This document shows positions 1-64,000 of a stretch of DNA of 64,000 nucleotides, piece after piece. The stretch spans positions 6,114-70,113 of the forward strand of contig CANQAH010000001.1 of assembly GCA_947588885.1 (NCBI GenBank), in the 5' to 3' direction. A program made the position numbers and the translations under genes. The notes below the pieces were generated by a model. The model saw nothing but the letters and a program-made list of their open reading frames with translations. It searched no databases and was not told the origin of the DNA. How positions within the stretch are numbered: the first letter of the stretch is position 1; each line of letters starts with the position of its first letter. The DNA comes from an uncultured Clostridia bacterium. GTDB lineage: Bacteria > Bacillota > Clostridia > TANB77 > CAG-508.

Positions 1-470
1 AAAAGAAGCAAGTATAGCAAGGCAAACGAATGAGTAAATCGAAAGAATACAAGAGTACAATCAAAAATAAATAAAAATTAGCCGTTCGAAAAAGAAACGA
101 GTATTACTAGGCAAAATTTAATTTTGAATACCGGAGTGTACGTGGTACATGAGGATTTTTGAAAAATAAAATATAATGAAATTTATCAAAAGCAAGTATT
201 GCTAGGCAAACGAATGAGTAAACCGAAAGAATACAAAAGTACAATCAAAAATAAATAAAAATTAGCCGTTCGAAAAAGAAACGAGTATTACTAGGCAAAA
301 TTTAATTTTAAACACCGAAGTGTACATGGTACATGAGGATTTTTGAAAAATAAAAAAATAATGAAATTTATCAAAAGCAAGTATTGCTAGGCAAACGAAT
401 GAGTAAACCGGAGGCGTACGAGGGTACGTTGAGGATTTACGAATGAAGTTTAACGACGCAAGACGCAGCT
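1..470 (-). repeat. Family A long-hairpin tandem repeat array. About 2.5 units of ~184 bp, each with two hairpin modules, in reverse-complement orientation relative to the arrays at 23.9 and 45.7 kb. Runs off the left edge.
   Basis: The unit starting aaaagcaagtattgctaggcaaacgaatgagtaaacc recurs at ~3, ~189 and ~373. The core accggagtgtac..gtacatgagga is the reverse complement of the cctca..gtac..ccggt core seen at 23.9 and 45.7 kb. Confidence 0.85.
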
Positions 471-495
471 TTTCATAAATTTAAAAGGAGGGAAA

Positions 496-2085
496 ATGAA
501 GTATATATTTATAACCGGCGGCGTCGTATCCGGCCTAGGTAAAGGCATAACAGCTGCATCACTAGGAAGACTACTTAAAAACAGAGGGCACAAAGTAACA
601 ATACAAAAATTTGATCCTTATATAAATGTAGATCCAGGAACTATGAACCCTTGTGAACATGGAGAAGTATTTGTTACAAATGATGGAGCAGAAACTGATT
701 TAGATTTAGGACATTATGAAAGATTTATAGATGAAAATTTGACTAAAAATTCAAGTATATCTATGGGACAAATTTATTCAAGTGTAATTGAAAAAGAAAG
801 AAAAGGAACATATCTAGGAAAAACTATACAAGTAATTCCTCATATAACTAATGAAATAAAAGAAAGAATATATTCTTTTGAAAAAACTGATACAGATATT
901 GTTATAACAGAACTTGGTGGAACTGTTGGAGATATGGAAGGACTAGCTTTAATTGAAGCAATAAGACAAGTTGGACTTGAGAAAGATATTGATGATGTTT
1001 GCTATATTCATGTAACGCTACTTCCATACATTTCTGGTTCAAAAGAAGTAAAATCAAAACCTACACAGCACTCAGTTAAAGAACTACAATCATTTGGAAT
1101 AAAACCAGACATACTAGTTGCTAGAGCAGATGATAATATACCTTTAGAAATGAAAAAGAAAATAGCTTTATTTTGCAATGTAAGACCAGAAAACGTAATA
1201 GAAAATTTAACAGCAAATACACTTTATGAAGTACCTTTATTACTAGAAGAAAATGGATTAGCAAATGCAGTTTGCAAAAAAATAAAACTAGAAGACAAGC
1301 CTGATAATAAAAATTGGATTAAATTAAATAAAGAAATTAAAAGTTGCAAGGGAGAAGTAAAAATAGCTCTAGTAGGAAAATATGTTAAACTTGAAGACTC
1401 TTACTTATCAGTTGTAGAAAGCCTTAAACATGGAGGATTTGCTAATTCAGTAAATGTAAAAATTGGATTTATAGATTCTGAAAAAATAACTGAAGAGAAT
1501 GTACACCAAATGTTAAAAGATTATCATGGAATTCTAATACCTGGAGGATTTGGAAATAGAGGAATAGAAGGTAAAATTATTGCAATAAAATATGCAAGAG
1601 AAAATAAAATACCATTTTTGGGAATTTGTTTAGGAATGCAAATGGCAGTTGTAGAGTTTGCAAGAAATGTACTTGGACTAAAAGATGCAGATTCAGCAGA
1701 ACTAAATGAAGAAACTGAAAATCCAGTAATACATATTATGGAACACCAAAAAAATATTACGAAAAAAGGTGGAACAATGAGACTTGGTGCATATCCATGC
1801 AAGATAAAAAAAGGAAGTTTAGCATACGAATTATATAATAAAGAAGAAATATCTGAGAGACATAGACACAGATATGAATTTAATAATGATTATAAAGAAG
1901 TATTAGAAGAAAAAGGTTTAATATGTTCAGGAACTTCACCTGATGGAAGCCTAGTAGAAATAGTTGAATATAAAAATCATCCATTTTTTATAGCTGGACA
2001 ATTTCATCCAGAATTTCAATCAAGACCAGATAAACCAGCACCACTATTTGTGGGACTAATAAAAGCTGCAAAGAAATTAGCATAA
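496..2085 (+). CDS. pyrG: CTP synthase
   Basis: 529 aa. N-terminal [18 protein letters not shown] synthetase motif and C-terminal GATase with GICLGMQ and HRHRYE. AGGAGGG RBS upstream. Confidence 0.97.
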
Positions 2086-2103
2086 TAGAATTGGGGGAGA
2101 AAA

Positions 2104-3588
2104 ATGAAAAAAACAGATATTTTTATTACAGCTGTAGTCATTATAATATTATTACCGATATTTATTGCTGCATTTTACAATCATCCAAGTGCAGATGATT
2201 TTAGTTATTCTGTATTTACCAAAAGAGCAATAGAGAATGGAGGAAATATTATTGATATTGTAAAAGCTGCTTGGAGAAATAACATCGGATATTATAATTC
2301 TTGGCAAGGACTCTATGTTTCTGGATTTATACTTGCATTACAACCAGCAATATTCGGAGAACATTTTTATGCATTAACTACATTTATTGTTACAGGATGT
2401 ATATTTATAGGAATATTAATTCTAGCTAAAACTATCTATAAATATGTACTTAAAAGTGAAAGCAAAAGATATTGGATTGTATCTTTAGTAACATTATTTT
2501 TTGTATTAGAAAAAATGCCGTCACCTGCTGAGGGTCTATATTGGTTTAATGGAAGCATGAATTATTTATTTTTCTTAATGATATTATTTATACAAATTGC
2601 AGAATTAATAAAATATTGTTCAGAACATAAAATTAGGAATCTACTTTCAGCAACAGTATTAGCGTTTTTATTGTCTGGAGGAAATCATGTTACAGCATTT
2701 GCAGGAATACTCGTAAGCATAATCTGTTTTATATTTACAATTTATAAAAAACAAGATAGGTTAAGTTTTATTCCAATTATTACTGGAACAATAGGATTTA
2801 TTCTTAACCTAACAGCGCCAGGAACAGCAGTAAGAGCAGCATCTATTAATTATAAAGGAAATGCAATAGTAACAATAACACATACAGCCATGGCAGTATT
2901 AGATAGAGTTGATACATGGTTTACTTTTTCAACATTACTATTTTTAGGAATAATTTGTATATTAATGTATGAAGAAATAAAAAAGAAAAATATATCGCTA
3001 AAAATATCTGCAATTTTAAGCATTCTTTCTTATATTGTTTTAGCTGGGATGATGTGTGTACCATATCAAGCAGCAGGCAATTATGGTGCTGGAAGATTAG
3101 AAAATACATTATTCATTACTTTTATAGTAATGATAACAGTAATTACTGTTAGTTTATTTTCTAATTTAATTAAATATATTAAAATGCCAAAAAATCCTGA
3201 AAAAATATACATATATGCCTTCGGGATTCTGTTCATTACACTTGCAGGAATAAATTACCCTACATCTAAAGAAGTAAATTATACAACATCAGTTAAATTA
3301 GTGAAAGAATTTAAAAACGGTATAATAACTGGTTATAATGATGAAATGAATGAAAGAATAAAACTATATTTGGATGAAGAAAATAAAAATGTAGAAGTAA
3401 AACCATTAGTTAATAGATCAGAAGTAATAAGTTCGGGAGAAATTAGTTCTGATCCAACATATTGGTGCAATCAAGCAATATCAAATTATTATAAAAAGGA
3501 AACTGTAAGCTTAGAAAAAGAAAAGGAAGAAGACAAGATTGAAGAAATTGAGGAGTTGGATGAAAATAAACAAGAATCTGAAAAATAA
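2104..3588 (+). CDS. Polytopic membrane protein of unknown function with an acidic C-terminal tail (possibly GT-C-type glycosyltransferase-like; unverified)
   Basis: 494 aa with many hydrophobic segments. GGGGAG RBS 19 nt after the pyrG stop. No motif I can name with certainty. Confidence 0.5.
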   Translation: MKKTDIFITAVVIIILLPIFIAAFYNHPSADDFSYSVFTKRAIENGGNIIDIVKAAWRNNIGYYNSWQGLYVSGFILALQPAIFGEHFYALTTFIVTGCIFIGILILAKTIYKYVLKSESKRYWIVSLVTLFFVLEKMPSPAEGLYWFNGSMNYLFFLMILFIQIAELIKYCSEHKIRNLLSATVLAFLLSGGNHVTAFAGILVSIICFIFTIYKKQDRLSFIPIITGTIGFILNLTAPGTAVRAASINYKGNAIVTITHTAMAVLDRVDTWFTFSTLLFLGIICILMYEEIKKKNISLKISAILSILSYIVLAGMMCVPYQAAGNYGAGRLENTLFITFIVMITVITVSLFSNLIKYIKMPKNPEKIYIYAFGILFITLAGINYPTSKEVNYTTSVKLVKEFKNGIITGYNDEMNERIKLYLDEENKNVEVKPLVNRSEVISSGEISSDPTYWCNQAISNYYKKETVSLEKEKEEDKIEEIEELDENKQESEK

Positions 3589-3617
3589 ATAATAAGTAAA
3601 AGTAGTAATTAAGTAAA

Positions 3618-3685
3618 AAAGCTTCGCCACAAATCCACACAAAATTTCTAAATAAATTTTGGCGAGCGAATTTCCTATTGATAAA
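3618..3685 (+). repeat. Family B repeat, partial (M2 hairpin module plus a degenerate M1 half)
   Basis: gcttcgccacaaatccacacaaaatttctaaataaattttggcg matches the M2 module of the copies at 32090 and 49850. Confidence 0.7.
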
Positions 3686-3747
3686 TAAAGCCAAAAGTTG
3701 TATAATCCAAAAGTATTAAAAAACTTTTTTGCGAAAAGAGGAATATT

Positions 3748-5511
3748 ATGAGAGAAAATGAATACAGAACGCATAATTGCAATGAATTAAGACTATCAGA
3801 TGTTGGAAAAGAAATTCGTTTAGCTGGATGGGTACAAAAAATTAGAAATCTTGGAAAAATGACATTTATAGATTTAAGAGATGAATTTGGAATTACACAA
3901 ATTATAATTTCAGATGATGAAAAACTAAAGGACCAAATGGCAGATGTTACTACTGAATGCACTATTTCTGTAAGTGGAAAAGTTGCGGAAAGATCAAATA
4001 AAAATTTGGATATAGCAACAGGTGAAATAGAAATTATTGCTGAAGAAATTCGTGTTTTAGGAAAATGCAAAAATGTACTTCCATTTGAAATAAATCAAAA
4101 GGATCCACAAGAAGTTAGAGAAGATCTTAGATTAGAATATAGATTCCTTGATTTAAGAAATGACAAGATTCATAAAAATATTTTAGACCGTTCTAGAATA
4201 ATTAAAACAATGAGAGATGAAATGGATAGACTTGGATTTACAGAAATTCAAACACCAATCTTAGCAAATTCATCACCTGAAGGAGCAAGAGATTTCTTAG
4301 TACCTAGTAGATTACATCCAGGAGAATTTTATGCACTTCCACAAGCACCACAACAATTTAAACAATTATTGATGGTTTCTGGATTTAATAAATATTATCA
4401 AATTGCACCATGCTTTAGAGATGAAGATCCTAGAGCTGATAGATCACCAGGAGAATTTTATCAACTAGATTTAGAAATGAGTTTTGCAACACAAGAAGAT
4501 GTTTTTGCTGTTTTAGAAGAAGTTATACCAAATGTATTCAAGAAAAATAGTGATTGGAAAATTACTGAAGCACCATTTGTTAGAATTCCATATAAAGAGG
4601 CTATGGAAAAGTATGGAACAGATAAACCAGATTTAAGAAATCCATTATATATAGTTGATGTTACAGAAGTATTTAAAAATACTGAATTTAATGCATTTAA
4701 AGGAAAAACTGTAAAAGCAATAGTAACACATAATATGGAAGAAAAGCCTAGAAAATTTTTCGATCAAATGTCTGAATATGCTGTTTCAGAATTAGATGCA
4801 AAAGGACTAGCTTGGGTTAAAATAGATCAAAATAATGAATTAACAGGTGGAATATCAAAATTCATAACAGAAGAAAATAGAAAAGAACTAGATAAAAAAT
4901 TAGAAATTTCAAAAAATGATGCAGTATTTTTTGTTGCAGATGAATTTGAAAAAGCTCAGAAAATATCTGGTGGAGTAAGAGATGAATTAGGAAGAAGACT
5001 AGAATTAATAGAAAAAGAAATTTACAAATTCTGTTGGATTGTAGATTTCCCAATGTATGAATTATCAGATGAAGGAACAATCGACTTTAATCATAATCCA
5101 TTCTCAATGCCACAAGGTGGAATGGAAGCACTTGAAACAAAAGATCCATTAGATATTTATGCATATCAATATGATTTAGTATGTAATGGATACGAAATTT
5201 GTTCAGGAGCAGTTAGGAACCATGATCAAGAAATAATGATAAAAGCATTTGAAATAGCAGGATATACAGAAGAAGATGTTAAAGGAAGATTTGGAGCTTT
5301 ATATAATGCATTCAGTTATGGTACACCACCACATGCAGGAGCTGCACCTGGAATAGATAGAATTATTATGTTACTTCAAAAAGAAGATAATATTAGAGAA
5401 GTAATAGCATTTCCAAAAAATAAAAAAGCAAGAGACGTTTTGATGAGAGCACCTTCAAAAGTTTCAGAACAACAATTAAAAGATGTTCACATTAAACTAG
5501 ATGTAAAATAA
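3748..5511 (+). CDS. aspS: Aspartate--tRNA ligase, bacterial type, paralog 1 (no T-box leader)
   Basis: 587 aa with class II motifs FRDEDPRADRSPGEFYQLD, QYDLVCNGYEICSGAVRNH and GAAPGIDR. RBS AAGAGGA. Confidence 0.95.
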   Translation: MRENEYRTHNCNELRLSDVGKEIRLAGWVQKIRNLGKMTFIDLRDEFGITQIIISDDEKLKDQMADVTTECTISVSGKVAERSNKNLDIATGEIEIIAEEIRVLGKCKNVLPFEINQKDPQEVREDLRLEYRFLDLRNDKIHKNILDRSRIIKTMRDEMDRLGFTEIQTPILANSSPEGARDFLVPSRLHPGEFYALPQAPQQFKQLLMVSGFNKYYQIAPCFRDEDPRADRSPGEFYQLDLEMSFATQEDVFAVLEEVIPNVFKKNSDWKITEAPFVRIPYKEAMEKYGTDKPDLRNPLYIVDVTEVFKNTEFNAFKGKTVKAIVTHNMEEKPRKFFDQMSEYAVSELDAKGLAWVKIDQNNELTGGISKFITEENRKELDKKLEISKNDAVFFVADEFEKAQKISGGVRDELGRRLELIEKEIYKFCWIVDFPMYELSDEGTIDFNHNPFSMPQGGMEALETKDPLDIYAYQYDLVCNGYEICSGAVRNHDQEIMIKAFEIAGYTEEDVKGRFGALYNAFSYGTPPHAGAAPGIDRIIMLLQKEDNIREVIAFPKNKKARDVLMRAPSKVSEQQLKDVHIKLDVK

Positions 5512-5594
5512 TTATAATATTAGTTTTATTGACATTAAAATATAAAAAATATATACTATAACCGAATTTATATTTAAAAGGAGTTTTAATATTA

Positions 5595-6929
5595 ATGAAA
5601 AAAACAAAAATAATATCAATTATTTTTATAACATTAATGATTCTTTTTATAAATTGTGTATCATATGCAAAGTCTGCAAAAGTTACAACAGAAACATTGC
5701 GTATACGAGAGAAGCCAAGCACGGATTCTAAAATAGTGGATATGGCAAATCAAAATGATGATATAGAGGTTATCGGAGAAGAAGGAAGTTGGTACAAAGT
5801 ATCATATAATGGAAAAGAAGGATATGCATCAAAAGAATATATAGATGTAAAAGAAAGTGTAACTTCAAATACTACAGATAACACAAATACACAAGAAAAC
5901 AACATGGGAGATACTGAAAATACAAGTTCAGAGGAAAACACAATAGAACCTGAATCAGAAGAAACGCAAGAACTAATAAAGGATGTTGAAGAAGAATCTA
6001 CTACAAATGAAAAAATTGAAGGTCAATTAGGAAATAAAATTAATTCTAAAACATATGGATTTTTAATACCAAATTTATCTTCAACGAAACTAATAGAAAT
6101 AGAAAAAGATAAGCAAGTAGAAATAATAGAAACAATTTCTAATTGGTCAAAAGTAAAAGTAGAAAATAAAGAAGTATGGATTGCTAATGAATTTTTATAT
6201 GAAGTAATAACAGAAGAATCTACTGAAATACCTGAAGAAACTGAACCAGAAGAAGAACTACCAGCTGAAGATGAAGAAAAAGAAACTACAATAAATCAAG
6301 AAGGATATATATCAGCAAATGCCAGCGTTAATTTAAGAGAAGGGCCAAGCACTAATACGAAAAGTATAGATCAAATTGAAAAGAATACAGCTGTGACAGT
6401 AATATCAGAAATTGATGAATGGTATAAAATATCATACAATGGTAAAGAAGGATATGTATCAAAATCATTAATTACTTTAGGAAAAGCACCACAACCAACT
6501 TCTTCAAGATCTGCTGAAGAATCAAGAAATGACTTAAATGCAATGTCAAAGGGAACATCAATAGTAGAAACAGCAAGTTTATATTTAGGTGGAAAATATA
6601 AATCAGGAGGTTCGTCACCAACAACAGGTTTTGACTGTTCAGGATTTACACAATATATATATTCAATACATGGAATAACAATTCCAAGATCAGCGACGGC
6701 ACAATATAATGGTGGAACAAAAGTAAATAAATCAGATATGCAAATAGGTGATTTAGTATTCTTTTCTGATAATGCAGGAGGAAAATCAATATCACATGTT
6801 GGAATTTATATAGGAAATGGACAATTCATACATGCTGCAAATTCTAAAAGAGGAATTGTAACAAATTCACTAGATACTAATGATAATTATGGATACAATG
6901 AAAAATTCATAGGAGCAGTGAGATATTAA
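5595..6929 (+). CDS. Secreted cell-wall hydrolase: repeated SH3b-type domains, acidic linkers and a C-terminal NlpC/P60 (C40) endopeptidase
   Basis: Signal peptide. WYKVSYNGKEGYxSKEYI is repeated. The C-terminus has FDCSGFTQYIY (catalytic Cys) and ISHVGIYIGNGQFIHA (His). Confidence 0.85.
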   Translation: MKKTKIISIIFITLMILFINCVSYAKSAKVTTETLRIREKPSTDSKIVDMANQNDDIEVIGEEGSWYKVSYNGKEGYASKEYIDVKESVTSNTTDNTNTQENNMGDTENTSSEENTIEPESEETQELIKDVEEESTTNEKIEGQLGNKINSKTYGFLIPNLSSTKLIEIEKDKQVEIIETISNWSKVKVENKEVWIANEFLYEVITEESTEIPEETEPEEELPAEDEEKETTINQEGYISANASVNLREGPSTNTKSIDQIEKNTAVTVISEIDEWYKISYNGKEGYVSKSLITLGKAPQPTSSRSAEESRNDLNAMSKGTSIVETASLYLGGKYKSGGSSPTTGFDCSGFTQYIYSIHGITIPRSATAQYNGGTKVNKSDMQIGDLVFFSDNAGGKSISHVGIYIGNGQFIHAANSKRGIVTNSLDTNDNYGYNEKFIGAVRY

Positions 6930-6943
6930 TACAATTTTAAGAG

Positions 6944-9238
6944 GTGACAATAATAAATAAAATAATAATTGCCAATATGGGTTATATTATTGGTATAATA
7001 ATAGGGCTATACTTTAAAAAAGGTATAGCCGTTTTTTTATTTCTAATAATTCTATGTTATAAAATTTTAACAAAATTACATAAAACTAGAAGATACATAA
7101 AAATATTAATTCCTAAATTCACATTAATAATATTTTTAATTTCAATTTTTATATCATGTCAAATTACAATTTCATATGAAAATAAATTTAAAGAAAAACC
7201 AGAAAATATGACGCAATTAAATATTACATGTGTTGTAAAAAGTCAAGTAAAAGTAAAGGAACACTCAACTGAATTTATTGTAGAAGTAATTGATAAAAAA
7301 GATAAACTAAACAAAATGAAACTACTAGTAGATGATAATAATAAAATGCAAATACAATATGGAGATATACTAAAAATTTCAGGAAAATTTCAAGAAATAT
7401 CGAGCTACAAGAATCCAGGAGTATTTAATTATCAACAATCATTAAAAAAACAAAAAATAATTGGAAATATAAAAATACAAAAGATTGAGAAAATTGGTGA
7501 AAGCAATAATGTTTTAAAAATATTTTCTGATATAAATAAGAGAATAAAAAATAAAATAGAAAATAATTTTTCAGAAAATACATCATCTATTTTGAAAGCT
7601 ATTGTAATAGGTGATAAAGAAAATATTAATGAAGAAATACTGACAAACATACAAGATAATGGACTTTCACATATAATCGCAATATCTGGAATGCACATAA
7701 GTTGTATAGTACTAATAGTCAATGCAATTCTAAATAAATTTATAATAGATAATAGAAAAAAGAAAATAATTTTAATAATTTCATTAGTTATATTTATTTT
7801 CATAATAGGATTTATTGCATCAGCCGTTCGAGCTACAATAATGACAATTTTAATGATTCTATCAAAATTATTATTTAGAAAAAATAAATTTGAAATAGAT
7901 ATTTCAATAGCGAGTCTAGTTATATTAATTTATAATCCATATTATTTAATTGATGCTGGATTTTTATTATCATTTGGAGCAACAATTGGAATTATGCTAA
8001 TAATACCAAAACTAAGTAAAAATAACTTTAAAAATAAAGTAATTAAATATTGTATACAAACATTCCTTATAAGTGTATCAGTAAACATTTTTATTTTACC
8101 AATAACTATCATATTTTTTAAAAGAATTTCAATAACAGGAATAATAACAAGCGTATTAATTTCACCATTTGTTTTCATCATTGAATTTTTAGGAATAATA
8201 ACTATTTTTTTACCAACTAAATTTATATATTTAATAAAACCATTAGTAGAAGTAATAGTTACAACCTTCATAAAGATAACTCAAATAAATATTGGATCAT
8301 TCTACTTAAAAGTACCAACAATTTTGGAAATAATAGTGTATTATCTAATATTTATATGTATTTTAAATAAAAAGATAAAAAAATATTTTAAAATACCAAT
8401 TGCAACTGTAATTATAGCTATTTTAATTTCAAAAATAGACATTAAAAATGAGTTAAAAATATATTTTGTAGATGTAGAACAGGGAGATTGCACTTTAATC
8501 CAAACAGAAAATAATAAAACAATATTAATAGATGGAGGAGGAAACACTAATTCTGACATTGGAAAAAATGTACTAATTCCATATTTATTAAATAAAAAAA
8601 TAAATTATATAGATTATGTGATAATTTCACATTTTGATACAGATCATGTAGGAGGAATACTAACATTACTTGAAACATTCAAAACATCAAAAGTAATAAT
8701 AGGTAAACAATATGAAAACTCAGAAAATTTAGAAAATTTTATAAATATAATTAATAAGAAGAAAATTGAAACAATAATAGTAAAAAAAGGGGATAGAATA
8801 ACATTAGATGATGCTACATATTTAGATATATTATGGCCAGATGAAAAAAATATAATTACATCTAATTTAATGAATAACGAATCTTTAATATGTAAATTAA
8901 ATTATAATAACTTTTCTATGCTTTTTTCAGGAGATATTGAAAAAGAAGTTGAAGAAAAAATTATAAAAGACAAAAATGCTGTTCTTAAATCTGACATACT
9001 AAAAGTTGCTCATCATGGCTCAAAAACTTCATCAACACAAGAATTTATAAAAAAAGTTCAACCAAAAATTTCATTAATAGGAGTAGGACAAAATAATAAG
9101 TTTGGACATCCATCATATAGTACATTAGAAAATTTAAAAAAGATTGGAAGCATAATTTATAGAACAGATATTAATGGAGAAATAACAATTATGATTAATA
9201 AAAGTGGAAAAATCAAAATAAAAAAATATATAAACTGA
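6944..9238 (+). CDS. comEC: DNA internalization competence protein ComEC/Rec2 with a C-terminal metallo-beta-lactamase domain
   Basis: 764 aa polytopic. GLSHIIAISGMHI competence motif and the MBL motif ISHFDTDHVGG. The start is uncertain: GTG at 6944, or ATG at 6977. Confidence 0.85.
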   Translation: MTIINKIIIANMGYIIGIIIGLYFKKGIAVFLFLIILCYKILTKLHKTRRYIKILIPKFTLIIFLISIFISCQITISYENKFKEKPENMTQLNITCVVKSQVKVKEHSTEFIVEVIDKKDKLNKMKLLVDDNNKMQIQYGDILKISGKFQEISSYKNPGVFNYQQSLKKQKIIGNIKIQKIEKIGESNNVLKIFSDINKRIKNKIENNFSENTSSILKAIVIGDKENINEEILTNIQDNGLSHIIAISGMHISCIVLIVNAILNKFIIDNRKKKIILIISLVIFIFIIGFIASAVRATIMTILMILSKLLFRKNKFEIDISIASLVILIYNPYYLIDAGFLLSFGATIGIMLIIPKLSKNNFKNKVIKYCIQTFLISVSVNIFILPITIIFFKRISITGIITSVLISPFVFIIEFLGIITIFLPTKFIYLIKPLVEVIVTTFIKITQINIGSFYLKVPTILEIIVYYLIFICILNKKIKKYFKIPIATVIIAILISKIDIKNELKIYFVDVEQGDCTLIQTENNKTILIDGGGNTNSDIGKNVLIPYLLNKKINYIDYVIISHFDTDHVGGILTLLETFKTSKVIIGKQYENSENLENFINIINKKKIETIIVKKGDRITLDDATYLDILWPDEKNIITSNLMNNESLICKLNYNNFSMLFSGDIEKEVEEKIIKDKNAVLKSDILKVAHHGSKTSSTQEFIKKVQPKISLIGVGQNNKFGHPSYSTLENLKKIGSIIYRTDINGEITIMINKSGKIKIKKYIN

Positions 9239-9434
9239 AATTATCTTAAATATTAATTTTTATAATTAATTATGTAAAAAATGTATAAACTTGAATAAAA
9301 TGCCTTTTCATGCTACAATAAAAAAGAATGGAATAATACTGCAAAAAAATATTACAACAACTTGAATAAATATCATTTATAGTAGTTGATATAATTTTAA
9401 TAAGTTATTTAATAATTTAGGGAGGGAAAAAATA

Positions 9435-10043
9435 ATGGAAAAATTAATAAAATTTGGAATTGTAATAAGTATTGTTTTATGTGTAATTTTTTTAAATGTT
9501 AGCACATATGCATCTACTAATAACACAGATAGTCCTTCGGTTAAATCAGAAACAATTGTTAATGATATAGGAAATGATCAAATACAAGTGACACTAAAAT
9601 TAAGTGATTTTGAAAATATGGGAGAAGGTATTAATGCTTTTACAGGCTTTTTAAAATTTAATACAGATGAATTAGAATTTATAGAGTTTAGAAATGTTGA
9701 AAATTGGAATATTCCTATTTTTAAAATTTCGGAAAATGAGATAAAAATTGTATCTACTTCAAATAAATTTTTAAAAGAAGATGGTGGAATTTTTGAAGCA
9801 GTATTTAATAAAATAGAGGATAAAGATAAATATGATATAGAAATATCAAATTTAGAATTAGCCGCAAAAGTTAATGATAAGATAATAAAAGTACTTGCAA
9901 ATGATAAAACTACAGCAGAAACTACAGAAAAAACAGATAAAAATAATAATTTACTAAATATAATTACAGTATGTGGTGCAATTATTATTGTAGTAATAGT
10001 TATTATATTTGTAATCTTTAAAAGAAATAAGGGAGGAAAATAA
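9435..10043 (+). CDS. Cohesin-like domain protein with signal peptide and C-terminal TM anchor
   Basis: GINAFTGFLKFNTDELEFIEF and GGIFEAVFNKIED resemble the cohesin core strands (compare GIANCDFVFRYDPNVLEI). The C-terminus IITVCGAIIIVVIVIIFVIFKRNK is a TM anchor. Confidence 0.5.
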   Translation: MEKLIKFGIVISIVLCVIFLNVSTYASTNNTDSPSVKSETIVNDIGNDQIQVTLKLSDFENMGEGINAFTGFLKFNTDELEFIEFRNVENWNIPIFKISENEIKIVSTSNKFLKEDGGIFEAVFNKIEDKDKYDIEISNLELAAKVNDKIIKVLANDKTTAETTEKTDKNNNLLNIITVCGAIIIVVIVIIFVIFKRNKGGK

Positions 10044-10044
10044 G

Positions 10045-10893
10045 ATGAAGTCAATAAAGAAATACATAACTTTAATTATATTATTAAATTTTGTTTTAGT
10101 TACATGTAGCCATGCTGCATCTAATACTTTAGAACAAAATAGTAATATCACATATGAATCAAATAGAACTACTACAACTAGCAATATGACTGAAGAAACA
10201 TCAAATACTACATCCAGCAATGTGACTGAAGAAACTTCAAATACAACATCAAGCAACACTACTGTAGAAACAGATTTAGATGATTCATCTAGCAATACTA
10301 CAACAGTTTCAAATTCAAACAGTGATGATGTATCATCAATAGAAAAAGATGAAGTAGAAGATTACTTTGCAACAATTGCAGTTGAAAAGGAAAGTATTAC
10401 AGAACTTATGGAAAAAATAGAGGGAGATAAATTGCTAGATGCAATTTGTAATCAACAAACAGCTCTTGGAAATACATGGATGGAAGAAAATAGAGATACT
10501 TTTGCAAATATGAATATAGTATTATATGATGGAGATAATGGAGATGGTGCAGAAACAACAGCAGAAGTTAGTTGTGATTTAACAAATAATACTAATACAG
10601 TATTAAAAAGTTCAGACAATTATGTTCATACTGGAATATCAGCAGCATGTTTTATTACTAAAAATGATGGAAGTGAAATAGGAGTTAATTTAGGAGAAAT
10701 AAAAATTTCTTTGAAAGGAGATATTTCAGGCCAAGGAAATATCGGAGAAGCAGATTTATCTTTAATGCAACAAGAATTAGTAGATGAAGTTAGTTTAGAA
10801 AATGAATATTATAGAGCAGCTGATATGGATACAAGTTATGAAATTGATGTAATAGATTTATCAATGTTACAAGAATATATTGTTAATAACTAA
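10045..10893 (+). CDS. Secreted S/T/N-rich protein with a C-terminal dockerin-like duplicated EF-hand module
   Basis: C-terminus GDISGQGNIGEADLSLMQQELV ... ADMDTSYEIDVIDLSMLQEYIV looks like two 22-residue dockerin-type repeats. The start codon lies 1 nt after the stop of the cohesin-like gene. Confidence 0.55.
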   Translation: MKSIKKYITLIILLNFVLVTCSHAASNTLEQNSNITYESNRTTTTSNMTEETSNTTSSNVTEETSNTTSSNTTVETDLDDSSSNTTTVSNSNSDDVSSIEKDEVEDYFATIAVEKESITELMEKIEGDKLLDAICNQQTALGNTWMEENRDTFANMNIVLYDGDNGDGAETTAEVSCDLTNNTNTVLKSSDNYVHTGISAACFITKNDGSEIGVNLGEIKISLKGDISGQGNIGEADLSLMQQELVDEVSLENEYYRAADMDTSYEIDVIDLSMLQEYIVNN

Positions 10894-10912
10894 TATAAAA
10901 TAAAAGTAAAGT

Positions 10913-10942
10913 ACTCCTCTATAAAAATAGAGGAGTTTTTTT
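10913..10942 (+). terminator. Intrinsic terminator after the dockerin-like gene
   Basis: Hairpin actcctcta-taaaaa-tagaggagt followed by a T-run. Confidence 0.75.
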
Positions 10943-11026
10943 CTTATAGGAATTTCCTATAAGAAAAAAGCATTCCAAAGAAAAATTGTATAACAATTTA
11001 TCGCGGACGAACAAAGACGCGGACTT
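10941..11026 (+). repeat. Family B repeat, truncated (M1, M2 and the left arm of M3 only)
   Basis: ttcttataggaatttcctataagaa, then ccaaagaaaaattgtataacaattt, then gaacaaagacgcggac. The right arm gtccgc is missing. Confidence 0.75.
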
Positions 11027-11040
11027 AAAAATATCTTAAT

Positions 11041-11069
11041 TTGTATGGTAGCAAAAAGTATGCTATAAT
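11041..11069 (+). promoter_or_regulatory. Sigma-A-type promoter of the receiver cassette
   Basis: TTGTAT-N17-TATAAT with TG immediately upstream of the -10. Confidence 0.55.
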
Positions 11070-11124
11070 ACACAAGAAGAAACTCAAAATGACGTCCTTT
11101 TTTTTACTTAGGGGGTATGTGTAC

Positions 11125-11508
11125 ATGAGGATTTTAATTATAGAGGACGGACTAGAGAAAATCATTGCGATAAAAAGAGTTATGCTTGAAATGGGAATAC
11201 AAGATTATAAAATTGCGAAAAATAAAGAAGATGCGCAGGAAATATATATGTCTGATTATAAAATTGATATAGTAATATTGGACATGAAATTCCCAGAAAA
11301 AGCAAATTCTTCCAAAGAATGTAGCGGCATGGAAATGTTAAACCAGATAGAAGAAGATTATCGAAAAGCGCACTATACACCACCTAAGGTAATAATTTAT
11401 TCATTACTGTTATTGGAAAAAGTGTATAAAGAGCATATTCCGAAATCTTTTGCTGGGCAAGCTATAACCGCGGGGGGAGTAAAGGACCTTTTAAAACAAT
11501 TGATTTAA
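11125..11508 (+). CDS. Stand-alone CheY-like receiver domain protein (orphan)
   Basis: MRILIIEDG ... IDIVILDMKFP (putative phospho-acceptor Asp) ... KVIIYS. GGGGG RBS 8 nt upstream of the ATG at 11125. The upstream part of the tracked ORF lies in repeat DNA. Confidence 0.6.
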   Translation: MRILIIEDGLEKIIAIKRVMLEMGIQDYKIAKNKEDAQEIYMSDYKIDIVILDMKFPEKANSSKECSGMEMLNQIEEDYRKAHYTPPKVIIYSLLLLEKVYKEHIPKSFAGQAITAGGVKDLLKQLI

Positions 11509-11513
11509 CAAGA

Positions 11514-11531
11514 GGGGCGATATGTCGCCCC
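11514..11531 (+). terminator. GC-rich hairpin after the receiver gene
   Basis: ggggcga-tatg-tcgcccc. The U-tail is weak. Confidence 0.45.
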
Positions 11532-11595
11532 ATTTCCTATTATATAAAGGTATCGCCCAAATTGCATACAAATTTTTTTTAACAAAATAAATTTA
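11531..11595 (+). repeat. Family B repeat fragment (right half of M1 plus M2)
   Basis: catttcctattatataaaggtatcgcccaaattgcatacaaatttttttt aacaaaa matches the B consensus starting in mid-M1. Confidence 0.7.
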
Positions 11596-11673
11596 AGAAA
11601 TATGATTAATTAAAATTTATAATGAATAAAAAACATATAAATACAAATACTACCAATAGAAGGTGGGATTTGT

Positions 11674-12237
11674 ATGAGAAAATTATTAATTATGCTAATT
11701 CTTTTACTTATATTTTTAGCAAGTGTAGGCATAGGATATTTTTACTTAAATACAAGAAATGATCAAAGAAATTCAAGTAAAATAAATGAAAATATAATCC
11801 AAAATGAAATAGAATATATATCAACAGAGCAGACAGATGAGATTGTTTCACCAAATTCAGAATTAATAAAAACAATATATTATAATAAATGTGGACATAC
11901 AATGACTGAAGAAGAAAATATTAGTGACGATTTAGTTAACTTAAATGAGGAACAAATAAAAGAAAAATACGAAGATTGGGAAATAAATTATTTTTCAAAT
12001 AAAAAAATATCAATATACCAAGAAAAAGATGAATTTTGTCCAGAACATTATATTATAGGAACAAGTGAAGGATTAGTAAATATATATAAATTAGATGAAA
12101 ATGGGGAAGACGAACTATATGAAACAACTAATATTTTTCTAAATTATTTACCAGAAGCAGATCAAGAAAAAATCCGAGAAGGAATAGAGGTATTAGGAAT
12201 AAAAAATTTAAATTCTATATTAGAAAATTATGATTAA
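11674..12237 (+). CDS. Membrane-anchored protein with a BofC C-terminal-like domain (sporulation-associated family)
   Basis: N-terminal TM helix. CGHT...CPEHYIIGTSEGLVNIYKLDENG...LPEADQEKIREGIEVLG resembles the BofC_C pattern, recalled from memory. Confidence 0.4.
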   Translation: MRKLLIMLILLLIFLASVGIGYFYLNTRNDQRNSSKINENIIQNEIEYISTEQTDEIVSPNSELIKTIYYNKCGHTMTEEENISDDLVNLNEEQIKEKYEDWEINYFSNKKISIYQEKDEFCPEHYIIGTSEGLVNIYKLDENGEDELYETTNIFLNYLPEADQEKIREGIEVLGIKNLNSILENYD

Positions 12238-12270
12238 CAATAGTTGATATTTTTATATGTCATACTGTAT

Positions 12271-12309
12271 AAAAAGCCCTACTTGCCAAAAAAGCGAGTA
12301 GGGTCTTTT
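12271..12309. terminator. Bidirectional terminator between convergent genes
   Basis: aaaaag-ccctacttgc-caaaaaa-gcgagtaggg-tctttt, flanked by an A-run and a T-run. Confidence 0.7.
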
Positions 12310-12318
12310 AATAGGTTC

Positions 12319-14601
12319 TTATTTTATTGAAAATTTTAATCCATCTTTATTTGTGTCTACTTTTATAGTTTGACCTGATGAAATTTCAGATCTTAAAAGC
12401 ATTTCAGCAATTTCATCTTCTACGTATTTTTGAATAGCCCTTCTTAAAGGACGAGCACCATATTTTAAATCAGTACCTTTTGATAAAATATATTTTTTTG
12501 CTGCCATAGAAACAGAAATTTTTATATCTTTATTTTCAAGAGCAGATTTTGTGTTTTCTAACAATAAATCTATAATTTTGATTAATTCATCTTCTGTTAA
12601 ACTATCAAATTGAACTATTTCATCAACACGGTTTAAAAATTCTGGTCTAAATACTTCTTTTAAAGCAGATTCTATTTTTCCTTTATCAACAGTTTGCTTT
12701 CCAAAGCCAATTGAATTAGTGTTTAAATTTGAACCAGCATTAGAAGTCATTATAATAATTGTATTTTCAAAATTTACTGTATTTCCTTGAGAATCAGTTA
12801 ATTTACCATCATCTAAAACTTGTAGTAAAATATTGAAAACATCTGGATGAGCTTTTTCAATTTCATCTAAAAGAATAATAGAATATGGTTTTCTTTTAAC
12901 TTTTTCTGTTAATTGACCAGCATCATCATATCCAACATAGCCTGGAGGAGAACCAATTAATTTAGAAGTAGAATGACTTTCCATATATTCAGACATATCA
13001 ATTCTAATTATAGAATCCTCACTACCAAACATTTCAGTAGCTAAAGCTTTTGCAAGTTCTGTTTTACCAACACCAGTAGGACCTACAAATATAAATGAAG
13101 GTGGTCTTTTTGTAGTTTGAAGACCTGCACGATTTCTTCTAATAGCTTTAGATACGGCAGAAACAGCAGCATCTTGACCAATAATCCTTCTGTGTAAATT
13201 TGTTTCTAGTCCTAATAACTTTTGAGTTTCTGCTTCAGTTATTTTTGTAACAGGAATTTTTGTCCAACTTTCAATAACTTCAGCAATATCTTGAACAGTA
13301 AGAACTGTTAATTTTAAATTTTTATTTAGTTCTTCTAAACGTTCATTTAAAATACATTCTTTAGTTTTTAAATCAGCTGCTTTTTGATAATCTTCTGTTG
13401 AGTCAGAAGAAACAGCTTCTTCTTTTTCTTCAGCTATTTTATCTAATTGATTTTTAATTATTTCAATTTCATATAATTCCTTATTATTTAAATTAATTCT
13501 AGAACAAGCTTCATCAATCAAATCAATAGCTTTATCTGGTAAAAATCTATCATGTATATATTTTTCAGACATTTTAACTGTTTTTTCAATAACATCATTA
13601 GAAATTAAAACTTTATGAAAATCTTCATAATATTTTTTTATACCTTGAATAATTTGAATTGCATCATTAACAGATGGTTCATCAACAATAACAGGTTGAA
13701 ATCTTCTTTCTAATGCAGAATCTTTTTCAATATATTTTCTATATTCTGTAAGTGTTGTAGTGCCAATTAATTGAATATCACCATTAGAAAGAGAAGGCTT
13801 TAATATATTAGCAGCATTCATTGAATGTTCTGCATCTCCAGCCCCAATTATATTATGAATTTCATCTATAACTAAAATAATATTTCCATATACTTTGCAT
13901 TCATCAACAAGAGATTTCATTCTTGCTTCAAATTGACCTCTAAATTGAGTACCTGCAATCATTGCTGTCATATCAATTAAATAAACTTCTTTATTTAAAA
14001 GTTTAGCAGGAACATTTCCTTCAGCAATTCTAATAGCTAATCCTTGGGCGATAGCTGTTTTACCAACGCCAGGTTCACCAATTAAACAAGGATTGTTTTT
14101 TGAACGTCTATTTAAAATTTGAGTAATTCTTTGAATTTCTTTATTTCTACCAATAACTTTATCTAATTTACCTTGTTTAGCTTTTTCTGTTAAATTTGTG
14201 CCGAAAGTATCAAGAAATCTTTTTTTCTTTTCTTTTGGTCTTTTTTCAGTTTTTACTTTTTTTCTTTCAGATGAAGAAGCATCAGAATTAGAAGTATTTT
14301 CAGAATTAGAATTTTTATTAATACCAAAAATACTACCAAGCATAGGACCAATAGATTGCATATCTTCGCCATCCATTTCAGGCATATTTTCTGTAATGTC
14401 ATTAAATATATTTTCAAGTTGTGAAGACATATCATTCAATTCTTCTTCAGAAATGTTTGATTGTTTAGCTAAAACTTCTAGAGGATTTATACCTCTTTCT
14501 TTAGCACAATTGTAACACAAGCCTTCAACAGAACTTTTACCATTTTCAATTTTATTTATAAATATAACTGCTGTGTTTTTATTACATACTGAACATAACA
14601 T
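12319..14601 (-). CDS. clpE: Clp/Hsp100 AAA+ unfoldase with an N-terminal zinc ribbon (ClpE-like)
   Basis: 760 aa. N-terminal CSVCN...CYNC. Two Walker A motifs (GEPGVGKTA and GPTGVGKTE). UVR-like coiled coil between the AAA modules. Confidence 0.85.
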
Positions 14602-14774
14602 AATATAAGTTTACTCTCCTTAAATTGAAATTTTAACAATAATTATGATACAACAAAAAGTGAGAATAGTCAATCAAAAAGAGAATTTATAATTGAATTT
14701 GAAATGTTTTAATGTTATACTATAAGAAGCAATTATTAGAAATACTTTCAACGGTTTTGAGAAAGGATAAAACT

Positions 14775-15641
14775 ATGGAAGATAAGATAAAAGATACTGA
14801 CAAAATTCTCGGCATGAATAGAACAATGTTTTTTGTAATAATCATATTGTTATGTATTTTATCCCTAAGTATAGGTATTTATGCTCAGGTATTTTATAGA
14901 TATTCTGATACAGATCCTTTTATGCTAGGAATAGGTATTGGTAGAACACAAAGTGCAGCAGAAATAACAAAATTAAAGAATGAATTTAATAATATTTTTA
15001 CCAATAATTTAACTGGACAAACAACTTTACAAAATATAAACAAAATAGATGATAATGGTGATATTGTTACAATAATGGAAACTGTTACAGAAAGAGATGA
15101 AGAAAACTACAATATAGAAGCACATTTACCTAAGCTAAATATAAACGCAAATGAAGCTTCAAAAATAAATTCTGAAATAGAAGATAAATTTCTAAGCAAA
15201 ATAGATGAAATAATGGATAGTAAAAAAGAATATACAGATTATAGTGTATCATTTAGAGCTTACATAAATGGAGAATTATTATCATTGATTATAAAAGAAA
15301 ATCTTTATGAAGGAAAAGTGCAAAGTTCAAAAATAACGACATACAATTATAACCTAAAAGGAAATAAAAGAGCCACAATTATGGAAATTGCTGATTCAAA
15401 AGGATACAATATAAATGAATTACAAAGAGAAATTAATGCAGAAATGAAAAAATTAAATGCAAAAGATGAAGAATTGAAAAGTCAATATACAGAAGTTAAA
15501 TTAAGAGATTTATCTAACGATATGTACAAATTTGAAAATACAGAAAACTTTATAGTAGACAATGACGGATATTTATATTTAATATATGCATATGGAAATA
15601 CAGACAATACAAACAAAATAGATTTAGTTATATTTAAATAG
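14775..15641 (+). CDS. Membrane-anchored hypothetical protein
   Basis: ATG at 14775 with an AAAGGA RBS. TM helix FFVIIILLCILSLSIGIYA followed by an extracytoplasmic domain. The family was not recognised. Confidence 0.5.
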   Translation: MEDKIKDTDKILGMNRTMFFVIIILLCILSLSIGIYAQVFYRYSDTDPFMLGIGIGRTQSAAEITKLKNEFNNIFTNNLTGQTTLQNINKIDDNGDIVTIMETVTERDEENYNIEAHLPKLNINANEASKINSEIEDKFLSKIDEIMDSKKEYTDYSVSFRAYINGELLSLIIKENLYEGKVQSSKITTYNYNLKGNKRATIMEIADSKGYNINELQREINAEMKKLNAKDEELKSQYTEVKLRDLSNDMYKFENTENFIVDNDGYLYLIYAYGNTDNTNKIDLVIFK

Positions 15642-15651
15642 GGGGCAAAAA

Positions 15652-16911
15652 TTGAAAAAACAAATAACGAAAATAATATTATTATTGCTGCTAATAGTAA
15701 CACTTGGAAATACATTAGTATTAGCAGATGGTGAACAAAATGAAAATGCAGAAGAGCAAAATGTAGCAGAAGAACAAAATTCTGATACAACAGTAGAACC
15801 CAATATTGAAGAAGAACAAAATGAGTCACCACAAACAGAAAATATAAAAGCAAAAGTAATAGAAGCAGGAGATACATATTTAAGAGATAACGGAAATGGT
15901 GGACAAGAAACAGTTCAAGATGTAAAAGTAAAAATACTAAATGGAGAAAAACAAGATGAGAAATTTAATTCAGTATATGTTTTAACATATGACTTAGATA
16001 ATAAAGTTGTTGGAAGGAAATTAAGAGAAGGTTCAATTGTATATGTAAAAATTTCAGAACAAAATGGAGAAACAGTAGTTGATGTTCAAGATGTAGTAAG
16101 ACAAAATTATTTATTATATTTAATAATATTTTTCTTTGCAAGTATTGTTTTAGTAGGAAGAAAAAAAGGAATAAAAGCGATAATAGGTTTAATAATAACA
16201 GTTTTAGCTGTATTTTTTGTATTACTTACGACAATATTTAAAGGATATGATGCAGTATTAGTATCAGTTGGAACATGCTTTTTAATTACTGTACTAACAT
16301 TTACAATTATAGGTGGTTGGAATAAGAAAACAATTTCAGCAGCACTTGGAACAATTGGAGGAGTGGTTTTAGCAGGAATACTAGCAACAGTAATTGGATA
16401 TTTTGCACAATTATCAGGAGCTGGAAAAGAAGAAGCAATAATGCTTAGTGTAGCTTCAAGAGATGTAGTATTCAACTTTAGAAAATTGTTATTTGCAGAA
16501 ATAATAGTTTCTGCATTAGGAGCATGTATGGACGTTGGAATGTCAATTGCATCAAGTTTAAGTGAATTAAAAGAAAAGAAACCTTCAATGACTGCCAAAG
16601 AACTATTTAAAAGCGGAATGAATATTGGTGGTGACATGATAGGAACAATGACAAATACTCTTATCTTATCATTTATTGGTTCATCACTGGTTTTAATTTT
16701 ATTATATATGTCATCAAGCATATCTTTTTTAGATGTAGTGAATATAGAAGCAATAGCTACAGAAGCTGTTTGTGCTATTTCTGGTAGTGTTGGTATCGTA
16801 TATACAGTACCAATTACAGCAGCATTATTTGCATTTATAAATAGAGATAAAGATTCATATAAAACACAATCAGAAAATATAGTAGAAGGAAAAAGGAGCT
16901 TAAAATTGTAA
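15652..16911 (+). CDS. YibE/F-family polytopic membrane protein
   Basis: TTG start after GGGGG. A signal/anchor, a soluble beta-rich N-domain, then ~6 TM segments, as typical of the YibE/F family (recalled). Confidence 0.55.
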   Translation: MKKQITKIILLLLLIVTLGNTLVLADGEQNENAEEQNVAEEQNSDTTVEPNIEEEQNESPQTENIKAKVIEAGDTYLRDNGNGGQETVQDVKVKILNGEKQDEKFNSVYVLTYDLDNKVVGRKLREGSIVYVKISEQNGETVVDVQDVVRQNYLLYLIIFFFASIVLVGRKKGIKAIIGLIITVLAVFFVLLTTIFKGYDAVLVSVGTCFLITVLTFTIIGGWNKKTISAALGTIGGVVLAGILATVIGYFAQLSGAGKEEAIMLSVASRDVVFNFRKLLFAEIIVSALGACMDVGMSIASSLSELKEKKPSMTAKELFKSGMNIGGDMIGTMTNTLILSFIGSSLVLILLYMSSSISFLDVVNIEAIATEAVCAISGSVGIVYTVPITAALFAFINRDKDSYKTQSENIVEGKRSLKL

Positions 16912-16987
16912 TAGCTAATGCTTAAATAAAAGAAATAATACAAAGCCTTTTTATAAGAAATAAGTAAATAAGTATAAGAAATAAGTT

Positions 16988-17145
16988 AAGAACAATAGCG
17001 GACATTTTTATATATCACACTATTTAATTTCATTGCAAAGTCCGCGTCAATTGTTCGCCCGCCAAAATTTCTTTAGAAATTTTGTGTGGATTTGTGGTGA
17101 AGCTTTTATATTATAGGAAAGTTCTTTGAACTTTCCTATAATATA
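16988..17145 (-). repeat. Family B repeat, complete copy, minus orientation (downstream of the minus-strand gene 17177..17554)
   Basis: Read on the minus strand, the order is M1 (tatattataggaaagttcaaagaactttcctataatata), M2 (ccacacaaaatttctaaagaaattttggcgg), M3 (gaacaattgacgcggac ... gtccgctattgttc). Confidence 0.85.
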
Positions 17146-17176
17146 AAAAAGGGGAAGTTTTAAAACTTCCTCTTTT

Positions 17177-17554
17177 TTACATGCTTTGTTCACCAGGTAA
17201 GATGTAGTCAATTATACCATAAATTAAAGCACCAATTATTGCTGACATCCATGAAATTGTATAACCTGCAACAAAGAATTGTGTTGCATACAAAATTACC
17301 ACGGCTAAAACAAATCCTACAAAGCCTTTACCAAATGCCATTGCTTGTAAACCAGTAAATTTTACTATTATATAATCCATTACTGTTAAGACAATAGCAG
17401 CAAGGCCTAATGCCCATATGTTGTCAATTCTAAAACCAGGAGTAAAAAATGCAGTAACTCCAAGGATTATAGCTGATGCTATAAGTCTTCCAATAATTTG
17501 ACCGACAACACCCATTGTGGAAGAGCTTTGTATATTAGAATTGTTATTATCCAT
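17177..17554 (-). CDS. Small 4-TM membrane protein, phage-holin-family-4-like (YvlD/PF04020-like)
   Basis: 125 aa with four hydrophobic helices. AGGAGG RBS. The family assignment is from memory of the PF04020 pattern. Confidence 0.45.
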   Translation of the reverse strand: MDNNNSNIQSSSTMGVVGQIIGRLIASAIILGVTAFFTPGFRIDNIWALGLAAIVLTVMDYIIVKFTGLQAMAFGKGFVGFVLAVVILYATQFFVAGYTISWMSAIIGALIYGIIDYILPGEQSM

Positions 17555-17853
17555 TTTGAACCTCCTTTTTTAAATTAATTTGTTCATTAATCTAAAAATT
17601 TCAATTACCACTTTGAATAAAAACTTATTATAAATAGAAAAATTTAATTTTCTATTTTATAAATAAGCCATACAAAATTTTTTAAAATTTTGATGGAGAA
17701 CAACAAGAATGAATTTAGAATAAATTTAATTTTTAAAATTTCAAAAATTCTATTGTTGTTCTTTTATATTTTTTACGAAAAAAATTTTTTTATGCATATT
17801 ATTTTAATTTCAGTAAAAAATAAATATAAAATTCAAAAAATGAGGTTGTTGAT

Positions 17854-18534
17854 ATGCTTATTGTTTTCGTAAGAGCGATTGTTTTATATTTAATCGTTTT
17901 ATTAGTTGTTCGTTGTATGGGAAAGAGAGAAATTGGTCAACTACAGCCATTTGAATTAGTTATTTCAATAATGATAGCAGACTTAGCTTCAATTCCTATG
18001 ACTGATGTTGGTATACCTATTTTTAGTGGAATAGTACCAATATTAGGACTTTTGCTTATGCATTTAGTAATATCTTTTGGAAATTTAAAAAGTATAAAAT
18101 TCAGAGAAGTTATTTGTGGAAAACCTACAATTTTAATTTATAGAGGAAAAATAGATGAACAAAAATTGAAAAAGGAGAGATATACAGTAAATGAACTTCA
18201 AGAAAAATTAAGAAGTAAAGATGTATTTAATATTAGTGATGTTGAATATGCAATATTGGAAACTAGTGGAGACATTAGTGTTATTTTAAAACCTGAGAAA
18301 AGGACACCAGTTTTAGAAGAACTTAAAATTGAGGGAAAATATGAAGGTTTAGCATATGACTTAGTTGTTGATGGTGTAATTCAATATGAAAATTTAAAAA
18401 AGATAAATAAAGATTATGAATGGTTAGAGGAACAAGTAAGCAAATTTGGATTTGAACCACAAGATGCATTGATTGTAACAATAGATGCTGATAATCAAAT
18501 ATTTTGTCAGAAAAAGGGAGATAAAAATGGTTAA
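17854..18534 (+). CDS. DUF421/YetF-family membrane protein
   Basis: GKREIGQLQPFELVISIMIADLAS is the characteristic N-terminal motif, followed by a C-terminal soluble domain. Confidence 0.65.
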   Translation: MLIVFVRAIVLYLIVLLVVRCMGKREIGQLQPFELVISIMIADLASIPMTDVGIPIFSGIVPILGLLLMHLVISFGNLKSIKFREVICGKPTILIYRGKIDEQKLKKERYTVNELQEKLRSKDVFNISDVEYAILETSGDISVILKPEKRTPVLEELKIEGKYEGLAYDLVVDGVIQYENLKKINKDYEWLEEQVSKFGFEPQDALIVTIDADNQIFCQKKGDKNG

Positions 18535-18907
18535 AGAATTAATTATTTCAATTGTAATAGTAGTTGGAATTGTTGCAGGTGATATTTTTCTTGGAAATTT
18601 CATAGATGAAAAATTAAATAATACAATGGGATTATTAGATGAAGTTAGAAATTTAATAGAAGAAAAAAAATATGATGAAGCAGGCGAAAAAATTAAAGGA
18701 GTAGAATCATATTGGAACGAATCAGAAGAATTTTTGGCATATTATATAGAACATGATGAATTAGAAAAAGTTAAAACAGAACTTTCATCTTTAAAAACAT
18801 ATGTGCAAATTCAAGATGATGAAGCATTAGAAAAAGTAAATATAATGTCTTATATTTTAGAGCATATTGAAGAGAAAGATAAATTAAATTTAAAAAATGT
18901 ATTTTAA
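18527..18907 (+). CDS. DUF4363-like small membrane-anchored protein (usual partner of DUF421)
   Basis: ATG at 18527 overlaps the end of the DUF421 gene. N-terminal TM helix plus a helical domain. The upstream part of the tracked ORF has no RBS. Confidence 0.5.
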   Translation: MVKELIISIVIVVGIVAGDIFLGNFIDEKLNNTMGLLDEVRNLIEEKKYDEAGEKIKGVESYWNESEEFLAYYIEHDELEKVKTELSSLKTYVQIQDDEALEKVNIMSYILEHIEEKDKLNLKNVF

Positions 18908-18964
18908 ATAATTGCTCACTTATTATTAAAAAAAACATATTATATTAGTAAATATAATTAAAGG

Positions 18965-20107
18965 ATGATATGGATGGAGCGATTTATTTATTTAGATCAT
19001 GCTGCAACAACACAAATTGATAAAGAAGTGCTTGATGAGATGATTCCATATATGACATCTTATTATGGAAATGCATCTTCTTTATATGAATTGGGAAGAA
19101 AAAGCAGAATTGCAGTTGAGAAAGCAAGAAAACAAATAGCTAATTCGATTAATTGCAGCAGTGATGAAATTTATTTTACTAGTTGTGGAAGTGAAAGTGA
19201 CAATTTAGCAATTAAAGGAATTGCTAAAGCAAATAAAAATAGGGGAAAGCACATTATAATAAGTAATGTAGAGCATCCAGCTGTCATAGAAACATGTAAA
19301 ACTCTAGAGCAAGAAGGATTTGAAATCTCGTATGTTCCTGTAAATGAAAATGGAATAATTGATTTGCAGATGCTAAAGAAAATTATAAAGAGAAACACTA
19401 TATTAATTTCAGTAATGACTGCAAACAATGAAGTAGGCACTATTCAACCTATAGAAGAAATAGGGAAAATAGCAAAATTATATAATATTATATTTCATAC
19501 AGATAGTGTTCAAGCTATAGGAAATTTAAATTTAAACGTCAAAAGAATGAATATTGATGCTCTATCAATGTCTGGTCATAAATTTTATGGACCAAAAGGA
19601 ATTGGAACTTTATATATAAGATCAGGAATAAATTTTTATAGGCAACAAGATGGAGGACATCAAGAAAAAGAAAAAAGAGCAGGAACTGAAAATGTTGCTG
19701 GAATTGTGGGAATTGGAAAAGCAATTGAAATTGCAGATAAAAATAAATCACAATATAATAATCATTTAAAAACGCTTAGAACAATGTATGTTAAAAATGT
19801 TTTAAATATGAATAAAAGAGTATTTGTTAATGGAGATATGGAGAATAGGCTACCAGGAAATATGAATATTTCTTTTTTAGGATATAAAGGGGCATATTTA
19901 GTAGAAGAATTAGATAAAAGAGGAATATGTGCTTCTAGTGGATCTGCATGTAGTGCTGGACTTCCAATGCCATCAAATGTTTTAATGAATATGACACATG
20001 ATGTTAGAATTGCTGAAAGTTCTTTAAGAATTACTTTTGGCAAAGAAAACACAATTCAAGATGTTGAATATTTAATATATTGTTTAAATGACATTTTGAA
20101 TAAATGA
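18965..20107 (+). CDS. Cysteine desulfurase, NifS/IscS class V aminotransferase
   Basis: YLDHAATT, SGHKFYGPKGIG (PLP Lys) and SSGSACS (catalytic Cys loop). The true start may be the ATG at 18974. Confidence 0.88.
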   Translation: MIWMERFIYLDHAATTQIDKEVLDEMIPYMTSYYGNASSLYELGRKSRIAVEKARKQIANSINCSSDEIYFTSCGSESDNLAIKGIAKANKNRGKHIIISNVEHPAVIETCKTLEQEGFEISYVPVNENGIIDLQMLKKIIKRNTILISVMTANNEVGTIQPIEEIGKIAKLYNIIFHTDSVQAIGNLNLNVKRMNIDALSMSGHKFYGPKGIGTLYIRSGINFYRQQDGGHQEKEKRAGTENVAGIVGIGKAIEIADKNKSQYNNHLKTLRTMYVKNVLNMNKRVFVNGDMENRLPGNMNISFLGYKGAYLVEELDKRGICASSGSACSAGLPMPSNVLMNMTHDVRIAESSLRITFGKENTIQDVEYLIYCLNDILNK

Positions 20108-20117
20108 ATTTTGAAAC

Positions 20118-20167
20118 AAAGCTTTTATGTAATGGGAAAGCTTCAAGAACATTCCTATTATATAAAT
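20118..20167 (-). repeat. Family B fragment (M1 module only), minus orientation
   Basis: aaagcttttatgtaatgggaaagcttcaagaacattcctattatataaa parallels 17095-17145. Confidence 0.55.
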
Positions 20168-20168
20168 T

Positions 20169-20196
20169 AACCCCTTCTTGTTAACAAGAAGGGGTT
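20169..20196. terminator. Bidirectional terminator hairpin
   Basis: aaccccttcttgttaacaagaaggggtt is a perfect palindrome. Confidence 0.7.
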
Positions 20197-20215
20197 GATT
20201 TATTAATAAACTATT

Positions 20216-21247
20216 TTAATTCATTATATCATCTGAGTCATCATCATCTTCAATTGGTGCAATGATTTGAGATTGATTTGGTTGAATATGAGCAGATGAA
20301 AAAGCTCCATTTGCTTCAGATTTTCTTTCATGTTTATGTTTAGATTTTTTATTATCTTTTACAACATCTGTTATTGCACCTAAACTTCCAAGAGCTGAAG
20401 TTGCTTCAAATGGAATAAATATTTTATTTGCATCACCTTTAGCAACTTCTTGAAGAGCTTCTAAAGATTTTAATTGTACTAATTTTTCATCAGGATCAGA
20501 TTCTTTAATTGCATCATAAACCATTTGAATTTCTTTTGCTTTAGCAGCAGCAACTTGTCTAATTGCATCAGCTTCACCAGTAGCTCTTCTTATTTTTGCT
20601 TCTCTATCAGCTTCTGCATCTAATATAGCAGCTTCTTTTCTACCTTCAGCTAATGTAATTGCAGACTGTCTTTCACCTTCGGCTTGAAGGATTAATGCTC
20701 TTTTATTTCTCTCAGCGTTCATTTGTTTTTCCATTGCATCTTTTATATCTGGTGGAGGAGTAATATCTTTAATTTCAACTCTATCGATTTTACAACCCCA
20801 TTGAAATGTAGCTTCATCTAGTATTGTTTTCAATTTAGAATTAATTGAATCCCTTGAACTAAATGTTTCATCAAGTTCCATTTTACCGACGATATCACGA
20901 ATTGTTGTGATTGATAAATATTCAATACCTTTTTTTAAAGATTGAATTTCATACACTGCTTTTGCAGGGTCTACAACTTTGTAGAAAACAACAGTATCAA
21001 TAGTAATTGTAACATTATCTGAAGTAATAACTTCTTGTGGTTGAACATCCATTGTTTGTTGTTTTAAACTAACTATAGATCTAACTGTATCTATAAAAGG
21101 TATAATTATTGTTAAACCTGCATCTGCTGCTTTATGGAATTTACCTAATCTCTCTATAATATATACTTCTGATTGTTTTACAACTTTAATTGATTTTATA
21201 AGTACAATTGCGATTAAAGCAATTAATATAATAAAAACAATTGGCAT
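20216..21247 (-). CDS. SPFH/band-7 (stomatin-like) membrane protein
   Basis: N-terminal TM helix, IIERLGKF, then A/E-rich coiled-coil repeats (AERNKRALILQAEGERQS...). Confidence 0.85.
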   Translation of the reverse strand: MPIVFIILIALIAIVLIKSIKVVKQSEVYIIERLGKFHKAADAGLTIIIPFIDTVRSIVSLKQQTMDVQPQEVITSDNVTITIDTVVFYKVVDPAKAVYEIQSLKKGIEYLSITTIRDIVGKMELDETFSSRDSINSKLKTILDEATFQWGCKIDRVEIKDITPPPDIKDAMEKQMNAERNKRALILQAEGERQSAITLAEGRKEAAILDAEADREAKIRRATGEADAIRQVAAAKAKEIQMVYDAIKESDPDEKLVQLKSLEALQEVAKGDANKIFIPFEATSALGSLGAITDVVKDNKKSKHKHERKSEANGAFSSAHIQPNQSQIIAPIEDDDDSDDIMN

Positions 21248-21443
21248 CTTTTTTCCTCCTTAAAATTTATATAAACATATAATTTACATAAAATCTCATA
21301 ATTACATTACTATTATAACACAAAAGTACTGGGAAATAAAGACTTTTTTAAAAATTAAATAATTTTGACGATTTCTATTTAATAAAATTTTTATTTATGA
21401 TATAAGAAATGTAGAAATTTGTAAAATATAGGAGTCACTTAAT

Positions 21444-22499
21444 ATGGAGGAAAATACTAAAATTGCTTCAAAACATGAGAGTAGCAATTTATTAACTAAA
21501 ATTGCTCTTGTGTTGATTTTACTTTTAATAGTGTTAAATGTATTGAGATATGCAGCATATTTTGAAAAAGATGTAGATGGAAATGTTCAAATTTCAATTC
21601 AAAACGATACTAATGTTGAATTGGAACATGATGTTTATATAGACGAAAATAATGTTATTTTTCTATCAGAAGATGATATGAAAAATTATTTTGATAAAGA
21701 CTTATACTATGAAAACATTGAAAACAACAAAAGAAAATATATTTCAGTTTTTGAAAACAAGATATTAGAAATTAATGAAGATGAGAATAACATGTTTATT
21801 AATGATGAAAGATATAAAATAAAAGCTGCTGTTATAAATAGAGATGGAATTTATTATTTTCCAATATCTGAGTTAAAAAATGTCTATAATTTAAATATAA
21901 ATTTTTCTAGTGATATGAAAAGAATCAATATTGAAAAACTTTCAGATAAAAAAGTTGTTGCTACGATAAATAAAGAAACAAAAGTCAAATATAAGATGAC
22001 AGATATTTCAAAGAATGTAACTACATTAGAAAAAGATACGCAAGTAGAAATAGTTGGAAAAATGGATAAATCCTGGACTAAAATTAAGACTCCAGACTGT
22101 TATGTTGGATATGTAAAATCATCAAAATTAGAAAATGAAAATGTTGAAAGACAAGAATATAAAGAAAATGATTATAGCAGATTTGATGTAAATAATGCGA
22201 CAATAATAGAAATAAATGGAGAAAAAGATCCAGAAATTAATGAAAAAATTTCAGGGTATGATTCAAGAAAAGCAAAAGTAAAAGAAATTTTGCAAGAAGC
22301 AGCAAATGAAGTAGTTCAATTAAAAGGAAAAAGTATAGGAGTTAAGATAGATATAACTTCAGAAAAACCAGAAGACTATTATAGGTTTTTAAAAGAATTA
22401 AAAGCTTATTTAAATAATATGAATGTTTGTTTACTTGTAGTGGATAGAAATGTTATAGATAAAAATGAATTGACAGAAATTTGTAATATTGTATTGTAG
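21444..22499 (+). CDS. Membrane-anchored hypothetical protein with an SH3b-like segment
   Basis: TM helix near the N-terminus. KSWTKIKTPDCYVGYVKSSKL is SH3b-like. The rest was not recognised. Confidence 0.4.
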   Translation: MEENTKIASKHESSNLLTKIALVLILLLIVLNVLRYAAYFEKDVDGNVQISIQNDTNVELEHDVYIDENNVIFLSEDDMKNYFDKDLYYENIENNKRKYISVFENKILEINEDENNMFINDERYKIKAAVINRDGIYYFPISELKNVYNLNINFSSDMKRINIEKLSDKKVVATINKETKVKYKMTDISKNVTTLEKDTQVEIVGKMDKSWTKIKTPDCYVGYVKSSKLENENVERQEYKENDYSRFDVNNATIIEINGEKDPEINEKISGYDSRKAKVKEILQEAANEVVQLKGKSIGVKIDITSEKPEDYYRFLKELKAYLNNMNVCLLVVDRNVIDKNELTEICNIVL

Positions 22500-22515
22500 A
22501 AGGGATTTTGCAAAA

Positions 22516-23610
22516 ATGAAAAAAGAAAAAGGGTTTTCACTAATAAGATTTATATTGATGATATTTTTACTTATAATTATTTTTGGATTTGTAGGAGGAT
22601 TTGTATGGTATAGTTCTGCTATAAAACCATTACAAACTAATAGTGAAAAAGTTGTAGTAGATATTAAAAGTGGAAGCGGAATATCAGGTATAGCAGATTT
22701 ACTAGAAGCAAATAATGTAATAAAAGATGCAACTGCATTTAAAATATATTGTAAATTGAATGATGCTACATCAATGCAAGCTGGAAAATATGAATTAGAT
22801 AAAAATATGTCTGTAGAGCAGATTGTAACTGAATTAAAAAATGGAAATGTTGTTGATGAAACAGTAAAAATAACTTTTATCGAAGGAAAAAACATGAGAT
22901 GGATAGCTTCTACAATTGCATCAGCTACAGATAATACAGAAGAAGATGTTTTTAATTTATTACAAGACGAAGAATATATTAATTCAGTGATTGAAAAATA
23001 TTGGTTTGTTACAGATGATATAAAAAATAGTGAAATTTATTATCCTTTAGAAGGATATTTGTTTCCAGACACATATATTTTATCTGATAAATCAGAAAGT
23101 GTTGAAACAATTTTTGGAAAAATGCTTGATAGAATGGAAGAGGTTTTAGAACCATTGCAGAGAGATATACAAAATAGTGATTATTCGATTCATGAAATTT
23201 TGTCTTTTGCATCAGTTGTTGAACTTGAGGCTGGAAAAGATAATAGAGCTGAAGTTGCAGGCGTTTTTTATAATAGATTAAATAGAAATATGGGTATGCA
23301 AAGTGATGTAACAACATATTATGCACTTAAACTAGATTTAGATGAAAGAGAATTAACTAGAAGAGAAATTGCAAGTGAAAATCCATATAACACAAGTTGC
23401 TCATCAATGGCTGGAAAATTACCAATTGGGCCTATAGCAATGGTGGATAGAACATCAATTAATGCAGTGTTGCATCCTAAAGAGACAGATGCATTATTCT
23501 TTGTTGCAGATAAAGATGGTAACATATATTTCTCTAGAACAAATGAAGAACATGAACAAATTGTACAAGAGCTTAAAGATAGAGGTTTATGGTACACATA
23601 TGATGAATAA
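22516..23610 (+). CDS. mltG: Endolytic murein transglycosylase MltG (YceG-like)
   Basis: N-terminal TM helix. LEGYLFPDTY, VASIVE-like SVVELEAG and YNTSCSSMAGKLPIGPI motifs. ATG at 22516. Confidence 0.85.
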   Translation: MKKEKGFSLIRFILMIFLLIIIFGFVGGFVWYSSAIKPLQTNSEKVVVDIKSGSGISGIADLLEANNVIKDATAFKIYCKLNDATSMQAGKYELDKNMSVEQIVTELKNGNVVDETVKITFIEGKNMRWIASTIASATDNTEEDVFNLLQDEEYINSVIEKYWFVTDDIKNSEIYYPLEGYLFPDTYILSDKSESVETIFGKMLDRMEEVLEPLQRDIQNSDYSIHEILSFASVVELEAGKDNRAEVAGVFYNRLNRNMGMQSDVTTYYALKLDLDERELTRREIASENPYNTSCSSMAGKLPIGPIAMVDRTSINAVLHPKETDALFFVADKDGNIYFSRTNEEHEQIVQELKDRGLWYTYDE

Positions 23611-23613
23611 AAC

Positions 23614-23642
23614 TTGACAAATATGGAAAAACTGTTTAAAAT
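23614..23642 (+). promoter_or_regulatory. Promoter of the aspS2 T-box leader
   Basis: TTGACA-N17-TAAAAT. Confidence 0.6.
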
Positions 23643-23662
23643 AAATATATTATTGTGAAATA

Positions 23663-23866
23663 TTCGAGCGATGAAAATGCAAAGTAATTGTGACAGAAAA
23701 TCTAGAAGAGAAGAATTACCATAGGCTGAGAGTAATTCAGATTGAAACAATTATGAAACACATTGGAGCTAGTTTTTAAAGTGGGATTTTATCCAATTTG
23801 GGTGGTACCGCGGAAGTAGTTAGTTGAGAGCTTTCGTCCCTTTAGGGCGATGGCTCTTTTGTTTTA
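23663..23866 (+). promoter_or_regulatory. T-box riboswitch leader with apparent AAC (Asn) specifier
   Basis: T-box sequence aatttGGGTGGTACCGCGg at 23795-23813. Terminator gagagc...gctctttt at 23826-23866. Stem I 3-prime side ...atgaAACAcattggagc aligns with ...ggatGGAActttggagc of the Gly T-box at 40.8 kb. Confidence 0.8.
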
Positions 23867-23871
23867 CGTGG

Positions 23872-24285
23872 TTGAAAAAATAATCATCATTCTACGTCGT
23901 TAAATTGCAATCAAAAATCCTCAACGTACTTGTGTACGCCTCCGGTATTTTGATTACAATTTGCCTAGTACAATAATAATTATTTTTTCAACGGCGAAAG
24001 AGTTGAAGAAATGATTTTTTTTCCGACAAGACTAAGCTTGAAAATAATCATCATTCTAGGTTGCTAAATTATAATTAAAATTCTCAACGTACTTGTGTAC
24101 GCTTCCGGTATTTTGATTGTAATTTGCCTAGTATATTAATGATTCTTTTTCCAACTAGTGGGCTTGAAAAAATAATCATCATTCTACGTCGTTAAATTAC
24201 AATCAAAAATCCTCAACGTACTTGTGTACGCTTCCGGTATTTTGATTGCAATTTGCCTAGTATAATAATAATTCTTTTTTCAAGC
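23872..24285 (+). repeat. Family A long-hairpin tandem array (3 units, spacing 166 and 126 bp) lying between the T-box terminator and the aspS2 start
   Basis: Units start with ttgaaaaaataatcatcattcta at 23872, 24038 and 24164. Each has an inner stem aaattgcaatcaaaaat / attttgattgcaattt around the core cctcaacgtacttgtgtacgc(c/t)tccggt, followed by tttgcctagta. Confidence 0.9.
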
Positions 24286-24346
24286 ATGAATTGAGAAGAA
24301 GTAATATTACGTATAAATTATTTTATAACGCAGAAAGGAGAAAAAA

Positions 24347-26101
24347 ATGTATAGAACTTATACTTGTAATGAAATAAGAGAAAAAAATGTTGGTGAGCAT
24401 ATTAAACTTGCTGGATGGGTCCAAACAATAAGAGATTTAGGAGGAGTTCTTTTTGTTGATTTAAGAGATCAATATGGAATTACTCAAGTTGTTGCTTCAG
24501 GAAATGAAGAACTAGTTGATAAAATATCAAGAATTCCTGTTGAATCTACAATTTCTGTTGAAGGAACTGTAAGATTAAGAGATCAAGAAACTGTAAATGA
24601 AAAACTTGATACTGGTTTAGTTGAATTATTTGTCGAAAAAGTTGAAATATTAGGAAAAAGAACAAAACCATTACCTTTTGAAATAGAATCAAGTAGAGAT
24701 GTTAGAGAAGATTTAAGATTGCAATATAGATTTCTAGATTTAAGAAATGAGAAACTAAAAAATAATTTAATCTTAAGATCAAAAGTTATCCAATTTATGA
24801 GAGAACAAATGGTAAAAAAAGACTTTTTAGAAGTTCAAACACCTATACTTACAAGTTCATCTCCAGAGGGAGCTAGAGATTATTTAGTGCCAAGTAGAAT
24901 TTATCCAGGAAAATTTTATGCACTTCCACAAGCACCACAACAATTTAAACAATTGCTAATGGTTTCTGGAATAGATAAATATTTCCAAATAGCACCTTGC
25001 TTTAGAGATGAAGATGCAAGAGCTGATAGAACACCTGGAGAATTTTATCAGTTAGATATGGAAATGTCTTTTGCAACACAAGATGATGTTTTATCAGTTA
25101 TGGAAGAAGTAATTTATAATGTATTCAAAAAATTTTCAAATAAAAAAATTGCAAAATATCCATTTCCTAGGATACCATATAAAGAATCAATGCTTAAATA
25201 CGGCACAGATAAACCAGATTTAAGAAATCCATTAGTTATTTGTGATGTTACTGATATATTTGAAAAAGTTGATTTAAAAGTATTTAATGGAAAGCAAGTA
25301 AGAATTATATCTGTTCCAAATGGAGCAAGTGCATCAAGAACCTTATTTGAAGGAATGACAGATTTTGCAATTAATGAATGTAAAGCAAAGGGATTAGCTT
25401 GGCTTAAAGTAAATGAAGATAGAACGCTGCAAGGACCAATAGCAAAATTTATTGATGATGAGTCTAGAGAGGCAATGTTAAAAAAGGCAGGAACAAATGC
25501 AGGTGATGCAATATTTTTTGTTGCAGAACATGAACCAATAGCTTCTAAACTTGCAGGACAGATAAGAGAAGAACTTGGAAAAAGAATGGAATTAATTGAT
25601 GATTCAACTTATCAATTTTGCTGGATAGTTGATTTTCCAATGTTTGAAAGAGCAGATAATGGAAAAATAGAATTTTCACATAATCCATTTTCAATGCCAC
25701 AAGGTGGAATGGAAGCTTTAGAAAATGAAGAACCTTTAGACATTTTAGCATATCAATATGATATTGTTGGAAATGGTATAGAACTTGCATCAGGTGCAGT
25801 AAGGAACCATTCACCAGAGATAATGATTAAAGCATTTGAAATTGCTGGATATCAAGAAGATGAAATATATAAAAAGTTTTCAGCACTTTATAATGCATTC
25901 CATTATGGTGCACCACCACATGCTGGTATTGCACCAGGTATTGATAGAATTATAATGCTTCTTGCAGAGGAAGAAACAATTAGAGAAGTTCAAGCATTCC
26001 CAATGAATGCAAAGGCTCAAGATGTGTTAATGGGAGCACCATCAAATGTTTCTCAAAAGCAGTTAGATGAAATTCATATAAAAATAGATGAGAAAAAATA
26101 A
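24347..26101 (+). CDS. aspS: Aspartate--tRNA ligase, paralog 2 (T-box controlled; candidate non-discriminating enzyme)
   Basis: 584 aa, collinear with paralog 1 and by eye roughly 60% identical to it. Motifs FRDEDARADRTPGEFYQLD and GIAPGIDR. RBS AAGGAG. Confidence 0.93.
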   Translation: MYRTYTCNEIREKNVGEHIKLAGWVQTIRDLGGVLFVDLRDQYGITQVVASGNEELVDKISRIPVESTISVEGTVRLRDQETVNEKLDTGLVELFVEKVEILGKRTKPLPFEIESSRDVREDLRLQYRFLDLRNEKLKNNLILRSKVIQFMREQMVKKDFLEVQTPILTSSSPEGARDYLVPSRIYPGKFYALPQAPQQFKQLLMVSGIDKYFQIAPCFRDEDARADRTPGEFYQLDMEMSFATQDDVLSVMEEVIYNVFKKFSNKKIAKYPFPRIPYKESMLKYGTDKPDLRNPLVICDVTDIFEKVDLKVFNGKQVRIISVPNGASASRTLFEGMTDFAINECKAKGLAWLKVNEDRTLQGPIAKFIDDESREAMLKKAGTNAGDAIFFVAEHEPIASKLAGQIREELGKRMELIDDSTYQFCWIVDFPMFERADNGKIEFSHNPFSMPQGGMEALENEEPLDILAYQYDIVGNGIELASGAVRNHSPEIMIKAFEIAGYQEDEIYKKFSALYNAFHYGAPPHAGIAPGIDRIIMLLAEEETIREVQAFPMNAKAQDVLMGAPSNVSQKQLDEIHIKIDEKK

Positions 26102-26146
26102 GAATAATTGAAAATCATTTTCATATTTTTAATGAAGGTGATTTTG

Positions 26147-27094
26147 ATGAATGAAAATATATTATATGTTGATTATTTAGAATCATACAAAGAAGTTATA
26201 AAAGTAAAATTTCCAAACATATTAAAAAAGATTATATACAAAATATTTAATTTTTTTGGAGTTGCAAAAATAGATAATAATTACTTAGTTTTGATGAGTA
26301 CATGTGAAGATATAAATGATAAAATGCTAGCTAAAGTCTGTAAAACAGCACAACAACTAAAATTGAAGAATATAGCTTTGGCGGATAAGCTAAAAAATAA
26401 TTCTCTTATACAAGAAAAATTATTAAAATGTGATTTTATATTTTTAGATGGCACAAAAATATATAAATTTTTAACATATGAAATAGTTAATAAAATTGCA
26501 TATATTCAAAATTTGAGAATGCAGAGTATGGAAATTACTTTTTTGACTAATAATAATTCAGATGTAAATTTGGAGAATATAAAATTACTAGCTCAAAGAT
26601 GTAAAATTATTAATATTTTAACAGAAAAAGTGGAATTGTTTTCAAGTTTAGAAAAGCAGTTATATGAAGAGAATGGAATTATAATTAATGTTTCAAGTAA
26701 TAAAAGAAAAACTTGTATGTATTCTGATATTATTTTAAATGTCGATTTTGATAATAAGATTTTAGAAAAATGTAAATTGAGAGAAAAAACAATTATAGTT
26801 CAATTTACTAAATCAAAATTTGAAAACAAGACAGGAGTTACTATTACATCGTATAAATTGAATATTCCTGAAAAATATTGTAAAAATAAAGAATTAGTAA
26901 AACACTTTTCAAATGAAATAATTTATGAAAGTTATTTTTATTATAAATTATCTTTTAAAAATGTTAGAAAAATTTTAAAAAAGGATAATATTAGTGTTAA
27001 GCATTTTATAGGAAATAATGGAAAAATTAGTTTTAAAGAAATAAAAGAAAATCATTTTAAAAAGAGTGCAAAAATACTTGACAAAATTAAATAA
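26147..27094 (+). CDS. Hypothetical protein (K/N/I-rich, no recognised domain)
   Basis: ATG at 26147 preceded by GAAGGTG. Long uninterrupted ORF in an AT-rich background. Confidence 0.4.
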   Translation: MNENILYVDYLESYKEVIKVKFPNILKKIIYKIFNFFGVAKIDNNYLVLMSTCEDINDKMLAKVCKTAQQLKLKNIALADKLKNNSLIQEKLLKCDFIFLDGTKIYKFLTYEIVNKIAYIQNLRMQSMEITFLTNNNSDVNLENIKLLAQRCKIINILTEKVELFSSLEKQLYEENGIIINVSSNKRKTCMYSDIILNVDFDNKILEKCKLREKTIIVQFTKSKFENKTGVTITSYKLNIPEKYCKNKELVKHFSNEIIYESYFYYKLSFKNVRKILKKDNISVKHFIGNNGKISFKEIKENHFKKSAKILDKIK

Positions 27095-27178
27095 AAATAC
27101 TATTATATTTGCGTTACTAAAAGATAGTAGTATTTTTAAAATCTAATAAAAATTTTACTCTAGAAAGGGATGAGTGTT

Positions 27179-27658
27179 ATGGAGGAAAATAAAGAAATAC
27201 TATTGACACAAGAAGGGTATGATAACCTAGAAAAAGAGTTAGAATATTTAAAAACAGAAAAAAGAACAGAGATTGCAGAGAGAATTAAGGTTGCTTTAGG
27301 ATTTGGAGATTTATCAGAGAACTCTGAATATGATGAGGCAAAAAGTGCACAGGCAGCTAATGAAAATAAAATAGCAGAATTAGAAAATAAAATTAGATTT
27401 GCCAGAATTATTGATGAATCAGAAATTGATACTAAAACAGTACAAGTTGGAAATATTGTTACTATTCATGATGAAGAATTCGATGAAGATTTAGTATATA
27501 CAATAGTTGGATCAACTGAGGTTGATTTAGCTCAGAATAAAATTTCAAATGAATCTCCAATGGGAATAGCTTTATTAGGAGCAAAGAAAGGGCAAATTGT
27601 TGAGGTTGAGGCACCAGATGGGGTTATGAGATATAAAATTTTAGCTATTAAAAAATAA
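27179..27658 (+). CDS. greA: Transcription elongation factor GreA
   Basis: LTQEGYDNLEKELEYLK...SENSEYDEAK coiled coil plus a C-terminal FKBP-like domain ISNESPMGIALLG. The ATG at 27179 has better RBS spacing than the one at 27170. Confidence 0.9.
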   Translation: MEENKEILLTQEGYDNLEKELEYLKTEKRTEIAERIKVALGFGDLSENSEYDEAKSAQAANENKIAELENKIRFARIIDESEIDTKTVQVGNIVTIHDEEFDEDLVYTIVGSTEVDLAQNKISNESPMGIALLGAKKGQIVEVEAPDGVMRYKILAIKK

Positions 27659-27920
27659 TGTGTATTATAAAGAATTCAAATATTATTTATTTGGATTCTT
27701 TTTTTTACTCTGTCTTTTGCACATAATAAATATATTTTTTTTTCCTTGTGGTAACACTTCAAACAAGTTTTTATATTCTAAGAGTTACAAGCAATAAAAA
27801 AGAAGGAAATTTTAGGGTGATAAACTATAAATATTACACAAAGTAAGAATGATTTTTTTCTGACGCGAAGCGACCAAACGAAACGAAGTGTAGTGCGATT
27901 ACGAGCAACTCTTCAGACTA

Positions 27921-28083
27921 GCCTTTATATAATAGAAAAGTGCTACGCATTTTCTATTATATAAAGGCTTCGCTCAAATTGCACACAAATTTTTTAACAA
28001 AAATTTGGCGCATAGAACAAAAATGCGGACAATTTAGAATAATTTTTCCTTTTGCAGATTATATATTGTCCGCTTTTGTTCTT
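27921..28083 (+). repeat. Family B repeat, complete copy, nested inside a larger inverted repeat (27837-27860 / 28111-28133)
   Basis: M1 gcctttatataatagaaaagtgctacgcattttctattatataaaggc. M2 cacacaaattttttaacaaaaatttggcg. M3 gaacaaaaatgcggac...gtccgcttttgttc. Confidence 0.88.
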
Positions 28084-28299
28084 AATCTGAGAGTTGCGAC
28101 CCACAAGGAAGAAAAAAATATTCTTACTTTGTGTAAACATATATTATTAAAAAAATTATAATGAAAAATGCTTTGAAAAAATAGCGACAAAACTAGATAA
28201 ATCAATATTTGTAGACGCTATAAAAAACTATTGAAAGCTAAAAATATTTGTGATAGAATAACGTCGGTCGAATAAATTACAATAATATAGGAGGTAATT

Positions 28300-28992
28300 A
28301 TGATTTATACACAAGAACTAGAAAATATGTGCAAAGTAGCAAAAGGAGTTGATCATGGACCAGCACCAATACCAGAAGAAGGAAAATGGGTAAAAGCAAA
28401 AGATATAAAAGATATTTCAGGATTTACACATGGTATTGGATGGTGTGCACCACAACAAGGAGCTTGCAAACTTACACTTAATGTAAAAGATGGAATAATT
28501 CAAGAAGCATTAGTTGAAACAATTGGATGTTCAGGTATGACTCATTCAGCAGCTATGGCTGGAGAAATTTTAGTTGGAAAGACAATATTAGAAGCATTAA
28601 ATACAGACTTAGTTTGTGATGCTATTAACACTGCAATGAGAGAACTATTTTTACAAATTGTTTATGGTAGATCTCAATCTGCATTTTCTGAAGGAGGATT
28701 AGCAGTTGGAGCAGGACTTGAAGATCTTGGAAAAGGTCACACAAGTCAAGTAGGAACAATTTACTCTAGCTTAGAAAAAGGACCAAGATATTTAAATTTA
28801 GCAGAAGGATATATTGTTGAAATTGGATTAGATAAAGATGACCAAATTATAGGTTATAAATATGTTCATATGGGAAAAATGATGGATTCAATTAAAAAAG
28901 GTGTTGATCCAATGGAGGCTATCGAAAAAGCTTCAGGAACTTATGGAAGATTTGACGAAGCTGTTAAAAAGATAGACCCACGTAAACAATAA
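28300..28992 (+). CDS. IscU/NifU-N-like Fe-S scaffold-type protein (usual partner of the GGGtGRT protein)
   Basis: GWCAPQQGACKL...ETIGCSGMTHSAAM resembles the IscU cysteine pattern. AGGAGG RBS. Confidence 0.6.
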   Translation: MIYTQELENMCKVAKGVDHGPAPIPEEGKWVKAKDIKDISGFTHGIGWCAPQQGACKLTLNVKDGIIQEALVETIGCSGMTHSAAMAGEILVGKTILEALNTDLVCDAINTAMRELFLQIVYGRSQSAFSEGGLAVGAGLEDLGKGHTSQVGTIYSSLEKGPRYLNLAEGYIVEIGLDKDDQIIGYKYVHMGKMMDSIKKGVDPMEAIEKASGTYGRFDEAVKKIDPRKQ

Positions 28993-29026
28993 AAATAGAA
29001 GAATTTAATGAAAAGGAGAGATATAA

Positions 29027-30028
29027 ATGGCAGTTACATTTGAAAGTTATGAAAGAAGAATAGATCAAATTAAACCTGTAATGGAAAAGTATGGCATAAA
29101 AGATTTTGAAGACGCTTTAGAAATATGTAAATCAAAAGGATTTAACCCATATGATATGGTAAAAGGAGTACAACCAATATGCTTTGAAAATGCTTGCTGG
29201 GCATATACATTAGGTGCAGCAATAGCAGTTAAAAAAGGTTGTACAAAAGCTGCCGATGCAGCAAAAGCTATTGGAGAAGGATTACAAGCATTTTGTATTC
29301 CAGGTTCAGTTGCAGACGATAGAAAAGTTGGATTAGGACATGGAAACTTAGCTTCAATGCTATTATCAGAAGAAACTAAATGTTTTGCATTCTTAGCAGG
29401 ACATGAGTCTTTTGCAGCAGCAGAAGGAGCTATAGGAATTGCTAAATCAGCTAATAAAGTTAGAAAAGAACCATTGAGAGTTATATTAAATGGTTTAGGA
29501 AAAGATGCAGCACAAGTAATCTCTAGAATTAATGGATTTACATATGTAAAAACTGAATTTGATTTCTTTACAGGAAAAGTAAAAGTTGTTGAAGAAATTC
29601 CATATTCAGATGGAGAGAGATCAAAAGTTAGATGTTATGGTGCAAATGATGTTAGAGAAGGTGTTGCAATAATGTGGATGGAAGATGTTGATGTTTCTAT
29701 TACTGGAAATTCAACTAACCCTACAAGATTCCAACATCCTGTTGCAGGAACATATAAGAAAGAAAGAATTGAAGCAGGAAAGAAATACTTCTCTGTTGCT
29801 TCTGGTGGAGGAACAGGAAGAACATTACATCCAGACAATATGGCTGCTGGACCAGCTTCATATGGTATGACAGATACAATGGGAAGAATGCATTCAGATG
29901 CACAATTTGCAGGATCTTCATCAGTACCAGCTCATGTTGAAATGATGGGATTAATTGGAATGGGAAATAACCCTATGGTAGGTGCTACTGTTGCAGTTGC
30001 AGTTGCTGTAGAAGAAGCTATGAAATAA
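29027..30028 (+). CDS. GGGtGRT-family protein (function unknown)
   Basis: Contains the eponymous motif SGGGTGRTLHPDN. 333 aa. RBS AAGGAGAG. Confidence 0.8.
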   Translation: MAVTFESYERRIDQIKPVMEKYGIKDFEDALEICKSKGFNPYDMVKGVQPICFENACWAYTLGAAIAVKKGCTKAADAAKAIGEGLQAFCIPGSVADDRKVGLGHGNLASMLLSEETKCFAFLAGHESFAAAEGAIGIAKSANKVRKEPLRVILNGLGKDAAQVISRINGFTYVKTEFDFFTGKVKVVEEIPYSDGERSKVRCYGANDVREGVAIMWMEDVDVSITGNSTNPTRFQHPVAGTYKKERIEAGKKYFSVASGGGTGRTLHPDNMAAGPASYGMTDTMGRMHSDAQFAGSSSVPAHVEMMGLIGMGNNPMVGATVAVAVAVEEAMK

Positions 30029-30068
30029 TTTACAGATAGAAAGTAGAAGCATGTATGTGCTTCTATTT

Positions 30069-30225
30069 TTTTATATAAATAGGAAAGTTCTACGAATTTC
30101 TTATAATATAAAGACTTCGCCAAATTTGTACACAAATTTTTTAACAAAAATTTGGCACATAGAACAAAGACGCGGACAATTCAGGATATTTTTTTCTTTT
30201 GCTGATTATATATTGTCCGCTAATA
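30069..30225 (+). repeat. Family B repeat, complete copy
   Basis: tatataaataggaaagttctacgaatttcttataatataaag, then acacaaattttttaacaaaaatttggc, then gaacaaagacgcggac...gtccgc. Confidence 0.88.
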
Positions 30226-30281
30226 TTCACTGTAAATTAGCATTTATACTAATTTACAGTGAATATTTCTGTTAACATAAA

Positions 30282-30310
30282 TTGACTAATTTATATAAAA
30301 AGGGTATAAT
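30282..30310 (+). promoter_or_regulatory. Near-consensus sigma-A promoter of cassette A
   Basis: TTGACT-N17-TATAAT. The leader is ~89% identical over ~55 nt to the one at 31236-31290. Confidence 0.7.
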
Positions 30311-30342
30311 AGATAAACTACTATTTATAAGGAGGCAAAATT

Positions 30343-30801
30343 GTGGATAAATTTGGTTATTACCGGTATCGTCAAATGCTACAGCAATATGGCTTTGTAT
30401 GTTTCCCGACTAGAAAAGATTTGATCGAATTTTTTTCTATTCATGTATCGAATCTGTACCGGGATTGGATTAACAAGCAGGCATCGCGTGAAAGAGATAC
30501 TGAGCGCATACGCAAATGGGTTTCGCGGGAACTTTCTGAAGGAATTCTAGTAGAAGTGTATGTGAAAGAGTTCTTGGAACAGCATGTTGTACATCAAGAG
30601 GATGTACTGTATCGTATGTTGCCGAGGGTCATGAAAAGGATGCCTAACATGTTTAAGATGTACGTCGATCAGGAAAATAAGGAATTATATGAATTTGTCC
30701 TGAAGAGAATTGCCAAAGGCGATAATGCGGCAGATGTGTTTCCGGAAAATGTGAAATATCTTATCGAAGGAAATTGCAAGTTATCCGTAAGCACAACGTA
30801 A
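30343..30801 (+). CDS. Unknown-family 152-aa protein, paralog A of the GC-rich triplet
   Basis: GTG start 7 nt after AAGGAGG. 459 nt. Visibly higher GC with CCG/CGG/GCG codons. Shares YYRY, DLIEF, EFLE.HVVH..D.LYR, P.MFK, GD.AADVFP and IEG..KL with 31343..31801. Confidence 0.8.
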   Translation: MDKFGYYRYRQMLQQYGFVCFPTRKDLIEFFSIHVSNLYRDWINKQASRERDTERIRKWVSRELSEGILVEVYVKEFLEQHVVHQEDVLYRMLPRVMKRMPNMFKMYVDQENKELYEFVLKRIAKGDNAADVFPENVKYLIEGNCKLSVSTT

Positions 30802-30820
30802 TGCAGAATTTTCCACAAGA

Positions 30821-30852
30821 AAGAAACGTGTCATAGATGGCACGTTTCTTTT
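30821..30852 (+). terminator. Intrinsic terminator of cassette A
   Basis: gaaacgtgtc-atagatg-gcacgtttc followed by tttt. Confidence 0.75.
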
Positions 30853-31235
30853 ATAACTTCAAAGTAATCCACCAGCTATGCTGGGGAGTTGGAAAACTTA
30901 TAGTTTTGCACAAGATAAAAAATCCCACTCAAACATGATATAATATTTTAAGTTTGACGGCTTAAATATAAAATCATGAAAGGAGTGGTACGTATGAAAA
31001 GCCCATACATAAATATTTTAGCACACACAACATGGGAATGCAAGCATCATATAGTATTTGCACCAAAATTTAGAAGAAAAGAAATATATAGAACAATAAA
31101 AGTAGTAAGAGAAAAAAACGCAAGCGAAATAGTTGTAAGCTGTCAAACTGGGACGCTTAAGTGTCAGCAGTATCAAGGCCGTATAGAACAATATGAAAAT
31201 CTTCTACTTACTGGGATAATTATAGAATAGATAAG
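30853..31235 (+). mobile_element. IS200/IS605-family remnant (internally deleted)
   Basis: Subterminal hairpin ccaccagc-tat-gctgggg at ~30868-30886, plus a truncated tnpA reading frame. Confidence 0.55.
30994..31230 (+). pseudogene. tnpA: Truncated IS200-type Y1 transposase (tnpA). Only the first ~37 residues are recognisable.
   Basis: MKSPYINILAHTTWECKHHIVFAPKFRRKEIY matches the IS200 TnpA N-terminus (LAHTKWNCKYHIVFAPKYRR). The HUH motif and catalytic Tyr regions are absent, and the remaining frame is unrelated. Confidence 0.65.
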
Positions 31236-31279
31236 TAGCATTTATGCTACTTTACAGTAAATATACCAGTTAACATAAA

Positions 31280-31308
31280 TTGACTAATTTTTTTAAAAAA
31301 GATATAAT
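31280..31308 (+). promoter_or_regulatory. Near-consensus sigma-A promoter of cassette B
   Basis: TTGACT-N17-TATAAT. Confidence 0.7.
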
Positions 31309-31342
31309 AAAAGTATACTATTATTTATAAGGAGGTAAAAAT

Positions 31343-31801
31343 ATGAAAAGAAGCGATTATTATCGGTATTGCTCAACACTACGGGTCTCTGGAACTGTAG
31401 TTTTTCCGCACAGAAAGGACCTGATTGAATTTTTGTCTATGCACGTGTCGAAGCTTTATCAGGATTGGACGAATGATCAGATGTCTCTTGAAAGCGATCC
31501 GGCGATTAAGCGCGAATGGGCTGTACGTGAATGTACGGAGGGCAGACTAGCTGAGATTTATTCAAGTGAATTTCTGGAAGAGCATGTCGTGCATGAGAAT
31601 GATGCCTTGTATCGGTTGTCAACCAAAGCATTAAAGAGGGTACCGAAGATGTTTAAGGTTTTCATTGATATGAAGGATCATAAAGATTTATACGAATCAG
31701 TTCTAAGACGGATTGCCCAGGGCGATAAGGCTGCGGATGTGTTCCCGGATACCGAATATGTCATCGAAGGATTCAACAAACTTGTTGAAGTAAGTCCGTA
31801 A
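31343..31801 (+). CDS. Unknown-family 152-aa protein, paralog B of the GC-rich triplet
   Basis: ATG after AAGGAGG. 459 nt. Roughly 50-55% aa identity to paralog A by eye. The start lies exactly 1000 bp after the paralog A start. Confidence 0.8.
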   Translation: MKRSDYYRYCSTLRVSGTVVFPHRKDLIEFLSMHVSKLYQDWTNDQMSLESDPAIKREWAVRECTEGRLAEIYSSEFLEEHVVHENDALYRLSTKALKRVPKMFKVFIDMKDHKDLYESVLRRIAQGDKAADVFPDTEYVIEGFNKLVEVSP

Positions 31802-31837
31802 ATACAGAGAAACACAGAGCAGAGCTTTTCATAGGAA

Positions 31838-31868
31838 GGGACGCGCCAGAAATGGCGCGTTTCTTTTT
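31838..31868 (+). terminator. Intrinsic terminator of cassette B
   Basis: acgcgcca-gaaa-tggcgcgt followed by ttcttttt. It runs directly into the right half of a family B M3 module. Confidence 0.8.
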
Positions 31869-32212
31869 GTAGATTACATATTGTCTGCTATTGTTATATC
31901 ATAGGAAAGTGCTCCGCATTTTCTATTATATAAAGGCTTCGCCCCAATTGCACACAAATTTTTTAACAAAAATTTGGCGCTTAGAACAAAGACGCGGACA
32001 ATTCAGGATAATTTTTTCTTTTGCAGACTATATATTGTCCGCTATTGTTATATGATAGGAAAGTGCTCTGCATTTCTTATTATATAAAGGCTTCGCTACA
32101 AATCCACACAAAATTTCTAAAGAAATTTTGGCGGGCGAACAATTGACGCGGACTAAAAAAGGTTCTAAGTAGTAAAAATATTAATAATGTCCGCTATTGT
32201 TCTTAAAAAACT
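31869..32212 (+). repeat. Family B repeats: a partial M3 right arm plus two complete tandem copies
   Basis: gtagattacatattgtctgctattgtt, then two M1-M2-M3 units carrying the two alternative M2 variants (aaattttttaacaaaaattt and aaaatttctaaagaaatttt). Confidence 0.9.
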
Positions 32213-32214
32213 AG

Positions 32215-32244
32215 TTGACATAAAGTAAGAAAATTGGTTATAAT
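32215..32244 (+). promoter_or_regulatory. Near-consensus sigma-A promoter of cassette C
   Basis: TTGACA-N18-TATAAT. Confidence 0.65.
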
Positions 32245-32272
32245 TATATTATTATCAATAGGAGGTGGGAGA

Positions 32273-32731
32273 ATGAACAATTTGGGTTATTACCGGTATT
32301 GCACAGAGTTAAAGGATAATGGAGCCGTTATTTTTAGATCTCGCAATGAATTAATTCAGTTTGTTGTAAAAATGATTTGTAACGAATATGAAGGATTTAT
32401 TGATTTTTGCGAGAAATCTACGGAAAACCCGGAAGAAATCGAAGAGCTGGAATTTCAAAGGGAAAATGATCGCATTTTAATTGAAATCTACGCTGAATCG
32501 TATCTTGAGGAGTCTGTTGTAAAAGAAGACGATCGGCTTTATAAAGTTATGAGAGCGCTGCATAAGGTTCCGAAAATGTTTTGCGTACAAGTCGATACGA
32601 TGAATAGGGGGATTTATAATTTTATTTTAGAACAGCTTAACCACGGCGATGCACCAGGAGTGATATTTCCAATTAATATCAGATATGTCATTGAAGGACA
32701 TCTGAAATTAAAGAGGGAAGTAATATTTTAG
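32273..32731 (+). CDS. Unknown-family 152-aa protein, paralog C of the GC-rich triplet (most divergent)
   Basis: ATG at 32273 after AGGAGGTGGG. 459 nt. Retains YYRY, ELIQF, SYLEESVVKEDDRLYK, VPKMF, GDAPGVIFP and VIEGHLKL. Confidence 0.78.
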   Translation: MNNLGYYRYCTELKDNGAVIFRSRNELIQFVVKMICNEYEGFIDFCEKSTENPEEIEELEFQRENDRILIEIYAESYLEESVVKEDDRLYKVMRALHKVPKMFCVQVDTMNRGIYNFILEQLNHGDAPGVIFPINIRYVIEGHLKLKREVIF

Positions 32732-32767
32732 AAGTAATATTCTGATGGAAAATTGTTCATGACAGGA

Positions 32768-32798
32768 GGGGCATACTAGAAATAGTATGTCCCTTTTG
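32768..32798 (+). terminator. Intrinsic terminator of cassette C
   Basis: gggcatacta-gaaa-tagtatgtccc followed by ttttg. Confidence 0.75.
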
Positions 32799-32799
32799 C

Positions 32800-32853
32800 G
32801 ATATTATAGAAAGTTCAGAGAACTTTCTATAATATAAAAGCTTTGTTTCAAAC
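32800..32853 (+). repeat. Family B fragment (M1 plus the start of M2)
   Basis: atattatagaaagttcagagaactttctataatataaaagctttg. Confidence 0.65.
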
Positions 32854-32960
32854 CTAATTTAATAATTTGCAATTGTTCTAGTTGCTATTATTGAACTTTT
32901 GGAATATAATACTAATGATTTTTATATGGGGAATGAAAATGATATATAGAAGGAGGTTAT

Positions 32961-35546
32961 ATGTTACAGTTAAAAGGTATAACTAAAAATTATTTATCAG
33001 GTGAAATGACTGTAAAGGCCTTAAAAGGAATAGATATAGAATTTAGAAAAAGTGAATTTGTATCTATTTTAGGACCAAGTGGTTGTGGAAAAACAACACT
33101 ATTAAATATTATAGGTGGATTGGACAGATATACTGATGGAGACTTAATAATAAATGGAAAATCAACAAAATTATTTAAAGACAAAGATTGGGATGCATAT
33201 AGAAATTATTCTGTTGGTTTTGTTTTCCAAAATTATAATTTAATACCACATCAAACTGTCTTAGCAAACGTTGAACTAGCACTTACTCTATCTGGTGTTA
33301 GTAGAAAAGAAAGAAAAAAGAGAGCGATTAAGGCTTTAGATGATGTAGGTTTAAAAGATCAAATTCATAAAAAGCCAAATCAATTATCTGGTGGACAAAT
33401 GCAAAGGGTTGCAATTGCAAGAGCTTTAGTAAATGATCCAGATATTATATTAGCAGATGAACCAACTGGTGCACTTGATACAGAAACTAGTGTACAAATA
33501 ATGGAAATATTAAAGAAAATATCAAAAAATAAGTTAATTGTAATGGTTACACACAATCCTGATTTAGCGGAAAAATATTCTTCAAGGTTAATAAAAGCTT
33601 TAGATGGAAAAGTTATTAGTGATTCAAATCCATACACAGAAGAAGACAGAAAAAAAGAGAAAAATTTAAAGGCTAAAACTGGAAAAACATCAATGAATTT
33701 CTTTACAGCTTTATCATTAAGTTTAAACAATTTAATGACTAAAAAAGGTAGAACATTTTTAACTGCTTTTGCTGGAAGTATAGGTATTATTGGTATAGCT
33801 TTAATACTTTCATTGTCAAATGGTGTGCAAAAATATATTGATAAGGTTCAAGAAGATACGCTTTCAAATTATCCTCTTACAATTCAAGAAGAAAGTGTAG
33901 ACGCTGCATCAATGATGGAATTATTTATGGATCAGCAAGAAAAAGAATATAATGATGATCAAATTCATTCTAGACAAATGATAGGCGAAGTTTTTGATAC
34001 TATTTCTAAAAAGGTTCAGAGGAATAACTTAACAGATTTCAAAAAATATATTGAAGAAACTGATAATGATGTAAAAAAATATTCTAATGCTGTTCAATAT
34101 GGATATAATATTACTCTAAATATTTATAAGGATGATACTGAAAATGGGGTTGTTCAAGTTAATCCAGCTACTACTTTTGAAAAATTAGGAATGGCAACTT
34201 CATCAGACTCTTCTTCATATGTGATGGGACAATCAATGGATGTATGGCAAGAAATGCTAGATAATCAAGAATTATTAGAATCTCAATATGATGTATTAGC
34301 TGGAAATTGGCCTCAAAATTATAATGAAGTAGTAATATCAGTTAATAAAAATAATGAAGTAAGTGATTATACATTATATTCATTAGGAATTAAAGATCAG
34401 GCTGAGATAACTGAAAAGATGCATAAAATAATGAATGATGAAGAATTAGAAGAACTTGAAGATGAAACATATACATATGATGATTTTATAGGATTAAAGT
34501 ATAGAATTCTTTTGAATACTGATTATTATGAAAAACAAGGAGATATGTGGTTTAGCAGAAAGAATGATGAAGCATATTTGAAAGAAAAAATTGCTAATGC
34601 AGAAGAAATAAAAATTGTTGGTGTAATTAGACCTAAAGAAGAAGCTGCAGCAACTTCAATGAGTGGTATGGGAATTGTAGGATATAAAAAAGAACTTACA
34701 GAACATATTATTAATAAAATCAATGAAACAGAAATTGCAAAAGAACAGTTAGCTAATCCTGAGATAAATGTATTTACTGGTAAAAAATTTTCAGATGCAA
34801 GTTCAAATTCATCAGCTGGGTTTGATTATTCAAAACTTACACCAGAACAACAAGCTTCTATGGCTAATTTAAGTAAAGAAGAACTTGCTGGGGTAATAGC
34901 TTCATACACAGAAATGGCTGATGCAACGCTTGATGATAATTTATTAACTTTAGGAATTTGTGACTTAGATTCACCAGCATCAATTAATATATATCCAATT
35001 GATTTTGAAAGTAAAGATAAAATAACAGATGATATTGAAAGATATAATCAATCAAAAAGAGATGAAGGAAAAGAAGAAGATGTAATTCAATATACTGATA
35101 TGGTTGCAACAATGATGACTTCTGTTACTGTAATTGTAAACATGATTAGTTATGTACTTATAGCTTTTGTTGGTATTTCTTTAGTAGTTTCTTCAATAAT
35201 GATTGGAATAATAACATATATTTCAGTTCTTGAAAGAATCAAAGAAATTGGTGTATTGCGTAGTATAGGTGCTTCTAAGAAAGATATATCAAGAGTATTT
35301 AATGCGGAAACATTTATTATTGGATTTGTTGCTGGACTTATAGGAATTGGTGTAACATTATTACTTAATATTCCAATAAATGTGATTATAAAAAATGTAG
35401 CTGATGTTTCTAACTTATCAAAATTACCACTAGTTGGTGCAATTGTACTTATTTTAATAAGTATGATATTAACAATGATTGCTGGATTAATACCTGCAAA
35501 AGTTGCAAGTAAAAAAGATCCGGTTGAAGCTTTAAGAACAGAATAA
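32961..35546 (+). CDS. Fused ABC transporter: N-terminal ATPase plus MacB/FtsX-type permease with a large extracytoplasmic domain
   Basis: Walker A GPSGCGKTT, signature LSGGQMQR, Walker B ILADEPT. TM1 at ~aa 265, a ~430-aa loop, then three C-terminal TM helices of FtsX type. Confidence 0.85.
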   Translation: MLQLKGITKNYLSGEMTVKALKGIDIEFRKSEFVSILGPSGCGKTTLLNIIGGLDRYTDGDLIINGKSTKLFKDKDWDAYRNYSVGFVFQNYNLIPHQTVLANVELALTLSGVSRKERKKRAIKALDDVGLKDQIHKKPNQLSGGQMQRVAIARALVNDPDIILADEPTGALDTETSVQIMEILKKISKNKLIVMVTHNPDLAEKYSSRLIKALDGKVISDSNPYTEEDRKKEKNLKAKTGKTSMNFFTALSLSLNNLMTKKGRTFLTAFAGSIGIIGIALILSLSNGVQKYIDKVQEDTLSNYPLTIQEESVDAASMMELFMDQQEKEYNDDQIHSRQMIGEVFDTISKKVQRNNLTDFKKYIEETDNDVKKYSNAVQYGYNITLNIYKDDTENGVVQVNPATTFEKLGMATSSDSSSYVMGQSMDVWQEMLDNQELLESQYDVLAGNWPQNYNEVVISVNKNNEVSDYTLYSLGIKDQAEITEKMHKIMNDEELEELEDETYTYDDFIGLKYRILLNTDYYEKQGDMWFSRKNDEAYLKEKIANAEEIKIVGVIRPKEEAAATSMSGMGIVGYKKELTEHIINKINETEIAKEQLANPEINVFTGKKFSDASSNSSAGFDYSKLTPEQQASMANLSKEELAGVIASYTEMADATLDDNLLTLGICDLDSPASINIYPIDFESKDKITDDIERYNQSKRDEGKEEDVIQYTDMVATMMTSVTVIVNMISYVLIAFVGISLVVSSIMIGIITYISVLERIKEIGVLRSIGASKKDISRVFNAETFIIGFVAGLIGIGVTLLLNIPINVIIKNVADVSNLSKLPLVGAIVLILISMILTMIAGLIPAKVASKKDPVEALRTE

Positions 35547-35561
35547 TTATAAAAGGGGAAA

Positions 35562-35592
35562 GGGACAAATCCATATGAATTTGTCCCTTTTT
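35562..35592 (+). terminator. Intrinsic terminator after the ABC gene
   Basis: gggacaaat-ccatatga-atttgtccc followed by ttttt. Confidence 0.8.
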
Positions 35593-35627
35593 GGTTGTAT
35601 GAATAAAAAAAATATATTAAGTAAAAA

Positions 35628-35735
35628 CTAGAAGTATTAGTTCTGCAAGTTCGTGGTTTAGAGAACAACTGAATTGCTGATTGAAAAAATATAAATCAGT
35701 TCAATTGAGTGAACTTGCAGAATTAATACTTCTAG
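35628..35735. repeat. ~108-bp long inverted repeat between convergent genes
   Basis: The arms ctagaagtattagttctgcaagttc (35628-35652) and gaacttgcagaattaatacttctag (35711-35735) are complementary with one mismatch. The right arm overlaps the stop of the minus-strand gene. Confidence 0.8.
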
Positions 35736-36364
35736 TATATAGCAATAAAAGCTTTAATAACTGTTTGTATGTTAATTTCTTCTGTAGTCCCGTAAACAAT
35801 CTTCTTAAAGAAGTCTGAACTCGTATTACACATTTCATCTATAGCTGTATAAATATTCCAATATACACTAAATATATTTATGTCATATTTATTAGAAATG
35901 AAAGTAAATAGATCTCTTTTACGAAGATTAATATTTTCAGCATCATAAATATAAGCTAAGCAATCTAAAATAAATCTAGTTCCAATTAGATTAGGATTGA
36001 AATGCATCCATTCTAAAACTTTGATAGCGTGAATTTTAAAGTTATATATATTTACTCTTTTACTATATCGTGTTTCTCTAGAAAAAATTTTTAGTAAATT
36101 ACATATTTTTTTAATGGATAATTCTGGAATTTGTGATATAGTTATAGTAATATAATTAAAGTCAAGGAAATGACGTAATATTATGTCCGAGGTTCTAGAA
36201 GTTATTATTACATTTGGTTTTTTCGTTTTGCAAAGTCTAATAACATCTTTTGAAAGTTTACTTGAAAAACCAACCAAAGTGACATTATTACATGATAATA
36301 AAATTGAATTACACAAATTTGATGTATAATCTAAATCATTGCAACAAACAAAAAAACTAATCAT
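35732..36364 (-). CDS. Pseudo-receiver plus Spo0A_C-like DNA-binding domain regulator
   Basis: The C-terminal half (LIGTRFILDCLAYIY...FISNKYDINIFSVYWNIYTAIDE...) follows the Spo0A C-terminal HTH pattern (recalled). The N-terminal half is receiver-shaped but lacks an obvious acceptor Asp (PNVIITSRTSD). Confidence 0.5.
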   Translation of the reverse strand: MISFFVCCNDLDYTSNLCNSILLSCNNVTLVGFSSKLSKDVIRLCKTKKPNVIITSRTSDIILRHFLDFNYITITISQIPELSIKKICNLLKIFSRETRYSKRVNIYNFKIHAIKVLEWMHFNPNLIGTRFILDCLAYIYDAENINLRKRDLFTFISNKYDINIFSVYWNIYTAIDEMCNTSSDFFKKIVYGTTEEINIQTVIKAFIAIY

Positions 36365-36459
36365 AAAAAACTCTCTAAACCTTTCTCTATATATAATTAC
36401 GCATCAAGTATTAAAAAGTAGCGCAAAAAAATAAAAAAATTTTAAAAAAGAGGAAAAAA

Positions 36460-37899
36460 TTGAACGGAGAAATATTAGTAGAAAAATTAAAAGCTATTGA
36501 TGATAAAACTTTTGAAGAAATTTATAAGCAATATTATGAAAAAGTTAAATCCTATGTGACTTCTAAGATTGGCAATGATAATAATATTGAAGATTTAGTA
36601 CAAGAAGTATTTATAAGAGTTTATAAATATTTGGATAGTTATGATAGTAGCAAAGGTAATTTTTATAATTTCATTTTACTTAATGCAAATAATGTAATAA
36701 TTGATTATGTGAGAAAGAAGAAGGTAAGAGAAAATAGAAATTCTGATTGTGACATTGAAACAATTAAAGATGATGATTTCGACTTAGAAGAAATTGGAGA
36801 ACATGCAGAAGAAAAACAAATTTTGAAATCTATAATGGATGAGTTACCAGATACATATAAAGAAATTATAGAATTAATTTATATTAAGGATTTATCAAAT
36901 AAAGCTGCAGCTAATATTATGGGAAAAAATGTTGTAAGTTTCAAATCTACTTTGTACAGAGCTAGAAAGGAATTGAAAAAGAAACTATTTGAAAAATATC
37001 CTGAAATGCGCGATACTTCAATGAAACATACATTAAAGATTATTTTAGTATTAATTTCATCAGTATGCTTATTGAGTGGATTAGTATATGCAACGATTAC
37101 ACTTTATAGAAATGTGTTTATAGGTAATAAATATACGATTTCTGAATTAAATGAAGATATTCCAGAAGAAATGGCTATTGTATCTAGAGAGGATGCAACT
37201 AAGAAGATAAATGATTATTTAGTTGTTCTAGGACATGATGGAAATGTTAACCAAGATGATTTACATTTAATCAGAGATTATCAATTAAGAAAAATTTGTT
37301 GGACTATAAAGAATGAAAAATATTTAATGAGAATTGATGCTGAAAATAATACACTTATTGATTATACTGATTTAGATTTAGAAAATTCAGAAATTAATAA
37401 AGAAAAATTTAAAGAAATATATACTAAATTAGAATTACCTACAGATTATGAGGTTTGTGAAAGCGATAAGAATGGTGATGTAGAAAATATTAAATTAGCA
37501 AAGAAATATGGAGATATTTATAATTATTATGAGAGTGTGACGTTAGCGTTTATTGAAGGTAAATTAAGTTCAATAGTATGTAATAGTTATAATTATGTTG
37601 ATAAAGAAATTTTAATTTCTAAAGAAGAAGCCAAAAATATATTTATAGAAAATGGAGTAAATGCAGATGATATTTATCTAACAATTAAAGAAGTTGATGA
37701 TTTTAGTTATGAAACAGGATCGAATTTAATTGAGGAAATAGATAAAGGTAATTTTGAAATAACAGAAATAGAAAATTTAAAGCCTGATATCAGAAAAGTA
37801 TGGAAAACAGTAGTTAATGATAAAATTTATTTTGTTGATAGTAATACTGGTGAATTTATTAATGGGCTTACAAAATCAATAAGAAATAAGAACAGCTAG
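36460..37899 (+). CDS. Sigma-70/ECF-like factor fused via a single TM helix to an extracytoplasmic tandem PepSY-like domain
   Basis: Region 2 EDLVQEVFIRVYKYL...NNVIIDYVRKK. Region 4 ELPDTYKEIIELIYIKDLSNKAAANIMGKNVVSFKSTLYRARKEL. TM helix LKIILVLISSVCLLSGLVYATITLY. TTG start after AGAGGA. Confidence 0.75.
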   Translation: MNGEILVEKLKAIDDKTFEEIYKQYYEKVKSYVTSKIGNDNNIEDLVQEVFIRVYKYLDSYDSSKGNFYNFILLNANNVIIDYVRKKKVRENRNSDCDIETIKDDDFDLEEIGEHAEEKQILKSIMDELPDTYKEIIELIYIKDLSNKAAANIMGKNVVSFKSTLYRARKELKKKLFEKYPEMRDTSMKHTLKIILVLISSVCLLSGLVYATITLYRNVFIGNKYTISELNEDIPEEMAIVSREDATKKINDYLVVLGHDGNVNQDDLHLIRDYQLRKICWTIKNEKYLMRIDAENNTLIDYTDLDLENSEINKEKFKEIYTKLELPTDYEVCESDKNGDVENIKLAKKYGDIYNYYESVTLAFIEGKLSSIVCNSYNYVDKEILISKEEAKNIFIENGVNADDIYLTIKEVDDFSYETGSNLIEEIDKGNFEITEIENLKPDIRKVWKTVVNDKIYFVDSNTGEFINGLTKSIRNKNS

Positions 37900-37901
37900 A
37901 T

Positions 37902-38513
37902 TTATCTAGCTGTTCCATAATATGTTTTGCTTCCATAAAGTTTAATTGGAGATGTTCCAGCACCAGGAACGTGAGCAGCTGCATTTACTGCTGCATTTCT
38001 GATACTAGATGTTCCTACATATGTAAGCCAAAAATAATAATTAAATGTTTCAGAATCAGCAGTTGTTACACTTCCATTCCAACCTAAGAAACATCTATTT
38101 GAATAACCTGTTGTATGAAATGCATCTGCAAGTTCTGATGAACTAGCACTGTATGATGAATCTATATAAACAAAATCCCAGTTACCTGAAATCATAGTAT
38201 TATCTATTGAATATCCATAATAATCATTGAAATATCCTGTTCCACCGAAAGTATGAACATACATTGCATATCCATTTCCGGTATTTTTTATCCATTCAAG
38301 CATTGAATTTCTTGTTATTGCTCCCATACTTGATGTACAAGGATCATATCCTAATTCACTTAATCCAGCAACAGCATAAGTGCCACAATTTTTATAACTT
38401 GAACTTTTACTACTTGAAAAAACTTTTGCACTTGCTGAAGCATTAACTGTAGAAGATAAAATAGCTAATAAAATGATAATTAAACATACAATTGAAATAA
38501 TTTTTTTATTCAT
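37902..38513 (-). CDS. Secreted G/S/Y/T-rich protein, family unassigned (possible papain-fold cysteine peptidase)
   Basis: Signal peptide ending VNASA. Candidate Cys in YKNCGTYAVAG and His in AMYVHTFGG. The start overlaps the upstream PepSY gene by 8 nt. Confidence 0.35.
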   Translation of the reverse strand: MNKKIISIVCLIIILLAILSSTVNASASAKVFSSSKSSSYKNCGTYAVAGLSELGYDPCTSSMGAITRNSMLEWIKNTGNGYAMYVHTFGGTGYFNDYYGYSIDNTMISGNWDFVYIDSSYSASSSELADAFHTTGYSNRCFLGWNGSVTTADSETFNYYFWLTYVGTSSIRNAAVNAAAHVPGAGTSPIKLYGSKTYYGTAR

Positions 38514-39300
38514 TTACACAGTCACCTCCAATTACATTATTGTCAGAAGCATCTATGTATACTATTGAATTATCAGATGTTTGAATAACCCAAGATGTAT
38601 GAATAGATTTGTCTTCATTTGATTTATCATAAAAATTGTTTGCTTTTTCCATACTTAAAGATGCAGAAACAATTTCTGAAGTATCAATTCCTAGATTTTT
38701 GGCAGCAGATGATATTGCATCTTCTTTACTTACAGAAACAGGAGAATCATCATGACCTTCATTAAATACAGTTAAAGCAACAATTTCATTGTTTTCAGGA
38801 ATAAAAAATACTTTTACTGATTCATATTTATTGTAAACACCATTATAATTTTTTTCAAAATTTGCTTGCCAAATTTCATCATCAAATCTGGCTAAATAAG
38901 ATAGCTCATAATCAGAAGGCAAGTTTAACTCTTTATATTTATTTTCGATCATAGTTCTTGCTTGTTCTTCAGTAGCAACTGTAGTGGTTGATACAGGACT
39001 GGTATTTGTACAATATATGCCAACTAGATTATTGGAAGCGTCTAAGTCAATCATATATTTTTCTGTACAAACTCTATACAAATCTTTTTCTCTAATATCA
39101 TCATAAACTACATTTGTTGATAGAATAGAATTAGTTGAGTTTAATGTTTTTAATATATCTAAAGATATATTTTTCATTTCACTTGTTACTACTTTGGTTT
39201 TTTCTGTAGGGGCTGAAGATGTTGTAGCATATACTATTACAGATGTTAATAAAACAATTAATACAAATGAAATTAAAATTACTTTTTTCTTTAATTTCAT
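38506..39300 (-). CDS. Membrane-anchored or secreted tandem PepSY-like protein, paralogous to the sensor domain of the sigma fusion
   Basis: ATG at 39300 with a GGAGG RBS. Blocks EKYMIDLDASNNLVGIY, YKELNLPSDYEL, NKYESVKVFF, VSKEDAISSAAKNLGID and IVYIDASDNNVIGG align with aa ~270-470 of 36460..37899. Confidence 0.65.
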   Translation of the reverse strand: MKLKKKVILISFVLIVLLTSVIVYATTSSAPTEKTKVVTSEMKNISLDILKTLNSTNSILSTNVVYDDIREKDLYRVCTEKYMIDLDASNNLVGIYCTNTSPVSTTTVATEEQARTMIENKYKELNLPSDYELSYLARFDDEIWQANFEKNYNGVYNKYESVKVFFIPENNEIVALTVFNEGHDDSPVSVSKEDAISSAAKNLGIDTSEIVSASLSMEKANNFYDKSNEDKSIHTSWVIQTSDNSIVYIDASDNNVIGGDCVNE

Positions 39301-39547
39301 AATTACCTCCATTAAATAATATAATAAATATAGCTATATTTGATATAAGAATACTATAAAAAAATTTTTTGAAAAAATAAATTAGAAACAAAAATAGTAT
39401 AGAAAATTTAAAGGCAAGAAAAGGAAAAATCATGTAAAATTCTGGAAAAAATATGAGAACAAAGAAATTGTTGCAAAAAATATATAGTGCACATAAAAAA
39501 TAAAAATAAAAGTTTTCTGTAAACTAAAAATGTATACTAATTAAAAC

Positions 39548-39984
39548 TGTGAATAACTATGTCGAAAAATATCGATGAAATAGGTTATTAACAAAGTTAT
39601 CCACATTATCCACAATGAACAAATGTGAATGGAAAATATTACAAATAGTTTACGTAAAAGATAAAGATGCTGAAATTACTAGTGTTTGAACGATATACTT
39701 CTGTAATGAGTGTTGAATTTTGTTTGAAATATCAACAGTTGCCCAAATTATCCACAGATCATTTTAAAGAATTATTTCAATACAAAACGAGATTGGTTGA
39801 ATAATTGGCCAAATATTGCAAGAAAAATATTGGTATGATAAAATTTAAATGCATATAATTTGTAGATTGAATTTATGTTCACGAATTGAATTGTAGAACT
39901 AGTTTTATTAGTTATTGTATGCAGTAGAGGATCAATTCGATTCTCTACTAAATTTTTTATTATGGTGAAAACAAATGTGGATAA
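39548..39984. promoter_or_regulatory. DnaA-box cluster: four perfect TTATCCACA boxes plus one 1-mismatch box
   Basis: TTATCCACA at 39597-39605 and 39606-39614 (abutting) and at 39748-39756. Reverse-complement TGTGGATAA at 39976-39984. TGTGAATAA at 39548-39556. The region 39434-39974 has no ORF of 60 aa or more. Confidence 0.7.
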
Positions 39985-40661
39985 GTTATTTTAAGCAAAT
40001 ACAAAACAAATATAGTATGGGGATAAGTACAAAAGAACCTTTAGTTATAAGACTTGATGGAAAAAATGTGACTAAAAATAAAGATATAGATTTATTTAAT
40101 AATTATAAAGGAAGTTTTGCAGAACAATTGGAAAGGACAGTAGAGTATTTTACTAGTAAGTATCATTGTTTAGCAATATTTGGTTCAGATGAAGTGAGTT
40201 TCGTTTTTACTAATCCAATGTCTGTAATTGAAGATTTGGATAAAGAAAAATATAATAGATCAAATGAGATAATAGCTTTATTTTCACAATATTTTTTCAA
40301 TTATTTTAATAATTTAAACAGAAATATGCTTATATTTTGGCATGGGAAATGTTTCTCAATTAATAATACAAAAGTAAACTCATATTTGAAATATAGATCA
40401 AGAATTATAAAAAATGTAATGACAACATATTTTTTAAAGAGAAAAAATGCTTATATTGGAGTTGAAAAATTAGAAGATAGAGAAGAAAGATGCAAACAAT
40501 TTCCTAAAGAATATGAAAGATTGAAAGATATTCAAAATGGAATTTTGTATTATGATGGCCAAAGAATAGATTTAGAAGAATTTTATAAAGGAAAAATTGT
40601 GAATATTAATAAAATTGATGATAATGCATTTGATGAGTTATTTAAATCACTTTTAGACTAA
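39975..40661 (+). CDS. Thg1-like protein (tRNA-His guanylyltransferase family, 3-prime to 5-prime polymerase; bacterial TLP)
   Basis: PLVIRLDGKNV and IFGSDEVSFVF match the two Thg1 catalytic-carboxylate motifs (vRlDGr.F and SDEiS). The start is uncertain: 39975 with a weak GGTGA RBS, or 40017. Confidence 0.55.
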   Translation: MWISYFKQIQNKYSMGISTKEPLVIRLDGKNVTKNKDIDLFNNYKGSFAEQLERTVEYFTSKYHCLAIFGSDEVSFVFTNPMSVIEDLDKEKYNRSNEIIALFSQYFFNYFNNLNRNMLIFWHGKCFSINNTKVNSYLKYRSRIIKNVMTTYFLKRKNAYIGVEKLEDREERCKQFPKEYERLKDIQNGILYYDGQRIDLEEFYKGKIVNINKIDDNAFDELFKSLLD

Positions 40662-40676
40662 AATTATTGAGAAAAT

Positions 40677-40705
40677 TTGACATTTACGCAAAAACATATT
40701 AAAAT
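40677..40705 (+). promoter_or_regulatory. Promoter of the glyQS T-box leader
   Basis: TTGACA-N17-TAAAAT. Confidence 0.6.
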
Positions 40706-40721
40706 AGTTACATATTTTATA

Positions 40722-40906
40722 TTGCGTTGATAAAGAGTGAATATATTTTACTTATCTACAGAGAGCTAGAGACGGTGGAAACTAGTGTTAAGAAATATAG
40801 GATGGAACTTTGGAGCAAATTTTTAATTAAGGTGGATTTTAAATCAATTAGGGTGGAACCGCGGAAGATAGAGCTTTCGTCCCTTGTGGGATGGAAGCTC
40901 TTTTTG
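40722..40906 (+). promoter_or_regulatory. T-box riboswitch leader, GGA (Gly) specifier
   Basis: Stem I starts ttgcgttgataaagagtg. Specifier GGA at 40804-40806 is followed by A-ctttggagcaa. T-box attaGGGTGGAACCGCGg (UGGA, fits a U73 discriminator). Terminator agagctttc...gaagctcttttt. Confidence 0.85.
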
Positions 40907-40929
40907 ATGTTAAAAAATCACTATTTTGC

Positions 40930-41000
40930 ACTGGTAAATTTTAATCAAGAATTCTTAATGAACATGTATAATTTTTAGAAATTTTGATAGCAATTTACTT
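40930..41000 (+). repeat. Degenerate solitary family A unit in the glyQS leader
   Basis: ggtaaattttaatcaagaat...attttgatagcaatttac parallels cgttaaattgcaatcaaaaat...attttgattgcaatttgcc. The loop core is decayed. Confidence 0.45.
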
Positions 41001-41075
41001 TAAATCTGATCTAATAAAAAACGTAGATAAAAAAGCTTTCATCTCCTAGCAAATAAGAAAAAGGAGGAAAACATT

Positions 41076-42458
41076 ATGGTAAAAAACATGGAAGACATTG
41101 TTAATCTTTGCAAAGCAAGAGGTTACATTTATGCAGGCTCTGAAATTTATGGAGGACTTGCAAATACTTGGGATTATGGACCTTTAGGTGTTGAATTAAA
41201 AAATAACATCAAAAATGCATGGAGAAAAAAATTTATACAAGAGAGAAATGATGCAGTGGGAATTGATTCTGCAATAATAATGAATCCTGAAACTTGGGTA
41301 GCAACTGGACATGTGGCTACTTTCGCAGATCCATTAATTGATTGTAAAGCTTGTAAAACTAGACACAGGGCAGACAAATTAATTGAAAATTGGGCACAAG
41401 AAAATGGAAAAGATATTTGTGCAGATGGTATGAGCAATGAAGCTTTAATTAAATACATTGATGATAATAATATTAATTGCCCAAATTGTGGAAAACATGA
41501 TTTTACTGGAATTAGACAATTTAATTTGATGTTTAAAACTTTTCAAGGAGTAACTGAAGATTCAACTTCAACAGTTTATTTAAGACCTGAAACTTGTCAA
41601 GGTATTTTTGTTAATTTTAAAAATATTATAAGAACATCAAGAAAAAAAGTTCCAATGGCTATTGGACAAATTGGCAAAGCTTTTAGAAATGAAATTACTC
41701 CAGGAAATTTTATATTTAGAACAAGAGAATTTGAACAGATGGAATATGAATTTTTCTGTCAACCAGGAACTGATTTAGAATGGTTTGAATACTGGGAAAA
41801 ATATTGTAGAGATTTCTTATTAAATTTAGGAATGGAAGAAGATAATATTAGATATAGAAAACATGCTAAAGAGGAACTTGTGTTTTATAGTAAGGCAACA
41901 ACAGATATTGAATTTTTATATCCATTTGGATGGGGTGAATTATGGGGAATTGCTGATAGAACTGATTATGATTTATCAAGACATCAAGAACATTCAAAAG
42001 AAGATATGTCATATTTAGATCCTGAAACTAATGAAAAATATATTCCTTATGTAATTGAACCATCTGTTGGTGTTGATAGACTAGCATTAGCTTTCTTATG
42101 CAATGGCTATGAAGAACAAGAATTAGGTGAAGGAGATTCGAGATTAGTATTACATTTACATCCTGCTATAGCACCATATAAAGTTGCAATTTTACCTTTA
42201 TCTAAAAAATTAAGTGACAAGTCACAAGAGGTATATAACAGACTTTCAAAATCATTTATGTGTGATTATGATGAAGCAGGAAGTATTGGAAAGAGATATA
42301 GAAGAGAAGATGAAATTGGTACACCATATTGTGTAACAGTTGATTTTGATACATTAGAAGATGAATCAGTGACTATAAGAGATAGAGATACTATGGAACA
42401 AGTTAGAGTCAAAATTGATGAGTTAGAAGATTGGCTTAACGAAAAAATAAAATTTTAG
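41076..42458 (+). CDS. glyQS: Glycine--tRNA ligase (dimeric alpha2 type)
   Basis: 460 aa. [46 protein letters not shown] and EPSVGVDR motifs. AGGAGG RBS. Confidence 0.95.
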
Positions 42459-42475
42459 AAATAAGTAAAAAGTTA

Positions 42476-42512
42476 GCGCCGTGCAGTTGGAAGTCTGCAC
42501 GGCGTTAATTTT
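42476..42512. terminator. Bidirectional terminator between glyQS and the small minus-strand ORF
   Basis: gcgccgtgcag-ttggaagt-ctgcacggcg followed by ttaattttt. Confidence 0.8.
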
Positions 42513-42543
42513 TAGGCTACATTTCAGCCTTTGATGATACAAC

Positions 42544-42726
42544 CTATTTATGAGAATCGATCATTTTGGAGATGAATTCATCCATATCAAAAGGATAACT
42601 GCCAAAATATCTTTCCTCTGAATTAGGCTGCTGGTCTACTTTGTTCCGATTGAATATGCAATTTTTACAAGCCTCTGAATGACCACATTCTGTATCCTCA
42701 TGCTGATATTTCTGATCGGTAAACAT
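42544..42726 (-). CDS. Small (60 aa) GC-rich hypothetical protein with a C-x5-C-x2-C cluster
   Basis: Strong AAGGAGG RBS in the same tttataaggagg context as cassettes A and B. Upstream TTGAAT-N17-TATACT. GC visibly above the surroundings. Confidence 0.5.
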   Translation of the reverse strand: MFTDQKYQHEDTECGHSEACKNCIFNRNKVDQQPNSEERYFGSYPFDMDEFISKMIDSHK

Positions 42727-42969
42727 TGTAGTACCTCCTTATAAATTAGTGTTATATAAGTATAACATAAATTTACATAATATTCAAATAGGAATTCTTT
42801 GAAAAAATATAAAGTAAAATTTGATAAAAAAATGTAAATAAAAAGAAATAAATTATAGAATCCCAATATTTCAATATGAAAAGGTTAAGAAAGAAAATAG
42901 ATAATTGAAAATAAATTTTATTATTATTACAATAAAATTGTAAAATTTTGTATTTAATATAGGTGTAAT

Positions 42970-44496
42970 ATGAAAAGAATAGTAAGAATATTTATATTTA
43001 TGTTAATTTTTATCTATGCATTTGTATTTTCTACAGTAAGTGCAGCAACTCCTAAAATGCAAGTTGTAAAAAAGATAGCATCAACAAATTTGAAAGATGG
43101 ATATGGCAAAATTACAAAAGAAATAACCTCATCAAATGAAACAACTGGTGAAATCAATATAAAAGTTACTATAGATAATACGAAAAAAAGTAGTGAACAA
43201 GAAAAAAGATATGAAAATACAGAAATTTTTTTAATTGTTCCAGAAGAAATAGTTTGTGAAAATGGTAATTTAAATGAGTATACTTCATATATTGAAACAT
43301 TGACTAAAAAGATATTAGAAAGAAATAGCAAAGTTAAAATTGGTGTTATTGGCTTACAAGGAAGATTATCTGATTCAAAAATTGTAGATGGAAAACGTAT
43401 AAAAGGAGAAAAGGATGAAGGAGATAAAGTTGGAACAGAAAATGATTCAGAAGTAGTAATTTCTCCAACAGATAATGTAGAGAGTCTAATATCAGCAATA
43501 AAAAATATGAATGGAGAAAAGAAAAGATATTATTATAATTTAGAAGCAGCGTTGAAAATTGCTGCAAATAGTTATTCTGACAATGTAAACAAAATACTTA
43601 TTTCACTTTATGATAATGTTCCTAAAATTGCTGTTGGAGTTAAATCAGAAGTAACGGTTTCTCAATATCAAACTACTGAAGAAGTTGTTATAGCAAAGCA
43701 TGAGAAAATAGTAAAGCAAACTAAAAGTGCAATGCTAGCATTAAAAGATAAAAATATTAGTTTTATATTATTAAGACCTGCTGATACTAGTTTCGATCAA
43801 AAATGGTATAAGGTAGATACAGGGGAATTAGTACTAGAATTTGATGGTAGTCCATATGTTAAAGATCTTTATGGAACATTAGAAAATCCTACTTATGGAA
43901 AAATGTATAGTTTATCAAATGATACTTTAGAAACGGTAATTACTGAAAATATTTATGAGGATATAATTGAAGAAGTTGGTACTGAAATTACGGATGTAGT
44001 AGTAAAGGATTATTTTTTGGATATTATAAAAGATAATGCAACAATTACCCTATCGTCAAATAACAAAGATGCAGTAATAAATGAAGATAAATCGATTACG
44101 GCAAATTTAGGAAATATAGAAGGAAATTCTAAAAAAACACTGGAATATACAATAAAATTAAATGATATAAATGATCCTAATTTACTAGACAAAGAAATTT
44201 TAACAAATGAAAAAATTGAAGTTACATATAAAGAAAATCAACAAGAGAAAAAAGTGCTTTTAGAAGATAGTCCATCTGTAAAAATATCGGCAGAAGAAGT
44301 AAAACCAAGTGCTAGTCCTAAAAACGATAATGGAGATGATAAAGGAAGTGATACTAAAAAAGAAGTAGATAATACGGTATCACCTGAAAAATTACCATAT
44401 GCAGGAAAAAATGAAGTTATAATTATGATTGTATTTACTGCAGGAATTGGAATTATATTTTGGACAAAACTTATTAAAATAAGAGATGTAAAATAA
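42970..44496 (+). CDS. Cell-surface protein with a C-terminal LPxAG-type sorting signal
   Basis: Signal peptide. The C-terminus has LPYAG, a hydrophobic stretch VIIMIVFTAGIGIIFW and a basic tail KLIKIRDVK. The central region may be a degenerate vWA-like fold (no clear MIDAS motif). Confidence 0.55.
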   Translation: MKRIVRIFIFMLIFIYAFVFSTVSAATPKMQVVKKIASTNLKDGYGKITKEITSSNETTGEINIKVTIDNTKKSSEQEKRYENTEIFLIVPEEIVCENGNLNEYTSYIETLTKKILERNSKVKIGVIGLQGRLSDSKIVDGKRIKGEKDEGDKVGTENDSEVVISPTDNVESLISAIKNMNGEKKRYYYNLEAALKIAANSYSDNVNKILISLYDNVPKIAVGVKSEVTVSQYQTTEEVVIAKHEKIVKQTKSAMLALKDKNISFILLRPADTSFDQKWYKVDTGELVLEFDGSPYVKDLYGTLENPTYGKMYSLSNDTLETVITENIYEDIIEEVGTEITDVVVKDYFLDIIKDNATITLSSNNKDAVINEDKSITANLGNIEGNSKKTLEYTIKLNDINDPNLLDKEILTNEKIEVTYKENQQEKKVLLEDSPSVKISAEEVKPSASPKNDNGDDKGSDTKKEVDNTVSPEKLPYAGKNEVIIMIVFTAGIGIIFWTKLIKIRDVK

Positions 44497-44500
44497 TAAA

Positions 44501-44544
44501 AATAAACCCGTTTTACCTTTTTGATAAAACGGGTTTATTTTTGT
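44501..44544 (+). terminator. Intrinsic terminator
   Basis: aaataaacccgtttta-ccttttt-gataaaacgggtttattt followed by ttg. Confidence 0.8.
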
Positions 44545-44699
44545 TATTATGAGTAATAATTAATATGGCATATAATAAAATAGAATTGCCTAAAGTTTAG
44601 GTATTTCTTTTATATAATTTACTTGTAAAATTGGCTTAAATACAGTATAATTAACAATAGTTTTAATGAGAGAGTATAATAAAATTAAGGAGAAGATTT

Positions 44700-45710
44700 A
44701 TGGAAAAGAAAATAATGTTAACAGGTGATAGACCTACAGGAAGATTACATATTGGTCATTATTTTGGATCTTTAAAAAATAGAGTTAAAATGCAGGATGA
44801 AGTTGATGAATGCTATATTTTAGTAGCGGATGTTCAGGCTTTAACAGATAATTTTAATAATCCAGAAAAAGTAAGAAAGAATGTAAGAGAAGTTGTTATA
44901 GATTATTTATCTGTTGGAATTGATCCAGAAAAAGTAACAATTTATATTCAGTCAATGATTCCAGAAGTTGCGGAACTTACTGTATTTTATTCAAATTTAG
45001 TTACTATAGCTAGATTAGAAAGAAACCCAACAGTTAAAACTGAGATTGCTCAGAAAAAAGAATTATTTGGTGAAAGTGTAACTTATGGATTTTTAGGCTA
45101 TCCAGTGAGCCAAGCAGCTGACATTACTGCTTTTGATGCAACAATAGTTCCAGTTGGAGAAGATCAGCAACCATTAATTGAACAATGTAGAGAAATAGTT
45201 CGTAAGTTTAATAGTATATATGGAGAAGTTTTAAGAGAACCAGAAGCATATTTATCTGAAACAAAGAGAATAAAAGGTTTAGATGGAAATGAAAAGATGG
45301 GAAAATCTCTAGGAAATGCAATTTACTTATCTGATTCAGAAGAAGAAATAAATAAAAAAGTTATGAGTGCAGTAACAGATCCATCAAGAATAAAAAAAGA
45401 TGATAAAGGGAATCCTGATATATGTATGGTTGCATATTATCATAATTTGTTTAGTACAAAAGAAGAATGTGAAAATGTTTGTGCTGAATGCAAAGCAGGA
45501 ACTAGAGGTTGTGTTGCATGTAAGAAACAATTAGCTAAAAATATTGCAGATACTTTAAAACCTATGAGAGAAAAAAGAGCTTATTATGAGGCTCATCCGG
45601 AATTAGTTGATGAGATTTTAATTAAGGGGACAGAGAAGGCTAGGAAAAAAGCCAAGGAAGTTATGGCGAAGGTGAAGAAGGCTATGAAGCTTGACTACTT
45701 CGACCAATAA
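44700..45710 (+). CDS. trpS: Tryptophan--tRNA ligase
   Basis: TGDRPTGRLHIGHY (HIGH) and KMGKS (KMSKS). 336 aa. No T-box leader seen upstream. Confidence 0.95.
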   Translation: MEKKIMLTGDRPTGRLHIGHYFGSLKNRVKMQDEVDECYILVADVQALTDNFNNPEKVRKNVREVVIDYLSVGIDPEKVTIYIQSMIPEVAELTVFYSNLVTIARLERNPTVKTEIAQKKELFGESVTYGFLGYPVSQAADITAFDATIVPVGEDQQPLIEQCREIVRKFNSIYGEVLREPEAYLSETKRIKGLDGNEKMGKSLGNAIYLSDSEEEINKKVMSAVTDPSRIKKDDKGNPDICMVAYYHNLFSTKEECENVCAECKAGTRGCVACKKQLAKNIADTLKPMREKRAYYEAHPELVDEILIKGTEKARKKAKEVMAKVKKAMKLDYFDQ

Positions 45711-45715
45711 ATTCC

Positions 45716-46220
45716 TTCGAAAAATAAACTTCGTCTTACGTCGTTAAAATTTAATTTTGAAATCCTCATGTATCTATATACACTCCGGTGTTCAAAATTA
45801 AATTTTGCCTAGTAATACTCGTTTCTTTTCCGAAGTTAAAAATATGAAAAATAAACTTCGTATTGCAGTGTTAAAAATAAATTTTAAATTTACATGTATC
45901 TATATACACTCCGGTGTTCAAAATTAAATTTTGCCTAGTAATACTCGTTTCTTTTTCGAAGTTAAAAAATATGAGAAATAAACTTTGTATTGCAGTGCTA
46001 AAAATGAATTTTGAATTTATATGTATCTACATACACTCCGGTGTTCAAAATTAAATTTTGCCTAGTAATACTCGTTTCTTTTCCGAAGTTAAAAAATATG
46101 AGAAATAAACTTTGTATTGCAGTGCTAAAAATGAATTTTGAATTTATATGTATCTACATACATTCCGGTGTTCAAAATTAAATTTTGCCTAGTAATACTT
46201 GTTTCTTTTCCGAAGCTTCG
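45716..46220 (+). repeat. Family A long-hairpin tandem array (4 units, ~126-129 bp spacing)
   Basis: Units start at 45716, 45845, 45971 and 46098. Inner stem aaatttaattttgaa / ttcaaaattaaattt. Core cctcatgtatctatatacactccggtg. Then tttgcctagtaatactcgtttcttttccgaag. Confidence 0.92.
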
Positions 46221-46274
46221 AAGCTACTAGAAGATTAGAAAAGAAAATAGGTATAAAATAGATTTATAAAATAG

Positions 46275-47567
<1,293 letters not shown>

Positions 47568-47633
47568 TTAAATCAAAATGTATAATATTAAATGTGACTT
47601 ATTTGAAAATATACCAAATTTGGTGATTAAAAT

Positions 47634-47980
47634 AAAAACGCGGACTTAAAAAGATTTTAAGTTCGCGTTTTTGTTATATTATAGGAAAGTTCTCCGAATT
47701 TCCTATAATATAAAGGCTTCGCCAAACTTGTACACAAATTTTTTAACAAAAATTTGGCACATAGAACAAAGACGCGGACTTTAAAATGTTATAAATAGTG
47801 AAAATGTTAATAATGTCCGCTTTTGTTATATTATAGGAAAGTTCTCCGAATTTCCTATAATATAAAGGCTTCGCCAAACTTGCACACAAATTTTTTAACA
47901 AAAATTTGGCACATAGAACAAAGACGCGGACTTTAAAATGTTATAAATAGTGAAAATGCTAATAATGTCCGCTTTTGTTC
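47634..47980 (+). repeat. Family B repeats: a short M3-like hairpin plus two nearly identical complete tandem copies
   Basis: The units at 47673-47826 and 47826-47980 are almost identical. Each has M1 tatattataggaaagttctccgaatttcctataatata, M2 acacaaattttttaacaaaaatttggc, M3 gaacaaagacgcggac...gtccgcttttgtt. Confidence 0.92.
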
Positions 47981-48856
47981 TTAATGTTTAGAATCAGATG
48001 GACTTAAAATAGATTTAACCATTTTTACAATTTTTGTGAAGGCTAATTTGATTTTTCCTAATAATCCAGGTGCATCTAAATTATTTTCATCTGTTTTTAT
48101 TAAAGATTTTTCTATGTACAAATCCTCAGTAATTAAAGGAGTGCTCTCAGGCTTATCAATATCTTTTACAAGTGAATTAACATAAACTGAACCAGCAGTT
48201 ACTTTGTCTTCATCAAATGCTTGAGCTGATTGCTTCTTAGCAGCATCAGTGATTTTTGAAAATTCAGTATATGCTGAGTTGTCTTCATTTTTAACAACAT
48301 TTTCAGAAAAAACTTTTTCATTTTCTTCATTTGTTGTAACTTGAGTAAATAGAGTATTATTAGGAATAGTTTGTTTAGAAATGTCTTCTATATCAACAGT
48401 ATTATCAAAAGATATTGTATCAGATGTAACGACAGAAGTTTCAAGAATAGGTTCGTTAACAACTTCTTTTTCAACTAAAGGTTCTGAAACATCAGGTATT
48501 TCAATTTCAACTTCTTTTCTTGTATCAGCTAATGGCTCAAATTCAAGAACATCACTTGATTCTTGAATTGGTAAAATATAATTTGCACCATTATTATTAT
48601 CCCATTGTTCAAAACTATTTTTGAAACAAAATTGAAAATTATCGTTACCTTCAATTTTAACTGTAGCAAGGCAACCAAAAGTTGATGGTTTCATTTTTAT
48701 TTCTGATTTCTTATCCCATAGATTTCCATATCCATATGAGATATATACTTCATCGGAAGGGTTATTTGAGAATAAAAACCCTTTATAAAGTATTACAATT
48801 TCAGAATTTTCAACAATTTTTTCTTTATTAATATAAATATCTTTCGTAAAATCCAT
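47981..48856 (-). CDS. Hypothetical protein with an N-terminal CBM25/CBM53-like beta-sandwich and an acidic, low-complexity C-terminal half
   Basis: ATG at 48856 with an AGGGAG RBS. FQFCFKNSFEQWDNNNGANYILPI resembles the WDNN.G.NY starch-binding-module motif (recalled, weak). Confidence 0.35.
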   Translation of the reverse strand: MDFTKDIYINKEKIVENSEIVILYKGFLFSNNPSDEVYISYGYGNLWDKKSEIKMKPSTFGCLATVKIEGNDNFQFCFKNSFEQWDNNNGANYILPIQESSDVLEFEPLADTRKEVEIEIPDVSEPLVEKEVVNEPILETSVVTSDTISFDNTVDIEDISKQTIPNNTLFTQVTTNEENEKVFSENVVKNEDNSAYTEFSKITDAAKKQSAQAFDEDKVTAGSVYVNSLVKDIDKPESTPLITEDLYIEKSLIKTDENNLDAPGLLGKIKLAFTKIVKMVKSILSPSDSKH

Positions 48857-49001
48857 TTTTATCTCCCTAATATTATTTATAAAAATTATATTCTTATATT
48901 TTAGCTTTTTCAACAAAATAACTTATCAATCCTATTATTTTTTTATTACAAAGTTACAAAAAAATAACAGAAGAATAACAAAAAAACAAATAAAAAAATG
49001 C

Positions 49002-49041
49002 AAAACTTTTGTTTGACAAACAAAAAGTTTTATGATATTAT
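49002..49041 (+). promoter_or_regulatory. lexA promoter overlapped by a near-perfect palindrome (candidate SOS operator)
   Basis: TTGACA (49013-49018)-N17-TATTAT with TG upstream. The palindrome aaaacttttgtttg-a-caaacaaaaagtttt contains AAAC-N4-GTTT, a degenerate form of the GAAC-N4-GTTC box. Confidence 0.5.
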
Positions 49042-49066
49042 CATAAACAATAAAAATGTAGGAGTG

Positions 49067-49735
49067 ATGAAAGTGAAGAAAAAAGAACCAAATGTGCTAA
49101 ATAAAAGAGAAAAGGCAATATTGAAATTTATAGAAAAACAAATAAAAATAAAAGGATATCCACCTTCAGTTAGAGAAATAGGAAAAGCTGTTGATTTAAA
49201 ATCTACTGCAACTGTGCATGGTTATTTAAATCAATTAGAAGAAAAAGGATATATAAAGAAAGAACAACAAAAAGGAAGAACATTAAAGTTGCTTAAAGGC
49301 GGGGCATTAGAGGAACAAGAAACTTTCACACCTGGAGAAAAAGAGGTATATACTCAAAAAGAATTAGTAGAAGTACCTGTAGTTGGAAAAATTTCAGCAG
49401 GACTTCCAATTTTGGCAGTTGAAAATGTTACTGATACATTTCCAATTCCAATTGATTTTGTTGGAAATAGCGAATGCTTTATGCTTACAGTTAGAGGAGA
49501 GAGCATGATTGAAGCTGGAATTTTGGATGGAGATTATATTTTAGTTAAAAAGAGAAATACAGCATCAAATGGTGAAATAGTTGTTGCTTTAATTGAAGAT
49601 GAAGCAACAGTTAAAACTTTTTATAAAGAGAAAGATCATATTAGGCTACAACCAGAAAATTCTACAATGCAACCGATAATAGTACCAGATTGTAAAATTC
49701 TTGGAAAAGTTGCAGGGGTATTTAGAAAAATGTAA
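49067..49735 (+). CDS. lexA: LexA repressor
   Basis: Winged [15 protein letters not shown], cleavage site VGKISAG, and S24 peptidase VRGESM...KTF (Ser/Lys dyad). ATG at 49067 after AGGAGTG. Confidence 0.92.
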
Positions 49736-49802
49736 TTAAAAAAAGAGGGGGCACTAAAAAAATGAATCCAAATATTATTTGAATTCATTTGAAAGTGTCT
49801 TT

Positions 49803-49961
49803 TTTTATATAATAGGAAAGTGCTCTGCATTTCATATTATATAAAGGCTTTGCTACAAATCCACACAAAATTTCTAAAGAAATTTTGGCGGGCGAACAAT
49901 TGACGCGGACAATCCAGGATGATTTTTCTTTTGGCAGATTACATATTGTCCGCTATTGTTC
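49803..49961 (+). repeat. Family B repeat, complete copy
   Basis: M1 tatataataggaaagtgctctgcatttcatattatata. M2 ccacacaaaatttctaaagaaattttggcgg. M3 gaacaattgacgcggac...gtccgctattgttc. Confidence 0.9.
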
Positions 49962-49991
49962 TAATAGTTTCCCGTACATTCTTATTATACA

Positions 49992-52325
49992 TTATTTCAA
50001 TTCAACTACAGTGACTCCCATTTCGCCTTCACCATAAGTTCCATATCTGTAACTTTTAACATGAGGATGATTTTTTAAATATTTTTGAATTCCTTTTCCT
50101 AATGTACCAGTCCCTTTGCCATGTACAATTCTTACTGTTTCAAGTTTTGAAATGGCACTAGTATCTAAAAATTTATCAACCAAAAGGTTTGCCTCTTCAA
50201 CATTTAATCCAATTACATTTAATTCTGTACTAACTTGTTTTGGAACAAAATTACTAAATTCTTTTTTAGAAATTTCTTTATTTTTATTAATTTGTTTTGC
50301 TGGTGCAATTTGAGAAATTGAAAGTGTTGTTTTTATATTATCAATTTGTATATTAACTTTTTTTGATTGATTTGGATAACTAAGAATAGTTCCATTTTTA
50401 CTGAAAGAAGGAACATATACAATTTTTCCTGGTGTAATTTCACTTTCATTTATTTCTTCATATTGCTCATCAGAGTTTTCAGAAGAAGAAAATTCTGATA
50501 TTTTTTCATTTAGCTTTTTACGCAAAGAATGTGCTTTAGAAGAATTGTTTTTTTCATCATTCATTTCTTTTATAATTGCATTTGCTTCTTCTTTAGCTTC
50601 AAGTAAAATTTCTTTTGCCTCTTGTTTATATTTATTTATATATTCTTTTCTATTTTTTTCTAGTTCATTTTTTTGCGTAATTAAATCAACTTTTATAGAT
50701 TCTATTTCTTTAGAGTTTTTATAGATTTTTTCTTTTTCAGATTCAATTTTTGATTTATTATCATAAATTTCTTTTAGTAAATCTTCAAGTTTTGCTGTAT
50801 TAGAATTAATAGAATTTTTAGCTTTATCTAAAATTTCTGATGGTAATCCTAATTTTTTACTAATTTCAAATGCATTACTTTTTCCTGGGACGCCAATTAA
50901 TAACTTATATGTTGGAGATAGTGTTTCTATATCAAATTCACAACTTGCATTTTCAACGCTTTCTGTAATTAAAGCATATTCTTTTAATTCTTGATAGTGA
51001 GTTGTTGCTAAAGTTATAATGCCTTTTTCTTTTAAACTTTCTAATATACTTAATGCAAGATGCGAACCTTCCACAGGATCTGTTCCAGAACCTAGTTCGT
51101 CTAGTAAAACTAAACTTTGATCTGTAGAATTATTGAGTATATGAACAATATTTTTTATGTGAGATGAAAAAGTACTTAATGATTCTAATATATTTTGTTC
51201 ATCACCAATATCCGCAAAAATATTATCAAAAACGTAGATTGAACTTTTCTCTGAAGCTGGTATATGAAGTCCACTCATTGCCATGGCAGTAAGTAGCCCA
51301 ACAGTTTTTAATGTAACAGTTTTGCCACCTGTATTTGGACCTGTTATAAGTAAAGTTGAAAAATTTTTGCCAATTTCTAAGTCTATTGGAACAGCAATTT
51401 CTTTATTCAATAATGGGTGTCTTGCTTTTTCCAAAGTTATCAACTTTTTGTTATTAATCTGTGGACAATTACCATCTAAAAATCTAGAATATTTTGCTTT
51501 TGCAAAAATAAAATCTAACATACAAATTAAATTATAAGTATTTTCTAATTCTGATGTAATATCGAAAAATAGAGAAGAGAGCTTTTGAAGAATTTTTTCA
51601 ATCTCAATATTTTCTTGGTTTGTTAAATCTGAAATCTTGTTATTTAATTCAAAAACAGATAGTGGTTCAACAAAAATAGTTGCACCACTAGTTGATGTAT
51701 CATGGATGAATCCTTTAATTTCAGTTTTATATTCTGACTTTACAGGAACAACAAATCTATTTTGTCTTACTGTAATGATAGGTTCTTGCAAATATTTTGA
51801 TGATAGCAAAGATTGTAATTTACCTTTTATAGATTTTTGAGTATTTTTAATTTCTTGCCTAATTTTATATAAATTTTCAGAGGCTCTATCATCTAAAGAA
51901 TTTTCATCTATGATTGAATTTGAAATTTTATTTTCGATTCTTGTATTTGTGTATAGATTATTAAAGTAATTTGTAAGTATATCTGTTTTATTTAACTGCT
52001 CATTAAAATAATATTCTTTTAATTCTCTAGAGATTTTTAAAACTTGATTTATTTCTAAAAGAGATTTTATAGATAAAAAGTTTTGATTTTTTAAAGCAAG
52101 AATATGAGCATCTATATTATTAAGTTCAGAAATTGGAATATTTCCTTTTCGATACAATAAAACTAAAGCTTCTGATGTTTCTGCAAGTATTTTTTCAATT
52201 TTAGATTTATTATTACTTGGCAACAAATCTATGCAAGATTTTTTTGCCTTATCAGTTATAGCAAATTCTGAAAGTTTTAAAAGTATTTTATTAAATTCTA
52301 ATTTTTCTAAAGAAATGTTTTCCAT
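49992..52325 (-). CDS. mutS2: Endonuclease MutS2 (MutS domain plus C-terminal Smr)
   Basis: 777 aa. Walker A GPNTGGKT, LLDELGSGTDP, and C-terminal Smr VRIVHGKGTGTLGKGIQ. Confidence 0.93.
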   Translation of the reverse strand: MENISLEKLEFNKILLKLSEFAITDKAKKSCIDLLPSNNKSKIEKILAETSEALVLLYRKGNIPISELNNIDAHILALKNQNFLSIKSLLEINQVLKISRELKEYYFNEQLNKTDILTNYFNNLYTNTRIENKISNSIIDENSLDDRASENLYKIRQEIKNTQKSIKGKLQSLLSSKYLQEPIITVRQNRFVVPVKSEYKTEIKGFIHDTSTSGATIFVEPLSVFELNNKISDLTNQENIEIEKILQKLSSLFFDITSELENTYNLICMLDFIFAKAKYSRFLDGNCPQINNKKLITLEKARHPLLNKEIAVPIDLEIGKNFSTLLITGPNTGGKTVTLKTVGLLTAMAMSGLHIPASEKSSIYVFDNIFADIGDEQNILESLSTFSSHIKNIVHILNNSTDQSLVLLDELGSGTDPVEGSHLALSILESLKEKGIITLATTHYQELKEYALITESVENASCEFDIETLSPTYKLLIGVPGKSNAFEISKKLGLPSEILDKAKNSINSNTAKLEDLLKEIYDNKSKIESEKEKIYKNSKEIESIKVDLITQKNELEKNRKEYINKYKQEAKEILLEAKEEANAIIKEMNDEKNNSSKAHSLRKKLNEKISEFSSSENSDEQYEEINESEITPGKIVYVPSFSKNGTILSYPNQSKKVNIQIDNIKTTLSISQIAPAKQINKNKEISKKEFSNFVPKQVSTELNVIGLNVEEANLLVDKFLDTSAISKLETVRIVHGKGTGTLGKGIQKYLKNHPHVKSYRYGTYGEGEMGVTVVELK

Positions 52326-52344
52326 ATTATCTCCTGGTTGTTGC

Positions 52345-53133
52345 TTAAAAATCTAAATTTTTTATAATTAAACTTAATGAGGCATCATTAGATTTACACT
52401 CATCTATGACAGACTTATTATCTACTTTAAGATTTTCAATTTGCTCTTTTATATTATTAACTTCTTGAGAATCAGAAATTTTAATAATTAAAGAATTAGG
52501 AAAAATATTGCTATCGCCAGAATAACTTTCCAACAAGTCTTTATTATCTTCAAATTTTTCCATTAACTCGTCAAGTGCTTCTTGATTTGTATAAACTTGT
52601 ACTTCTACTACACCATCTATTTTACTAACAATGTCTTTAGCTTTTTGAATTTCTGATTCAGTAGTTCCATAATTAAAAAAAGCTTGTATTTGAATGTTTG
52701 AATTATTTTTTAAGAAATCACTATAAATTTTTTGAGTTTTTTCAATTTTTTCAATATAATTTTTATTCTGGAATTTTTTTATAAATTTATCAGTTTTTTT
52801 GGTATCAATTGTTAGTGAAAGTACATTTGTCTTTTCTGGAAACAAATCTATTATTTGCTGTTTGATGTTAGAACCATATTTGTTTCCCAAAGAACTATTA
52901 TTTAGATGGTTCCCAAAGTTATCTTTAGAGACTAACTCTACATCTTTGATATAGTTAATTGAAGAAAATTGTTTTATATAGTTATCAATATCATCAGTGT
53001 ATATATCTTTTATATAAACAGCTATAGTCTCAAATTCTTTGTCTTTTTGCAAATTAGAGTATATAAAGATACTAGAAATGATTGCGAGTATAATTAATAT
53101 TAATATAATTAAAATTATTTTTTTATTTTTCAT
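52345..53133 (-). CDS. Membrane-anchored protein with two FtsX-extracellular-domain-like repeats (no permease part)
   Basis: ATG at 53133 after AAGGAGG. TM helix. IKDVELVSKD and IDGVVEVQVYTNQEALDELMEKF...IFPNSLIIKISD resemble the FtsX ECD pattern (recalled). Confidence 0.4.
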   Translation of the reverse strand: MKNKKIILIILILIILAIISSIFIYSNLQKDKEFETIAVYIKDIYTDDIDNYIKQFSSINYIKDVELVSKDNFGNHLNNSSLGNKYGSNIKQQIIDLFPEKTNVLSLTIDTKKTDKFIKKFQNKNYIEKIEKTQKIYSDFLKNNSNIQIQAFFNYGTTESEIQKAKDIVSKIDGVVEVQVYTNQEALDELMEKFEDNKDLLESYSGDSNIFPNSLIIKISDSQEVNNIKEQIENLKVDNKSVIDECKSNDASLSLIIKNLDF

Positions 53134-53351
53134 GTGAAACCTCCTTATTTTTCTATTATACAAGGAATTGGTTTATAAATCAAGAAATAGAAAAAATTGG
53201 AATATTTTTTAAATTTATATATAAAATAAATATGTATAAAGTGAGACAAATTAAAAATAAAAAAGTTCATAAAATGAATTGAAATTTAAAAAAAAGTGTA
53301 ATATAATCGTAACGGATTTGCAAATAACTTGAAACAGAAAGGATGATTCTG

Positions 53352-54341
53352 ATGTTTGGACAAGACATAGGTATAGATTTAGGAACAGCTACAGTAATTG
53401 CATATATAAAGGGAAAAGGAATTGTACTTAGGGAGCCATCTGTAGTTGCAGTAAATAATATAAATGGTGAAGTTCTTGCTGTAGGACATGAAGCTAGAAG
53501 AATGCTTGGAAGAACACCTGGAAATATTGTTGCAACAAGGCCACTTAGAGATGGAGTTATTTCAGATTATACAGTCACAGAAAAAATGCTTAAATATTTT
53601 ATAAATAAAATTGGCGGAAAATTTTTATTTGCACCACGAATAATGATTTGTATACCATCTCAGGTTACAGAAGTTGAAAAAAAAGCAGTAATAGATGCTG
53701 CATCAAATGCTGGTGCGAGAAAAGTTTATTTAATAGAAGAACCAATAGCTGCTGCAATTGGTGCAGGAATAGACATATCAAAACCTTGTGGTAATATGAT
53801 TGTTGACATAGGAGGAGGGACAACAGATATAGCTGTTATTTCTCTTGGAGGCTCTGTTGTAAGTTCATCAATAAAAGTGGCAGGAGATAAATTTGATGAA
53901 GCAATAGTAAGATATATTAAAAGAAAATATAATATGATGATTGGTGAAAGAACGGCTGAAGATTTAAAAGTCAACGTTGGCTGTGTTTATCCTAAAATTC
54001 AAGATGTTGAAATGGATATAAGAGGAAGGGATTTGATTACAGGATTACCTCGAACACTTACAATTCATTCAAGCGAAATGATGGAAGCACTAGAAGAACC
54101 AACAAATATGATTATTGATGCGGTTCATGCTGTTTTAGAAAAAACACCACCAGAGCTTGCAGCTGATATTAGTGATAGAGGAATATATATGACTGGTGGA
54201 GGATGTTTAATTGATGGATTAGATAAATTATTACAAGAGAGAACTGGTATTAATGTTATGATTGCAGAAGATGCTGTTTCATGTGTTGCATTAGGAACAG
54301 GAAAAGCACTTGATAATTTAGATATGATTGATAGAAAATAA
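53352..54341 (+). CDS. mreB: Rod-shape-determining actin homolog MreB
   Basis: DIGIDLGTA, EPIAAAIGAG, VDIGGGTTD and MTGGG motifs. Confidence 0.93.
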   Translation: MFGQDIGIDLGTATVIAYIKGKGIVLREPSVVAVNNINGEVLAVGHEARRMLGRTPGNIVATRPLRDGVISDYTVTEKMLKYFINKIGGKFLFAPRIMICIPSQVTEVEKKAVIDAASNAGARKVYLIEEPIAAAIGAGIDISKPCGNMIVDIGGGTTDIAVISLGGSVVSSSIKVAGDKFDEAIVRYIKRKYNMMIGERTAEDLKVNVGCVYPKIQDVEMDIRGRDLITGLPRTLTIHSSEMMEALEEPTNMIIDAVHAVLEKTPPELAADISDRGIYMTGGGCLIDGLDKLLQERTGINVMIAEDAVSCVALGTGKALDNLDMIDRK

Positions 54342-54476
54342 ATATTGAAGATACTCTTTTATAGGGTATCTTTTTTGGTGAAAAAGATTTAAAGTAAAGT
54401 GCAATGTTTGAAATAGTTGAGATAGATAAAGAAAGATGTTATAATAAGCAAATCTAAAATAAAAAGGAGCAGTAAA

Positions 54477-55745
54477 ATGAAAAAAGTTGCATTTTATACT
54501 TTAGGTTGCAAAGTTAATCAATATGAAACAAATGGAATGATACAAAAATTAATGAATAAATATGAAATTGTTCAGCCTGAAGAAAAAGCTGATATATACA
54601 TAATAAATACTTGTAGTGTAACAAATATGTCTGATAGAAAATCAAGACAAATGTTAAGACGCGCAAAAGAATTAAATAAGAATGCTTTGGTAATTGCGGT
54701 TGGATGTTATGCGGAAACAGCAAGAGAAGAAGTTGAGAAAATACCAGAAGTTGATTTAATATTAAATAATGCTCAAAAAACTGTGATAGATAAATGCATA
54801 GATGAATTTTTTGAGGGAAAAGAAAAAACGCAAGTAGATGAAAAAACTTTTTGCGATTTCGGATCAGTTACATATACTGAAAAAACAAGAGCTGTAATAA
54901 AAATTCAGGATGGATGTAATAATTTTTGCAGTTATTGCATAATTCCATATGCGAGAGGTAGAGTTAGAAGCAGAAGTCCAGAAAATATTATAAAAGAAAT
55001 AACTGAAATTGCTAAAAAAGGTATAAAAGAAGTTGTAATTACAGGAATTCAGGTTTCTGCATATGGGACAGATTTTACAAATGAATATAGACTAGTAGAT
55101 TTATTAGAAGATATAAATAAAATTAATGGTATTGAAAGAATTAGACTAGGTTCATTAGAACCATTAATTATTACAGAAGAATTTTGCAATAGAATAAAAA
55201 AATTGGAAAAGATGTGTCATCATTTTCATTTATCACTACAAAGTGGTTGCGATAAAACTCTAAAGGAAATGAATAGAAGGTATACAACTGCACAATTTGA
55301 GGAGGTTGTTAATAGATTAAGAAAAATTTATGATGATGTTATTCTTACTACAGATGTGATAGTTGGTTTCCCAAATGAAACAGATAATGATTTTGAAGAA
55401 ACTTATAATTTTTTAGAAAAAATAAAATTTTATAAGATGCACGTATTTAAATATTCACCAAGAAAAGGAACTGTAGCAGCAAAAATGGAGAATCAAATAA
55501 GTGGTGACAAAAAGGATGAAAGAAGCAAAAGACTAATTTTATTATCAAGTAAAAATGAAAAAGAATATTTAGAAAAATATGTTGGAAAGACTGTAGATGT
55601 TTTATTTGAGGAAAAAGATGGAGAGTTTTTTAAAGGACACACATCTAATTATATAATGGTTAAAAGTAAACAAAATGAAAATTGTTTGAATAAAATTATT
55701 TCTGTAGAAATAATTAGTTTTGAGCTGGAAAATCTTGTAGGATAA
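54477..55745 (+). CDS. mtaB: Radical-SAM methylthiotransferase MtaB (ms2t6A)
   Basis: FYTLGCKVNQYE N-terminal UPF0004 domain, radical SAM motif CNNFCSYC, and a C-terminal TRAM-like end. Confidence 0.85.
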   Translation: MKKVAFYTLGCKVNQYETNGMIQKLMNKYEIVQPEEKADIYIINTCSVTNMSDRKSRQMLRRAKELNKNALVIAVGCYAETAREEVEKIPEVDLILNNAQKTVIDKCIDEFFEGKEKTQVDEKTFCDFGSVTYTEKTRAVIKIQDGCNNFCSYCIIPYARGRVRSRSPENIIKEITEIAKKGIKEVVITGIQVSAYGTDFTNEYRLVDLLEDINKINGIERIRLGSLEPLIITEEFCNRIKKLEKMCHHFHLSLQSGCDKTLKEMNRRYTTAQFEEVVNRLRKIYDDVILTTDVIVGFPNETDNDFEETYNFLEKIKFYKMHVFKYSPRKGTVAAKMENQISGDKKDERSKRLILLSSKNEKEYLEKYVGKTVDVLFEEKDGEFFKGHTSNYIMVKSKQNENCLNKIISVEIISFELENLVG

Positions 55746-55901
55746 TGTATTTTGTTAATTTATTTTGTTTCTTTTTGTAAACAAAAAGAAACAAAAATGT
55801 AATGCAAAAAAGTAATAAATAATCTTGAATATTTAATCTCTATATAGTATAAATTTATTAGAGTATGAAAAAGCGTTCTACTAAGGAGGAAAAATTAAAT
55901 T

Positions 55902-56837
55902 ATGGAAAATACGAATATAGTAAATGGAGGACAACAACGCCCTGTTCAGCAGTTTCAACAGGGACAACCAATGCAAAGAGTTCAAACTGGTGCAATTAAT
56001 AATGTACAAAGGGTTCAACAAGGAATACAACAAGCAAATGTAGCACAGCCAAGAATGACCAACCAAGGAAATATTGGAGTAAATAGAGGGGGACAAGGAC
56101 AATATTCACAAGTTAGCGGTTTTGCAAAAAATGGTGTTAATGGAATACAAGGACAACCACCAACTCAATATAGAGTACAACCTCAAATGAATAATCAATT
56201 TAATAATCCTCAAAATGTAATTCAGAATAGAACGGGAAATATTAATCAAGTTAGAAAAACTGGAGTATTCAACGGAGTAGAAAATAAAATGCCACAAGGT
56301 GGACAATATTCACAAGTAAGTGGTTTTGTTGGAACTAATTCTAACATGGTACAAAATAAAATGCAAAATGGTGCTCAAGTTTCTACTCAACAAAGTAATA
56401 TAAAGCCAAATACAGGAAATACAGCTGGAACTACGGAAAATAAGACTACAAATCAATTTTTTACTAAATTATTTTCTCCTACACAACCACAGCAAACCCA
56501 ACAACAAACGCCAAAACCACAATTGCAACAACAGCCACAACAAATGTCAGGATATACTGGTGGATATGTAGAACAACCTTCTGAAAAAGTTCTAAGAATA
56601 GGAATTAACAATGATGAAACTGCAACAGCTAATTTACCAGCTGTAAAAGTTGGATTCTTAAAAAAGGTTAAAGAATTTTTACTACCTTCAACTTGGACTT
56701 TGCCAGAAATAAGAATTAATGTATCTGAAAAAGAAGAAAAAGTTCTTTGCGAAGTTCATGATTTTCTATTCCAGGAAGTATCATTAAAGGGCTTTTTAAA
56801 TCTATTGAATTTCGGAAAAAATAAAAATAATGGTTAA
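55902..56837 (+). CDS. Q/N-rich low-complexity protein with a short structured C-terminal segment
   Basis: About 230 aa dominated by Q, N and G, with the repeat GGQ(G)QYSQVSGF appearing twice. The C-terminal ~90 aa has ordinary composition. Confidence 0.55.
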   Translation: MENTNIVNGGQQRPVQQFQQGQPMQRVQTGAINNVQRVQQGIQQANVAQPRMTNQGNIGVNRGGQGQYSQVSGFAKNGVNGIQGQPPTQYRVQPQMNNQFNNPQNVIQNRTGNINQVRKTGVFNGVENKMPQGGQYSQVSGFVGTNSNMVQNKMQNGAQVSTQQSNIKPNTGNTAGTTENKTTNQFFTKLFSPTQPQQTQQQTPKPQLQQQPQQMSGYTGGYVEQPSEKVLRIGINNDETATANLPAVKVGFLKKVKEFLLPSTWTLPEIRINVSEKEEKVLCEVHDFLFQEVSLKGFLNLLNFGKNKNNG

Positions 56838-56876
56838 AAATTATAATTTGAGGCTTGCTATTTATAGCAAGCTTTT

Positions 56877-57075
56877 TTATATTATAGGAAAGTTCTCCGA
56901 ATTTCCTATAATATAAGGCATTCCACAGAAAAATTGTTATACAATTTTTCGCAGGCGAACAAAGACGCGAACTTGGCAATAAATTTATATAGTATGACAT
57001 ATAAAAATGTTCGCTATTGTTCTATAATAGGAAAGTGCTCCGCATTTCCTATTATATAAAGGTTTTGCTTCAAAT
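56877..57075 (+). repeat. Family B repeat: one complete copy plus an extra M1 module
   Basis: tatattataggaaagttctccgaatttcctataatata, ccacagaaaaattgttatacaatttttcgc, gaacaaagacgcgaac...gttcgctattgttc, then ataataggaaagtgctccgcatttcctattatataaagg. Confidence 0.88.
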
Positions 57076-57237
57076 TAAATATGATAAATAAAAAATTTTT
57101 ATAAATAATGAATAGAGTAAAAACCCTTAGGGAAAAATATAATTTAAGTATTGCAATTATTAATGTTTTGATATAAAATAAGCATGGTTAAAAGTGACCA
57201 AATTTGAAATGATGTTAAAATCAGAAGGAGGATTTAT

Positions 57238-58257
57238 ATGTCAGTAGTTAAAGTTGCTATTAATGGTTTTGGACGTATTGGACGTCTTGCTTTTAGACAA
57301 ATGTTTGGAGCAGAAGGATATGAGATTGTTGCAATAAATGATTTGACAAATCCACAAATGCTTGCACATTTATTAAAATATGATACAGCGCAAGGAAAAT
57401 ATGATAAAGCTGATACAGTAGTTGCAGGAGAAGATTCTATTACTGTTGACGGAAAAGAAATAAAAATATATGCAAAAGCTGATGCAAATGAACTTCCATG
57501 GGGAGAAATCGGAGTTGATGTTGTATTAGAATGTACAGGATTTTATACTTCAAAAGAAAAAGCTACAGCACATTTAAATGCTGGAGCCAAAAGAGTTGTT
57601 ATCTCAGCACCAGCTGGAAAAGATTTACCAACTGTAGTATATGGAGTAAATGAAAAAATATTAACACCTGATGATAAAATTATATCAGCAGCATCATGTA
57701 CAACAAATTGTTTAGCACCTATGGCAAAAGCATTAAATGATTATGCAGCAATTCAATCAGGAATCATGACTACAGTTCATGCTTACACTGGTGATCAAAT
57801 GTTACTTGATGGACCACACAGAAAAGGTGATCTAAGAAGAGCAAGATCTGCTGCTGCTAATATAGTTCCAAATTCTACAGGAGCAGCAAAGGCAATTGGT
57901 CAAGTTATTCCTGAATTAAACGGAAAATTAATAGGTTCTGCACAACGTGTTCCAGTAGTAACAGGTTCAACAACGATTTTAACAGCAGTAGTTAAAGGAA
58001 AAGATATTACTGTAGATTCTATAAATGCTGCTATGAAAGCCGCAGCTAACCAATCATTTGGATATACAGATGAATTACTTGTATCTTCAGATGTTATAGG
58101 TATGACATATGGTTCATTGTTTGATAGTACACAAACAATGTGTATACCTTTAGAAAATGATTTATATGAAGTTCAAGTTGTATCTTGGTATGATAATGAA
58201 AATTCTTATACGAGCCAAATGGTTAGAACTATCAAATATTTTGCAGAATTAGGATAG
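57238..58257 (+). CDS. gap: Glyceraldehyde-3-phosphate dehydrogenase
   Basis: INGFGRIGR, and SCTTNCLAP (catalytic Cys). Confidence 0.96.
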
Positions 58258-58304
58258 AAGATAAACTTTTGTTGGGTGGCGGAAGAACTTTGCCACCTAA
58301 CTTA

Positions 58305-58341
58305 TTTATATAATAGAAAGCAATATTTTACTATTATATAA
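58305..58341 (+). repeat. Family B M1-like hairpin only
   Basis: ttatataatagaaagcaatattttactattatataa, directly after the gap terminator (58271-58301). Confidence 0.5.
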
Positions 58342-58449
58342 GCATTATATAAATGATAAATATACAAATTTCTAATAAAAAATACGTAAATTAATTTATT
58401 TTATTATTTGAAAATAATATTATTATGAAACAGGAAAGGATAGATATTT

Positions 58450-59634
58450 ATGAGTAAAAAAACAGTAAGAGATATTGATGTAAAAAATAAAAAAGTATTA
58501 GTAAGATGCGATTTCAATGTTCCTTATAATGAAGATAGGGTAATTACAGATAATAGAAGAATAGTTGCAGCTTTACCTACAATTAAATATCTTTTAGAAA
58601 ATAATAGTAAAGTAATTCTTTGTTCTCATCTTGGTAGACCAAAAGGAGAAGTAAAACCGGAATTTTCATTAGATATAGTTGCACAGGAATTAACAAAGTT
58701 GTTAGGACAAGAAGTAAAACTTGCTAGTGATGTAGTTGGTGAATCTGCACAGAAATTAACTTCTGAAATGAAAGAAGGAGAAGTTGTTTTATTAGAAAAT
58801 GTTAGATTTGAGCCAGGAGAAGAAAAAAATGATGTTGAACTTTCTAAAAAGTTTGCATCTTTGGCTGAAATATATGTTAATGATGCTTTTGGAACTGCCC
58901 ATAGAGCACATAGTTCTACAACTGGTGTAGCTGAGTTTTTACCAGCAGTATCAGGATTTTTAATTGAAAAAGAGTTAGAATTTTTAGGAAATTCAATAGA
59001 AAATGCAGAAAAACCTTTTGTTGCTATTATAGGTGGAAAAAAGGTATCAGATAAAATTGGACCAATTGAAGCATTACTTGAAAAAGTAGATACATTATTA
59101 ATTGGTGGAGCTATGGCATATACTTTCTTTAAATCTATGGGATATAACATAGGAGATTCATTTTGTGAAGATGATAAATTAGATTTAGCTAAAACAATAA
59201 TGGAAAAGGCAAAAGAAAAGGGAGTTAAACTTTTATTACCAATAGATAATAAAATAGGAAAAGAATTTACTCCAGATACAGAAAGCAAAAATGTTAAATG
59301 TACAGAAATTCCAGACGGTTGGGAAGGTTTTGATATAGGAGAAGAAACAATAAAAGTTTATTCAGAAGAATTAAAAAATGCTAAAACTGTTATTTGGATG
59401 GGACCACTTGGATTATTTGAATTTGATCAATTTGCTGTTGGAACTAATTCTATAGCAAAACTTCTTTCCGAATTAGATATTGTGAAAGTTGTTGGTGGAG
59501 GAGATTCTGCAGCAGCTATTGAAAAATTAGGATTATCTGATAAATTTACACATATTTCAACTGGAGGTAGTGCATCATTAGAATTCATCGAAGGAAAAAA
59601 ATTACCAGGAATAGAAGCACTTCAAGATAAATAA
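58450..59634 (+). CDS. pgk: Phosphoglycerate kinase
   Basis: [18 protein letters not shown], and GGGDSAAA...STGGSASLE. Confidence 0.96.
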
Positions 59635-59649
59635 GAAAGAGAGTAATAT

Positions 59650-60327
59650 ATGAAAAAGGTAGTAATAGTATTATTAATAATTTCAATTGGTTTAGCAGTA
59701 TTTGTTGGTTTTAAGATTTCAAACAAAAAAAATGAAACAAATAATAATATAGGAAACATATCATCTCAAGAAGAATATTATGGTAAAAGAGGAAATATTT
59801 CAGAAGAAGAAAGAATTAAATTTTTATCTAAAAATGATGAATATTTAGTTGGAATGATGGGAATAGAAAATTCTAGTGAAGCTAAAAATTTTTCTAATGA
59901 TGATATTGTTAAATTTGCATTAAACGTTGCTGTTGAAAGATATTCAACTATGTTATCTAAAAACAAAAAGAAGACAGGATATGTAGTTCCAGTTAGTACA
60001 GTTGATTCTATTATTGCAGAATATTTTACTGTTGATCCAGCAACGATAAGTGCTTCTAAAAGTGAATTCTATTCAACTTCAAATAAAGCATATGTATATA
60101 ATAATACAGCTGAAAAAACATTATATTATTATCCTGTTTCAATGGAAACGAAAGAGGATGGAAGTAAAGAGATTACTGCAGATGCAATATTTATTAATGA
60201 CGAGCAAGCTGCAGAAGATATTGAAAAAGCAAAATACGAGGGAAAATATAGTGAATCAAATGTTGATAGCACTATAAAATTTAAAACTGATGCAAATGGA
60301 AAATTGATTTCTTATCAATATTTATAA
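59650..60327 (+). CDS. Membrane-anchored hypothetical protein inserted between pgk and tpiA
   Basis: N-terminal TM helix VVIVLLIISIGLAVFVGF. Starts 15 nt after the pgk stop and ends 24 nt before the tpiA start. Confidence 0.55.
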   Translation: MKKVVIVLLIISIGLAVFVGFKISNKKNETNNNIGNISSQEEYYGKRGNISEEERIKFLSKNDEYLVGMMGIENSSEAKNFSNDDIVKFALNVAVERYSTMLSKNKKKTGYVVPVSTVDSIIAEYFTVDPATISASKSEFYSTSNKAYVYNNTAEKTLYYYPVSMETKEDGSKEITADAIFINDEQAAEDIEKAKYEGKYSESNVDSTIKFKTDANGKLISYQYL

Positions 60328-60351
60328 TATTGAAATAAAAAGAGGTGTTTT

Positions 60352-61110
60352 ATGAGAAGAAAAGTTATTGCAGGAAATTGGAAAATGAATATGCTTCCTA
60401 ATGAAGCAATAGAATACATAGAAAGTTTTTCTAAACTAGTCGAAAACACAAAAAATGAAGTAATTCTTTGTGTCCCTTATACAGACTTATTTTATGCATT
60501 AATGAATGCTCAAGGCACAAATATTAAGATAGGAGCCCAAAATATGCACTTTGAAGAAAAAGGAGCATACACTGGAGAAGTTTCTGCAAAAATGTTAAAA
60601 TCAATAGGAGTTGAATATGTTATTATAGGACATTCTGAAAGAAGACAATATTTTGCAGAAACAGATGAAACAGTTAATAAAAAGATTAAAGCGGCTTTTG
60701 CAAATGATTTGAAACCGATAGTTTGTGTTGGAGAAACATTAGAACAACGTGAAGCTGGAATAGCAGAAAAAGTTATTACAGAACAAACTAGATTTGCTTT
60801 AGATGGTTTAGAAAAGGAACAAGTAAAAAAAGTTATAGTTGCTTATGAACCAATATGGGCAATAGGAACAGGAAAAACAGCAACATCAGAGGATGCTAAT
60901 AATTCAATAAAATCAATTAGAAATGAAATAAAAAAGATATATGGTGATGATGTAGCGGATAACGTTATTATTCAATATGGTGGAAGTGTAAAATCTTCTA
61001 ATGCAAAAGAATTATTTACAACATCAGATATTGATGGCGGATTAGTTGGTGGAGCTAGTTTAGTTCCTGAAGAATTTGCAAAAATAGTAAATTATGACGA
61101 ACAACAATAA
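60352..61110 (+). CDS. tpiA: Triose-phosphate isomerase
   Basis: AGNWKMN, IGHSERR, and AYEPIWAIGTG. Confidence 0.96.
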   Translation: MRRKVIAGNWKMNMLPNEAIEYIESFSKLVENTKNEVILCVPYTDLFYALMNAQGTNIKIGAQNMHFEEKGAYTGEVSAKMLKSIGVEYVIIGHSERRQYFAETDETVNKKIKAAFANDLKPIVCVGETLEQREAGIAEKVITEQTRFALDGLEKEQVKKVIVAYEPIWAIGTGKTATSEDANNSIKSIRNEIKKIYGDDVADNVIIQYGGSVKSSNAKELFTTSDIDGGLVGGASLVPEEFAKIVNYDEQQ

Positions 61111-61160
61111 AGGATGTAAGGAAACAGCGAAAAAACTGTACCTTAGGAAGGAATGGAAAA

Positions 61161-62684
61161 ATGGATAGAAAAACAACAATGTTAATGATTTTAGATGGGT
61201 TTGGAATAAATGAAAAAGAAGAAGGAAATGCAGTGAAACTAGCAAATATTCCAAATATAAGAAGAATTTTGAAACAATATCCAAATACTATAATACACAC
61301 TAGTGGATTAGATGTTGGACTTCCAGAAGGACAAATGGGAAATTCAGAAGTTGGACATACTAATATTGGAGCAGGAAGAATAATATATCAAGAATTAACT
61401 AGAATAACAAAATCAATAGAAGATGGCGATTTTTTTAGTATTCCTGAATTTGTTACAGCAATTGAAAATTGTAAGAAAAATCATTCTAAATTACATATTA
61501 TGGGATTATTGTCAGATGGAGGAGTTCATAGTCATCAACGTCATTTATATGGTTTGCTAGAAATGGCTAAAAGAAGAGACTTTGAAGATGTATATGTTCA
61601 TTGCTTTTTAGATGGAAGGGATACTCCACCTACTTCAGCAGAAGGTTACCTTGCAGAACTTGAAAATAAAATGAAAGAAAAAGGTATTGGTAAAATTGCT
61701 ACTATTTCAGGTAGATTTTACGCAATGGATAGAGACAAAAGATGGGAAAGGATAGAAAAAGCTTATAATGCTTTAGTATATGGAGAAGGCGAAAAATTTA
61801 CTTCAGTATCAGCAGCTATTGAAAATTCATATCAAAAAGAAATTTTTGATGAGTTTGTTGTACCAACTGTTATTTGTAATAATGAAGGTCCTATAGCTAC
61901 AATTTCTGAAAATGATTCTGTTATTTTCTTTAATTTCAGACCAGATAGAGCTAGACAGATTACTAGAGCAATTGTTGATGAAAATTTTGATGGATTTGAA
62001 AGAAAATATTTTAAAACATATTTTGTTACATTTACAAATTATGATAGTACAATTCCAAATGTAGAAGTAGCTTTTAAAAAGGATGAAATAAAAAATACTT
62101 TTGGTGAATATATAAGTAAAAAAGGATTAACACAATTACGTATTGCCGAAACCGAAAAATATGCTCATGTAACATTTTTCTTTAATGGTGGCGAAGAAAA
62201 ACAATATGAAGGTGAAGATAGAATATTAATTCCATCACCTAAAGTTGAAACATATGATCTAAAACCTGAAATGAGTGCTTTTGAGGTTACAGATAAAGTT
62301 TTAGAAGCAATTAATTCTAAAAAATATGATAGTATTATTTTAAATTATGCTAATCCAGATATGGTAGGTCATACAGGAAATATAGAGGCTACAATAAAAG
62401 CATTAGAAGCGTTAGATGAATGTGTTGAAAAAGTAGTAGATGCAATTCAAGCAAATGGAGATATTTTATTGATTACAGCAGATCACGGAAATGCAGAACA
62501 AATGATAGATTATAAAACAGGTGAATTGCATACAGCTCATACAACTAATCCAGTTCCATTAGCTCTTATTGGTAAAGAGGTAAAATTAAAAGAAGGAAGA
62601 TTAGCTGATATAGCTCCTACAATGCTTGATTTAATGGGAATGGAAAAGCCAAATGAAATGACAGGAGAAAGTTTAGTAGAGTAA
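61161..62684 (+). CDS. gpmI: 2,3-bisphosphoglycerate-independent phosphoglycerate mutase
   Basis: LMILDGFG, MGNSEVGH, and ITADHGNAE. Confidence 0.95.
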   Translation: MDRKTTMLMILDGFGINEKEEGNAVKLANIPNIRRILKQYPNTIIHTSGLDVGLPEGQMGNSEVGHTNIGAGRIIYQELTRITKSIEDGDFFSIPEFVTAIENCKKNHSKLHIMGLLSDGGVHSHQRHLYGLLEMAKRRDFEDVYVHCFLDGRDTPPTSAEGYLAELENKMKEKGIGKIATISGRFYAMDRDKRWERIEKAYNALVYGEGEKFTSVSAAIENSYQKEIFDEFVVPTVICNNEGPIATISENDSVIFFNFRPDRARQITRAIVDENFDGFERKYFKTYFVTFTNYDSTIPNVEVAFKKDEIKNTFGEYISKKGLTQLRIAETEKYAHVTFFFNGGEEKQYEGEDRILIPSPKVETYDLKPEMSAFEVTDKVLEAINSKKYDSIILNYANPDMVGHTGNIEATIKALEALDECVEKVVDAIQANGDILLITADHGNAEQMIDYKTGELHTAHTTNPVPLALIGKEVKLKEGRLADIAPTMLDLMGMEKPNEMTGESLVE

Positions 62685-62711
62685 TAGATACTTAAGAAAA
62701 TGAGGTAAAAA

Positions 62712-63545
62712 ATGTCTATTTCTAGTCAAGAAAGAAGAATTTTTGAGGAAATACAAAAGAAATTATTTTATATGATTCCTGAAAAATGGAATGCAATATA
62801 TTTGTATGCATCAATAAATGAAGAAGATTTTCAAAGACCTATTGGTGAAATGTATTTTTATTATTTGCCAAAAGGAATTTTGAAACGTAATCCTGTAAAT
62901 GTATATCAAATTCCAACATTATTTAATATTGATGATGAAAGCTATAATAATGTAGTTCAAAGCCTTTATACAAGTATAAAACAATTAAGAAATATTCAAA
63001 AGAAATATAATAATGGCATTTGGACAAATGTAACAATTATTATTAAAGATACTCAATTCACAATTGAATATTTTTATGATGATATTGGTAAGTTTTCGGA
63101 GTTTAATCCATACGAAAGACATATAATCTGGAGATATGAGAATCTTGGAATTGAAAAAGATCTTATGACTAAAGAAGAAAAATCAATTATAGAAAGATAT
63201 CAAACAAGTAATCTTAAACTTAGTCGTGAAAATGGAGAAATTCATAGAGAAAATATATACATAGCAGAAACAAGAAATATTATTGATTATGAAAAAACTT
63301 TAACTGTAGAAGCAGCTCTTGCAACTCAAAATATCGAAGAAATTGATAATAAAGGAGAAAAGAAAGAGAAGAAAAAGGAAAAGAAAAAAAGTAAAAAATC
63401 TGAAGAAAACGATGAAGTTGCAAATGAAGCTGATGATGACATTTTATTTGGCAGAGTAGAAAAAATGAAAAATTCATCATATAATCAAATAGATGATAAT
63501 ATGATTTTAAGCACAGAATTTATGAAACCAAAAGAACCTAAATAA
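62712..63545 (+). CDS. YezG/EsaG (DUF600)-family immunity-type protein with a K/E-rich C-terminal extension
   Basis: MIPEKWNAIYLYASINEE...EMYFYY...IWTNVTIIIKDTQFTIEYFYDD...RYENLGI parallels the DUF600 pattern (IPvEWEKVY..a.i...gEvfFnY...EPWTsc.f.f...G.l.v.FdY...YrkfGi). Confidence 0.65.
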   Translation: MSISSQERRIFEEIQKKLFYMIPEKWNAIYLYASINEEDFQRPIGEMYFYYLPKGILKRNPVNVYQIPTLFNIDDESYNNVVQSLYTSIKQLRNIQKKYNNGIWTNVTIIIKDTQFTIEYFYDDIGKFSEFNPYERHIIWRYENLGIEKDLMTKEEKSIIERYQTSNLKLSRENGEIHRENIYIAETRNIIDYEKTLTVEAALATQNIEEIDNKGEKKEKKKEKKKSKKSEENDEVANEADDDILFGRVEKMKNSSYNQIDDNMILSTEFMKPKEPK

Positions 63546-63555
63546 AGGTTCTTTT

Positions 63556-63596
63556 TTTATATAATAGGAAAGCTTCACTAAATTTGCACACAAATT
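63556..63596 (+). repeat. Family B fragment (fused M1 half and M2 start)
   Basis: tttatataataggaaagcttcactaaatttgcacacaaatt. Confidence 0.55.
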
Positions 63597-63723
63597 ATTT
63601 TTATAAAAATTTATAGAAATAATATTTGTTGTTCATTTTTATTATAATAATTAAAATTTTGAATAAAAAACAAATTTTAATTTCTATGTATGTAAATCTC
63701 TTATTTGTAAATAATAAAAATGA

Positions 63724-64000
<277 letters not shown>

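Follow-up and report, generated by a model that had tools for sequence, protein, structure and literature searches.

A predicted asparagine-specific T-box ahead of the second aspS gene of an uncultured Clostridia bacterium and its probable link to tRNA-dependent asparagine formation

In Clostridium acetobutylicum, a T-box that reads tRNA-Asn (the 'NT-box') is placed before an extra aspS gene together with gatCAB, as shown by Saad (2012, J Biol Chem; 2013, PNAS; cited in PMC4206432, PMC4052509 and PMC4574755). According to a genomic survey, only one of the three aspS genes of this organism is T-box regulated (PMC2494555). Other described systems provide two further points of reference: Stem II is an optional T-box element that is absent from glycyl T-boxes (PMC7583486), and the U1-A72 pair is an identity element for GatCAB that makes Asp-tRNA-Asn a substrate of this enzyme (PMC1635274). 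Here, the comparison is extended to a 64,000-nt stretch of DNA from an uncultured Clostridia bacterium (hereafter the window; GenBank assembly GCA_947588885.1, contig CANQAH010000001.1, positions 6,114 to 70,113 of the forward strand), which carries two aspS paralogs. A first-pass annotation of the window had read the leader of the second one (aspS2) as an Asn T-box and had named C. acetobutylicum as the precedent, which the above sources bear out. An Asn T-box on aspS for tRNA-dependent amidation is already known from that organism, and the present case is sound but ordinary. The reading that we consider likely on comparative grounds is that a transcription-attenuating T-box with an Asn specifier controls aspS2, and that AspRS2 would put Asp on tRNA-Asn as an inducible supplement to AsnRS and AsnB.

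The leader (23662..23866, + strand) is situated in the intergenic region flanked by mltG (22489-23610) and aspS2 (24347-26101). Directly 3' of the mltG stop codon (23610), this region starts with a near-consensus promoter-like site (TTGACA-17-TAAAAT, 23614..23642, + strand), called sigma-70-like by consensus match only (11 of 12 positions). Stem I (23668..23769) was delimited by covariance model (CM) alignment and pair counts over 21 leaders, and comprises basal GC pairs, a GAUGA kink-turn (23670-23674), an AGAGA bulge (about 23704-23712) and the distal loop GGCUGAGAG (23724-23732). Its closing helix is formed by AAUG (23676-23679) and CAUU (23761-23764) above the GAUGA kink-turn, which agrees with the 5'-strand pairing beside a GA-type kink-turn that had been claimed at first reading. 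Further 3', the CM alignment places a short linker (23770..23782) in the position of Stem II and the Stem IIA/B pseudoknot, running into an AAAGUG purine motif, and then Stem III (GGGAU UUU AUCC, 23783..23794). The T-box core GGGUGGUACCGCG (23800..23812) was recognized by the covariance model as well as by motif count, with GGGTGGNACCGCG present in two copies in the window (23800 and 40851) where 0 are expected by chance. Its UGGU bulge (23803-23806) is predicted to pair with the tRNA 3' end GCCA, G73 being engaged via a G-U wobble. An intrinsic terminator (23826..23866), detected by a terminator scan and by folding, consists of a 13-bp hairpin (23826-23858) followed by the U-tract UUUUGUUUU, and the 91-nt stretch that holds the hairpin (23790-23880) folds at -30.1 kcal/mol (z -3.65). 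The 5' arm of the terminator and the 3' strand of the antiterminator share sequence, the two structures being mutually exclusive. Judged from the sequence and its predicted folds, the leader at 23662-23866 has every obligatory part of a transcription-attenuating T-box and is complete, with Stem I, a short linker and Stem III preceding the antiterminator/terminator.

The Rfam T-box model RF00230 matched 23662-23844 on the + strand with 66.7 bits over the full model (positions 1-219; covariance model, E-value mode), with E-values of 6e-14 in a 1.4-kb search and 2.8e-12 in the whole window. A default Rfam scan of the window at the gathering threshold listed nothing, which is a threshold effect: the Rfam 15 gathering score for RF00230 is 93, and both T-box leaders of the window score below it, including the glyQS T-box (40718..40887, + strand; GGA specifier, UGGA bulge; 85.1 bits) that was used as an internal control for the specifier columns. 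By Rfam's own cut-off the aspS2 leader would be left out of the family (66.7 < 93), whereas by E-value over the whole model it is a member. The shortfall is due to missing Stem II segments, as neither Stem II nor the Stem IIA/B pseudoknot was found in the aspS2 leader, where the CM alignment has only 2 + 2 nt for the 27 and 13 model positions concerned. The leader therefore has a short architecture, as in glycyl T-boxes.

The specifier was read by a single rule, i.e., three nucleotides, a purine, a 4-bp helix and then GGAG. Within 23745-23775 (aaacaattatgAAACAcattggagc), the order along 23757-23769 is AAC (23757-23759), A (23760), CAUU (23761-23764) and GGAGC (23765-23769); RF00230 consensus positions 91-93 hold AAC and position 94 holds A, while the same columns of the window's glyQS leader hold GGA-A. 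AAC is an Asn codon and the complement of the tRNA-Asn anticodon GUU. The claim that the specifier is AAC followed by a purine was thus upheld by the covariance model, which places AAC, and neither GAC nor GAU, in the codon columns and aligns the two leaders of the window in identical columns. Including the aspS2 leader, the genome has seven T-boxes, and for the other six the same rule gave AUC, GUA, UCU, UUC, GGA and ACU, the last three standing before pheS-like, glycyl-tRNA synthetase-like and thrS-like genes, respectively. Based on a single sequence, the reading is weak in one respect: the specifier loop falls 2 nt short of the model on its 3' side, so that the alignment needs a 2-nt deletion; the placement of gaps in this loop also varies among the CM alignments of relatives.

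In order to read the specifier across related leaders, AspRS2 orthologs were taken from public genomes, the close ones (63–86% identity) all originating from MAGs of uncultured gut Clostridia (deer, rabbit, mouse, chicken, and human samples). A T-box was present upstream of the aspS2 ortholog in 30 of the 36 related loci examined, and AAC plus a purine (A, or G in L033; column 106 of the leader alignment) stands directly before the closing helix in all 30 leaders without exception. The 2–4 bases that precede AAC are variable ((U)GA, GAGG, GAAU, AACU, GCAA, CGC, (U)GC), so GAA, AAA, and ACA are not conserved triplets, while AAC is. In the relatives whose loop has its full 8 nt (L023, L034, L044, L048) as well as in L033, the CM codon columns hold AAC with no loop position deleted. 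The register of the helix is fixed by covariation in the closing helix: over 21 related leaders, the basal GC helix and the closing helix are 99.2% paired, compensatory changes occur in three of six pairs (A-U replaces G-C in four sequences and C-G replaces U-A in one), and sliding the 3' strand by 1–3 columns lowers the pairing to 18–54%. Deviating parses were obtained for three relatives and were rejected. L050 and L064 had been parsed as GAA-A-CATATT, where the alignment and the compensatory G-C to A-U changes give AAC-A-TATT; the CM reading of L024 with CAU in the codon columns was discarded because its closing helix is longer by 3 bp, reaching 7 bp (UAAAAUA/UAUUUUA), which places AAC-A last in the loop.

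Of 31 leaders (a count that includes the window, L018, and L043), 14 carry a UGGU bulge and 17 a UGGC bulge. Both variants pair with G73, the discriminator base of the genome's tRNA-Asn, in line with the earlier remark that UGGU cannot tell tRNA-Asp from tRNA-Asn; it is the predicted specifier, not the bulge, that separates Asn from Asp. Since the loop sequence GAAACA contains GAA, AAA, and AAC, the leader might also be pictured as a two-codon T-box similar to the C. acetobutylicum NT-box, reading tRNA-Asn through AAC and, in addition, tRNA-Glu through GAA (2 bases upstream in GAAAC) or tRNA-Lys through AAA. The C. acetobutylicum leader is documented to read two tRNAs (PMC4052509), and an AAA T-box of B. 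cereus responds partly to tRNA-Asn (PMC4574755). In the relatives, however, GAA and AAA are not conserved (GGAAC, UAAC, GCAAC, CUAAC) and only AAC is invariant. Moreover, GAA is offset by 2 nt rather than by 1, with A-C-A coming between it and the helix, and UGGU/UGGC fits G73 and not A73, the usual discriminator base of tRNA-Lys. We rejected the two-codon reading, which we regard as very improbable, on the ground that the second codon is not conserved. Comparison of the related leaders confirms the Asn specifier that was predicted for the T-box before aspS2.

Downstream of the terminator and ahead of the ribosome-binding site of aspS2 (Shine-Dalgarno AGGAG, 24336..24340, + strand, read directly 6 nt upstream of the ATG), repeat comparison and folding revealed three copies of a hairpin repeat of ~125 nt (23866..24290, + strand; repeat D1 copies at 23872-23991, 24035-24154, and 24164-24283), one unit of which folds at -40.6 kcal/mol (z -7.9). 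The distance to the start codon is about 480 nt from the terminator and 547 nt from the T-box core; in the closest relatives (L017, L019), whose leaders lack the repeats, only about 100 nt separate the core from the start codon. A 480-nt insert with three stable hairpins could alter or loosen the coupling of the T-box to aspS2, and in the extreme case, in which the insert brings its own promoter or blocks read-through, the T-box would be uncoupled from the gene in this genome. The insert is specific to the source genome, its repeats are all very stable hairpins, and weak promoter-like matches (9/12) occur within it at 23950, 24148, 24242, and 24291, all of which speak for uncoupling. The promoter-like matches are nonetheless only about twice as frequent as in shuffled sequence (10 found vs. 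4.6 expected, in DNA of 27% GC), the terminator scan returned no + strand terminator-like site in the repeats, and all T-box elements, terminator included, are intact. Uncoupling consequently appears improbable to us. Given that terminator-like sites were not seen in the repeats and that the promoter matches are weak and of a kind common in AT-rich DNA, we think that the predicted coupling between the T-box and aspS2 has been retained despite the repeats.

The regulated gene, aspS2 (24347..26101, + strand), encodes a bacterial-type, probably non-discriminating AspRS of 584 aa with a GAD domain (NF001750, 794.9 bits; Pfam tRNA-synt_2, GAD, and OB fold). It is followed in the window by a conserved ORF without an assigned function (26108..27094, + strand; no match in Pfam or NCBIfam), which is possibly co-transcribed and has homologs in the same position in seven relatives (L017-L019, L022, L023, L029, L051), and by greA. 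The paralog aspS1 (3748..5511, + strand; 587 aa) served for comparison; the two proteins share 60% identity, and both are of the bacterial type with a GAD domain. In a tree of 99 AspRS sequences they fall into separate clades, with 34 rows for AspRS2 (SH-aLRT 99) and 21 rows for AspRS1 (SH-aLRT 100), and most related genomes have one gene of each type. No T-box was found by Rfam near aspS1 in the window, and its orthologs likewise had none in the vicinity, at 22 loci searched by motif and 14 by Rfam. Only aspS2 of the two paralogs is preceded by a T-box, as noted at first reading.

Inspection of the AspRS anticodon-binding residues, which had been proposed as a check on discrimination, gave a divided answer: the paralogs do differ in the L1 loop, yet the published non-discriminating histidine is absent. 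The loop reads ER[ST]xK--N in AspRS1 vs. R[LK]Rd.eT[IV]N in AspRS2, which is 2 residues longer and has a conserved ETxN. Loop length was considered as a marker of discrimination and rejected, as the discriminating Thermus enzyme has a short loop and the likewise discriminating AspRS of E. coli presumably has a long one. In place of the His of RRRDHGG, the signature of the mycobacterial non-discriminating enzymes, L, M or F occurs in the AspRS2 clade and L in AspRS1; the AspRS2 state matches RRRDLGG of the discriminating Thermus enzyme. The absence of this His from both paralog clades means that the protein sequence alone does not settle discrimination, and the signature itself is not universal, so that its absence weighs little in either direction.

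The genomic context was compared in both the source genome and its relatives. The source genome is a MAG of 1.75 Mb with 27% GC, 95% completeness, and 5.8% contamination. It encodes a single gatCAB (gatB with an adjacent gatA and a gatC-like ORF) on another contig than aspS2 and without a T-box; since no glnS was found in the genome, the formation of Gln-tRNA requires GatCAB in any case. There is one intact asnB-type gene, no asnA, and two asnS genes sharing 77% identity, both without a T-box and on contigs of typical GC. The tRNA-Asn(GUU) has U1-A72 and G73, and no tRNA-Asp gene is present among the 29 tRNAs of the MAG. Checking the genome for asnS, asnA/asnB, and gatCAB, as had been suggested, thus showed asnS accompanied by gatCAB, and not the combination of asnS without gatCAB that would have spoken against the proposal. 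With asnS/asnB in addition to the GatCAB context, the genome codes for the direct as well as the indirect route, as does that of C. acetobutylicum (PMC4206432), and since asnS and asnB are kept, the tRNA-dependent route is here a second route and not the only one; aspS2 probably represents this second route in inducible form. The same two genes, together with the absent His signature of the known non-discriminating bacterial enzymes, can be cited for a different view, namely that the T-box reads tRNA-Asn while AspRS2 discriminates, the specifier either coupling Asp-tRNA or aspartate handling to the asparagine status or being a leftover.

The relatives argue against a discriminating AspRS2. In five of them (L033, L035, L042, L043, L045) the aspS2 ortholog is directly followed by gatC-gatA-gatB, and in L034 gatCA is divergent to it. 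Among 35 related genomes, gatB is present in 35, lysS in 33, and asnS in 23; absence of AsnRS is thus found in 12 of the 35 related genomes and not in the source genome. Given the detection rate of the control genes, the 12 asnS absences yield a binomial p of about 1e-10, a value that overstates the evidence, because the genomes, all of them MAGs, are phylogenetically non-independent, as are the gene-absence counts drawn from them. The asnB gene is broken by 1–3 frameshifts in 10 of the 12 asnS-less genomes, at differing sites (about residues 55, 97, 188, 264, and 350), and intact copies occur in 15 of the 23 genomes with asnS vs. one of the 12 without it (Fisher p 0.0016). In six of the 12 asnS-less genomes (G008-G012, G031), the aspS2-type gene is the sole AspRS gene while lysS and gatB were found; the AAC T-box is kept in G008-G012, whereas G031 has no T-box and an aspS2-type gene with two in-frame stops. 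With AspRS2-type alone and asnS absent, the enzyme of these six genomes would have to charge tRNA-Asn. A mere leftover is further at odds with the strict conservation of AAC over the AspRS2 clade down to 63% protein identity. We accordingly find a discriminating AspRS2 rather improbable.

By orthology (69–71% identity) and membership in the same clade, the AspRS2 of the window is, in turn, most likely non-discriminating, and the pathway context of the relatives is the strongest support for this reading. The proposal that a non-discriminating AspRS2 charges tRNA-Asn came out of the comparison supported (GatCAB, U1-A72, the aspS2-gatCAB arrangement of relatives and the losses of asnS), with two qualifications (His signature absent, asnS and AsnB retained in the source genome). 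From comparative genomics, we infer that AspRS2 aspartylates tRNA-Asn.

With a non-discriminating AspRS2, the system would operate as follows. Following the general T-box mechanism, when Asn-tRNA-Asn falls, uncharged tRNA-Asn (GUU, G73) would pair with AAC and with UGGU and stabilize the antiterminator, so that RNA polymerase could read into aspS2; charged Asn-tRNA-Asn would be unable to stabilize the antiterminator and transcription would end at 23858-23866. AspRS2 would then make Asp-tRNA-Asn, which the constitutive GatCAB would amidate, while AspRS1, free of T-box control, would be the housekeeping enzyme that supplies Asp-tRNA-Asp. As AsnRS and AsnB are also present, the T-box would render the tRNA-dependent route an inducible supplement for times when the charging of tRNA-Asn falls. 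A more far-reaching scenario can be drawn for genomes with both paralogs, in which AspRS2 would be a dedicated tRNA-Asn enzyme that reads U36 with its longer L1 loop (R-x-R-D-x-E-T-x-N) and is switched on by the Stem II-less T-box, AspRS1 would be strictly a tRNA-Asp enzyme, and the clade would have repeatedly lost AsnRS, with subsequent decay of asnB, leaving the cells concerned with asparagine only as Asn-tRNA. The tRNA-Gln-specific GluRS2 of Helicobacter pylori is the Glu/Gln counterpart of such a dedicated AspRS2. Taken in all its parts, we deem this scenario unlikely.

The analysis gives each of the two aspS paralogs a role in a large group of uncultured gut Clostridia with small, low-GC genomes, for which it predicts the ability to make Asn-tRNA without free asparagine, some lineages doing so in this way only. 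It illustrates the use of a T-box specifier for correcting an annotation that otherwise reads "aspartate--tRNA ligase" twice, and it carries the practical warning that the Rfam 15 gathering score of 93 misses T-boxes without Stem II, both of those in the window included. What is known about T-boxes and transamidation is left unchanged by the present case.

Compared with glyQS-type T-boxes, the aspS2 leader shares the succession of Stem I, linker, Stem III, and antiterminator, Stem I being separated from Stem III by only about 13 nt both here and in the window's own glyQS leader, and differs in its specifier (AAC, not GGN), in its bulge (UGGU/UGGC, which fits G73, instead of UGGA, which fits U73) and in the regulated gene, aspS. 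As in Thermus thermophilus, Deinococcus radiodurans, and Bdellovibrio, which possess a second, non-discriminating AspRS and GatCAB alongside AsnRS (PMC4206432), AsnRS coexists with the tRNA-dependent route to Asn-tRNA-Asn and tRNA-Asn has U1-A72; unlike the archaeal-type AspRS2 of Thermus and Deinococcus, which is devoid of GAD, both paralogs of the window are of the bacterial type with GAD, and the second AspRS is here under T-box control. The closest counterpart is C. acetobutylicum, from which the locus departs in several respects: aspS2 of the window is not followed by gatCAB, which is single, unlinked, and without a T-box, the leader has no Stem II, the 5' UTR contains three hairpin repeats, and an overlapping GAA codon is not conserved, the GAA of the aspS2 leader lying 2 nt upstream. 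The likenesses comprise a tRNA-Asn T-box before an extra bacterial-type aspS in a genome that also encodes AsnRS, AsnB, and GatCAB, a T-box on only one of several aspS copies (PMC2494555), an asnB that is split or frameshifted (PMC4206432), here in the related genomes, and an aspS-gatCAB operon, here in relatives of the window's gene.

In the Asn T-box that precedes the second AspRS gene (aspS2), Stem II and the IIA/B pseudoknot were absent (window 23770-23782), and the leader thus shares the architecture by which glycyl T-boxes, usually described as lacking Stem II, are known. The absence of Stem II was common to most relatives (leaders in the aspS2-ortholog loci L017-L050), while a few of them (L020, L021, L045, and L047) carried an insert of 20-45 nt at its place. 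Both T-boxes of the window, i.e., this one and the glyQS leader, were missed at the RF00230 gathering score, which is 93 bits in Rfam 15. Genome-wide, 4 of the 7 T-boxes (contigs C1, C15, and C39) fell below this score, at 66.7-92.8 bits, all of them with E < 1e-13.

The 5' UTR of aspS2 also contained three copies of a very stable hairpin repeat of approximately 125 nt (window 23866-24290), placed 3' of the T-box terminator and 5' of the ribosome-binding site, and this insert had no counterpart in the aspS2 leaders of the closest relatives. Other, weaker copies of the repeat were found in the same genome on contigs C10 (two copies), C13, C98, and C8, as well as at window 382-458. Downstream, a Lys/Asn-rich ORF of 328 aa (window 26108-27094), for which neither Pfam nor NCBIfam gave a match, starts 7 nt past the aspS2 stop and may be transcribed together with aspS2 under the Asn T-box. 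Homologs with 27-42% identity occupied the same position in seven related loci (L017-L019, L022, L023, L029, and L051), and greA was the next gene in the window and in every one of these relatives except L029. Elsewhere in the window, a sub-threshold Rfam match to STnc490 (30867-30986; 41.1 bits, E 1e-4) may be part of an IS200-like element, namely its structured 5' end.

Outside the window, the genome encoded two full-length AsnRS genes (asnS; C76:1136-2512 and C39:8044-9420), the products of which were 77% identical at the protein level; the two contigs that carry them have the same GC content. A single asnS was present in the nearest relatives, and the two copies are either true paralogs or the result of a second related strain being binned into the MAG (contamination 5.8%). 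The gatCAB amidotransferase operon included a conserved ORF between a gatC-like ORF and gatA (C3:38736-39335), also present at this position in L034 and L043 (length 190-199 aa). In G033, a more distant relative, asnS was located 48 nt past aspS on the same strand (its contig C2:211091-214206), so that the two synthetase genes are linked in a different way.

In ten related genomes without asnS (G003, G008-G012, G025, G026, G030, and G031), the asparagine synthetase gene asnB (loci L130-L139) was broken by 1-3 frameshifts at differing positions, a pattern suggesting that asparagine synthetase decayed repeatedly once AsnRS had been lost. A parallel to these frameshifted genes is known from C. 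acetobutylicum, for which a split AsnB has been reported.

Follow-up and report, generated by a model that had tools for sequence, protein, structure and literature searches.

Three copies of gene X in the window

The window, a 64,000-nt stretch of the genome of an uncultured Clostridia bacterium, contains three consecutive open reading frames (ORFs), here called copies A, B and C of gene X, each 459 nt long and encoding 152 residues (Table 1). Such a three-gene array is far beyond chance, and the ORFs represent a real protein family. The earlier note on this DNA had reported these ORFs, start codons of A and B exactly 1000 bp apart, and a shared motif skeleton. All of this held, with 40 invariant columns that include YYRY, LI.F, VV, P.MF, GD, FP and IEG..KL. 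The copies are indeed strongly diverged: A and B, described as about half identical, share 55% of their residues, and C is more distant (34% identity to A). The coding DNA of A and B is 68% identical, with a dN of 0.34 and a dS of about 2.

Table 1. Features at the X locus (window coordinates)
Feature	Position	Strand	Description
Upstream flank	27170..30028	+	greA 27170-27658, nifU-like 28300-28992, GGGtGRT 29027-30028 (Pfam)
D1 repeat	30072..30227	+	"family B", 156-nt intergenic repeat upstream of A; 83% to reference copy
Promoter of A	30275..30310	+	ACATAAATTGAC motif overlapping -35 (TTGACT), 17-nt spacer, TATAAT; 11/12 consensus positions
RBS of A	30330..30335	+	AGGAGG, 7 nt before GTG start
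X gene copy A	30343..30801	+	152 aa, type 1, GTG start; GC3 0.418; 22 CpG
5'-ORF hairpin of A (tentative)	30353..30366	+	Codons 4-8, ends in CGG codon 8 (30364-30366)
Terminator of A	30819..30852	+	Intrinsic, -19.4 kcal/mol, z -8.4, UAGA loop, U-run
IS200-type remnant	30867..31230	+	5'-end RNA-like element and truncated tnpA ORF (30976-31230)
Promoter of B	31273..31308	+	ACATAAATTGAC motif, TTGACT-17-TATAAT; 11/12
RBS of B	31330..31335	+	AGGAGG, 7 nt before start
X gene copy B	31343..31801	+	152 aa, type 1, lineage-specific duplicate of A; GC3 0.438; 25 CpG
5'-ORF hairpin of B (tentative)	31353..31366	+	CGG codon 8 at 31364-31366
Terminator of B	31831..31870	+	Intrinsic, -26.2 kcal/mol, z -8.0, GAAA loop, U-run
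D1 repeat pair	31894..32203	+	31894-32049 and 32048-32203, adjacent, in B-C spacer
Promoter of C	32215..32244	+	TTGACA-18-TATAAT; 12/12
RBS of C	32260..32265	+	AGGAGG, 7 nt before start
X gene copy C	32273..32731	+	152 aa, type 2; GC3 0.346; 20 CpG
5'-ORF hairpin of C (tentative)	32283..32296	+	CGG codon 8 at 32294-32296
Terminator of C	32763..32798	+	Intrinsic, -24.0 kcal/mol, z -7.5, GAAA loop, U-run
Downstream flank	32961..35546	+	Fused ABC ATPase/FtsX-type permease, 861 aa, own promoter (Pfam ABC_tran and FtsX)

The near-consensus promoter, GGAGG ribosome-binding site and hairpin terminator that had been attributed to each ORF are all present, as is the stronger conservation of the A and B promoter regions (86% over 77 nt) relative to coding DNA (68%). 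The top three promoter-like matches within 29900-33100 are those preceding A, B and C, and the ACATAAATTGAC motif is also kept upstream of type-1 genes in lineages L091, L082, L097, L086, L107 and L111. With promoter and terminator signals around it, each copy reads as a self-contained transcription unit. In each lineage, every X gene is predicted to have its own near-consensus sigma-A-type promoter, strong Shine-Dalgarno sequence and strong terminator, and its expression level is probably high.

Rfam, Y1_Tnp and repeat searches bore out the placement of an IS200 tnpA remnant and family B repeats between the genes. Rfam STnc490 (IS200 5'-end RNA) matched positions 30867-30986 at 41.1 bits (E 1.3e-5), which is under the gathering score, and the truncated tnpA ORF gave a weak Y1_Tnp match over residues 19-52 only (13.9 bits, E 0.062). 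The window contains 17 copies of the D1 repeat, counting full and partial ones. The copy upstream of A has no counterpart in the corresponding spacer of L091, L082 or L097, and the IS200 remnant was not found at the X locus of any relative; the intergenic spacers in L091 and L082 measure 132-137 nt. The fragment and the repeats are secondary intergenic insertions in the window's lineage only.

The X protein family

A profile HMM search of 1.84 billion representative proteins yielded 36 X clusters, all of 95-170 residues and conserved in length, frame and start, and no X outside the clade. The window ORFs matched the family HMM with E values of 1e-48 to 1e-79. The family, which the earlier note did not recognise, had no match in profile and sequence searches of Pfam, NCBIfam, PHROGs, PADLOC and PDB. 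It was likewise not found in the phage and plasmid collections searched, and member P0018 had no match in IMG/VR. To judge from these searches, X is a family not described before and confined to one clade of low-GC gut Clostridia.

AlphaFold2 modelling from 35 sequences predicted, with high confidence (pLDDT 97.1, pTM 0.90), an alpha/beta structure for which Foldseek returned no fold match in PDB or BFVD. Nearly all conserved positions are hydrophobic or aromatic core residues, and no conserved His, Cys or acidic triad was seen in the family. With pI values from 4.9 to 9.6 and no hydrophobic segment, X is best explained as a cytoplasmic protein. No gene in the block evolves faster than X, whose proteins are 28-43% identical between genomes in which neighbouring proteins share 60-99.6%, and the dN/dS of 0.15-0.21 (NG86, unsaturated pairs) indicates purifying selection.

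Chromosomal context in relatives

Of 13 X clusters whose contexts were read, 11 lie at the greA-ABC locus, one lies beside a ROK gene and one came without flanks. The locus is syntenic in all long contigs recovered, in the order greA-(nifU-like-GGGtGRT)-X-ABC/FtsX, and the short contigs L082, L086, L098 and L101 have matching flanks. The window, L091 and L097 share the block Band_7..YceG..AspRS..GreA..NifU-like..GGGtGRT..X..ABC..ECF sigma..GlyRS. In L102, L107 and L111 (GreA-(107 aa)-X-ABC) and in L086, greA is just 5' of X. The ABC/FtsX gene lies directly 3' of X in all lineages read but two: the L088 contig stops after X, and L100 gave no flanks. The ABC/FtsX protein is 78-88% identical over its full length across five long-contig lineages. 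The ROK-adjacent X is that of L088, the most divergent member, on an equally low-GC contig. Copy number is one in L097, L102, L107 and L111, two in L091, L082 and L086, and three in the window. By position, C is the orthologue of the second genes of L091 and L082 (41-44% identity to both), and A and B correspond to the first.

These contexts bear on the earlier proposal of a foreign-composition islet carrying orphan immunity genes or anti-defence/anti-restriction cassettes. On such a view each copy would neutralise a different polymorphic toxin or host defence. Tandem, strongly diverged paralogues with their own strong promoters would suit such an array, as would the variation from one to three copies among relatives, evolution faster than that of any neighbouring gene, atypical composition and mobile-element debris between the window copies. 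However, the neighbourhoods of homologues turned out to be core-genome contexts: the housekeeping locus is constant in all lineages, and four of them have a single copy. None of the 13 clusters had a phage, an integrative element, a secretion system or a toxin beside it; in the five long-contig lineages, the 10 kb to each side contained no integrase, phage, toxin or T7SS/Rhs/CDI gene; and no integrase, att or tRNA site was found. In addition, no Pfam immunity family, PADLOC model or PHROGs model matched, the phage and plasmid collections lack the family, as IMG/VR lacks a match to P0018, the pI is not consistently acidic, the IS200 fragment and repeats occur in the window's lineage alone, and a dN/dS of 0.15-0.2 shows no gene-wide positive selection. 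We therefore consider the acquired array distinctly unlikely. For an immunity-like or conflict-related function, to which fast evolution and varying copy number could point, we found no positive evidence.

Composition of X genes

The atypical composition that had been judged by eye persisted once computed. GC content is 0.394, 0.427 and 0.349 in A, B and C, respectively, against 0.278 for the window, and the excess sits almost wholly at synonymous sites. GC3 is 0.42, 0.44 and 0.35, compared with 0.075-0.21 in 46 of the 47 other scored ORFs in the window, the lone exception being a receiver-like ORF (0.31). Across lineages, X has a GC3 of 0.32-0.62 and a CpG observed/expected ratio of about 1, versus 0.06-0.24 and 0.1-0.5 for neighbours. 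Relative to background, GC3 is 3-5 times as high and CpGs are about 10 times as dense. The anomaly was seen in all lineages except L088, and single-copy lineages show it as multi-copy ones do (GC3 0.34-0.44). GC3 is even along the ORF, its states are not positionally conserved, and the enrichment ends at ORF boundaries, UTRs and promoters being AT-rich.

At four-fold sites of eight flanking genes, GC is 0.04-0.07 and the probability that a GC site in one genome is GC in another is 0.05-0.14, leaving a compositional memory of at most 8%; the GC4 of X is 0.25-0.65. Because flanking four-fold sites are randomised between genomes, the composition of X is being maintained and cannot be the remnant of a transfer. 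X coding DNA is kept far from the compositional equilibrium of the genome, and we infer that this does not point to recent horizontal transfer. Nor does ordinary translational selection explain the direction of the bias, since the nifU-like and GGGtGRT genes of the same block have strongly constrained synonymous sites and prefer A/T-ending codons.

CCG, CGG, CTG, GCG and ACG are common in X, and CpG is not depleted. This usage is like that of a Bacillota genome of 40-45% GC (compared with B. subtilis usage). A transferred gene would show such usage, which counts against the explanation preferred below.

Recurrent replacement would account for such usage if X alleles were re-imported, by recombination in the conserved flanks, from an unsampled reservoir of about 40-45% GC (phage, plasmid or other Bacillota), so that composition never ameliorates. 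The host's compositional memory is too short for one old transfer, alleles differ very deeply though flanking DNA is 84-96% identical, and the greA-X interval has taken other insertions (nifU-like/GGGtGRT in one lineage, the 107-aa gene in another). We nevertheless judge replacement unlikely: the 1.84 billion representatives held no member outside the clade, the contexts concentrate at one locus, type-1/type-2 positional orthology is preserved, and the anomaly is equal in single-copy and multi-copy lineages. Between L091 and L082, moreover, corrected synonymous distances of X (1.16 and 0.43) match the flank, bracketing its value of 0.66.

It is very unlikely that a local neutral bias raised GC3 and CpG, with GC-biased gene conversion or repair acting either within a recombination hot spot or among tandem copies. 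Several lineages do have tandem paralogues, the greater likeness of the A and B promoter regions than of their coding DNA could reflect conversion, and the enrichment is gene-wide rather than site-specific. Against this, single-copy lineages are equally enriched, the enrichment is confined to ORFs, and codon 8 is under site-specific nucleotide selection. Effects of GC-biased gene conversion reported in bacteria lie much below a four-fold shift. Near-identical strains show no excess X variation, a weak test as the sample was chosen by protein identity.

Codon 8 is CGG in all 10 non-redundant X genes with Arg at that column, whereas the remaining conserved Arg columns have mixed codons and CGG makes up about 0% of Arg codons across eight neighbouring genes. 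Pair counts for a hairpin at codons 4-8 exceeded those of every shuffle; RNAalifold did not find it. The 5' end of the ORF may carry a small regulatory element. That the ORFs are incidental and the GC-rich DNA instead makes structured RNAs, non-coding or dual-function, is hardly tenable. Structural RNAs appear as GC-rich islands in AT-rich genomes, the units of about 540 nt have their own promoter and terminator, and codons 4-8 are conserved at the nucleotide level. On the other side, no Rfam family matched the three ORFs, ORF folding z-scores were -0.87, -0.17 and -2.44, GC3 states are positionally unconserved, and 36 clusters keep length, frame and start, with dN/dS below 0.25 and the confident structure model.

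RNA as the sole explanation is essentially refuted.

Preferred explanation

We regard it as fairly probable that the array is a lineage-specific tandem expansion of a vertically inherited gene of about 150 residues, with selected mRNA composition and a binding or regulatory product. X would have been inherited at a fixed spot downstream of greA and directly upstream of the MacB-like ABC/FtsX gene, in small-genome, uncultured gut Clostridia of about 28% GC, growing from one to two to three copies by tandem duplication. The product may be abundant and non-enzymatic, with a surface that co-evolves quickly with a lineage-specific partner, and duplicates may have been kept because they diverged in specificity. 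The nucleotide or codon make-up of the mRNA would be under selection via mRNA stability or mode of translation. Our best guess is thus an abundant, non-enzymatic binding protein with selected mRNA/codon composition, the binding role being suggested by the absence of catalytic-looking conserved residues and by surface variability. Counting against this explanation, X was not found near GGGtGRT (that neighbourhood only) in GTDB representatives with 94-96% identical GGGtGRT.

Comparison with known systems

The best weak match of X in Pfam and PDB sequence searches was YqgQ-like/DUF910 (PF06014; PDB 2nn4, B. subtilis YqgQ), of about 70 aa. YqgQ aligns with the N-terminal 45-60 residues of X (hhalign P = 0.0016). 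Both have a helix, a short strand and a long helix, in that order, and share V-x-F-x-x-R-E-x-x-I-E-F-(8)-Y, in which the most highly conserved residues of X lie. All scores are sub-significant (12.3 bits versus a 25-bit gathering score, E 0.19-0.32, hhalign probability 16%), and Foldseek with the X model did not return 2nn4. At double the length of YqgQ, X carries an additional long helix and a C-terminal alpha/beta part, and it differs in taxon and genomic context. The most divergent X gene adjoins a ROK gene, and GlcK is a ROK-family enzyme. There is a parallel around yqgQ, which in B. subtilis shares an operon with the glucokinase gene glcK (PMC8767453). Even if real, the link explains nothing so far because YqgQ has no known function.

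Orphan immunity arrays (T7SS LXG, Rhs, CDI) are likewise made up of small cytoplasmic paralogues that lie in tandem, have diverged, evolve fast and vary in copy number. Unlike them, X occupies a fixed core-genome locus without nearby toxin or secretion genes in the lineages read, resembles no known immunity family and consists of monocistronic genes with consensus promoters. Acquired genomic islets share with X a GC3, CpG and codon usage unlike the host and, in the window, IS and repeat debris alongside. By contrast, X is syntenic and shows the same anomaly in sampled relatives despite saturated neutral sites, without integrase, att or tRNA site, and its debris is lineage-private.

The bldA/TTA-codon regulon of Streptomyces consists of rare-codon-gated genes. 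An invariant CGG near the 5' end, almost unused elsewhere, may be an analogous feature of X, although the small hairpin could equally account for it. X is also rich in other rare G/C-ending codons and, unlike bldA/TTA genes, is shifted in whole-gene composition rather than at one codon.

Three cassettes with their own expression signals

The ORFs A, B and C have exactly the positions and lengths that an earlier note on this DNA had reported (see table). A and B proved to be 55% identical, with C farther away (34% to A; range across the window 33-55%, with 40 invariant columns), much as that note had judged. When we scanned 29900-33100 for sigma-70-type promoters, the top three matches preceded A, B and C (TTGACT-17-TATAAT for A and B, TTGACA-18-TATAAT for C). 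All three genes have AGGAGG 7 nt upstream of the start, and 3' of each lies a hairpin with a folding energy between -19 and -26 kcal/mol and a z score between -7.5 and -8.4, followed by a U-run. Thus, the promoter, ribosome-binding site and terminator that the note had assigned to each ORF were all found, and the promoter regions of A and B are indeed more alike than the coding DNA (86% over 77 nt versus 68%). Judged by these signals, each copy of the gene, here called X, is predicted to be monocistronic, with strong expression signals.

Positions of the features discussed (in the window unless another locus is named)
Feature	Position	Strand	Properties
A	30343-30801	+	459 nt, GTG start
B	31343-31801	+	459 nt
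C	32273-32731	+	459 nt
Hairpin upstream of A	30227-30260		perfect, 13-bp stem (CACTGTAAATTAG...CTAATTTACAGTG)
Palindrome upstream of B	31233-31252		shorter, related to the hairpin upstream of A
STnc490-like RNA	30867-30986		5' part of the IS200-type fragment
156-nt repeat copies	27925-28080, 30072-30227, 31894-32203, 47674-47931, 49805-49960, others		MITE/REP-like, CpG-containing, internal inverted repeats
CpG-rich intergenic patches	1-500, 23600-24350, 27660-28300, 45711-46280, 47568-47985		repeat-bearing
CpG-poor examples	24347-26101, 29027-30028
Receiver-like gene	11122-11508	+	128 aa, stand-alone
nifU-like/GGGtGRT pair	28300-30028	+
Spo0A_C-like gene	35732-36364	-	210 aa
ECF-type sigma gene	36460-37899	+	~300-aa C-terminal extension
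Thg1-like ORF	39975-40661	+	228 aa
Gene between greA and X	L102 9596-9919		107 aa
GGGtGRT-ABC interval	L018 1670-4395		ORFs of 174, 369 and 199 aa

A perfect hairpin precedes the -35 element of A by ~25 nt, and a related palindrome lies upstream of B. Both gave spurious miRNA-like Rfam matches and minus-strand terminator-like sites; they may serve as operators or bidirectional terminators, or may mark the ends of repeats.

The cassettes are separated, as the note had described, by a probable IS200 remnant and copies of a 156-nt intergenic repeat. The IS200-type fragment, between A and B, comprises an STnc490-like 5' RNA (Rfam, 41.1 bits against a gathering threshold of 56, E 1.3e-5, full model length) and an ORF that we judged to be truncated because its weak Pfam match to Y1_Tnp (13.9 bits) covers only the first 35 profile positions. 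This fragment is the sole mobility trace at the locus and is private to the window lineage. Copies of the repeat flank the cassettes, and the 64-kb window has 17 of them in all, full or partial; none was found in the corresponding spacers of three relatives' loci (L091, L082 and L097). Because the spacers between the X genes of L091 and L082 are only 132-137 nt long (terminator plus promoter), the fragment and the repeats are best read as later insertions in the window lineage.

A protein family with a predicted fold of its own

An exhaustive HMMER search of 1.84 billion cluster representatives returned 36 clusters of 95-170 aa, nearly all aligned end to end. A word-indexed search of 5.8 billion proteins with A, B and C recovered only these three themselves, and a word-indexed protein search with the 35-member family profile recovered only five proteins; a pattern scan of GTDB representatives with the X family and a scan of JGI metagenomes with the A1 profile found nothing. 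The family had been called unrecognised, and we likewise obtained no significant match in Pfam, NCBIfam, PHROGs, PADLOC or PDB sequences. Scanning A, B, C and all 35 aligned members against Pfam gave no consistent family and no described immunity family, and no match in PHROGs reached a significant E-value.

Conserved positions in the 35-member alignment (A2) are mostly aromatic or hydrophobic (Y6, F21, F30, Y39, L78, F133), together with two arginines and a G-D pair. Inspection of this alignment revealed no catalytic-looking motif, and hydrophobic segments are absent from the proteins. AlphaFold2 with A2 gave a model with pLDDT 97.1 and pTM 0.90, in which the predicted order of elements is a helix, a short strand, two long helices and a small alpha/beta part. 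Searching with this model, Foldseek found nothing better than E 1.6 (TM <= 0.29) in the PDB and E 0.83 in BFVD; as modelled, the fold is without a relative in either collection. A model from the three sequences alone was poor (pLDDT 66.6), and we discarded its Foldseek matches as meaningless.

A fixed locus and its descent

We read the genomic contexts of 13 family clusters. Eleven place X between greA/GGGtGRT and ABC, a gene for a fused ABC ATPase/FtsX-type permease; one lies beside a ROK gene and one came without flanks. The window shares the full block (Band_7, YceG, AspRS, GreA, NifU-like, GGGtGRT, X, ABC/FtsX, Spo0A_C-like, ECF sigma with a long extension, GlyRS) with the rabbit-gut MAG contigs L091 (GCA_947625895.1) and L097 (GCA_947594845.1), and the three carry three, two and one X copies, respectively. 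Contigs L102, L107 and L111 (128-325 kb) have the order GreA, 107-aa gene, X, ABC, with one X each, and the same flanks surround X on the short contigs L082-L085, L086, L098 and L101. When every fetched locus was scanned with the HMM, X turned up at the greA/ABC position only.

C groups with the second genes of L091 and L082 (41-44% identity), as do A and B with the first genes (37-45%). This grouping points to one ancestral gene that gave rise to two types, with the A/B duplication private to the window lineage. Among the closest GGGtGRT-bearing representatives (L002-L081), no X was found within 10 kb of GGGtGRT. One of these, L018, has an ABC orthologue 62% identical to that of the window, and its GGGtGRT-ABC interval holds three ORFs that by eye are unrelated housekeeping genes; the 369-aa product resembles S-adenosylmethionine synthetase, again by eye. 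That this interval lacks X indicates that X is confined to a narrower clade. We are highly confident that X, a protein gene restricted to this clade, has been inherited vertically at one fixed locus, with tandem duplication yielding up to three copies.

The foreign islet proposed in the earlier note did not survive this comparison. The atypical composition is real (see below), but X keeps the same position in relatives whose flanks were recovered, integration functions are missing and there is no amelioration; single-copy, syntenic X genes in core contexts are the very disproof that the note had named. Toxin, secretion, phage and integrase genes were absent from the 20-kb loci of L091, L097, L102, L107 and L111 and from the short-contig loci, and ARAGORN found no tRNA in the window. 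An array of orphan immunity or anti-defence genes, also suggested earlier, is in our view quite unlikely. The tandem, diverged paralogues, present in 1-3 copies and 33-55% identical within the window, speak for it; against it, linkage to LXG/T7SS, Rhs or CdiA is absent from the contexts of the 13 clusters, and no known immunity family was matched.

Rate of evolution

X is the fastest-evolving gene of its block. Set against L091 or L097, the window shows 60-99.6% identity for the proteins around X (GGGtGRT 98-99%, AspRS 93-95%, ABC 86-88%), compared with 28-43% for X. NG86 dN/dS values of 0.16 for A/B, 0.16 for the first genes of L091 and L082 and 0.21 for their second genes indicate that X is protein-coding and under purifying selection.

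Raw NG86 dS values made X look older, as if it coalesced deeper than its flanks, because flank dS is underestimated through extreme codon bias. We rejected that reading: when codon identity at identical residues was set against the expectation from codon usage, X and flanks were comparable where unsaturated. Corrected in this way, flank distances are ~1.0-1.3 between the window and L091 and 1.3-2.5 between the window and L097. Between L091 and L082, the X distances of 1.16 and 0.43 bracket the flank value of 0.66, which is consistent with vertical co-divergence of X and flank. In near-identical strains, X differs by 0-1.3% and flanks by 0-0.4%, a weak test, since most pairs were chosen for an identical protein. 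A diversity-generating or hypermutation locus was rejected, as the syntenic block has no reverse transcriptase and this weak test gave no excess of short-term X variation.

Several neighbouring genes showed features of their own. The nifU-like/GGGtGRT pair is exceptionally conserved: it has 98-99.6% amino acid identity to L091 at a corrected synonymous distance of ~0.2, against ~1 for its neighbours, and GGGtGRT homologues with 78-88% identity are present in MAGs of Collinsella, Treponema, Akkermansia and even Methanobrevibacter. Only one sub-lineage (the window, L091, L097 and L098) carries the pair between greA and X, an interval in which L102, L107, L111 and L086 lack it; this pattern suggests a two-gene module that is mobile and under strong constraint. 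The 107-aa gene in L102 (also in L103-L106) is of ordinary composition (GC3 0.14, zero CpG) and indicates that the greA-X interval accepts insertions. Just downstream of ABC, the divergently transcribed Spo0A_C-like and ECF sigma genes are the fastest-evolving after X (identity to L091/L097 61%/39% and 61%/48%, respectively); either may be a partner of X or of the transporter. The 228-aa ORF gave a weak match to Thg1 (tRNA-His guanylyltransferase; 26.6 bits, just under gathering), unusual for a bacterium of this kind.

A persistent compositional anomaly

The earlier estimate that the cassettes are GC-richer than their flanks was borne out on computation, and the anomaly proved stronger than that estimate had implied. 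GC3 is 0.42, 0.44 and 0.35 in A, B and C, compared with 0.075-0.21 in 46 of the 47 other window ORFs scored; GC1 and GC2 of X are ordinary. CpG occurs 4.4-5.5 times per 100 nt in X (observed/expected 1.3-1.6) versus 0.1-1.3 times in other ORFs (0.06-0.9). The codons CGG, CCG, CTG, GCG, TCG and ACG, each at 0-3% of its codon family in eight genes nearby, are common in X, where CCG accounts for 10 of 13 proline codons and CGG for 9 of 34 arginine codons. The same holds in L091, L097, L082, L098, L101, L102, L107 and L111, with a GC3 of 0.32-0.53 for X and 0.06-0.24 for its neighbours.

The genome as a whole is strongly CpG-depleted (observed/expected 0.06-0.5 in nearly all genes; GpC 1.4-1.6), and the 1755-nt AspRS gene has only three CpG. 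CpG-rich patches are limited to X, the receiver-like gene and the repeat-bearing intergenic stretches in the table. The receiver-like gene has a milder anomaly (GC3 0.31, CpG observed/expected 1.06), a product matching Response_reg below gathering (23 bits), a GC-rich terminator to itself and pieces of the 156-nt repeat on its flanks; it could be another member of a class of 'GC-codon' genes or a recent arrival.

Four-fold sites of eight flanking genes (729-899 sites) have a GC content of 0.04-0.07, and a flank four-fold G/C in one genome is also G/C in another with a probability of 0.05-0.14. The compositional memory kept between any two of six genomes is at most 8%. Since the GC4 of X stays at 0.25-0.65 everywhere while flank memory is this short, we excluded a relic of a single old transfer; amelioration of X toward the host composition was not seen. 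With the relic excluded, the composition of X is either maintained or continually re-imported. Recurrent import of X alleles from an unsampled higher-GC reservoir is unlikely: X codon usage does look like the usage in Bacillota genomes of 40-45% GC, but the collections searched yielded no homologue elsewhere, and the orthology of X copies is orderly. Biased conversion at a recombination hot spot is very unlikely, because single-copy lineages carry the same anomaly and the GC enrichment respects ORF boundaries.

That the GC-rich stretches are structured RNAs, with the ORFs incidental, is improbable in the extreme. An Rfam search of the three ORFs gave no match, and their folding-energy z scores (-0.87, -0.17 and -2.44) are ordinary, so that a large RNA structure is not the cause of the GC enrichment. 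The GC3 enrichment is even along the ORF and lacks positional conservation (z 0.92 versus synonymous permutations); both whole-ORF RNA structure and positional GC3 conservation were thus ruled out.

An invariant CGG at codon 8

All 10 non-redundant genes with an arginine in the N-terminal D-Y-Y-R-Y motif use CGG for it; the other conserved arginine columns (24 and 63) contain a mixture of AGA, AGG and CGN codons. Given that CGG makes up ~15% of the remaining arginine codons in the family, the chance of an invariant CGG is ~1e-8. Codon 8 appears from this pattern to be under selection at the nucleotide level.

The invariant CGG might tentatively be explained by a possible hairpin in codons 4-8, with 3-5 bp and a UAUU loop. 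In a 16-gene alignment, 72.5% of cells paired versus 58% in shuffles, and the covariation score was 0.362 versus 0.151 (0 of 500 shuffles reached the observed value in either case; all slid controls <= 0.155). Compensatory sets include GAT/TAT-C, GGT/TAC-C, GAG/TCT-C, GAC/TGT-C and GTG/TCA-C, among others. The hairpin is only tentative, because it was drawn by eye from the same sequences and RNAalifold does not predict the helix. An alternative explanation is a gating rare codon; ARAGORN found no arginine tRNA in the window or the clade loci.

Interpretation

Our preferred explanation joins the descent of X to a function, and as a whole we hold it to be somewhat probable. Its functional part, taken by itself, is no better than a tentative suggestion: X would be abundant and would bind or regulate instead of acting as an enzyme, its surface co-evolving with a partner specific to the lineage, and selection would act on the composition of its mRNA, via stability or mode of translation. 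Another proposal, which we find improbable, is that X mRNA is held in G/C-ending, CpG-containing codons avoided genome-wide, with the CGG at codon 8 as a gate, uncoupling translation or mRNA survival from the AT-rich transcriptome. Such uncoupling could come from dependence on rarely used tRNAs or, when the cell is stressed or attacked by phage, from resistance to AU-directed RNases or to anticodon nucleases. X would then be a rare-codon switch on the scale of one bacterial gene, coupled to a protein whose fold had not been seen before.

Atypical GC content or codon usage is a standard signature for calling horizontal acquisition. X carries this signature at a core-genome position across a clade with saturated neutral sites, and the signature must, in our reading, be under active maintenance. 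We know of no earlier account of a gene that is core-syntenic and yet looks 'foreign' permanently. Should selection be responsible, X would be a tractable natural case of synonymous selection acting against both mutation pressure and the ordinary direction of codon bias, with implications for mRNA stability, for rare-codon control and for how HGT is detected. Independently of this, its confidently modelled fold has no relative in the libraries searched, and its expression signals suggest a highly expressed protein of uncultured gut Clostridia, which would make it a cheap target for structure determination and partner identification.

Comparison with known systems

Nothing in the libraries searched appears to resemble X in sequence or predicted fold, and its context and behaviour seem equally unmatched. 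The earlier idea of an anti-defence or anti-restriction protein (ArdA/Ocr/Acr-like) found no support: with B as the tblastn query, neither the 50,697 phage records nor the 72,556 plasmid records gave a match, and an IMG/VR scan with one family member (P0018) gave none either. ArdA and Ocr have a strongly acidic DNA-mimic surface, whereas the pI of X is 4.9-9.6 (median 7.7, 35 members). The anti-phage systems in PADLOC are represented by HMMs of their components; A, B and C match none of these, and the 35 members gave scattered single matches with E values of at least 0.005.

The only recurring weak signal for X was YqgQ/DUF910 (PF06014), a protein with no function known to us. PF06014 matched A at 12.3 bits (E 0.19, below the 25-bit gathering threshold) and matched 1 of the 35 members. 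Profile A2 matched the YqgQ structure 2nn4 in the PDB at E 0.32, with the X core motif V-x-F-x-x-R-E-x-x-I-E-F...Y aligned. The link could not be raised to significance by hhalign of X against a shallow Bacillus YqgQ alignment (P 0.0016, probability 16%), and 2nn4 was not listed by Foldseek of the X model against the PDB. In its own genomic setting, yqgQ belongs to the yqgP-yqgQ-glcK operon (PMC8767453). The most divergent X member (L088) adjoins a ROK gene.

Follow-up and report, generated by a model that had tools for sequence, protein, structure and literature searches.

Four neighbouring genes in the window analysed here (the whole stretch of 64,000 nucleotides from an uncultured Clostridia bacterium) form, judged by comparison of their loci, a conserved unit, which encodes a regulator (Reg), a sigma factor fused to a membrane helix and an outside domain, a secreted paralog of that domain (Par) and a secreted caspase-fold protein (Sec; Table 1). 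The arrangement of this cassette is identical in 20/20 loci examined in full, 17 of which were returned by a scan of species-representative genomes, all of them MAGs of uncultured gut Clostridia. It is present in every locus of the window's clade with enough room for four genes and is held while the identity of the sigma protein to that of the window drops to 26%. The original prediction had known of no characterisation of this gene combination; its neighbourhood is conserved, and no description of it was found in the searchable literature.

Table 1. Features of the cassette and its surroundings (window positions)
Feature	Position	Strand	Description
Reg	35732..36364	-	210 aa; degenerate (pseudo-)receiver N-domain and Spo0A_C-like DNA-binding domain; divergent from sigma gene
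A-rich element with GC core	36413..36439		AAAAAGTAGCGCAAAAAAATAAAAAAA; GTTGCGCAA in most relatives; divergent Reg-sigma intergenic region
Sigma fusion gene	36460..37899	+	479 aa; sigma2, sigma4, ~20-aa linker, TM helix, triple-PepSY-like ectodomain
TM/signal-anchor segment of sigma fusion	37039..37095	+	aa 194-212, IILVLISSVCLLSGLVYAT; ends G207-x-x-Y210-A211
Sigma ectodomain	37096..37896	+	aa 213-479, ~265 aa; predicted extracytoplasmic; Par paralog (BLASTP, hhalign)
Hairpin	37890..37915		11-bp stem common to 3' ends of convergent sigma and Sec genes
Sec	37902..38513	-	203-aa secreted caspase-fold protein; canonical His/Cys dyad absent (F89, S120 there)
Par	38506..39300	-	264-aa secreted protein; signal peptide to V-Y-A at aa 25; three PepSY-like modules
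Palindrome	39327..39342		AAATATAGCTATATTT; immediately upstream of Par ribosome-binding site
Conserved non-coding block	39476..39756		upstream of Par; DnaA-box 9-mers and 0A box
DnaA-box 9-mers in this block	39548-39556 (minus strand), 39597-39605, 39606-39614, 39748-39756		
Perfect Spo0A-type 0A box in this block	39561-39567		TGTCGAA

The sigma fusion starts with TTG behind the ribosome-binding site AGAGGA, and its sigma part is of the ECF type (TIGR02937 sigma70-ECF, 97.8 bits), with Pfam matches to Sigma70_r2 at aa 21-88 (55.4 bits) and to Sigma70_r4_2 at aa 120-172 (42.9 bits). Together with the single hydrophobic segment of the protein, at aa 194-212 (KD19 2.35), these scores bear out the earlier view that sigma regions 2 and 4, one TM helix and an outside domain lie in one polypeptide. 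Given that the flanks of the helix are net positive on the N-terminal and net negative on the C-terminal side, an N-in/C-out topology is predicted, which agrees with the proposed outside location of the C-terminal domain.

The true start of Par is the ATG at 39300, with GGAGG just ahead, giving the ORF 38506-39300. Its proposed full-length likeness to the outside domain of the sigma fusion reflects true paralogy: the two share 27% identity over 243 aa (BLASTP, E 2e-10), and their family profiles align with a probability of 99.3% and E 1.3e-20 over 249 columns (hhalign), spanning sigma 187-474 and Par 3-268 and thus including the TM helix and the signal peptide. The most conserved block of Par is kept in the ectodomain (KKYGDIYNYYESV vs EKNYNGVYNKYESV). 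Par had been described as anchored; however, its hydrophobic segment ends in V-Y-A with the Ala invariant (53/53), so that a cleaved and secreted protein is probable instead. The AF2 model of Par (pLDDT 88.7) consists of three modules of a helix and four strands, and its best PDB match in Foldseek is the YpeB C-domain (5boi, E 2e-9), followed by M4/M36 propeptides and YycH. On the basis of this model, Par and the paralogous ectodomain are PepSY-like by fold, as had been guessed, but not by Pfam, in which it is remote family members that score above the PepSY cutoff (28-35 bits). Par has 84 homologs. Par resembles YpeB in fold; keeping the partner enzyme SleB inactive is a role reported for YpeB (bioRxiv 10.64898/2026.06.01.729290).

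Sec carries an N-terminal signal peptide, and its gene overlaps that of Par by 8 nt (38506-38513), as had been noted for this secreted 203-aa protein. The overlap recurs in most of the 19 other loci tabulated and suggests translational coupling. Sec has zero Pfam or NCBIfam matches, and a weak Peptidase_C14 match came from one remote homolog; its AF2 model (pLDDT 89) matches SAVED-CHAT and caspases (caspase/CHAT fold, Foldseek E 1e-5). The guess of a secreted enzyme was therefore right as to the type of fold but not as to the catalytic residues. While distant relatives possess the classic His-Gly and Asp-Ala-Cys dyad and remote homologs retain the His in 117/121 and the Cys in 127/133 cases, both residues are replaced in all 104 cluster representatives of the window's clade (57-98% identity), the His by F/L/Y/V and the Cys by S/A/G/T. 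This loss makes Sec probably a pseudo-peptidase, most likely one that acts by binding, and renders the formerly proposed proteolytic release of sigma by Sec unlikely in the window's clade. The clade has invariants of its own (H87, D97, D113, C141 and the C-terminal R203), and the retained H87 and C141 may allow a non-canonical activity. Identities to the window proteins in the 19 other loci (Sec 54-90%, Par 34-77%, sigma 26-61%) indicate that Sec is more tightly constrained than its two neighbours.

Outside the clade, distant relatives are often Par-Sec fusion proteins, and sigma fusions also occur in L051 and L055. An unfused version was found in one metagenome locus, L049, where a sigma factor accompanies a membrane protein with PepSY, a genuine response regulator that includes Spo0A_C, Par and a Sec whose dyad is intact. 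In L036-L044, a divergent ECF sigma factor, which stands alone and has its own, different anti-sigma-like protein, adjoins a secreted PepSY-caspase fusion. Such fusions, and sigma versions that are unfused or otherwise different, mark the cassette as a compacted derivative of a broader extracytoplasmic signalling system in Clostridia. At the core of this system, Par (secreted, triple PepSY) is paired with Sec (caspase fold), the two being encoded by overlapping, apparently translationally coupled genes or as one fused polypeptide, much like a prodomain beside its peptidase. Three changes set the window's clade apart from L049: the ECF sigma and its PepSY-type membrane partner are covalently linked, without an intervening anti-sigma domain; the phospho-acceptor pocket of the Spo0A-like response regulator has been lost; and Sec has lost both catalytic residues.

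The regulator had been described as receiver-shaped, without an obvious acceptor Asp and fused to a Spo0A_C-like HTH, and the family data agree. The Spo0A_C score of the window's Reg (17.9 bits) is below the Pfam cutoff of 25, whereas orthologs exceed it (42.2 and 36.5 bits); the family profile matches the Spo0A C-domain 1fc3 (E 2e-5), and it has a weak match to the CheB receiver (E 0.058). In the full-length alignment of the family with the Response_reg and Spo0A_C protein of L049 (hhalign, E 6e-17), Reg of the window has C-N in place of the acidic pair D-D and T-S at the acceptor Asp. Orthologs are present in 19/20 loci, the copy in the distant member L008 being shorter (182 aa).

The palindrome reported to be common to the stop codons of the sigma and Sec genes folds into a hairpin (-16.5 kcal/mol, z -4.67, 0/200 shuffles as good), spans both convergent stops and is terminator-like on the minus strand; equivalents exist in relatives, including those in which the sigma ORF stops earlier, and it is probably a bidirectional terminator. 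The A-rich element, found in the intergenic regions of 7/7 loci compared, may act as a promoter or operator; CGCAAAA was seen in 12/19 regions upstream of sigma and in 0/19 upstream of Par. Conversely, ATATAGCT/TAGCTATA is present in 14-15/19 Par-upstream and 0/19 sigma-upstream regions, and the palindrome ahead of Par is a candidate for an operator or an element of the 5' UTR. Motifs of the conserved block further upstream recur widely (GTGGATAA in 18/19 loci, TTATTCAC in 16/19, TTCGACA in 17/19), the window has five perfect TTATCCACA sites, all but one of them within 39597-39984, and the block still adjoins Par in L008, where glyQS lies elsewhere. The block could serve to regulate the Par-Sec operon, its link to the cassette being putative. 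No promoter motif was shared between the 19 sigma-upstream and 19 Par-upstream regions compared, and thus there is no sign of a feedback loop.

We hypothesize, with confidence somewhat short of even, that sigma is released by binding-controlled intramembrane proteolysis. The sigma fusion would be a type-II membrane protein whose tethering keeps sigma inactive, and its ectodomain would bind Sec in competition with free Par; that Sec binds both is suggested by the fusion proteins, the gene coupling and the paralogy. Occupancy by Sec would set the access of signal peptidase to the conserved G-x-[VTSA]-Y-A, where the TM helix ends on the outside, and a site-2 protease would then cut the signal-peptide-like stub to free sigma into the cytoplasm. 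Once secreted, Sec would take the part of a co-receptor or ligand whose availability reports a condition of the envelope or environment, such as a host or bacterial factor bound in the former substrate cleft, and the Par:Sec supply would be set by Reg and the DnaA-box/0A-box block. In the putative site-1 motif, none of the 21 sigma fusions departs from G, Y and A, the -3 residue is V/T/S/A in all 21, and in alignments the motif coincides with V-Y-A, at which the Par signal peptide is predicted to be cleaved. However, the further hydrophobic residues (TITLY) and the K/R at +3 to +6 that follow Y-A disfavour signal peptidase, and the motif may alternatively be left over from the Par signal peptide, or matter for structure or for the site-2 protease. 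The proposed gating would resemble that of RsiV and RsiP, in which ligand binding gates site-1 cleavage; the site-1 protease is signal peptidase in both (RsiV, PMC4183432; RsiP, PMC8844934). The fusion itself can be likened to the sigma/anti-sigma hybrids IutY and ECF52, released by RIP (PMC8999054), but lacks an anti-sigma domain in the stretch from sigma region 4 to the TM helix.

It is unlikely, in our view, that Sec has kept enzymatic activity through a non-canonical site (e.g. H87 with C141 or S119/S120), acting as site-1 protease with Par as inhibitor or decoy. Since the caspase-type dyad is intact in the wider family, and since a PepSY prodomain is usually broken down by the peptidase it belongs to, ancestral systems such as L049 may use Sec proteolysis. 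An active Sec would also fit its very strong constraint and the invariance of H87 and C141 (104/104), specific to the clade without canonical residues. Yet both canonical residues are missing throughout that clade, 24/104 representatives have Ala or Gly in place of the nucleophile, S119 is the small residue normally ahead of the Cys, and C141 would, in the predicted strand order, be the first residue of beta-5, at the sheet edge opposite the active-site end of H87. Similarly doubtful is a separate cell-envelope module of Par and Sec, with PepSY holding or maturing its partner (as YpeB with SleB), belonging to the sigma regulon or co-located, in which the ectodomain shares the ligand of Par and Sec is not a regulator. 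ECF sigma genes usually adjoin their own targets, the sigma factor and PepSY-caspase fusion of L036-L044 look like regulator and target, and L013 and L015 have Par-Sec with no sigma nearby; against this, a promoter motif common to the sigma-upstream and Par-upstream regions was not found. Moreover, the Par block kept in the ectodomain and the coincidence of sigma fusion with lost Sec catalytic residues (window clade, L054/L055) are easier to explain if Sec binds both.

We consider it quite improbable that release is not regulated at all, the TM helix being a signal peptide cut constitutively during export and control being purely transcriptional (Reg, DnaA/Spo0A boxes). The products of such a cut would be another free PepSY protein and a sigma factor tagged with the signal peptide, which signal-peptide peptidases would clear or set free. 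The n-h-c layout (positive n-region, h-region of ~13 residues, helix-breaking Gly, V-Y-A c-region), the conserved boxes upstream of Par and the missing anti-sigma domain would agree with it, but TITLY and the conserved K/R after Y-A, unlike the Par signal peptide, suggest an uncleaved anchor, and we know of no precedent for exporting a 265-aa domain solely to free a sigma factor. Hardly credible, and strongly disfavoured, is that the four genes are no functional unit and are conserved through genome relatedness and synteny (glyQS, trpS, obg, aspS and greA are nearby). Although the housekeeping flanks are largely syntenic too, they vary (upstream ABC-FtsX or greA, downstream glyQS or a 128-aa ORF and trpS), whereas order, orientation and Par/Sec overlap of the four genes stay constant. 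In addition, two of the genes are mutually paralogous, Par-Sec fusions are known, and unrelated contexts again show an association with sigma. A membrane-tethered ECF sigma factor combined with a secreted copy of its ectodomain and a probably dead caspase fold looks like a hitherto undescribed form of sigma control.

The genes for the regulator Reg, the sigma fusion, the secreted protein Sec and Par, a free PepSY-like paralog of the sigma ectodomain, form a cassette that exceeds background synteny, since the four-gene pattern stays among loci whose flanking genes differ: one flank holds ABC-FtsX or greA, the opposite flank glyQS or a different gene. All 20 loci with enough sequence harbor a divergent Reg gene, the sigma fusion, a convergent Sec gene and a Par gene overlapping Sec; in a single locus the sigma fusion is duplicated in tandem. 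The original prediction had named conservation of the gene neighbourhood as a point to be checked, and the same arrangement was indeed found in these loci despite their varying flanks. A scan of species-representative genomes located Sec in 17 species, all of them uncultured Clostridia MAGs from the gut of human, rabbit, deer and sheep, including one closed 1.8-Mb chromosome. Of the four proteins, Sec is conserved best, with 54-90% identity to the window protein in 19 other loci versus 26-61% for the sigma fusion and 34-77% for Par.

Positions of the cassette genes, the regulatory elements and neighbouring features in the window
Feature	Position	Strand	Remarks
ABC-FtsX gene	32961-35546	+	861 aa
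Terminator hairpin of the ABC-FtsX gene	35559-35590		strong
Reg	35732-36364	-	210-aa ORF
Sigma fusion	36460-37899	+	479-aa ORF
Hairpin	37890-37915		spans both convergent stop codons; -16.5 kcal/mol, z -4.67
Sec	37902-38513	-	203-aa ORF
Clade-invariant Sec residues	38255-37905	-	H87, D97, D113, C141, C-terminal R203
Par	38506-39300	-	264-aa ORF, overlaps Sec
Conserved block upstream of Par	39476-39756		DnaA-box 9-mers and 0A box; conserved in 16-18 of 19 loci
DnaA-like box TTATTCACA	39548	-	
Perfect Spo0A 0A box TGTCGAA	39561-39567		
Perfect DnaA boxes TTATCCACA	39597, 39606, 39748, 39976 (minus strand)		
Element with promoter-like and terminator-like parts	39830-39955	+	TTGGTA-18-TATAAT at 39830-39859; hairpin and T-run at 39923-39949
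Thg1-like ORF	39975-40661	+	228 aa
Promoter-like site	40677-40705		strong
T-box leader	40718-40887	+	upstream of glyQS
ORF within the leader region	40727-40978		83 aa
Terminator hairpin	40870-40901		
glyQS	41076-42458		
Sec-profile match	52345-53163		E 5e-4

The sigma fusion matches Sigma70_r2 (55.4 bits, aa 21-88) and Sigma70_r4_2 (42.9 bits, aa 120-172) of Pfam as well as Sigma70_ECF (30.5 bits) and TIGR02937 (97.8 bits, cutoff 42.9). According to Pfam, region 3 is absent, with only ~30 aa between sigma2 and sigma4, and the possession of regions 2 and 4 without region 3 or 1.1 is that of an ECF (group 4) sigma factor. While these ECF models scored well, no equivalog cutoff of NCBIfam was reached, the best scores being those of SigM, BldN and SigZ with 88-91 bits against cutoffs of ~200. 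The only hydrophobic segment of the protein (aa 194-212) has a positive N-terminal and an acidic C-terminal flank, a pattern from which an N-in/C-out topology and thus an extracytoplasmic location of the ~265 C-terminal residues is predicted; the C-terminal domain behind the segment measures 267 aa. The original prediction of sigma regions 2 and 4, one TM helix and an outside domain in a single polypeptide is therefore upheld by the domain scores and the single segment, and this architecture is kept in 21 of 21 relatives. The search with the sigma fusion retrieved just 16 full-length or near-full-length relatives, the candidate list being swamped by generic ECF sigma factors. Two tandem 490-aa sigma fusions with identical TM-region sequences lie between Sec and Reg in a related MAG (L033:3321-6871).

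With the end of sigma4 near aa 176 and the start of the TM segment at aa 194, the stretch between sigma4 and the membrane is just ~20 residues long, so that the fusion has no anti-sigma domain; neither a FecR N-terminal, a zinc-finger nor a RskA domain was detected there with Pfam and NCBIfam. The order of sigma factor, TM segment and extracytoplasmic sensor is shared with sigma/anti-sigma hybrid ECFs such as IutY of Pseudomonas putida (ECF243) and the actinobacterial ECF48/52/53, e.g. SCO4117; IutY has been demonstrated to be activated by regulated intramembrane proteolysis, and the same has been suggested for ECF52 (PMC8999054). In these hybrids, however, a recognisable FecR-type or zinc-finger anti-sigma domain lies between sigma4 and the membrane, and the ectodomain is of the FecR or carbohydrate-binding type, whereas the window fusion has a predicted triple PepSY ectodomain and belongs to Clostridia. 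Moreover, Par, Sec and Reg have no counterpart in the IutY/ECF48/52/53 systems.

The sigma ectodomain is, as judged by sequence similarity, a paralog of Par. BLASTP aligned the two with 27% identity across 243 aa (E 2e-10), and comparison of the family profiles gave a probability of 99.3% (E 1.3e-20), the 249 aligned columns taking in the TM helix of the one and the signal peptide of the other, which corroborates the block-by-block alignment of a 264-aa protein with the outside domain noticed earlier. Because GGAGG precedes position 39300 and homologs begin there, this ATG is a more likely start of Par than the in-frame ATG 39312 upstream. The AF2 model of Par (pLDDT 88.7, 53-sequence alignment) comprises a signal peptide followed by three modules of a helix and four strands, i.e., tandem copies of the helix on a four-stranded antiparallel sheet that defines the PepSY fold. 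The top PDB match in Foldseek was the triple-PepSY C-terminal domain of YpeB (5boi, E 2e-9), followed by the propeptides of vibriolysin MCP-02 (E 6e-5) and of an Aspergillus M36 peptidase (E 4e-4) and then by YycH. Pfam PepSY (PF03413) did not match the window's Par or the sigma ectodomain at E<=1, but among the remote matches of the Par profile, Par of locus L049 (35.1 bits) and a protein of locus L015 (28.3 bits) pass the PepSY cutoff of 24. The Par search itself provided 84 cluster representatives. The term PepSY-like, a guess in the original prediction, is thus justified by the fold match to YpeB and propeptides and by the remote members recognised by Pfam, although the direct search of the window proteins failed. 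A direct Pfam or NCBIfam identification of Par, Sec and the C-terminal domain of the sigma fusion was discarded, as none of them gave a PepSY or peptidase match; both the PepSY and the caspase assignments rest on structure prediction and remote homologs.

Sec has no match in Pfam or NCBIfam, and a sequence profile search of the PDB yielded nothing meaningful. Its AF2 model (pLDDT 89.1, 45-sequence alignment) retrieved SAVED-CHAT (8tl0, E 8.5e-6) as well as caspases-3/6/7/8, CED-3 and GPI transamidase (E 1e-5 to 1e-3) with Foldseek, and a TM-score of about 0.5-0.56, which denotes moderate rather than high similarity, places it in the caspase/hemoglobinase fold. The Sec search provided 104 cluster representatives, and 154 relatives emerged when 1.84 billion representative proteins were searched with a profile. 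The distant ones carry the clan-CD signature of a hydrophobic strand followed by His-Gly, together with G-N-W-H-F-V-F-L-D-A-C. The remote members P0210 and P0207 match Peptidase_C14 of Pfam below cutoff (E 0.011 and 0.18). In an HMM-guided alignment, the catalytic His at position 89 is present in 117 of 121 remote sequences and replaced by F, L, Y or V throughout the clade of dyad-less relatives that includes the window (n=104); the catalytic Cys at position 120, found in 127 of 133 remote sequences, is substituted by S (79), A (19), G (5) or T (1). Sec hence lacks both the His after beta-3 and the Cys of D-A/S-C after beta-4. Because both residues are replaced in 104 of 104 clade members and mostly kept remotely, Sec is predicted to have the caspase fold but no longer the canonical dyad. 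A match of the Sec profile elsewhere in the window covers a hydrophobic N-terminus and was judged to be noise.

Five Sec residues listed in the table are invariant in the clade, and the same positions are variable or different in dyad-intact relatives, with mostly H, K or R at 113, mostly Ala at 141 and mostly Trp or Tyr at the C-terminus. The clade-invariant residues suggest that a functional site has newly arisen or that the charges of a contact have been swapped. The clan CD peptidases (caspases, CHAT, orthocaspases) have the same alpha/beta fold, and remote Sec members share with them HG after beta-3 and D-A-C after beta-4. In contrast to these, the Sec proteins are small (~175 aa when mature), secreted and bacterial, and are partnered with PepSY proteins and ECF sigma factors. 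The window clade resembles catalytically dead caspase paralogs such as c-FLIP and pseudo-orthocaspases, which act by binding.

The genes for Par and Sec overlap by 8 nt, as the original prediction had stated for the paralog and the secreted protein, and the two are fused in relatives. Many remote Sec homologs of 430-530 aa have Par-like PepSY repeats directly N-terminal to the caspase-like domain, and at locus L015 the pair is split, with a PepSY protein immediately upstream of Sec. These fusions argue that Par and Sec operate as a pair, comparable to a prodomain and its peptidase. Together with the 8-nt overlap, they lend indirect support to the idea that Par may bind or inhibit Sec. A similar layout is known for the FTP/PepSY propeptides of M4/M36 metallopeptidases such as vibriolysin MCP-02 and Aspergillus fungalysin, which Par matches structurally (3nqy, 4k90); their partner is of the zincin fold, whereas that of the family described here has a clan-CD-like (caspase) fold. 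In the YpeB-SleB system of Bacillus spores, YpeB binds, stabilises and holds inactive its secreted partner, and Par can be likened to YpeB by its structure, its N-terminal hydrophobic segment, its three PepSY modules and the adjoining partner gene. However, SleB is a lytic transglycosylase and Sec has a predicted caspase fold, the gene order in the window is Par followed by Sec with an overlap, and the sigma factor of the window carries a Par paralog as its ectodomain. Unlike for YpeB-SleB, no evidence for a link of Par and Sec to sporulation was obtained.

A metagenome scan with dyad-intact members revealed an ECF sigma gene adjoining the module in most loci. It is a divergent standalone gene in L036-L044, and L039, the one locus examined, has a different anti-sigma-like protein; in L054 and L055, a convergent 482-aa sigma fusion lies beside a Sec that has kept His-Gly and carries Ser in place of Cys. 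An unfused counterpart of the window cassette is present at L049, where a gene for a 183-aa sigma factor is overlapped by that of a single-pass protein of 344 aa, whose ectodomain is Par-like and which shares the TM motif with the sigma fusion (VGIVYAGTIIYKNIW). This locus also encodes a 304-aa Par (PepSY 35 bits), a regulator with Response_reg and Spo0A_C domains, and a 211-aa Sec with intact His-Gly and D-G-C. As L049 and other remote loci hold unfused or dyad-intact versions, the window cassette is a derived form: the sigma factor became joined to its membrane partner, the receiver degenerated and the peptidase lost its dyad. Two further contexts were observed among dyad-intact relatives. 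At L051:4999-6615, a 538-aa ECF sigma-TM fusion is followed by a 508-aa PepSY-caspase fusion with intact dyad; its ectodomain of ~330 aa is not Par-like and has no Pfam match, and is a further sensor type tied to the PepSY-caspase module. At L013:578-9361 and L014, a 489-aa PepSY-caspase fusion and a second 314-aa PepSY protein are accompanied by an ABC ATPase with a 681-aa FtsX permease, by response regulators of the OmpR type and by part of a histidine kinase, a context that is BceAB-like and has no sigma factor.

The fourth protein, Reg, had been described as receiver-shaped, with no obvious acceptor Asp, and fused to a Spo0A_C-like HTH, a description with which the comparisons of its family agree. 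The profile of the Reg family matches the DNA-binding domain of Spo0A (1fc3, E 2e-5), and Spo0A_C scores 17.9 bits in the window protein against a cutoff of 25 and 36.5-51.5 bits in orthologs. Response_reg of Pfam has no match in the window protein. The Reg family aligns over its full length with the L049 regulator (E 6e-17), which scores 41 bits for Response_reg and 51.5 bits for Spo0A_C. Since the acidic pair D-D is replaced by C-N and the acceptor Asp by T-S in this comparison, Reg is classified as a pseudo-receiver. A hypothetical target of Reg is the 0A box within the conserved block upstream of Par, for which it is a candidate binder. The cluster of DnaA boxes extends over 39476-39984; four of the five perfect TTATCCACA sites of the 64-kb window (G+C ~27%) lie within 390 bp, and the block remains beside Par even where glyQS is not a neighbour; the GC skew does not switch there, so the block is probably not oriC. 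The palindrome common to the stop codons of the sigma and Sec genes, likewise predicted, was recovered as a stable hairpin. A shared ECF-type promoter was sought and rejected: when k-mers were counted in 19 loci, the regions upstream of the sigma and Par genes had no GC-containing k-mer in common, for which reason an autoregulatory ECF promoter was not identified, and a scan for the sigma-70 consensus performed no better than shuffles.

Several features surround the cassette. The ABC-FtsX gene directly upstream of Reg encodes an ABC ATPase and an FtsX-type permease (MacB-like) in a single polypeptide and ends at the terminator hairpin; it was rejected as a member of the system, being present in some related loci only, with greA in its place in others. 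The Thg1-like ORF (tRNA-His guanylyltransferase-like, 3'-5' polymerase; 26.6 bits, cutoff 29.2) is unique to the window and looks like an insertion, because in related loci the DnaA-box block is followed by the glyQS leader with no gene in between. Just upstream of it, the element with promoter-like and terminator-like parts, which has no Rfam match, could give rise to a ~90-nt transcript. The T-box leader (85.1 bits, E 1.4e-18; Rfam gathering score 93) has a strong promoter-like site and a terminator hairpin, and the 83-aa ORF is probably spurious since the leader occupies this region. The 64 kb contain no tRNA gene, and none of the Rfam families reaches its gathering threshold there. The cumulative GC skew climbs almost monotonically, consistent with the window being part of one replichore with genes mostly on the leading strand.

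A clue to how the sigma factor might be released is the end of its TM segment, which reads G-x-[V/T/S/A]-Y-A in all 21 fusions with invariant G, Y and A. The Y-A motif aligns with the V-Y-A that closes the signal peptide of Par, in which the Ala is invariant (53 of 53), and fits the -3/-1 rule of signal peptidase I with a helix breaker at -5. Unlike in Par, it is followed by more hydrophobic residues and a conserved K/R, and it could be plain inheritance from a Par-like ancestor. The motif is a candidate signal-peptidase site at the outer TM end. The anti-sigma factors RsiV and RsiP have signal peptidase as their established site-1 protease, which cuts in dependence on a ligand bound by the ectodomain (PMC4183432, PMC8844934). 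SigV-RsiV and SigP-RsiP of Bacillus and C. difficile have a single-pass regulator with the signal-peptidase site at the outer TM end, ligand gating and completion by site-2 cleavage (PMC4183432, PMC8844934). RsiV, however, is a separate anti-sigma factor with DUF4179/DUF3298, and its ligand is lysozyme, a host enzyme, whereas the window sigma factor itself bears the TM segment and the PepSY ectodomain, its presumed ligand is a self-encoded pseudo-peptidase, and cleavage is a prediction from the invariant G-x-x-Y-A. The RsgI-SigI SEAL regulators of Clostridial species and Bacillus are also single-pass, with a juxtamembrane domain that sets site-1 cleavage, and SEAL-PepSY fusions were reported (PMC10556640); their sigma factor is of the SigI type and that of the window of the ECF type. 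SEAL autoproteolysis, defined by an Asn-Pro scissile hairpin in the juxtamembrane SEAL domain (PMC10556640), was discarded for the fusion, as no conserved Asn-Pro hairpin lies by the membrane (N-P occurs in only two of 21 fusions, L028 and L031) and no SEAL structure was among the top 50 Foldseek matches of Par.

We hypothesize here that Sec would bind Par and, competitively, the sigma ectodomain, that occupancy of the ectodomain would govern whether signal peptidase can reach the Y-A site, and that a site-2 protease would next free the sigma factor, Sec thus acting as a secreted pseudo-enzyme co-receptor. As a whole, this mechanism appears plausible to us, if somewhat short of probable. Sec might instead still be active by non-canonical means and cut the ectodomain, which we consider unlikely: H87 and C141 would be the residues for an alternative dyad, but the strand topology of the predicted model speaks against it. 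It is about equally doubtful that Par and Sec are just an output or a neighbour of the sigma factor with no role in its regulation. Constitutive processing of the sigma fusion with control at the level of transcription seems more improbable still, and that the cassette reflects mere synteny is hardly credible given its constant pattern between varying flanks. The full proposal, in which the sigma factor sits on a cleavable signal peptide and a self-encoded secreted pseudo-caspase gates the access of signal peptidase to G-x-x-Y-A by occupying either the PepSY ectodomain or its free decoy paralog, is speculative and rather unlikely.

Taken singly, ECF hybrids tethered to the membrane, PepSY domains and dead paralogs of caspases are known. 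In the literature search, however, we found no description of a sigma factor that is joined to a triple-PepSY sensor and lacks an anti-sigma domain, of a free PepSY paralog coupled to a caspase-fold pseudo-peptidase, of a degenerate Spo0A-like regulator in such a cassette, of PepSY prodomains on caspase-fold peptidases or of the underlying PepSY-prodomain caspase-like family. This secreted family, for which neither Pfam nor NCBIfam has a model, numbers at least 154 representatives when clustered at 50% identity, and its intact members bear PepSY prodomain-like repeats, which stretches the long-standing, thinly tested idea of PepSY as a peptidase regulator beyond metallopeptidases. For ECF control without an anti-sigma domain, tethering together with PepSY would give the paradigm a new sensor type, and a pseudo-enzyme ligand with a paralogous decoy may represent a new partner logic. 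If the proposal is true, the gating logic evolved by inactivation of an unrecognised family of secreted caspase-fold peptidases with PepSY prodomains, and both this family, whose active members in other Clostridia are linked to ECF sigma factors, and the use of a dead protease as an extracellular ligand that releases a sigma factor would be new. The series from an unfused cassette with active dyad and real response regulator to a fused one with dead dyad and pseudo-receiver offers ready comparisons for experiments. The hosts are uncultured gut Clostridia of humans and herbivores with small genomes, and the cassette is among their few conserved envelope-signalling systems.

Follow-up and report, generated by a model that had tools for sequence, protein, structure and literature searches.

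ERIC (IRU, RU-1) sequences have been targets of PCR typing for 35 years, although, to our knowledge, where they came from, which enzyme mobilises them and what they do have yet to be settled. In Yersinia, ERICs beside or overlapping stop codons reportedly favour one orientation, as described by De Gregorio in 2005. ERIC is 127 bp long, ends in TA with inverted repeats at its termini, and folds as RNA into long stem-loops. It shares transcripts with the genes that flank it and has an orientation-dependent effect on the upstream mRNA, by way of an RNase E site that the ribosome exposes (PMC2229807, PMC10969869, PMC3184786). The orientation-dependent effect is confirmed in reviews (PMC2229807), and ERIC has been reported only in the Enterobacteriaceae and Vibrionaceae (PMC10969869). 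Other non-autonomous long-hairpin repeats, including Correia/NEMIS (Neisseria), RUP and BOX (S. pneumoniae), RPE (Rickettsia), and bcr1 (B. cereus), are co-transcribed with their neighbours, and some are RNase substrates or mRNA modulators (PMC2229807, PMC10969869).

Here, a set of hairpin repeats (Family A) is described from a 64-kb window, the whole stretch of DNA that was analysed, and from related loci in other genomes. Family A is interpreted, with a probability of roughly 60%, as an ERIC-superfamily, MITE-like element of ~120–165 nt that spans phyla and is co-transcribed with the upstream gene, for which we infer movement and a function as RNA.

Results

Hairpin arrays in the window

A covariance model built here identified eight full and two partial hairpin units at three sites, with no solitary copies outside these three arrays in the 64 kb. 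Each unit folds into a rod-like hairpin of ~120 nt, in which the internal loops are invariant and the stems are copy-specific yet complementary. The sequence TTTGCCTAGTA (≤1 mismatch) occurs 12 times in the window compared to 1.7 expected, and the full core pattern five times compared to 0 expected.

Array 3 is bounded by the end of the trpS ORF (45710) and the start of the next ORF (46278), which we take to be obg, the name given in the first-pass annotation; at orthologous loci, the ORF in the trpS position belongs to the tRNA-synt_1b family. Four head-to-tail hairpins of ~125 bp had been proposed 3′ of trpS, and both Tandem Repeats Finder (45722–46215, period 127, 3.9 copies, 94% matches) and the covariance model bear this out. 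Unit 1 (45716–45835, + strand) is intact (98.5 bits), has an RNA fold of −27.8 kcal/mol with the canonical architecture, and has a hairpin base that begins 5 nt past the trpS stop codon (45708–45710). Units 2–4 (45843–45961, 45970–46088, and 46097–46215, + strand) are degenerate tandem duplicates (65.8, 62.0, and 60.8 bits) with altered 5′ arms that match the 3′ arms poorly; they fold at −16 to −27 kcal/mol, and the inner stem is disturbed. The apical core, previously described as retained, is present in full at the five positions noted above, but CCTCA is replaced by TTACA or TTATA in these three units. A relative that is 86% identical (L082) has one unit at this site, the counterpart of unit 1, compared to four in the window, and array 3 is therefore a local amplification, in which the first unit is ancestral and of the functional type and the next three are tandem duplicates in decay.

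Array 2 has the same architecture, as first proposed, with three units on the + strand (23872–23992, 24036–24156, and 24164–24284; 107.8, 71.0, and 107.1 bits) placed between a T-box terminator and the aspS start codon. The T-box leader (23662–23844, + strand; Rfam RF00230, 66.7 bits, E = 1.4e-14, under the gathering score of 93) is 5′ context and lies outside the element. The inner-stem sequence is unlike that of array 3; the sequences at both sites are as originally quoted, and pairing is kept in each.

Array 1, described as an inverted array at positions 1–470, fits that description only in part: it contains one complete unit on the − strand (364–481; 93.4 bits), antisense to pyrG (+ strand, starts at 496). 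Midway along the inner stem of this unit, direct-repeat-like strands (CTTCATTCG / CTCATTCG) face each other in an internal loop, as they do in ERIC. The remainder does not consist of complete units and forms a composite 184-nt repeat (1–354, − strand; 2.2 copies with a period of 184 in Tandem Repeats Finder) that runs off the end of the window and holds partial units at 301–354 and 108–179 (partial model matches, 20.7 and 29.1 bits) and 3′ halves of the 364–481 unit type.

Fold, conserved modules, and covariation

The outer stem, inner stem, and apical region of the original description are recovered in the folds of intact units (z of −6 to −7 compared to shuffles). In array 3 unit 1, the 5′ side of a lower loop module (GTC-GT-T, 45740–45745, + strand) pairs with or faces GC-CTA (45807–45811), and the module is closed by P3 (TTAC, 45736–45739, with GTAA, 45812–45815). 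The columns of this module are invariant or nearly so (83–97 copies), and its 3 × 3 loop, 2 bp, and 1-nt bulge occur in all folds and in the ERIC consensus fold. The apical module (AATCC-TCA, the 5-bp hairpin TGTAT-ctat-ATACA, and CTCCGGT; 45761–45789, + strand) is an exact match to the core pattern, with a 5-bp stem that covaries (CG/UA, AU/GC). For the family, the lower module is C-NNN-GU-U ... GC-CUA-G and the upper module is AAUCC-UCA, a 5-bp NGUAC hairpin, and then YUCCGGU, both almost invariant. Both modules are asymmetric internal loops, while the stem sequences drift with compensation.

In the inner stem, an alignment from MAFFT alone was not good enough for RNAalifold, and copies were aligned by transferring individual folds to columns, followed by covariance-model realignment. 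Pairing was kept when the alignment was extended to 142 copies, with 86.3% of cells paired compared to 64.4% in shuffles and 35–48% with slid partners, and with changes on both sides in 48 of 50 base pairs. Arms taken from the same copy pair at −7.0 kcal/mol in the inner stem and −19.2 kcal/mol in the outer stem, compared to −1.6 and −7.3 kcal/mol, respectively, for arms from different copies. The folds are common to copies from Clostridia and from high-GC genomes (z of −5.5 to −9.7 in seven of eight folded; the Clostridia copy L028, −2.8). Conserved loops with swapped but paired stems are thus highly non-random in >140 copies from two phyla, a pattern that fits the general idea of the first-pass annotation, namely that the repeats are either structured RNAs or hairpins of the REP/BIME/MITE type that a protein recognises. 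Clostridia units measure 118–123 nt, those of Betaproteobacteria reach about 165 nt, and the element contains no ORF.

The loops carry the palindromic tetranucleotides CCGG, CTAG, and GTAC. On the antisense strand there are two GGA motifs, and on the sense strand both loops have CCUC or CCUCC; a CsrA sponge through the former, or an anti-Shine-Dalgarno mimic through the latter, is speculation.

Distribution of the family

Family A is a large group of intergenic hairpin repeats that spans phyla and had not been recognised before. The exact core pattern matches at least 119 loci, mostly from metagenome-assembled genomes (MAGs) of low-GC gut Clostridia, and 19 of the matches listed are from high-GC (42–68% GC) MAGs or genomes, nearly all labelled Beta- or Gammaproteobacteria, with stems recoded to the GC content of the host. 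Hosts include Clostridia MAGs, such as Clostridium sp. CAG:452 and Ca. Scatovivens, and among the Proteobacteria the Methylophilaceae, Casimicrobium, Nitrosomonadales, Alteromonadaceae, and soil Gammaproteobacteria MAGs. In ~0.85 Mb of loci, the covariance model has ~170 matches (some are antisense duplicates), with up to 5–6 per 8 kb. For the element, the window has no match at gathering score in Rfam 15 (4227 models), and in E-value mode the units and eight loci returned chance matches only (miRNA, snoRNA, and sRNA models). The core pattern was unmatched in viral contigs, and plasmids yielded nothing informative except an E. coli chromosome filed as a plasmid, the source of the ERIC lead. 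Literature searches with the motif strings or descriptive terms found no description of the family.

Genomic position and turnover at orthologous sites

Copies are co-oriented with the upstream ORF in 87 of 95 cases, and the upstream stop codon usually lies about 0–6 nt 5′ of the hairpin base or inside the element. Of 93 copies, 71 have the stop codon 43–53 nt upstream of AATCCTCA, and in 11 others it falls within the 5′ arm. Proteobacterial copies keep to the same spacing, with a long sense-strand ORF ending beside or within the hairpin base at several loci. Copies directly after co-oriented stop codons are therefore expected to be transcribed within the upstream mRNA. The distance to the downstream start codon ranges from 8 to >1000 nt, while that to the upstream stop codon is fixed, and convergent gene contexts also occur; a riboswitch or leader of the downstream gene was rejected on these grounds. 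Array 1 and two E. coli copies (see below) are antisense to neighbouring genes. Flanking genes are unrelated housekeeping genes, ribosomal protein genes included, and the 107 Pfam families among 88 upstream proteins rule out a specific partner gene, so that the association with highly expressed housekeeping genes initially suggested for the arrays is unspecific. What is regular is how the element is placed and oriented with respect to the upstream stop codon.

Orthologous sites were variously filled, empty, partly deleted, or tandemly amplified. Two loci (L076 and L016) have the element right after a stop codon where flank mapping and alignments place an empty site in the window, a 34-nt spacer between two co-oriented ORFs (28993–29026, + strand), and a second pair of loci shows the same difference (L062 filled, L001 empty). 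Empty sites are without a hairpin, which rejects insertion into pre-existing palindromes. One locus (L108) has a 110-nt internal deletion of the element, an Alteromonadaceae isolate genome (L109) has tandem copies, and at one orthologous site different genomes hold different subfamilies. Many copies are kept at one site in different species, for example after rplW, trpS, nrdJ, and a gene ending in ERIGTLVK, and a single MAG (L118) has five co-oriented copies in 8 kb, perhaps a ribosomal-protein gene cluster. A TA on both flanks was found at 0 of 106 hairpin bases called by RNAfold (noisy calls), target duplication was unreadable in the filled and empty site pairs, which are too diverged, and no transposase was found beside any copy in the 8-kb flanks of the loci. 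The element termini are complementary, but their outermost base pairs vary from copy to copy, in contrast to the terminal repeats that transposases recognise. Family A resembles a MITE in being short, multi-copy, ORF-free, and present or absent at orthologous sites.

The same observations bear on whether the element could be an immobile, host-selected cis-regulatory RNA, an intercistronic or 3′-UTR structure whose two loops would have a conserved protein, an RNase, or the ribosome as binding partner and whose multi-copy state would stem from ancient dispersal followed by vertical inheritance. Loop nucleotides invariant across two phyla amid recoded stems, strict orientation and stop-codon spacing, the retained sites, and the five co-oriented copies of L118 would all be accounted for. 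This reading is considered unlikely given the filled, empty, and partly deleted orthologous sites, the subfamilies that differ at one site, the decaying duplicates in array 3, the antisense position of array 1 and the E. coli copies, the absence of a G·U excess on the sense strand, and the lack of a specifically associated gene class. It overlaps the ERIC-superfamily interpretation and does not exclude it.

Probable relationship to ERIC

An unbiased blastn search with a proteobacterial copy as query recovered a family of ~118-nt hairpins in E. coli (E = 7e-4 and 3e-3), with members in the nuoL-nuoM and pheM-pheS spacers. This mini-family scores 27.5 and 15.8 bits with the Family A covariance model, and the alignment score of the pheM-pheS copy to the ERIC consensus (from PMC2759123) is 42, a value reached by 4 of 1000 dinucleotide shuffles (p about 0.004), forming a bridge between Family A and ERIC. 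The ERIC consensus folds with a lower module (C-UGC-GU-U ... GC-CUU-G) and an upper module (UCA-CUUAC-UUAU-GUAAG-CUC) at the spacing of Family A, and the apical descriptor TCA-NNTAC-loop-GTANN-YTCC matches the ERIC consensus and, in the 64-kb window, only family copies; this module comparison is post hoc, because the shared modules were noticed only after seeing ERIC. When 50 kb of E. coli (100 kb on both strands) was scanned blind with filters off, both resident ERICs were among the 12 matches, at full length and in the predicted orientation (ranks 2 and 9; 12.3 and 9.6 bits), though the canonical ERIC at 12.3 bits is no better than an adjacent, unrelated REP-like hairpin at 11.4 bits. In direct sequence comparison the case for homology is weak: an nhmmer profile of Family A did not place the ERIC consensus above shuffled decoys, and the mean pairwise score of Family A copies against ERIC (23.2) is barely higher than in shuffles (20.9).

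Both families are rod-like imperfect palindromes of ~120–127 nt with end-to-end pairing, located in the intergenic spacers of operons and in 3′ regions. Both have the lower module C-NNN-GU-U / GC-CUN-G at equal spacing, an apical UCA, a 5-bp NNUAC hairpin with a tetraloop, and CUC, as well as a direct-repeat-like internal loop, TTCNCTCA. In contrast, of the ERIC core CCCCAG-TCA-CTTAC-TTAT-GTAAG-CTC-CTGGGG (the ERIC1R/ERIC2 primer region), Family A shares TCA-NNTAC-loop-GTANN-CTCC but has AAAAUCC/CGGUUUU in place of the CCCCAG/CUGGGG stem, and it has its own invariant GUUAAA and UUUGCCUAG motifs. The ERIC termini (TATAC...GTATA) are not conserved in Family A and a TA target duplication was not found, tandem arrays are a feature of Family A as opposed to ERIC, and the hosts are gut Clostridia and Beta/Gammaproteobacteria MAGs rather than Enterobacteriaceae and Vibrionaceae. 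In short, Family A has the end-to-end palindrome of ~127 bp, the intergenic location, and the orientation preference near stop codons (with co-transcription expected) that mark the ERIC superfamily, but shows neither conserved terminal repeats with TA duplication nor the enterobacterial/Vibrionaceae host range.

The likeness may instead be convergent, with Family A an unrelated new MITE or structured-repeat family that came to have this size, hairpin shape, and genomic position by chance, as might be expected from the nhmmer result, the marginal ERIC model scores that an unrelated hairpin about equals, the pairwise scores near shuffle level, and the post hoc module comparison. We consider convergence doubtful, since the blind 100-kb scan recovered both ERICs in the correct orientation, the E. 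coli bridge is joined to Family A by both blastn and the covariance model and to ERIC by the shuffle test, and two loop modules, the module spacing, and the internal loop are common to both families. Family A appears to be related to ERIC, as a sister group or within one superfamily. The statement in the first-pass annotation that no described element has this core is wrong in spirit, as ERIC/IRU elements match Family A in both loop modules and the distance between them, in a size of ~127 nt, and in the stop-codon position, and as E. coli has the bridging mini-family.

Strand and comparison with other repeat systems

In 107 of 125 copies, the more stable fold is that of the antisense strand, and variable stem pairs include 228 A·C oppositions compared to 115 G·U pairs, with no G·U enrichment on the sense strand; neither the folding of the two strands nor the G·U and A·C counts single out an active strand. 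The window has strong positive GC skew throughout and its genes are co-oriented, so that gene orientation and replication direction are confounded. With genes so strongly co-oriented in these genomes, replication direction could be what underlies the orientation bias. An element acting as single-stranded DNA, of the REP/REPIN or IS200/IS605-end type, whose folded hairpin an HUH (RAYT-like) enzyme would recognise on the lagging-strand template and whose orientation would follow replication rather than transcription, could accommodate this confounding, the antisense fold that is at least equally good, the symmetry of G·U pairs, the palindromic tetranucleotides, and the conserved asymmetric loops, which resemble sites of hairpin-binding enzymes. 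It is nonetheless improbable, since replication alone does not predict the tight 0–6 nt stop-codon spacing and since, at several loci in Proteobacteria, a group with weaker gene-strand bias, a long sense ORF ends next to or inside the hairpin base. No Y1/HUH gene was seen beside copies in a non-systematic look at ~0.9 Mb of flanking DNA, and neither a RAYT-type gene nor any other partner gene was identified in the 8-kb flanks. REPs, at 20–40 nt with conserved stems, have the opposite pattern.

REP/BIME/REPIN repeats resemble Family A as abundant extragenic hairpins, often just past stop codons, that may cluster and whose folded form is recognised by a protein. They differ in that REPs have a conserved stem and a GTAG-type head, and REPINs are inverted pairs of REPs, whereas Family A is ~120 nt with variable stems and conserved loops; neither its length nor its stem/loop pattern is that of REP/RAYT systems. 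The Correia/NEMIS, RUP, BOX, RPE, and bcr1 repeats are, like Family A, non-autonomous long hairpins (100–160 nt), but each occurs in a single genus or family and carries terminal repeats that are conserved, and none has the Family A loop motifs. We know of none among them that is conserved across phyla, as Family A is. Integron attC sites (e.g., Vibrio VCRs, 123–126 bp) are similar as imperfect palindromes immediately 3′ of co-oriented ORFs, with structure conserved over sequence and a bottom strand that folds better. An attC identity was rejected, as the motif order is reversed (RYYYAAC 5′ and GTTRRRY 3′ in attC; GTTAAA 5′ and TTTGCC 3′ in Family A), and as attC flanks cassettes near intI, whereas Family A occurs beside housekeeping operon genes without intI, as head-to-tail units without a cassette. 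An intrinsic terminator (a GC-rich stem leading into a free U-tract is absent) and tRNA-like, SRP, 6S, or retron RNAs (no motif match) were also rejected.

Discussion

If Family A is a MITE-like member of the ERIC superfamily, a mechanism can be proposed by analogy with Yersinia ERICs. The RNA hairpin would act as an intercistronic or 3′-UTR element, in which a ribosome terminating at the adjacent stop codon would melt the lower stem and so alter how accessible the conserved loops are to an RNase or another protein; the altered access may then change the stability or processing of the upstream relative to the downstream part of the transcript. Clostridia are generally without RNase E, and the Yersinia mechanism therefore cannot transfer unchanged.

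Several consequences follow from the structure of the family. The recoded stems together with ~30 invariant loop nucleotides provide a comparative handle, and as stems are fully recoded while loops are invariant, the comparison pinpoints the positions that a partner protein or RNase must read. A hairpin base 0–6 nt after a co-oriented stop codon is a testable rule that fits a ribosome-gated RNA mechanism, and the copy in the E. coli K-12 pheM-pheS leader, from the bridging family, is a tractable model. Family A is also a candidate new RNA class that is abundant, strongly covarying, and absent from Rfam, and it matters for the assembly and annotation of gut MAGs, in which the repeats break contigs and lengthen or shorten ORF ends.

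More tentatively, ERIC-type elements may not be peculiar to enterobacteria but one branch of a class of structured modules, RNA or ssDNA, that spans phyla through great age or through horizontal transfer, in which a factor reads both loops and the hairpin serves as a ribosome-gated intercistronic switch at stop codons. Were this broader idea true, some gut Clostridia would use such a switch between many co-oriented genes, including those of the ribosomal protein S10 operon (after rplW), and the conserved loops would identify the long-sought partner of ERIC, whether a conserved host factor or a mobile one.

Units in the window and their fold

The Family A hairpin repeats (~120–127 nt) were mapped across the window with R1, a covariance model of the family built in this analysis (scores in bits), and the R1 map provides the definitive unit coordinates. 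Four units were identified in array 3 (45716–46215, + strand), three in array 2 (23872–24284, + strand), and one complete unit (364–481, − strand) plus two partial units (301–354 and 108–179) in array 1, with no further units outside of the three arrays in the scan of all 64 kb. Tandem Repeats Finder recovered array 3 (45722–46215) with a period of 127 nt, a copy number of 3.9, and 94% matches; the array is located between an ORF ending at 45710 (trpS) and an ORF starting at 46278 (obg in the first-pass annotation). The window has a GC content of ~28%, and within it TTTGCCTAGTA, allowing at most one mismatch, occurs 12 times (1.7 expected), confined to three sites, while the core pattern AATCCTCA-N12–18-TCCGGT-N10–18-TTTGCCTAG occurs five times (0 expected).

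The intact units bear out the fold claimed in the first-pass annotation (z-scores of −6 to −7), with an outer stem, a short C-G-closed helix, a small internal loop, a 14–17-bp inner stem, and an apical region carrying a 5-bp hairpin. The earlier count of four units in array 3 agrees with R1, but units 2–4 are degenerate (61–66 bits compared to 98.5 bits for unit 1), having lost CCTCA and possessing a mismatched 5′ arm. The proposed inverted copy of the architecture at 1–470 holds for one complete unit only, as the site is otherwise a scrambled 184-nt composite.

A second abundant intergenic repeat, Family B (unit ~152 nt), occurs in the window at 27917–28068, 30064–30215, 31886–32191, 47666–47969, 49797–49948, and 56865–57090, with fragments at 3614, 10967, 11528, 17104, 32809, and 63550. 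Family B units contain two internal hairpins (TATATTATAGGAAAG...CCTATAATATA and CCAAA...TTTGG), are present singly and as tandem pairs, one directly after obg, and had no Rfam match in the window at the gathering score.

Structure and covariation

Clostridial and proteobacterial copies fold into a common rod, consisting of variable outer stems (P1/P2), a C-G-closed helix of 4–7 bp (P3), a lower module (5′ GUY-GU-U opposite 3′ GC-CUA), a variable stem of 10–16 bp (P4), and an upper module (5′ AAUCC-UCA, a 5-bp hairpin N-GUAC/GUAC-N with a 3–7-nt loop, and 3′ Y-UCCGGU). When arms were swapped between copies, P4 folded at −7.0 kcal/mol with its own arms compared to −1.6 kcal/mol with the arms of other copies, and the outer stems at −19.2 compared to −7.3 kcal/mol, with the same outcome in the Clostridia alone. 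In a model-guided alignment of 142 distinct copies, itself fitted to the structure under test, standard pairs filled 86.3% of cells (64.4% in shuffles, 35–48% with slid partners), both sides had changed in 48 of 50 pairs, and the covariation score was 0.496 compared to 0.143. P4 is interrupted midway by an internal loop in some subfamilies, including that of the complete unit 364–481, and the strands of this loop, CTTCATTCG and CTCATTCG, are alike in direct orientation.

Palindromic tetranucleotides (CCGG, CTAG, GTAC, and TTAA) are frequent in the conserved loops of all copies. Both upper-loop strands carry CCUC or CCUCC on the sense strand, which may resemble an anti-Shine-Dalgarno sequence, and the antisense strand has two GGA motifs ~20 nt apart, reminiscent of a putative CsrA binding site.

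The antisense fold was the more stable for 107 of 125 copies, with G.U counts equal between the sense and antisense minimum-free-energy folds. Pooled over columns, A.C oppositions (n = 228) exceeded G.U pairs (n = 115) among the variable stem pairs.

Host range and abundance

Using one genome per species, the exact core pattern was found in at least 119 loci (each ~8 kb). Among the matches listed, the majority were from low-GC uncultured gut Clostridia, including Clostridium sp. CAG:452, Ca. Scatovivens, and MAGs from rabbit, chicken, goat, and Hadza people, with multiple copies per genome in several genomes. A further 19 of the matches listed were from high-GC MAGs and genomes (42–68% GC), nearly all Proteobacteria: Methylophilaceae and Methylotenera, Casimicrobium, Nitrosomonadales and Burkholderiales, soil Gammaproteobacteria, and one Alteromonadaceae isolate genome, along with one MAG labelled Opitutaceae that may be a mis-binned contig. 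The stems of these high-GC loci match the host genome in being GC-rich but the loop motifs have not changed, and the copies are therefore considered resident and not contamination. R1 identified 144 matches when the first 100 loci were scanned and another 32 among the remaining 19, with up to five or six in 8 kb at the densest loci. No viral contigs matched the core pattern, and no family in Rfam 15 matched Family A at any threshold. Family A is real and more than a local repeat; it is very large and spans phyla.

The isolate genome, Alteromonadaceae bacterium XY-R5, has two tandem copies (L109:6419–6668), and tandem arrays are therefore not peculiar to the Clostridia. As a cultured gammaproteobacterium, XY-R5 provides a cultivable experimental host for Family A.

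Position relative to genes

Among pattern-matched copies in low-GC loci with a callable upstream ORF, 87 of 95 were co-oriented with that ORF. Given the strong co-orientation of genes in these genomes, the bias cannot be separated from an effect of replication direction. The upstream sense stop codon lies 43–53 nt 5′ of AATCCTCA in 71 of 93 copies, with a mode of 47–53 nt (0–6 nt before the first R1 base), and within the 5′ arm in 11 more (e.g., in GAAAAATAA), such that the element encodes the last codons of those 11 ORFs. Proteobacterial copies have the same placement, beside nrdJ, proA, and others. Distances to the next gene were far more variable (8 to >1000 nt), and convergent contexts (n = 5) outnumbered divergent ones (n = 1–2). 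Together with the fixed stop-codon distance, this spread and the convergent contexts place the element 3′ of the upstream gene and not in the leader of the downstream gene. No specific gene association was detected, with the upstream proteins of 88 copies distributed among 107 Pfam families, including DNA polymerase III beta, L23, EF-G, NrdD, ferredoxins, and PBPs.

Two arrays in the window are exceptions: array 1 is antisense to pyrG, and array 2 is preceded by a T-box leader and followed by aspS. The T-box leader (23662–23844, + strand; 66.7 bits, E = 1.4e-14) was missed by the default Rfam scan because it scores below the gathering score of 93, and the three Family A units separate its terminator from the aspS start codon.

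One 8-kb Clostridia MAG locus, L118, contains five co-oriented elements, all on the − strand (968–1089, 3804–3924, 4979–5098, 5350–5471, and 6409–6530), in what may be a ribosomal-protein gene cluster. Ribosomal-protein operons normally rely on tight translational coupling, and if L118 is such an operon it would be unusual to find 120-nt hairpins packed this densely.

Gain, loss, and amplification

Orthologous spacers were found filled, empty, partial, or with multiple units. The trpS–obg spacer has four units in the window compared to one in an 86%-identical relative (L082), and the window spacer 28993–29026 is empty where loci L076 and L016 have an element directly after the orthologous stop codon. 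At another site L062 is filled and L001 empty. In L108, all but the first ~30 nt of the element found in L038 and L036 is missing. After a gene ending LLGMPFK/R, one subfamily is present in L045 (1139–1259), another in L033 (3008–3128) and L097 (4027–4149), and the spacer is empty in L048 (~4657–4692), suggesting repeated insertion or replacement by recombination. Sites after rplW, trpS (including L106), nrdJ, and a gene ending ERIGTLVK are occupied across several species. Elements have therefore been gained, lost, and amplified, and also long retained.

The outermost base pairs vary from copy to copy, and no TA target duplication was detected at copy flanks (106 hairpin bases, noisy calls), which argues against a classical transposase reading terminal repeats. 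In two Clostridia MAGs (L032:2208–3108 and L031:717–1368), a small ORF between rplW and rplB of the S10 ribosomal protein operon (134 and 96 aa, respectively; beginning MDKQEKLKAKVLADTLRLMATKIENGFP; no Pfam match) is flanked by two Family A elements in inverted orientation, a possible MITE-cargo-MITE composite. In L045 and L061 the two inverted elements are separated by 166 nt and the small ORF is absent, and L098 has one element only.

Relationship to ERIC

A gammaproteobacterial copy, compared by blastn with plasmids and E. coli genomes, led to an unannotated E. coli hairpin (36/41 identities; E = 7e-4 and 3e-3), located in the nuoL–nuoM spacer of 722 of 5426 E. coli genomes (L120:1479–1564). 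It belongs to a mini-family with 1–6 members per genome (~118 nt each) that possess the Family A apical module (R1, 27.5 and 15.8 bits). In K-12, one member is found between pheM and pheS (L121:617–702, from a K-12 derivative), where it follows the attenuator within the pheST leader, antisense to the operon. Over its own length, this copy aligned with the 127-nt ERIC/RU-1 consensus, as printed in PMC2759123, with a score of 42 reached by 4 of 1000 dinucleotide shuffles; the mini-family is probably related to ERIC.

Both modules recur in the ERIC consensus fold, with the spacing they have in Family A. The lower module is C-UGC-GU-U-GGC opposite GCC-GC-CUU-G in ERIC and C-GUY-GU-U-AAA opposite UUU-GC-CUA-G in Family A; the upper module is CCCCAG-UCA-CUUAC-UUAU-GUAAG-CUC-CUGGGG in ERIC and AAAAUCC-UCA-CGUAC-NNNN-GUACG-CUC-CGGUUUU in Family A. 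The 12 × 12 internal loop of ERIC (TTCGCTCA / TTCACTCA) is similar to the direct-repeat-like loop that interrupts P4 in some subfamilies. A descriptor written post hoc, after ERIC had been seen (TCA-NNTAC-loop-GTANN-YTCC, NN complementary), matched only family copies in the window and also matched the ERIC consensus. In a blind scan with R1 (filters off) of a 50-kb stretch of E. coli with exactly two resident ERICs, both were among 12 matches (ranks 2 and 9), full length and in the predicted orientation. Against the link, R1 gave a REP-like hairpin adjacent to an ERIC about the same score as ERIC, nhmmer with a Family A profile did not find ERIC, and mean pairwise Family A–ERIC scores were near shuffle level. 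With shared modules but weak direct scores, Family A is therefore filed as ERIC-like, at the level of superfamily or architecture, and not as ERIC proper.

Reviews describe ERIC as MITE-like, a 127-bp repeat bounded by terminal inverted repeats, with TA at its termini, that forms long RNA stem-loops; in Yersinia it is co-transcribed with flanking genes and has an orientation-dependent effect on upstream mRNA, ascribed to an RNase E site that is exposed in a ribosome-dependent manner (PMC2229807, PMC3184786, PMC10969869). Its hosts on record are the Enterobacteriaceae and Vibrionaceae (PMC10969869). Family A is best described as a cross-phylum, ERIC-type, MITE-like structured repeat and not as a categorically new element. 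De Gregorio et al. (2005, J Bacteriol 187:7945) reportedly observed that Yersinia ERICs beside or overlapping stop codons prefer one orientation, a rule that Family A obeys.

Possible function

Family A combines a covarying hairpin having two invariant loop modules with sense placement at stop codons and a dynamic of insertion, deletion, and amplification. The element would be co-transcribed with the upstream gene, and the lower 6–12 bp of the hairpin would have to open whenever a ribosome terminates at the stop codon next to it. Such melting could control whether an RNase or another protein reaches the conserved loops, and control of this kind could tune the relative stability of upstream versus downstream cistrons.
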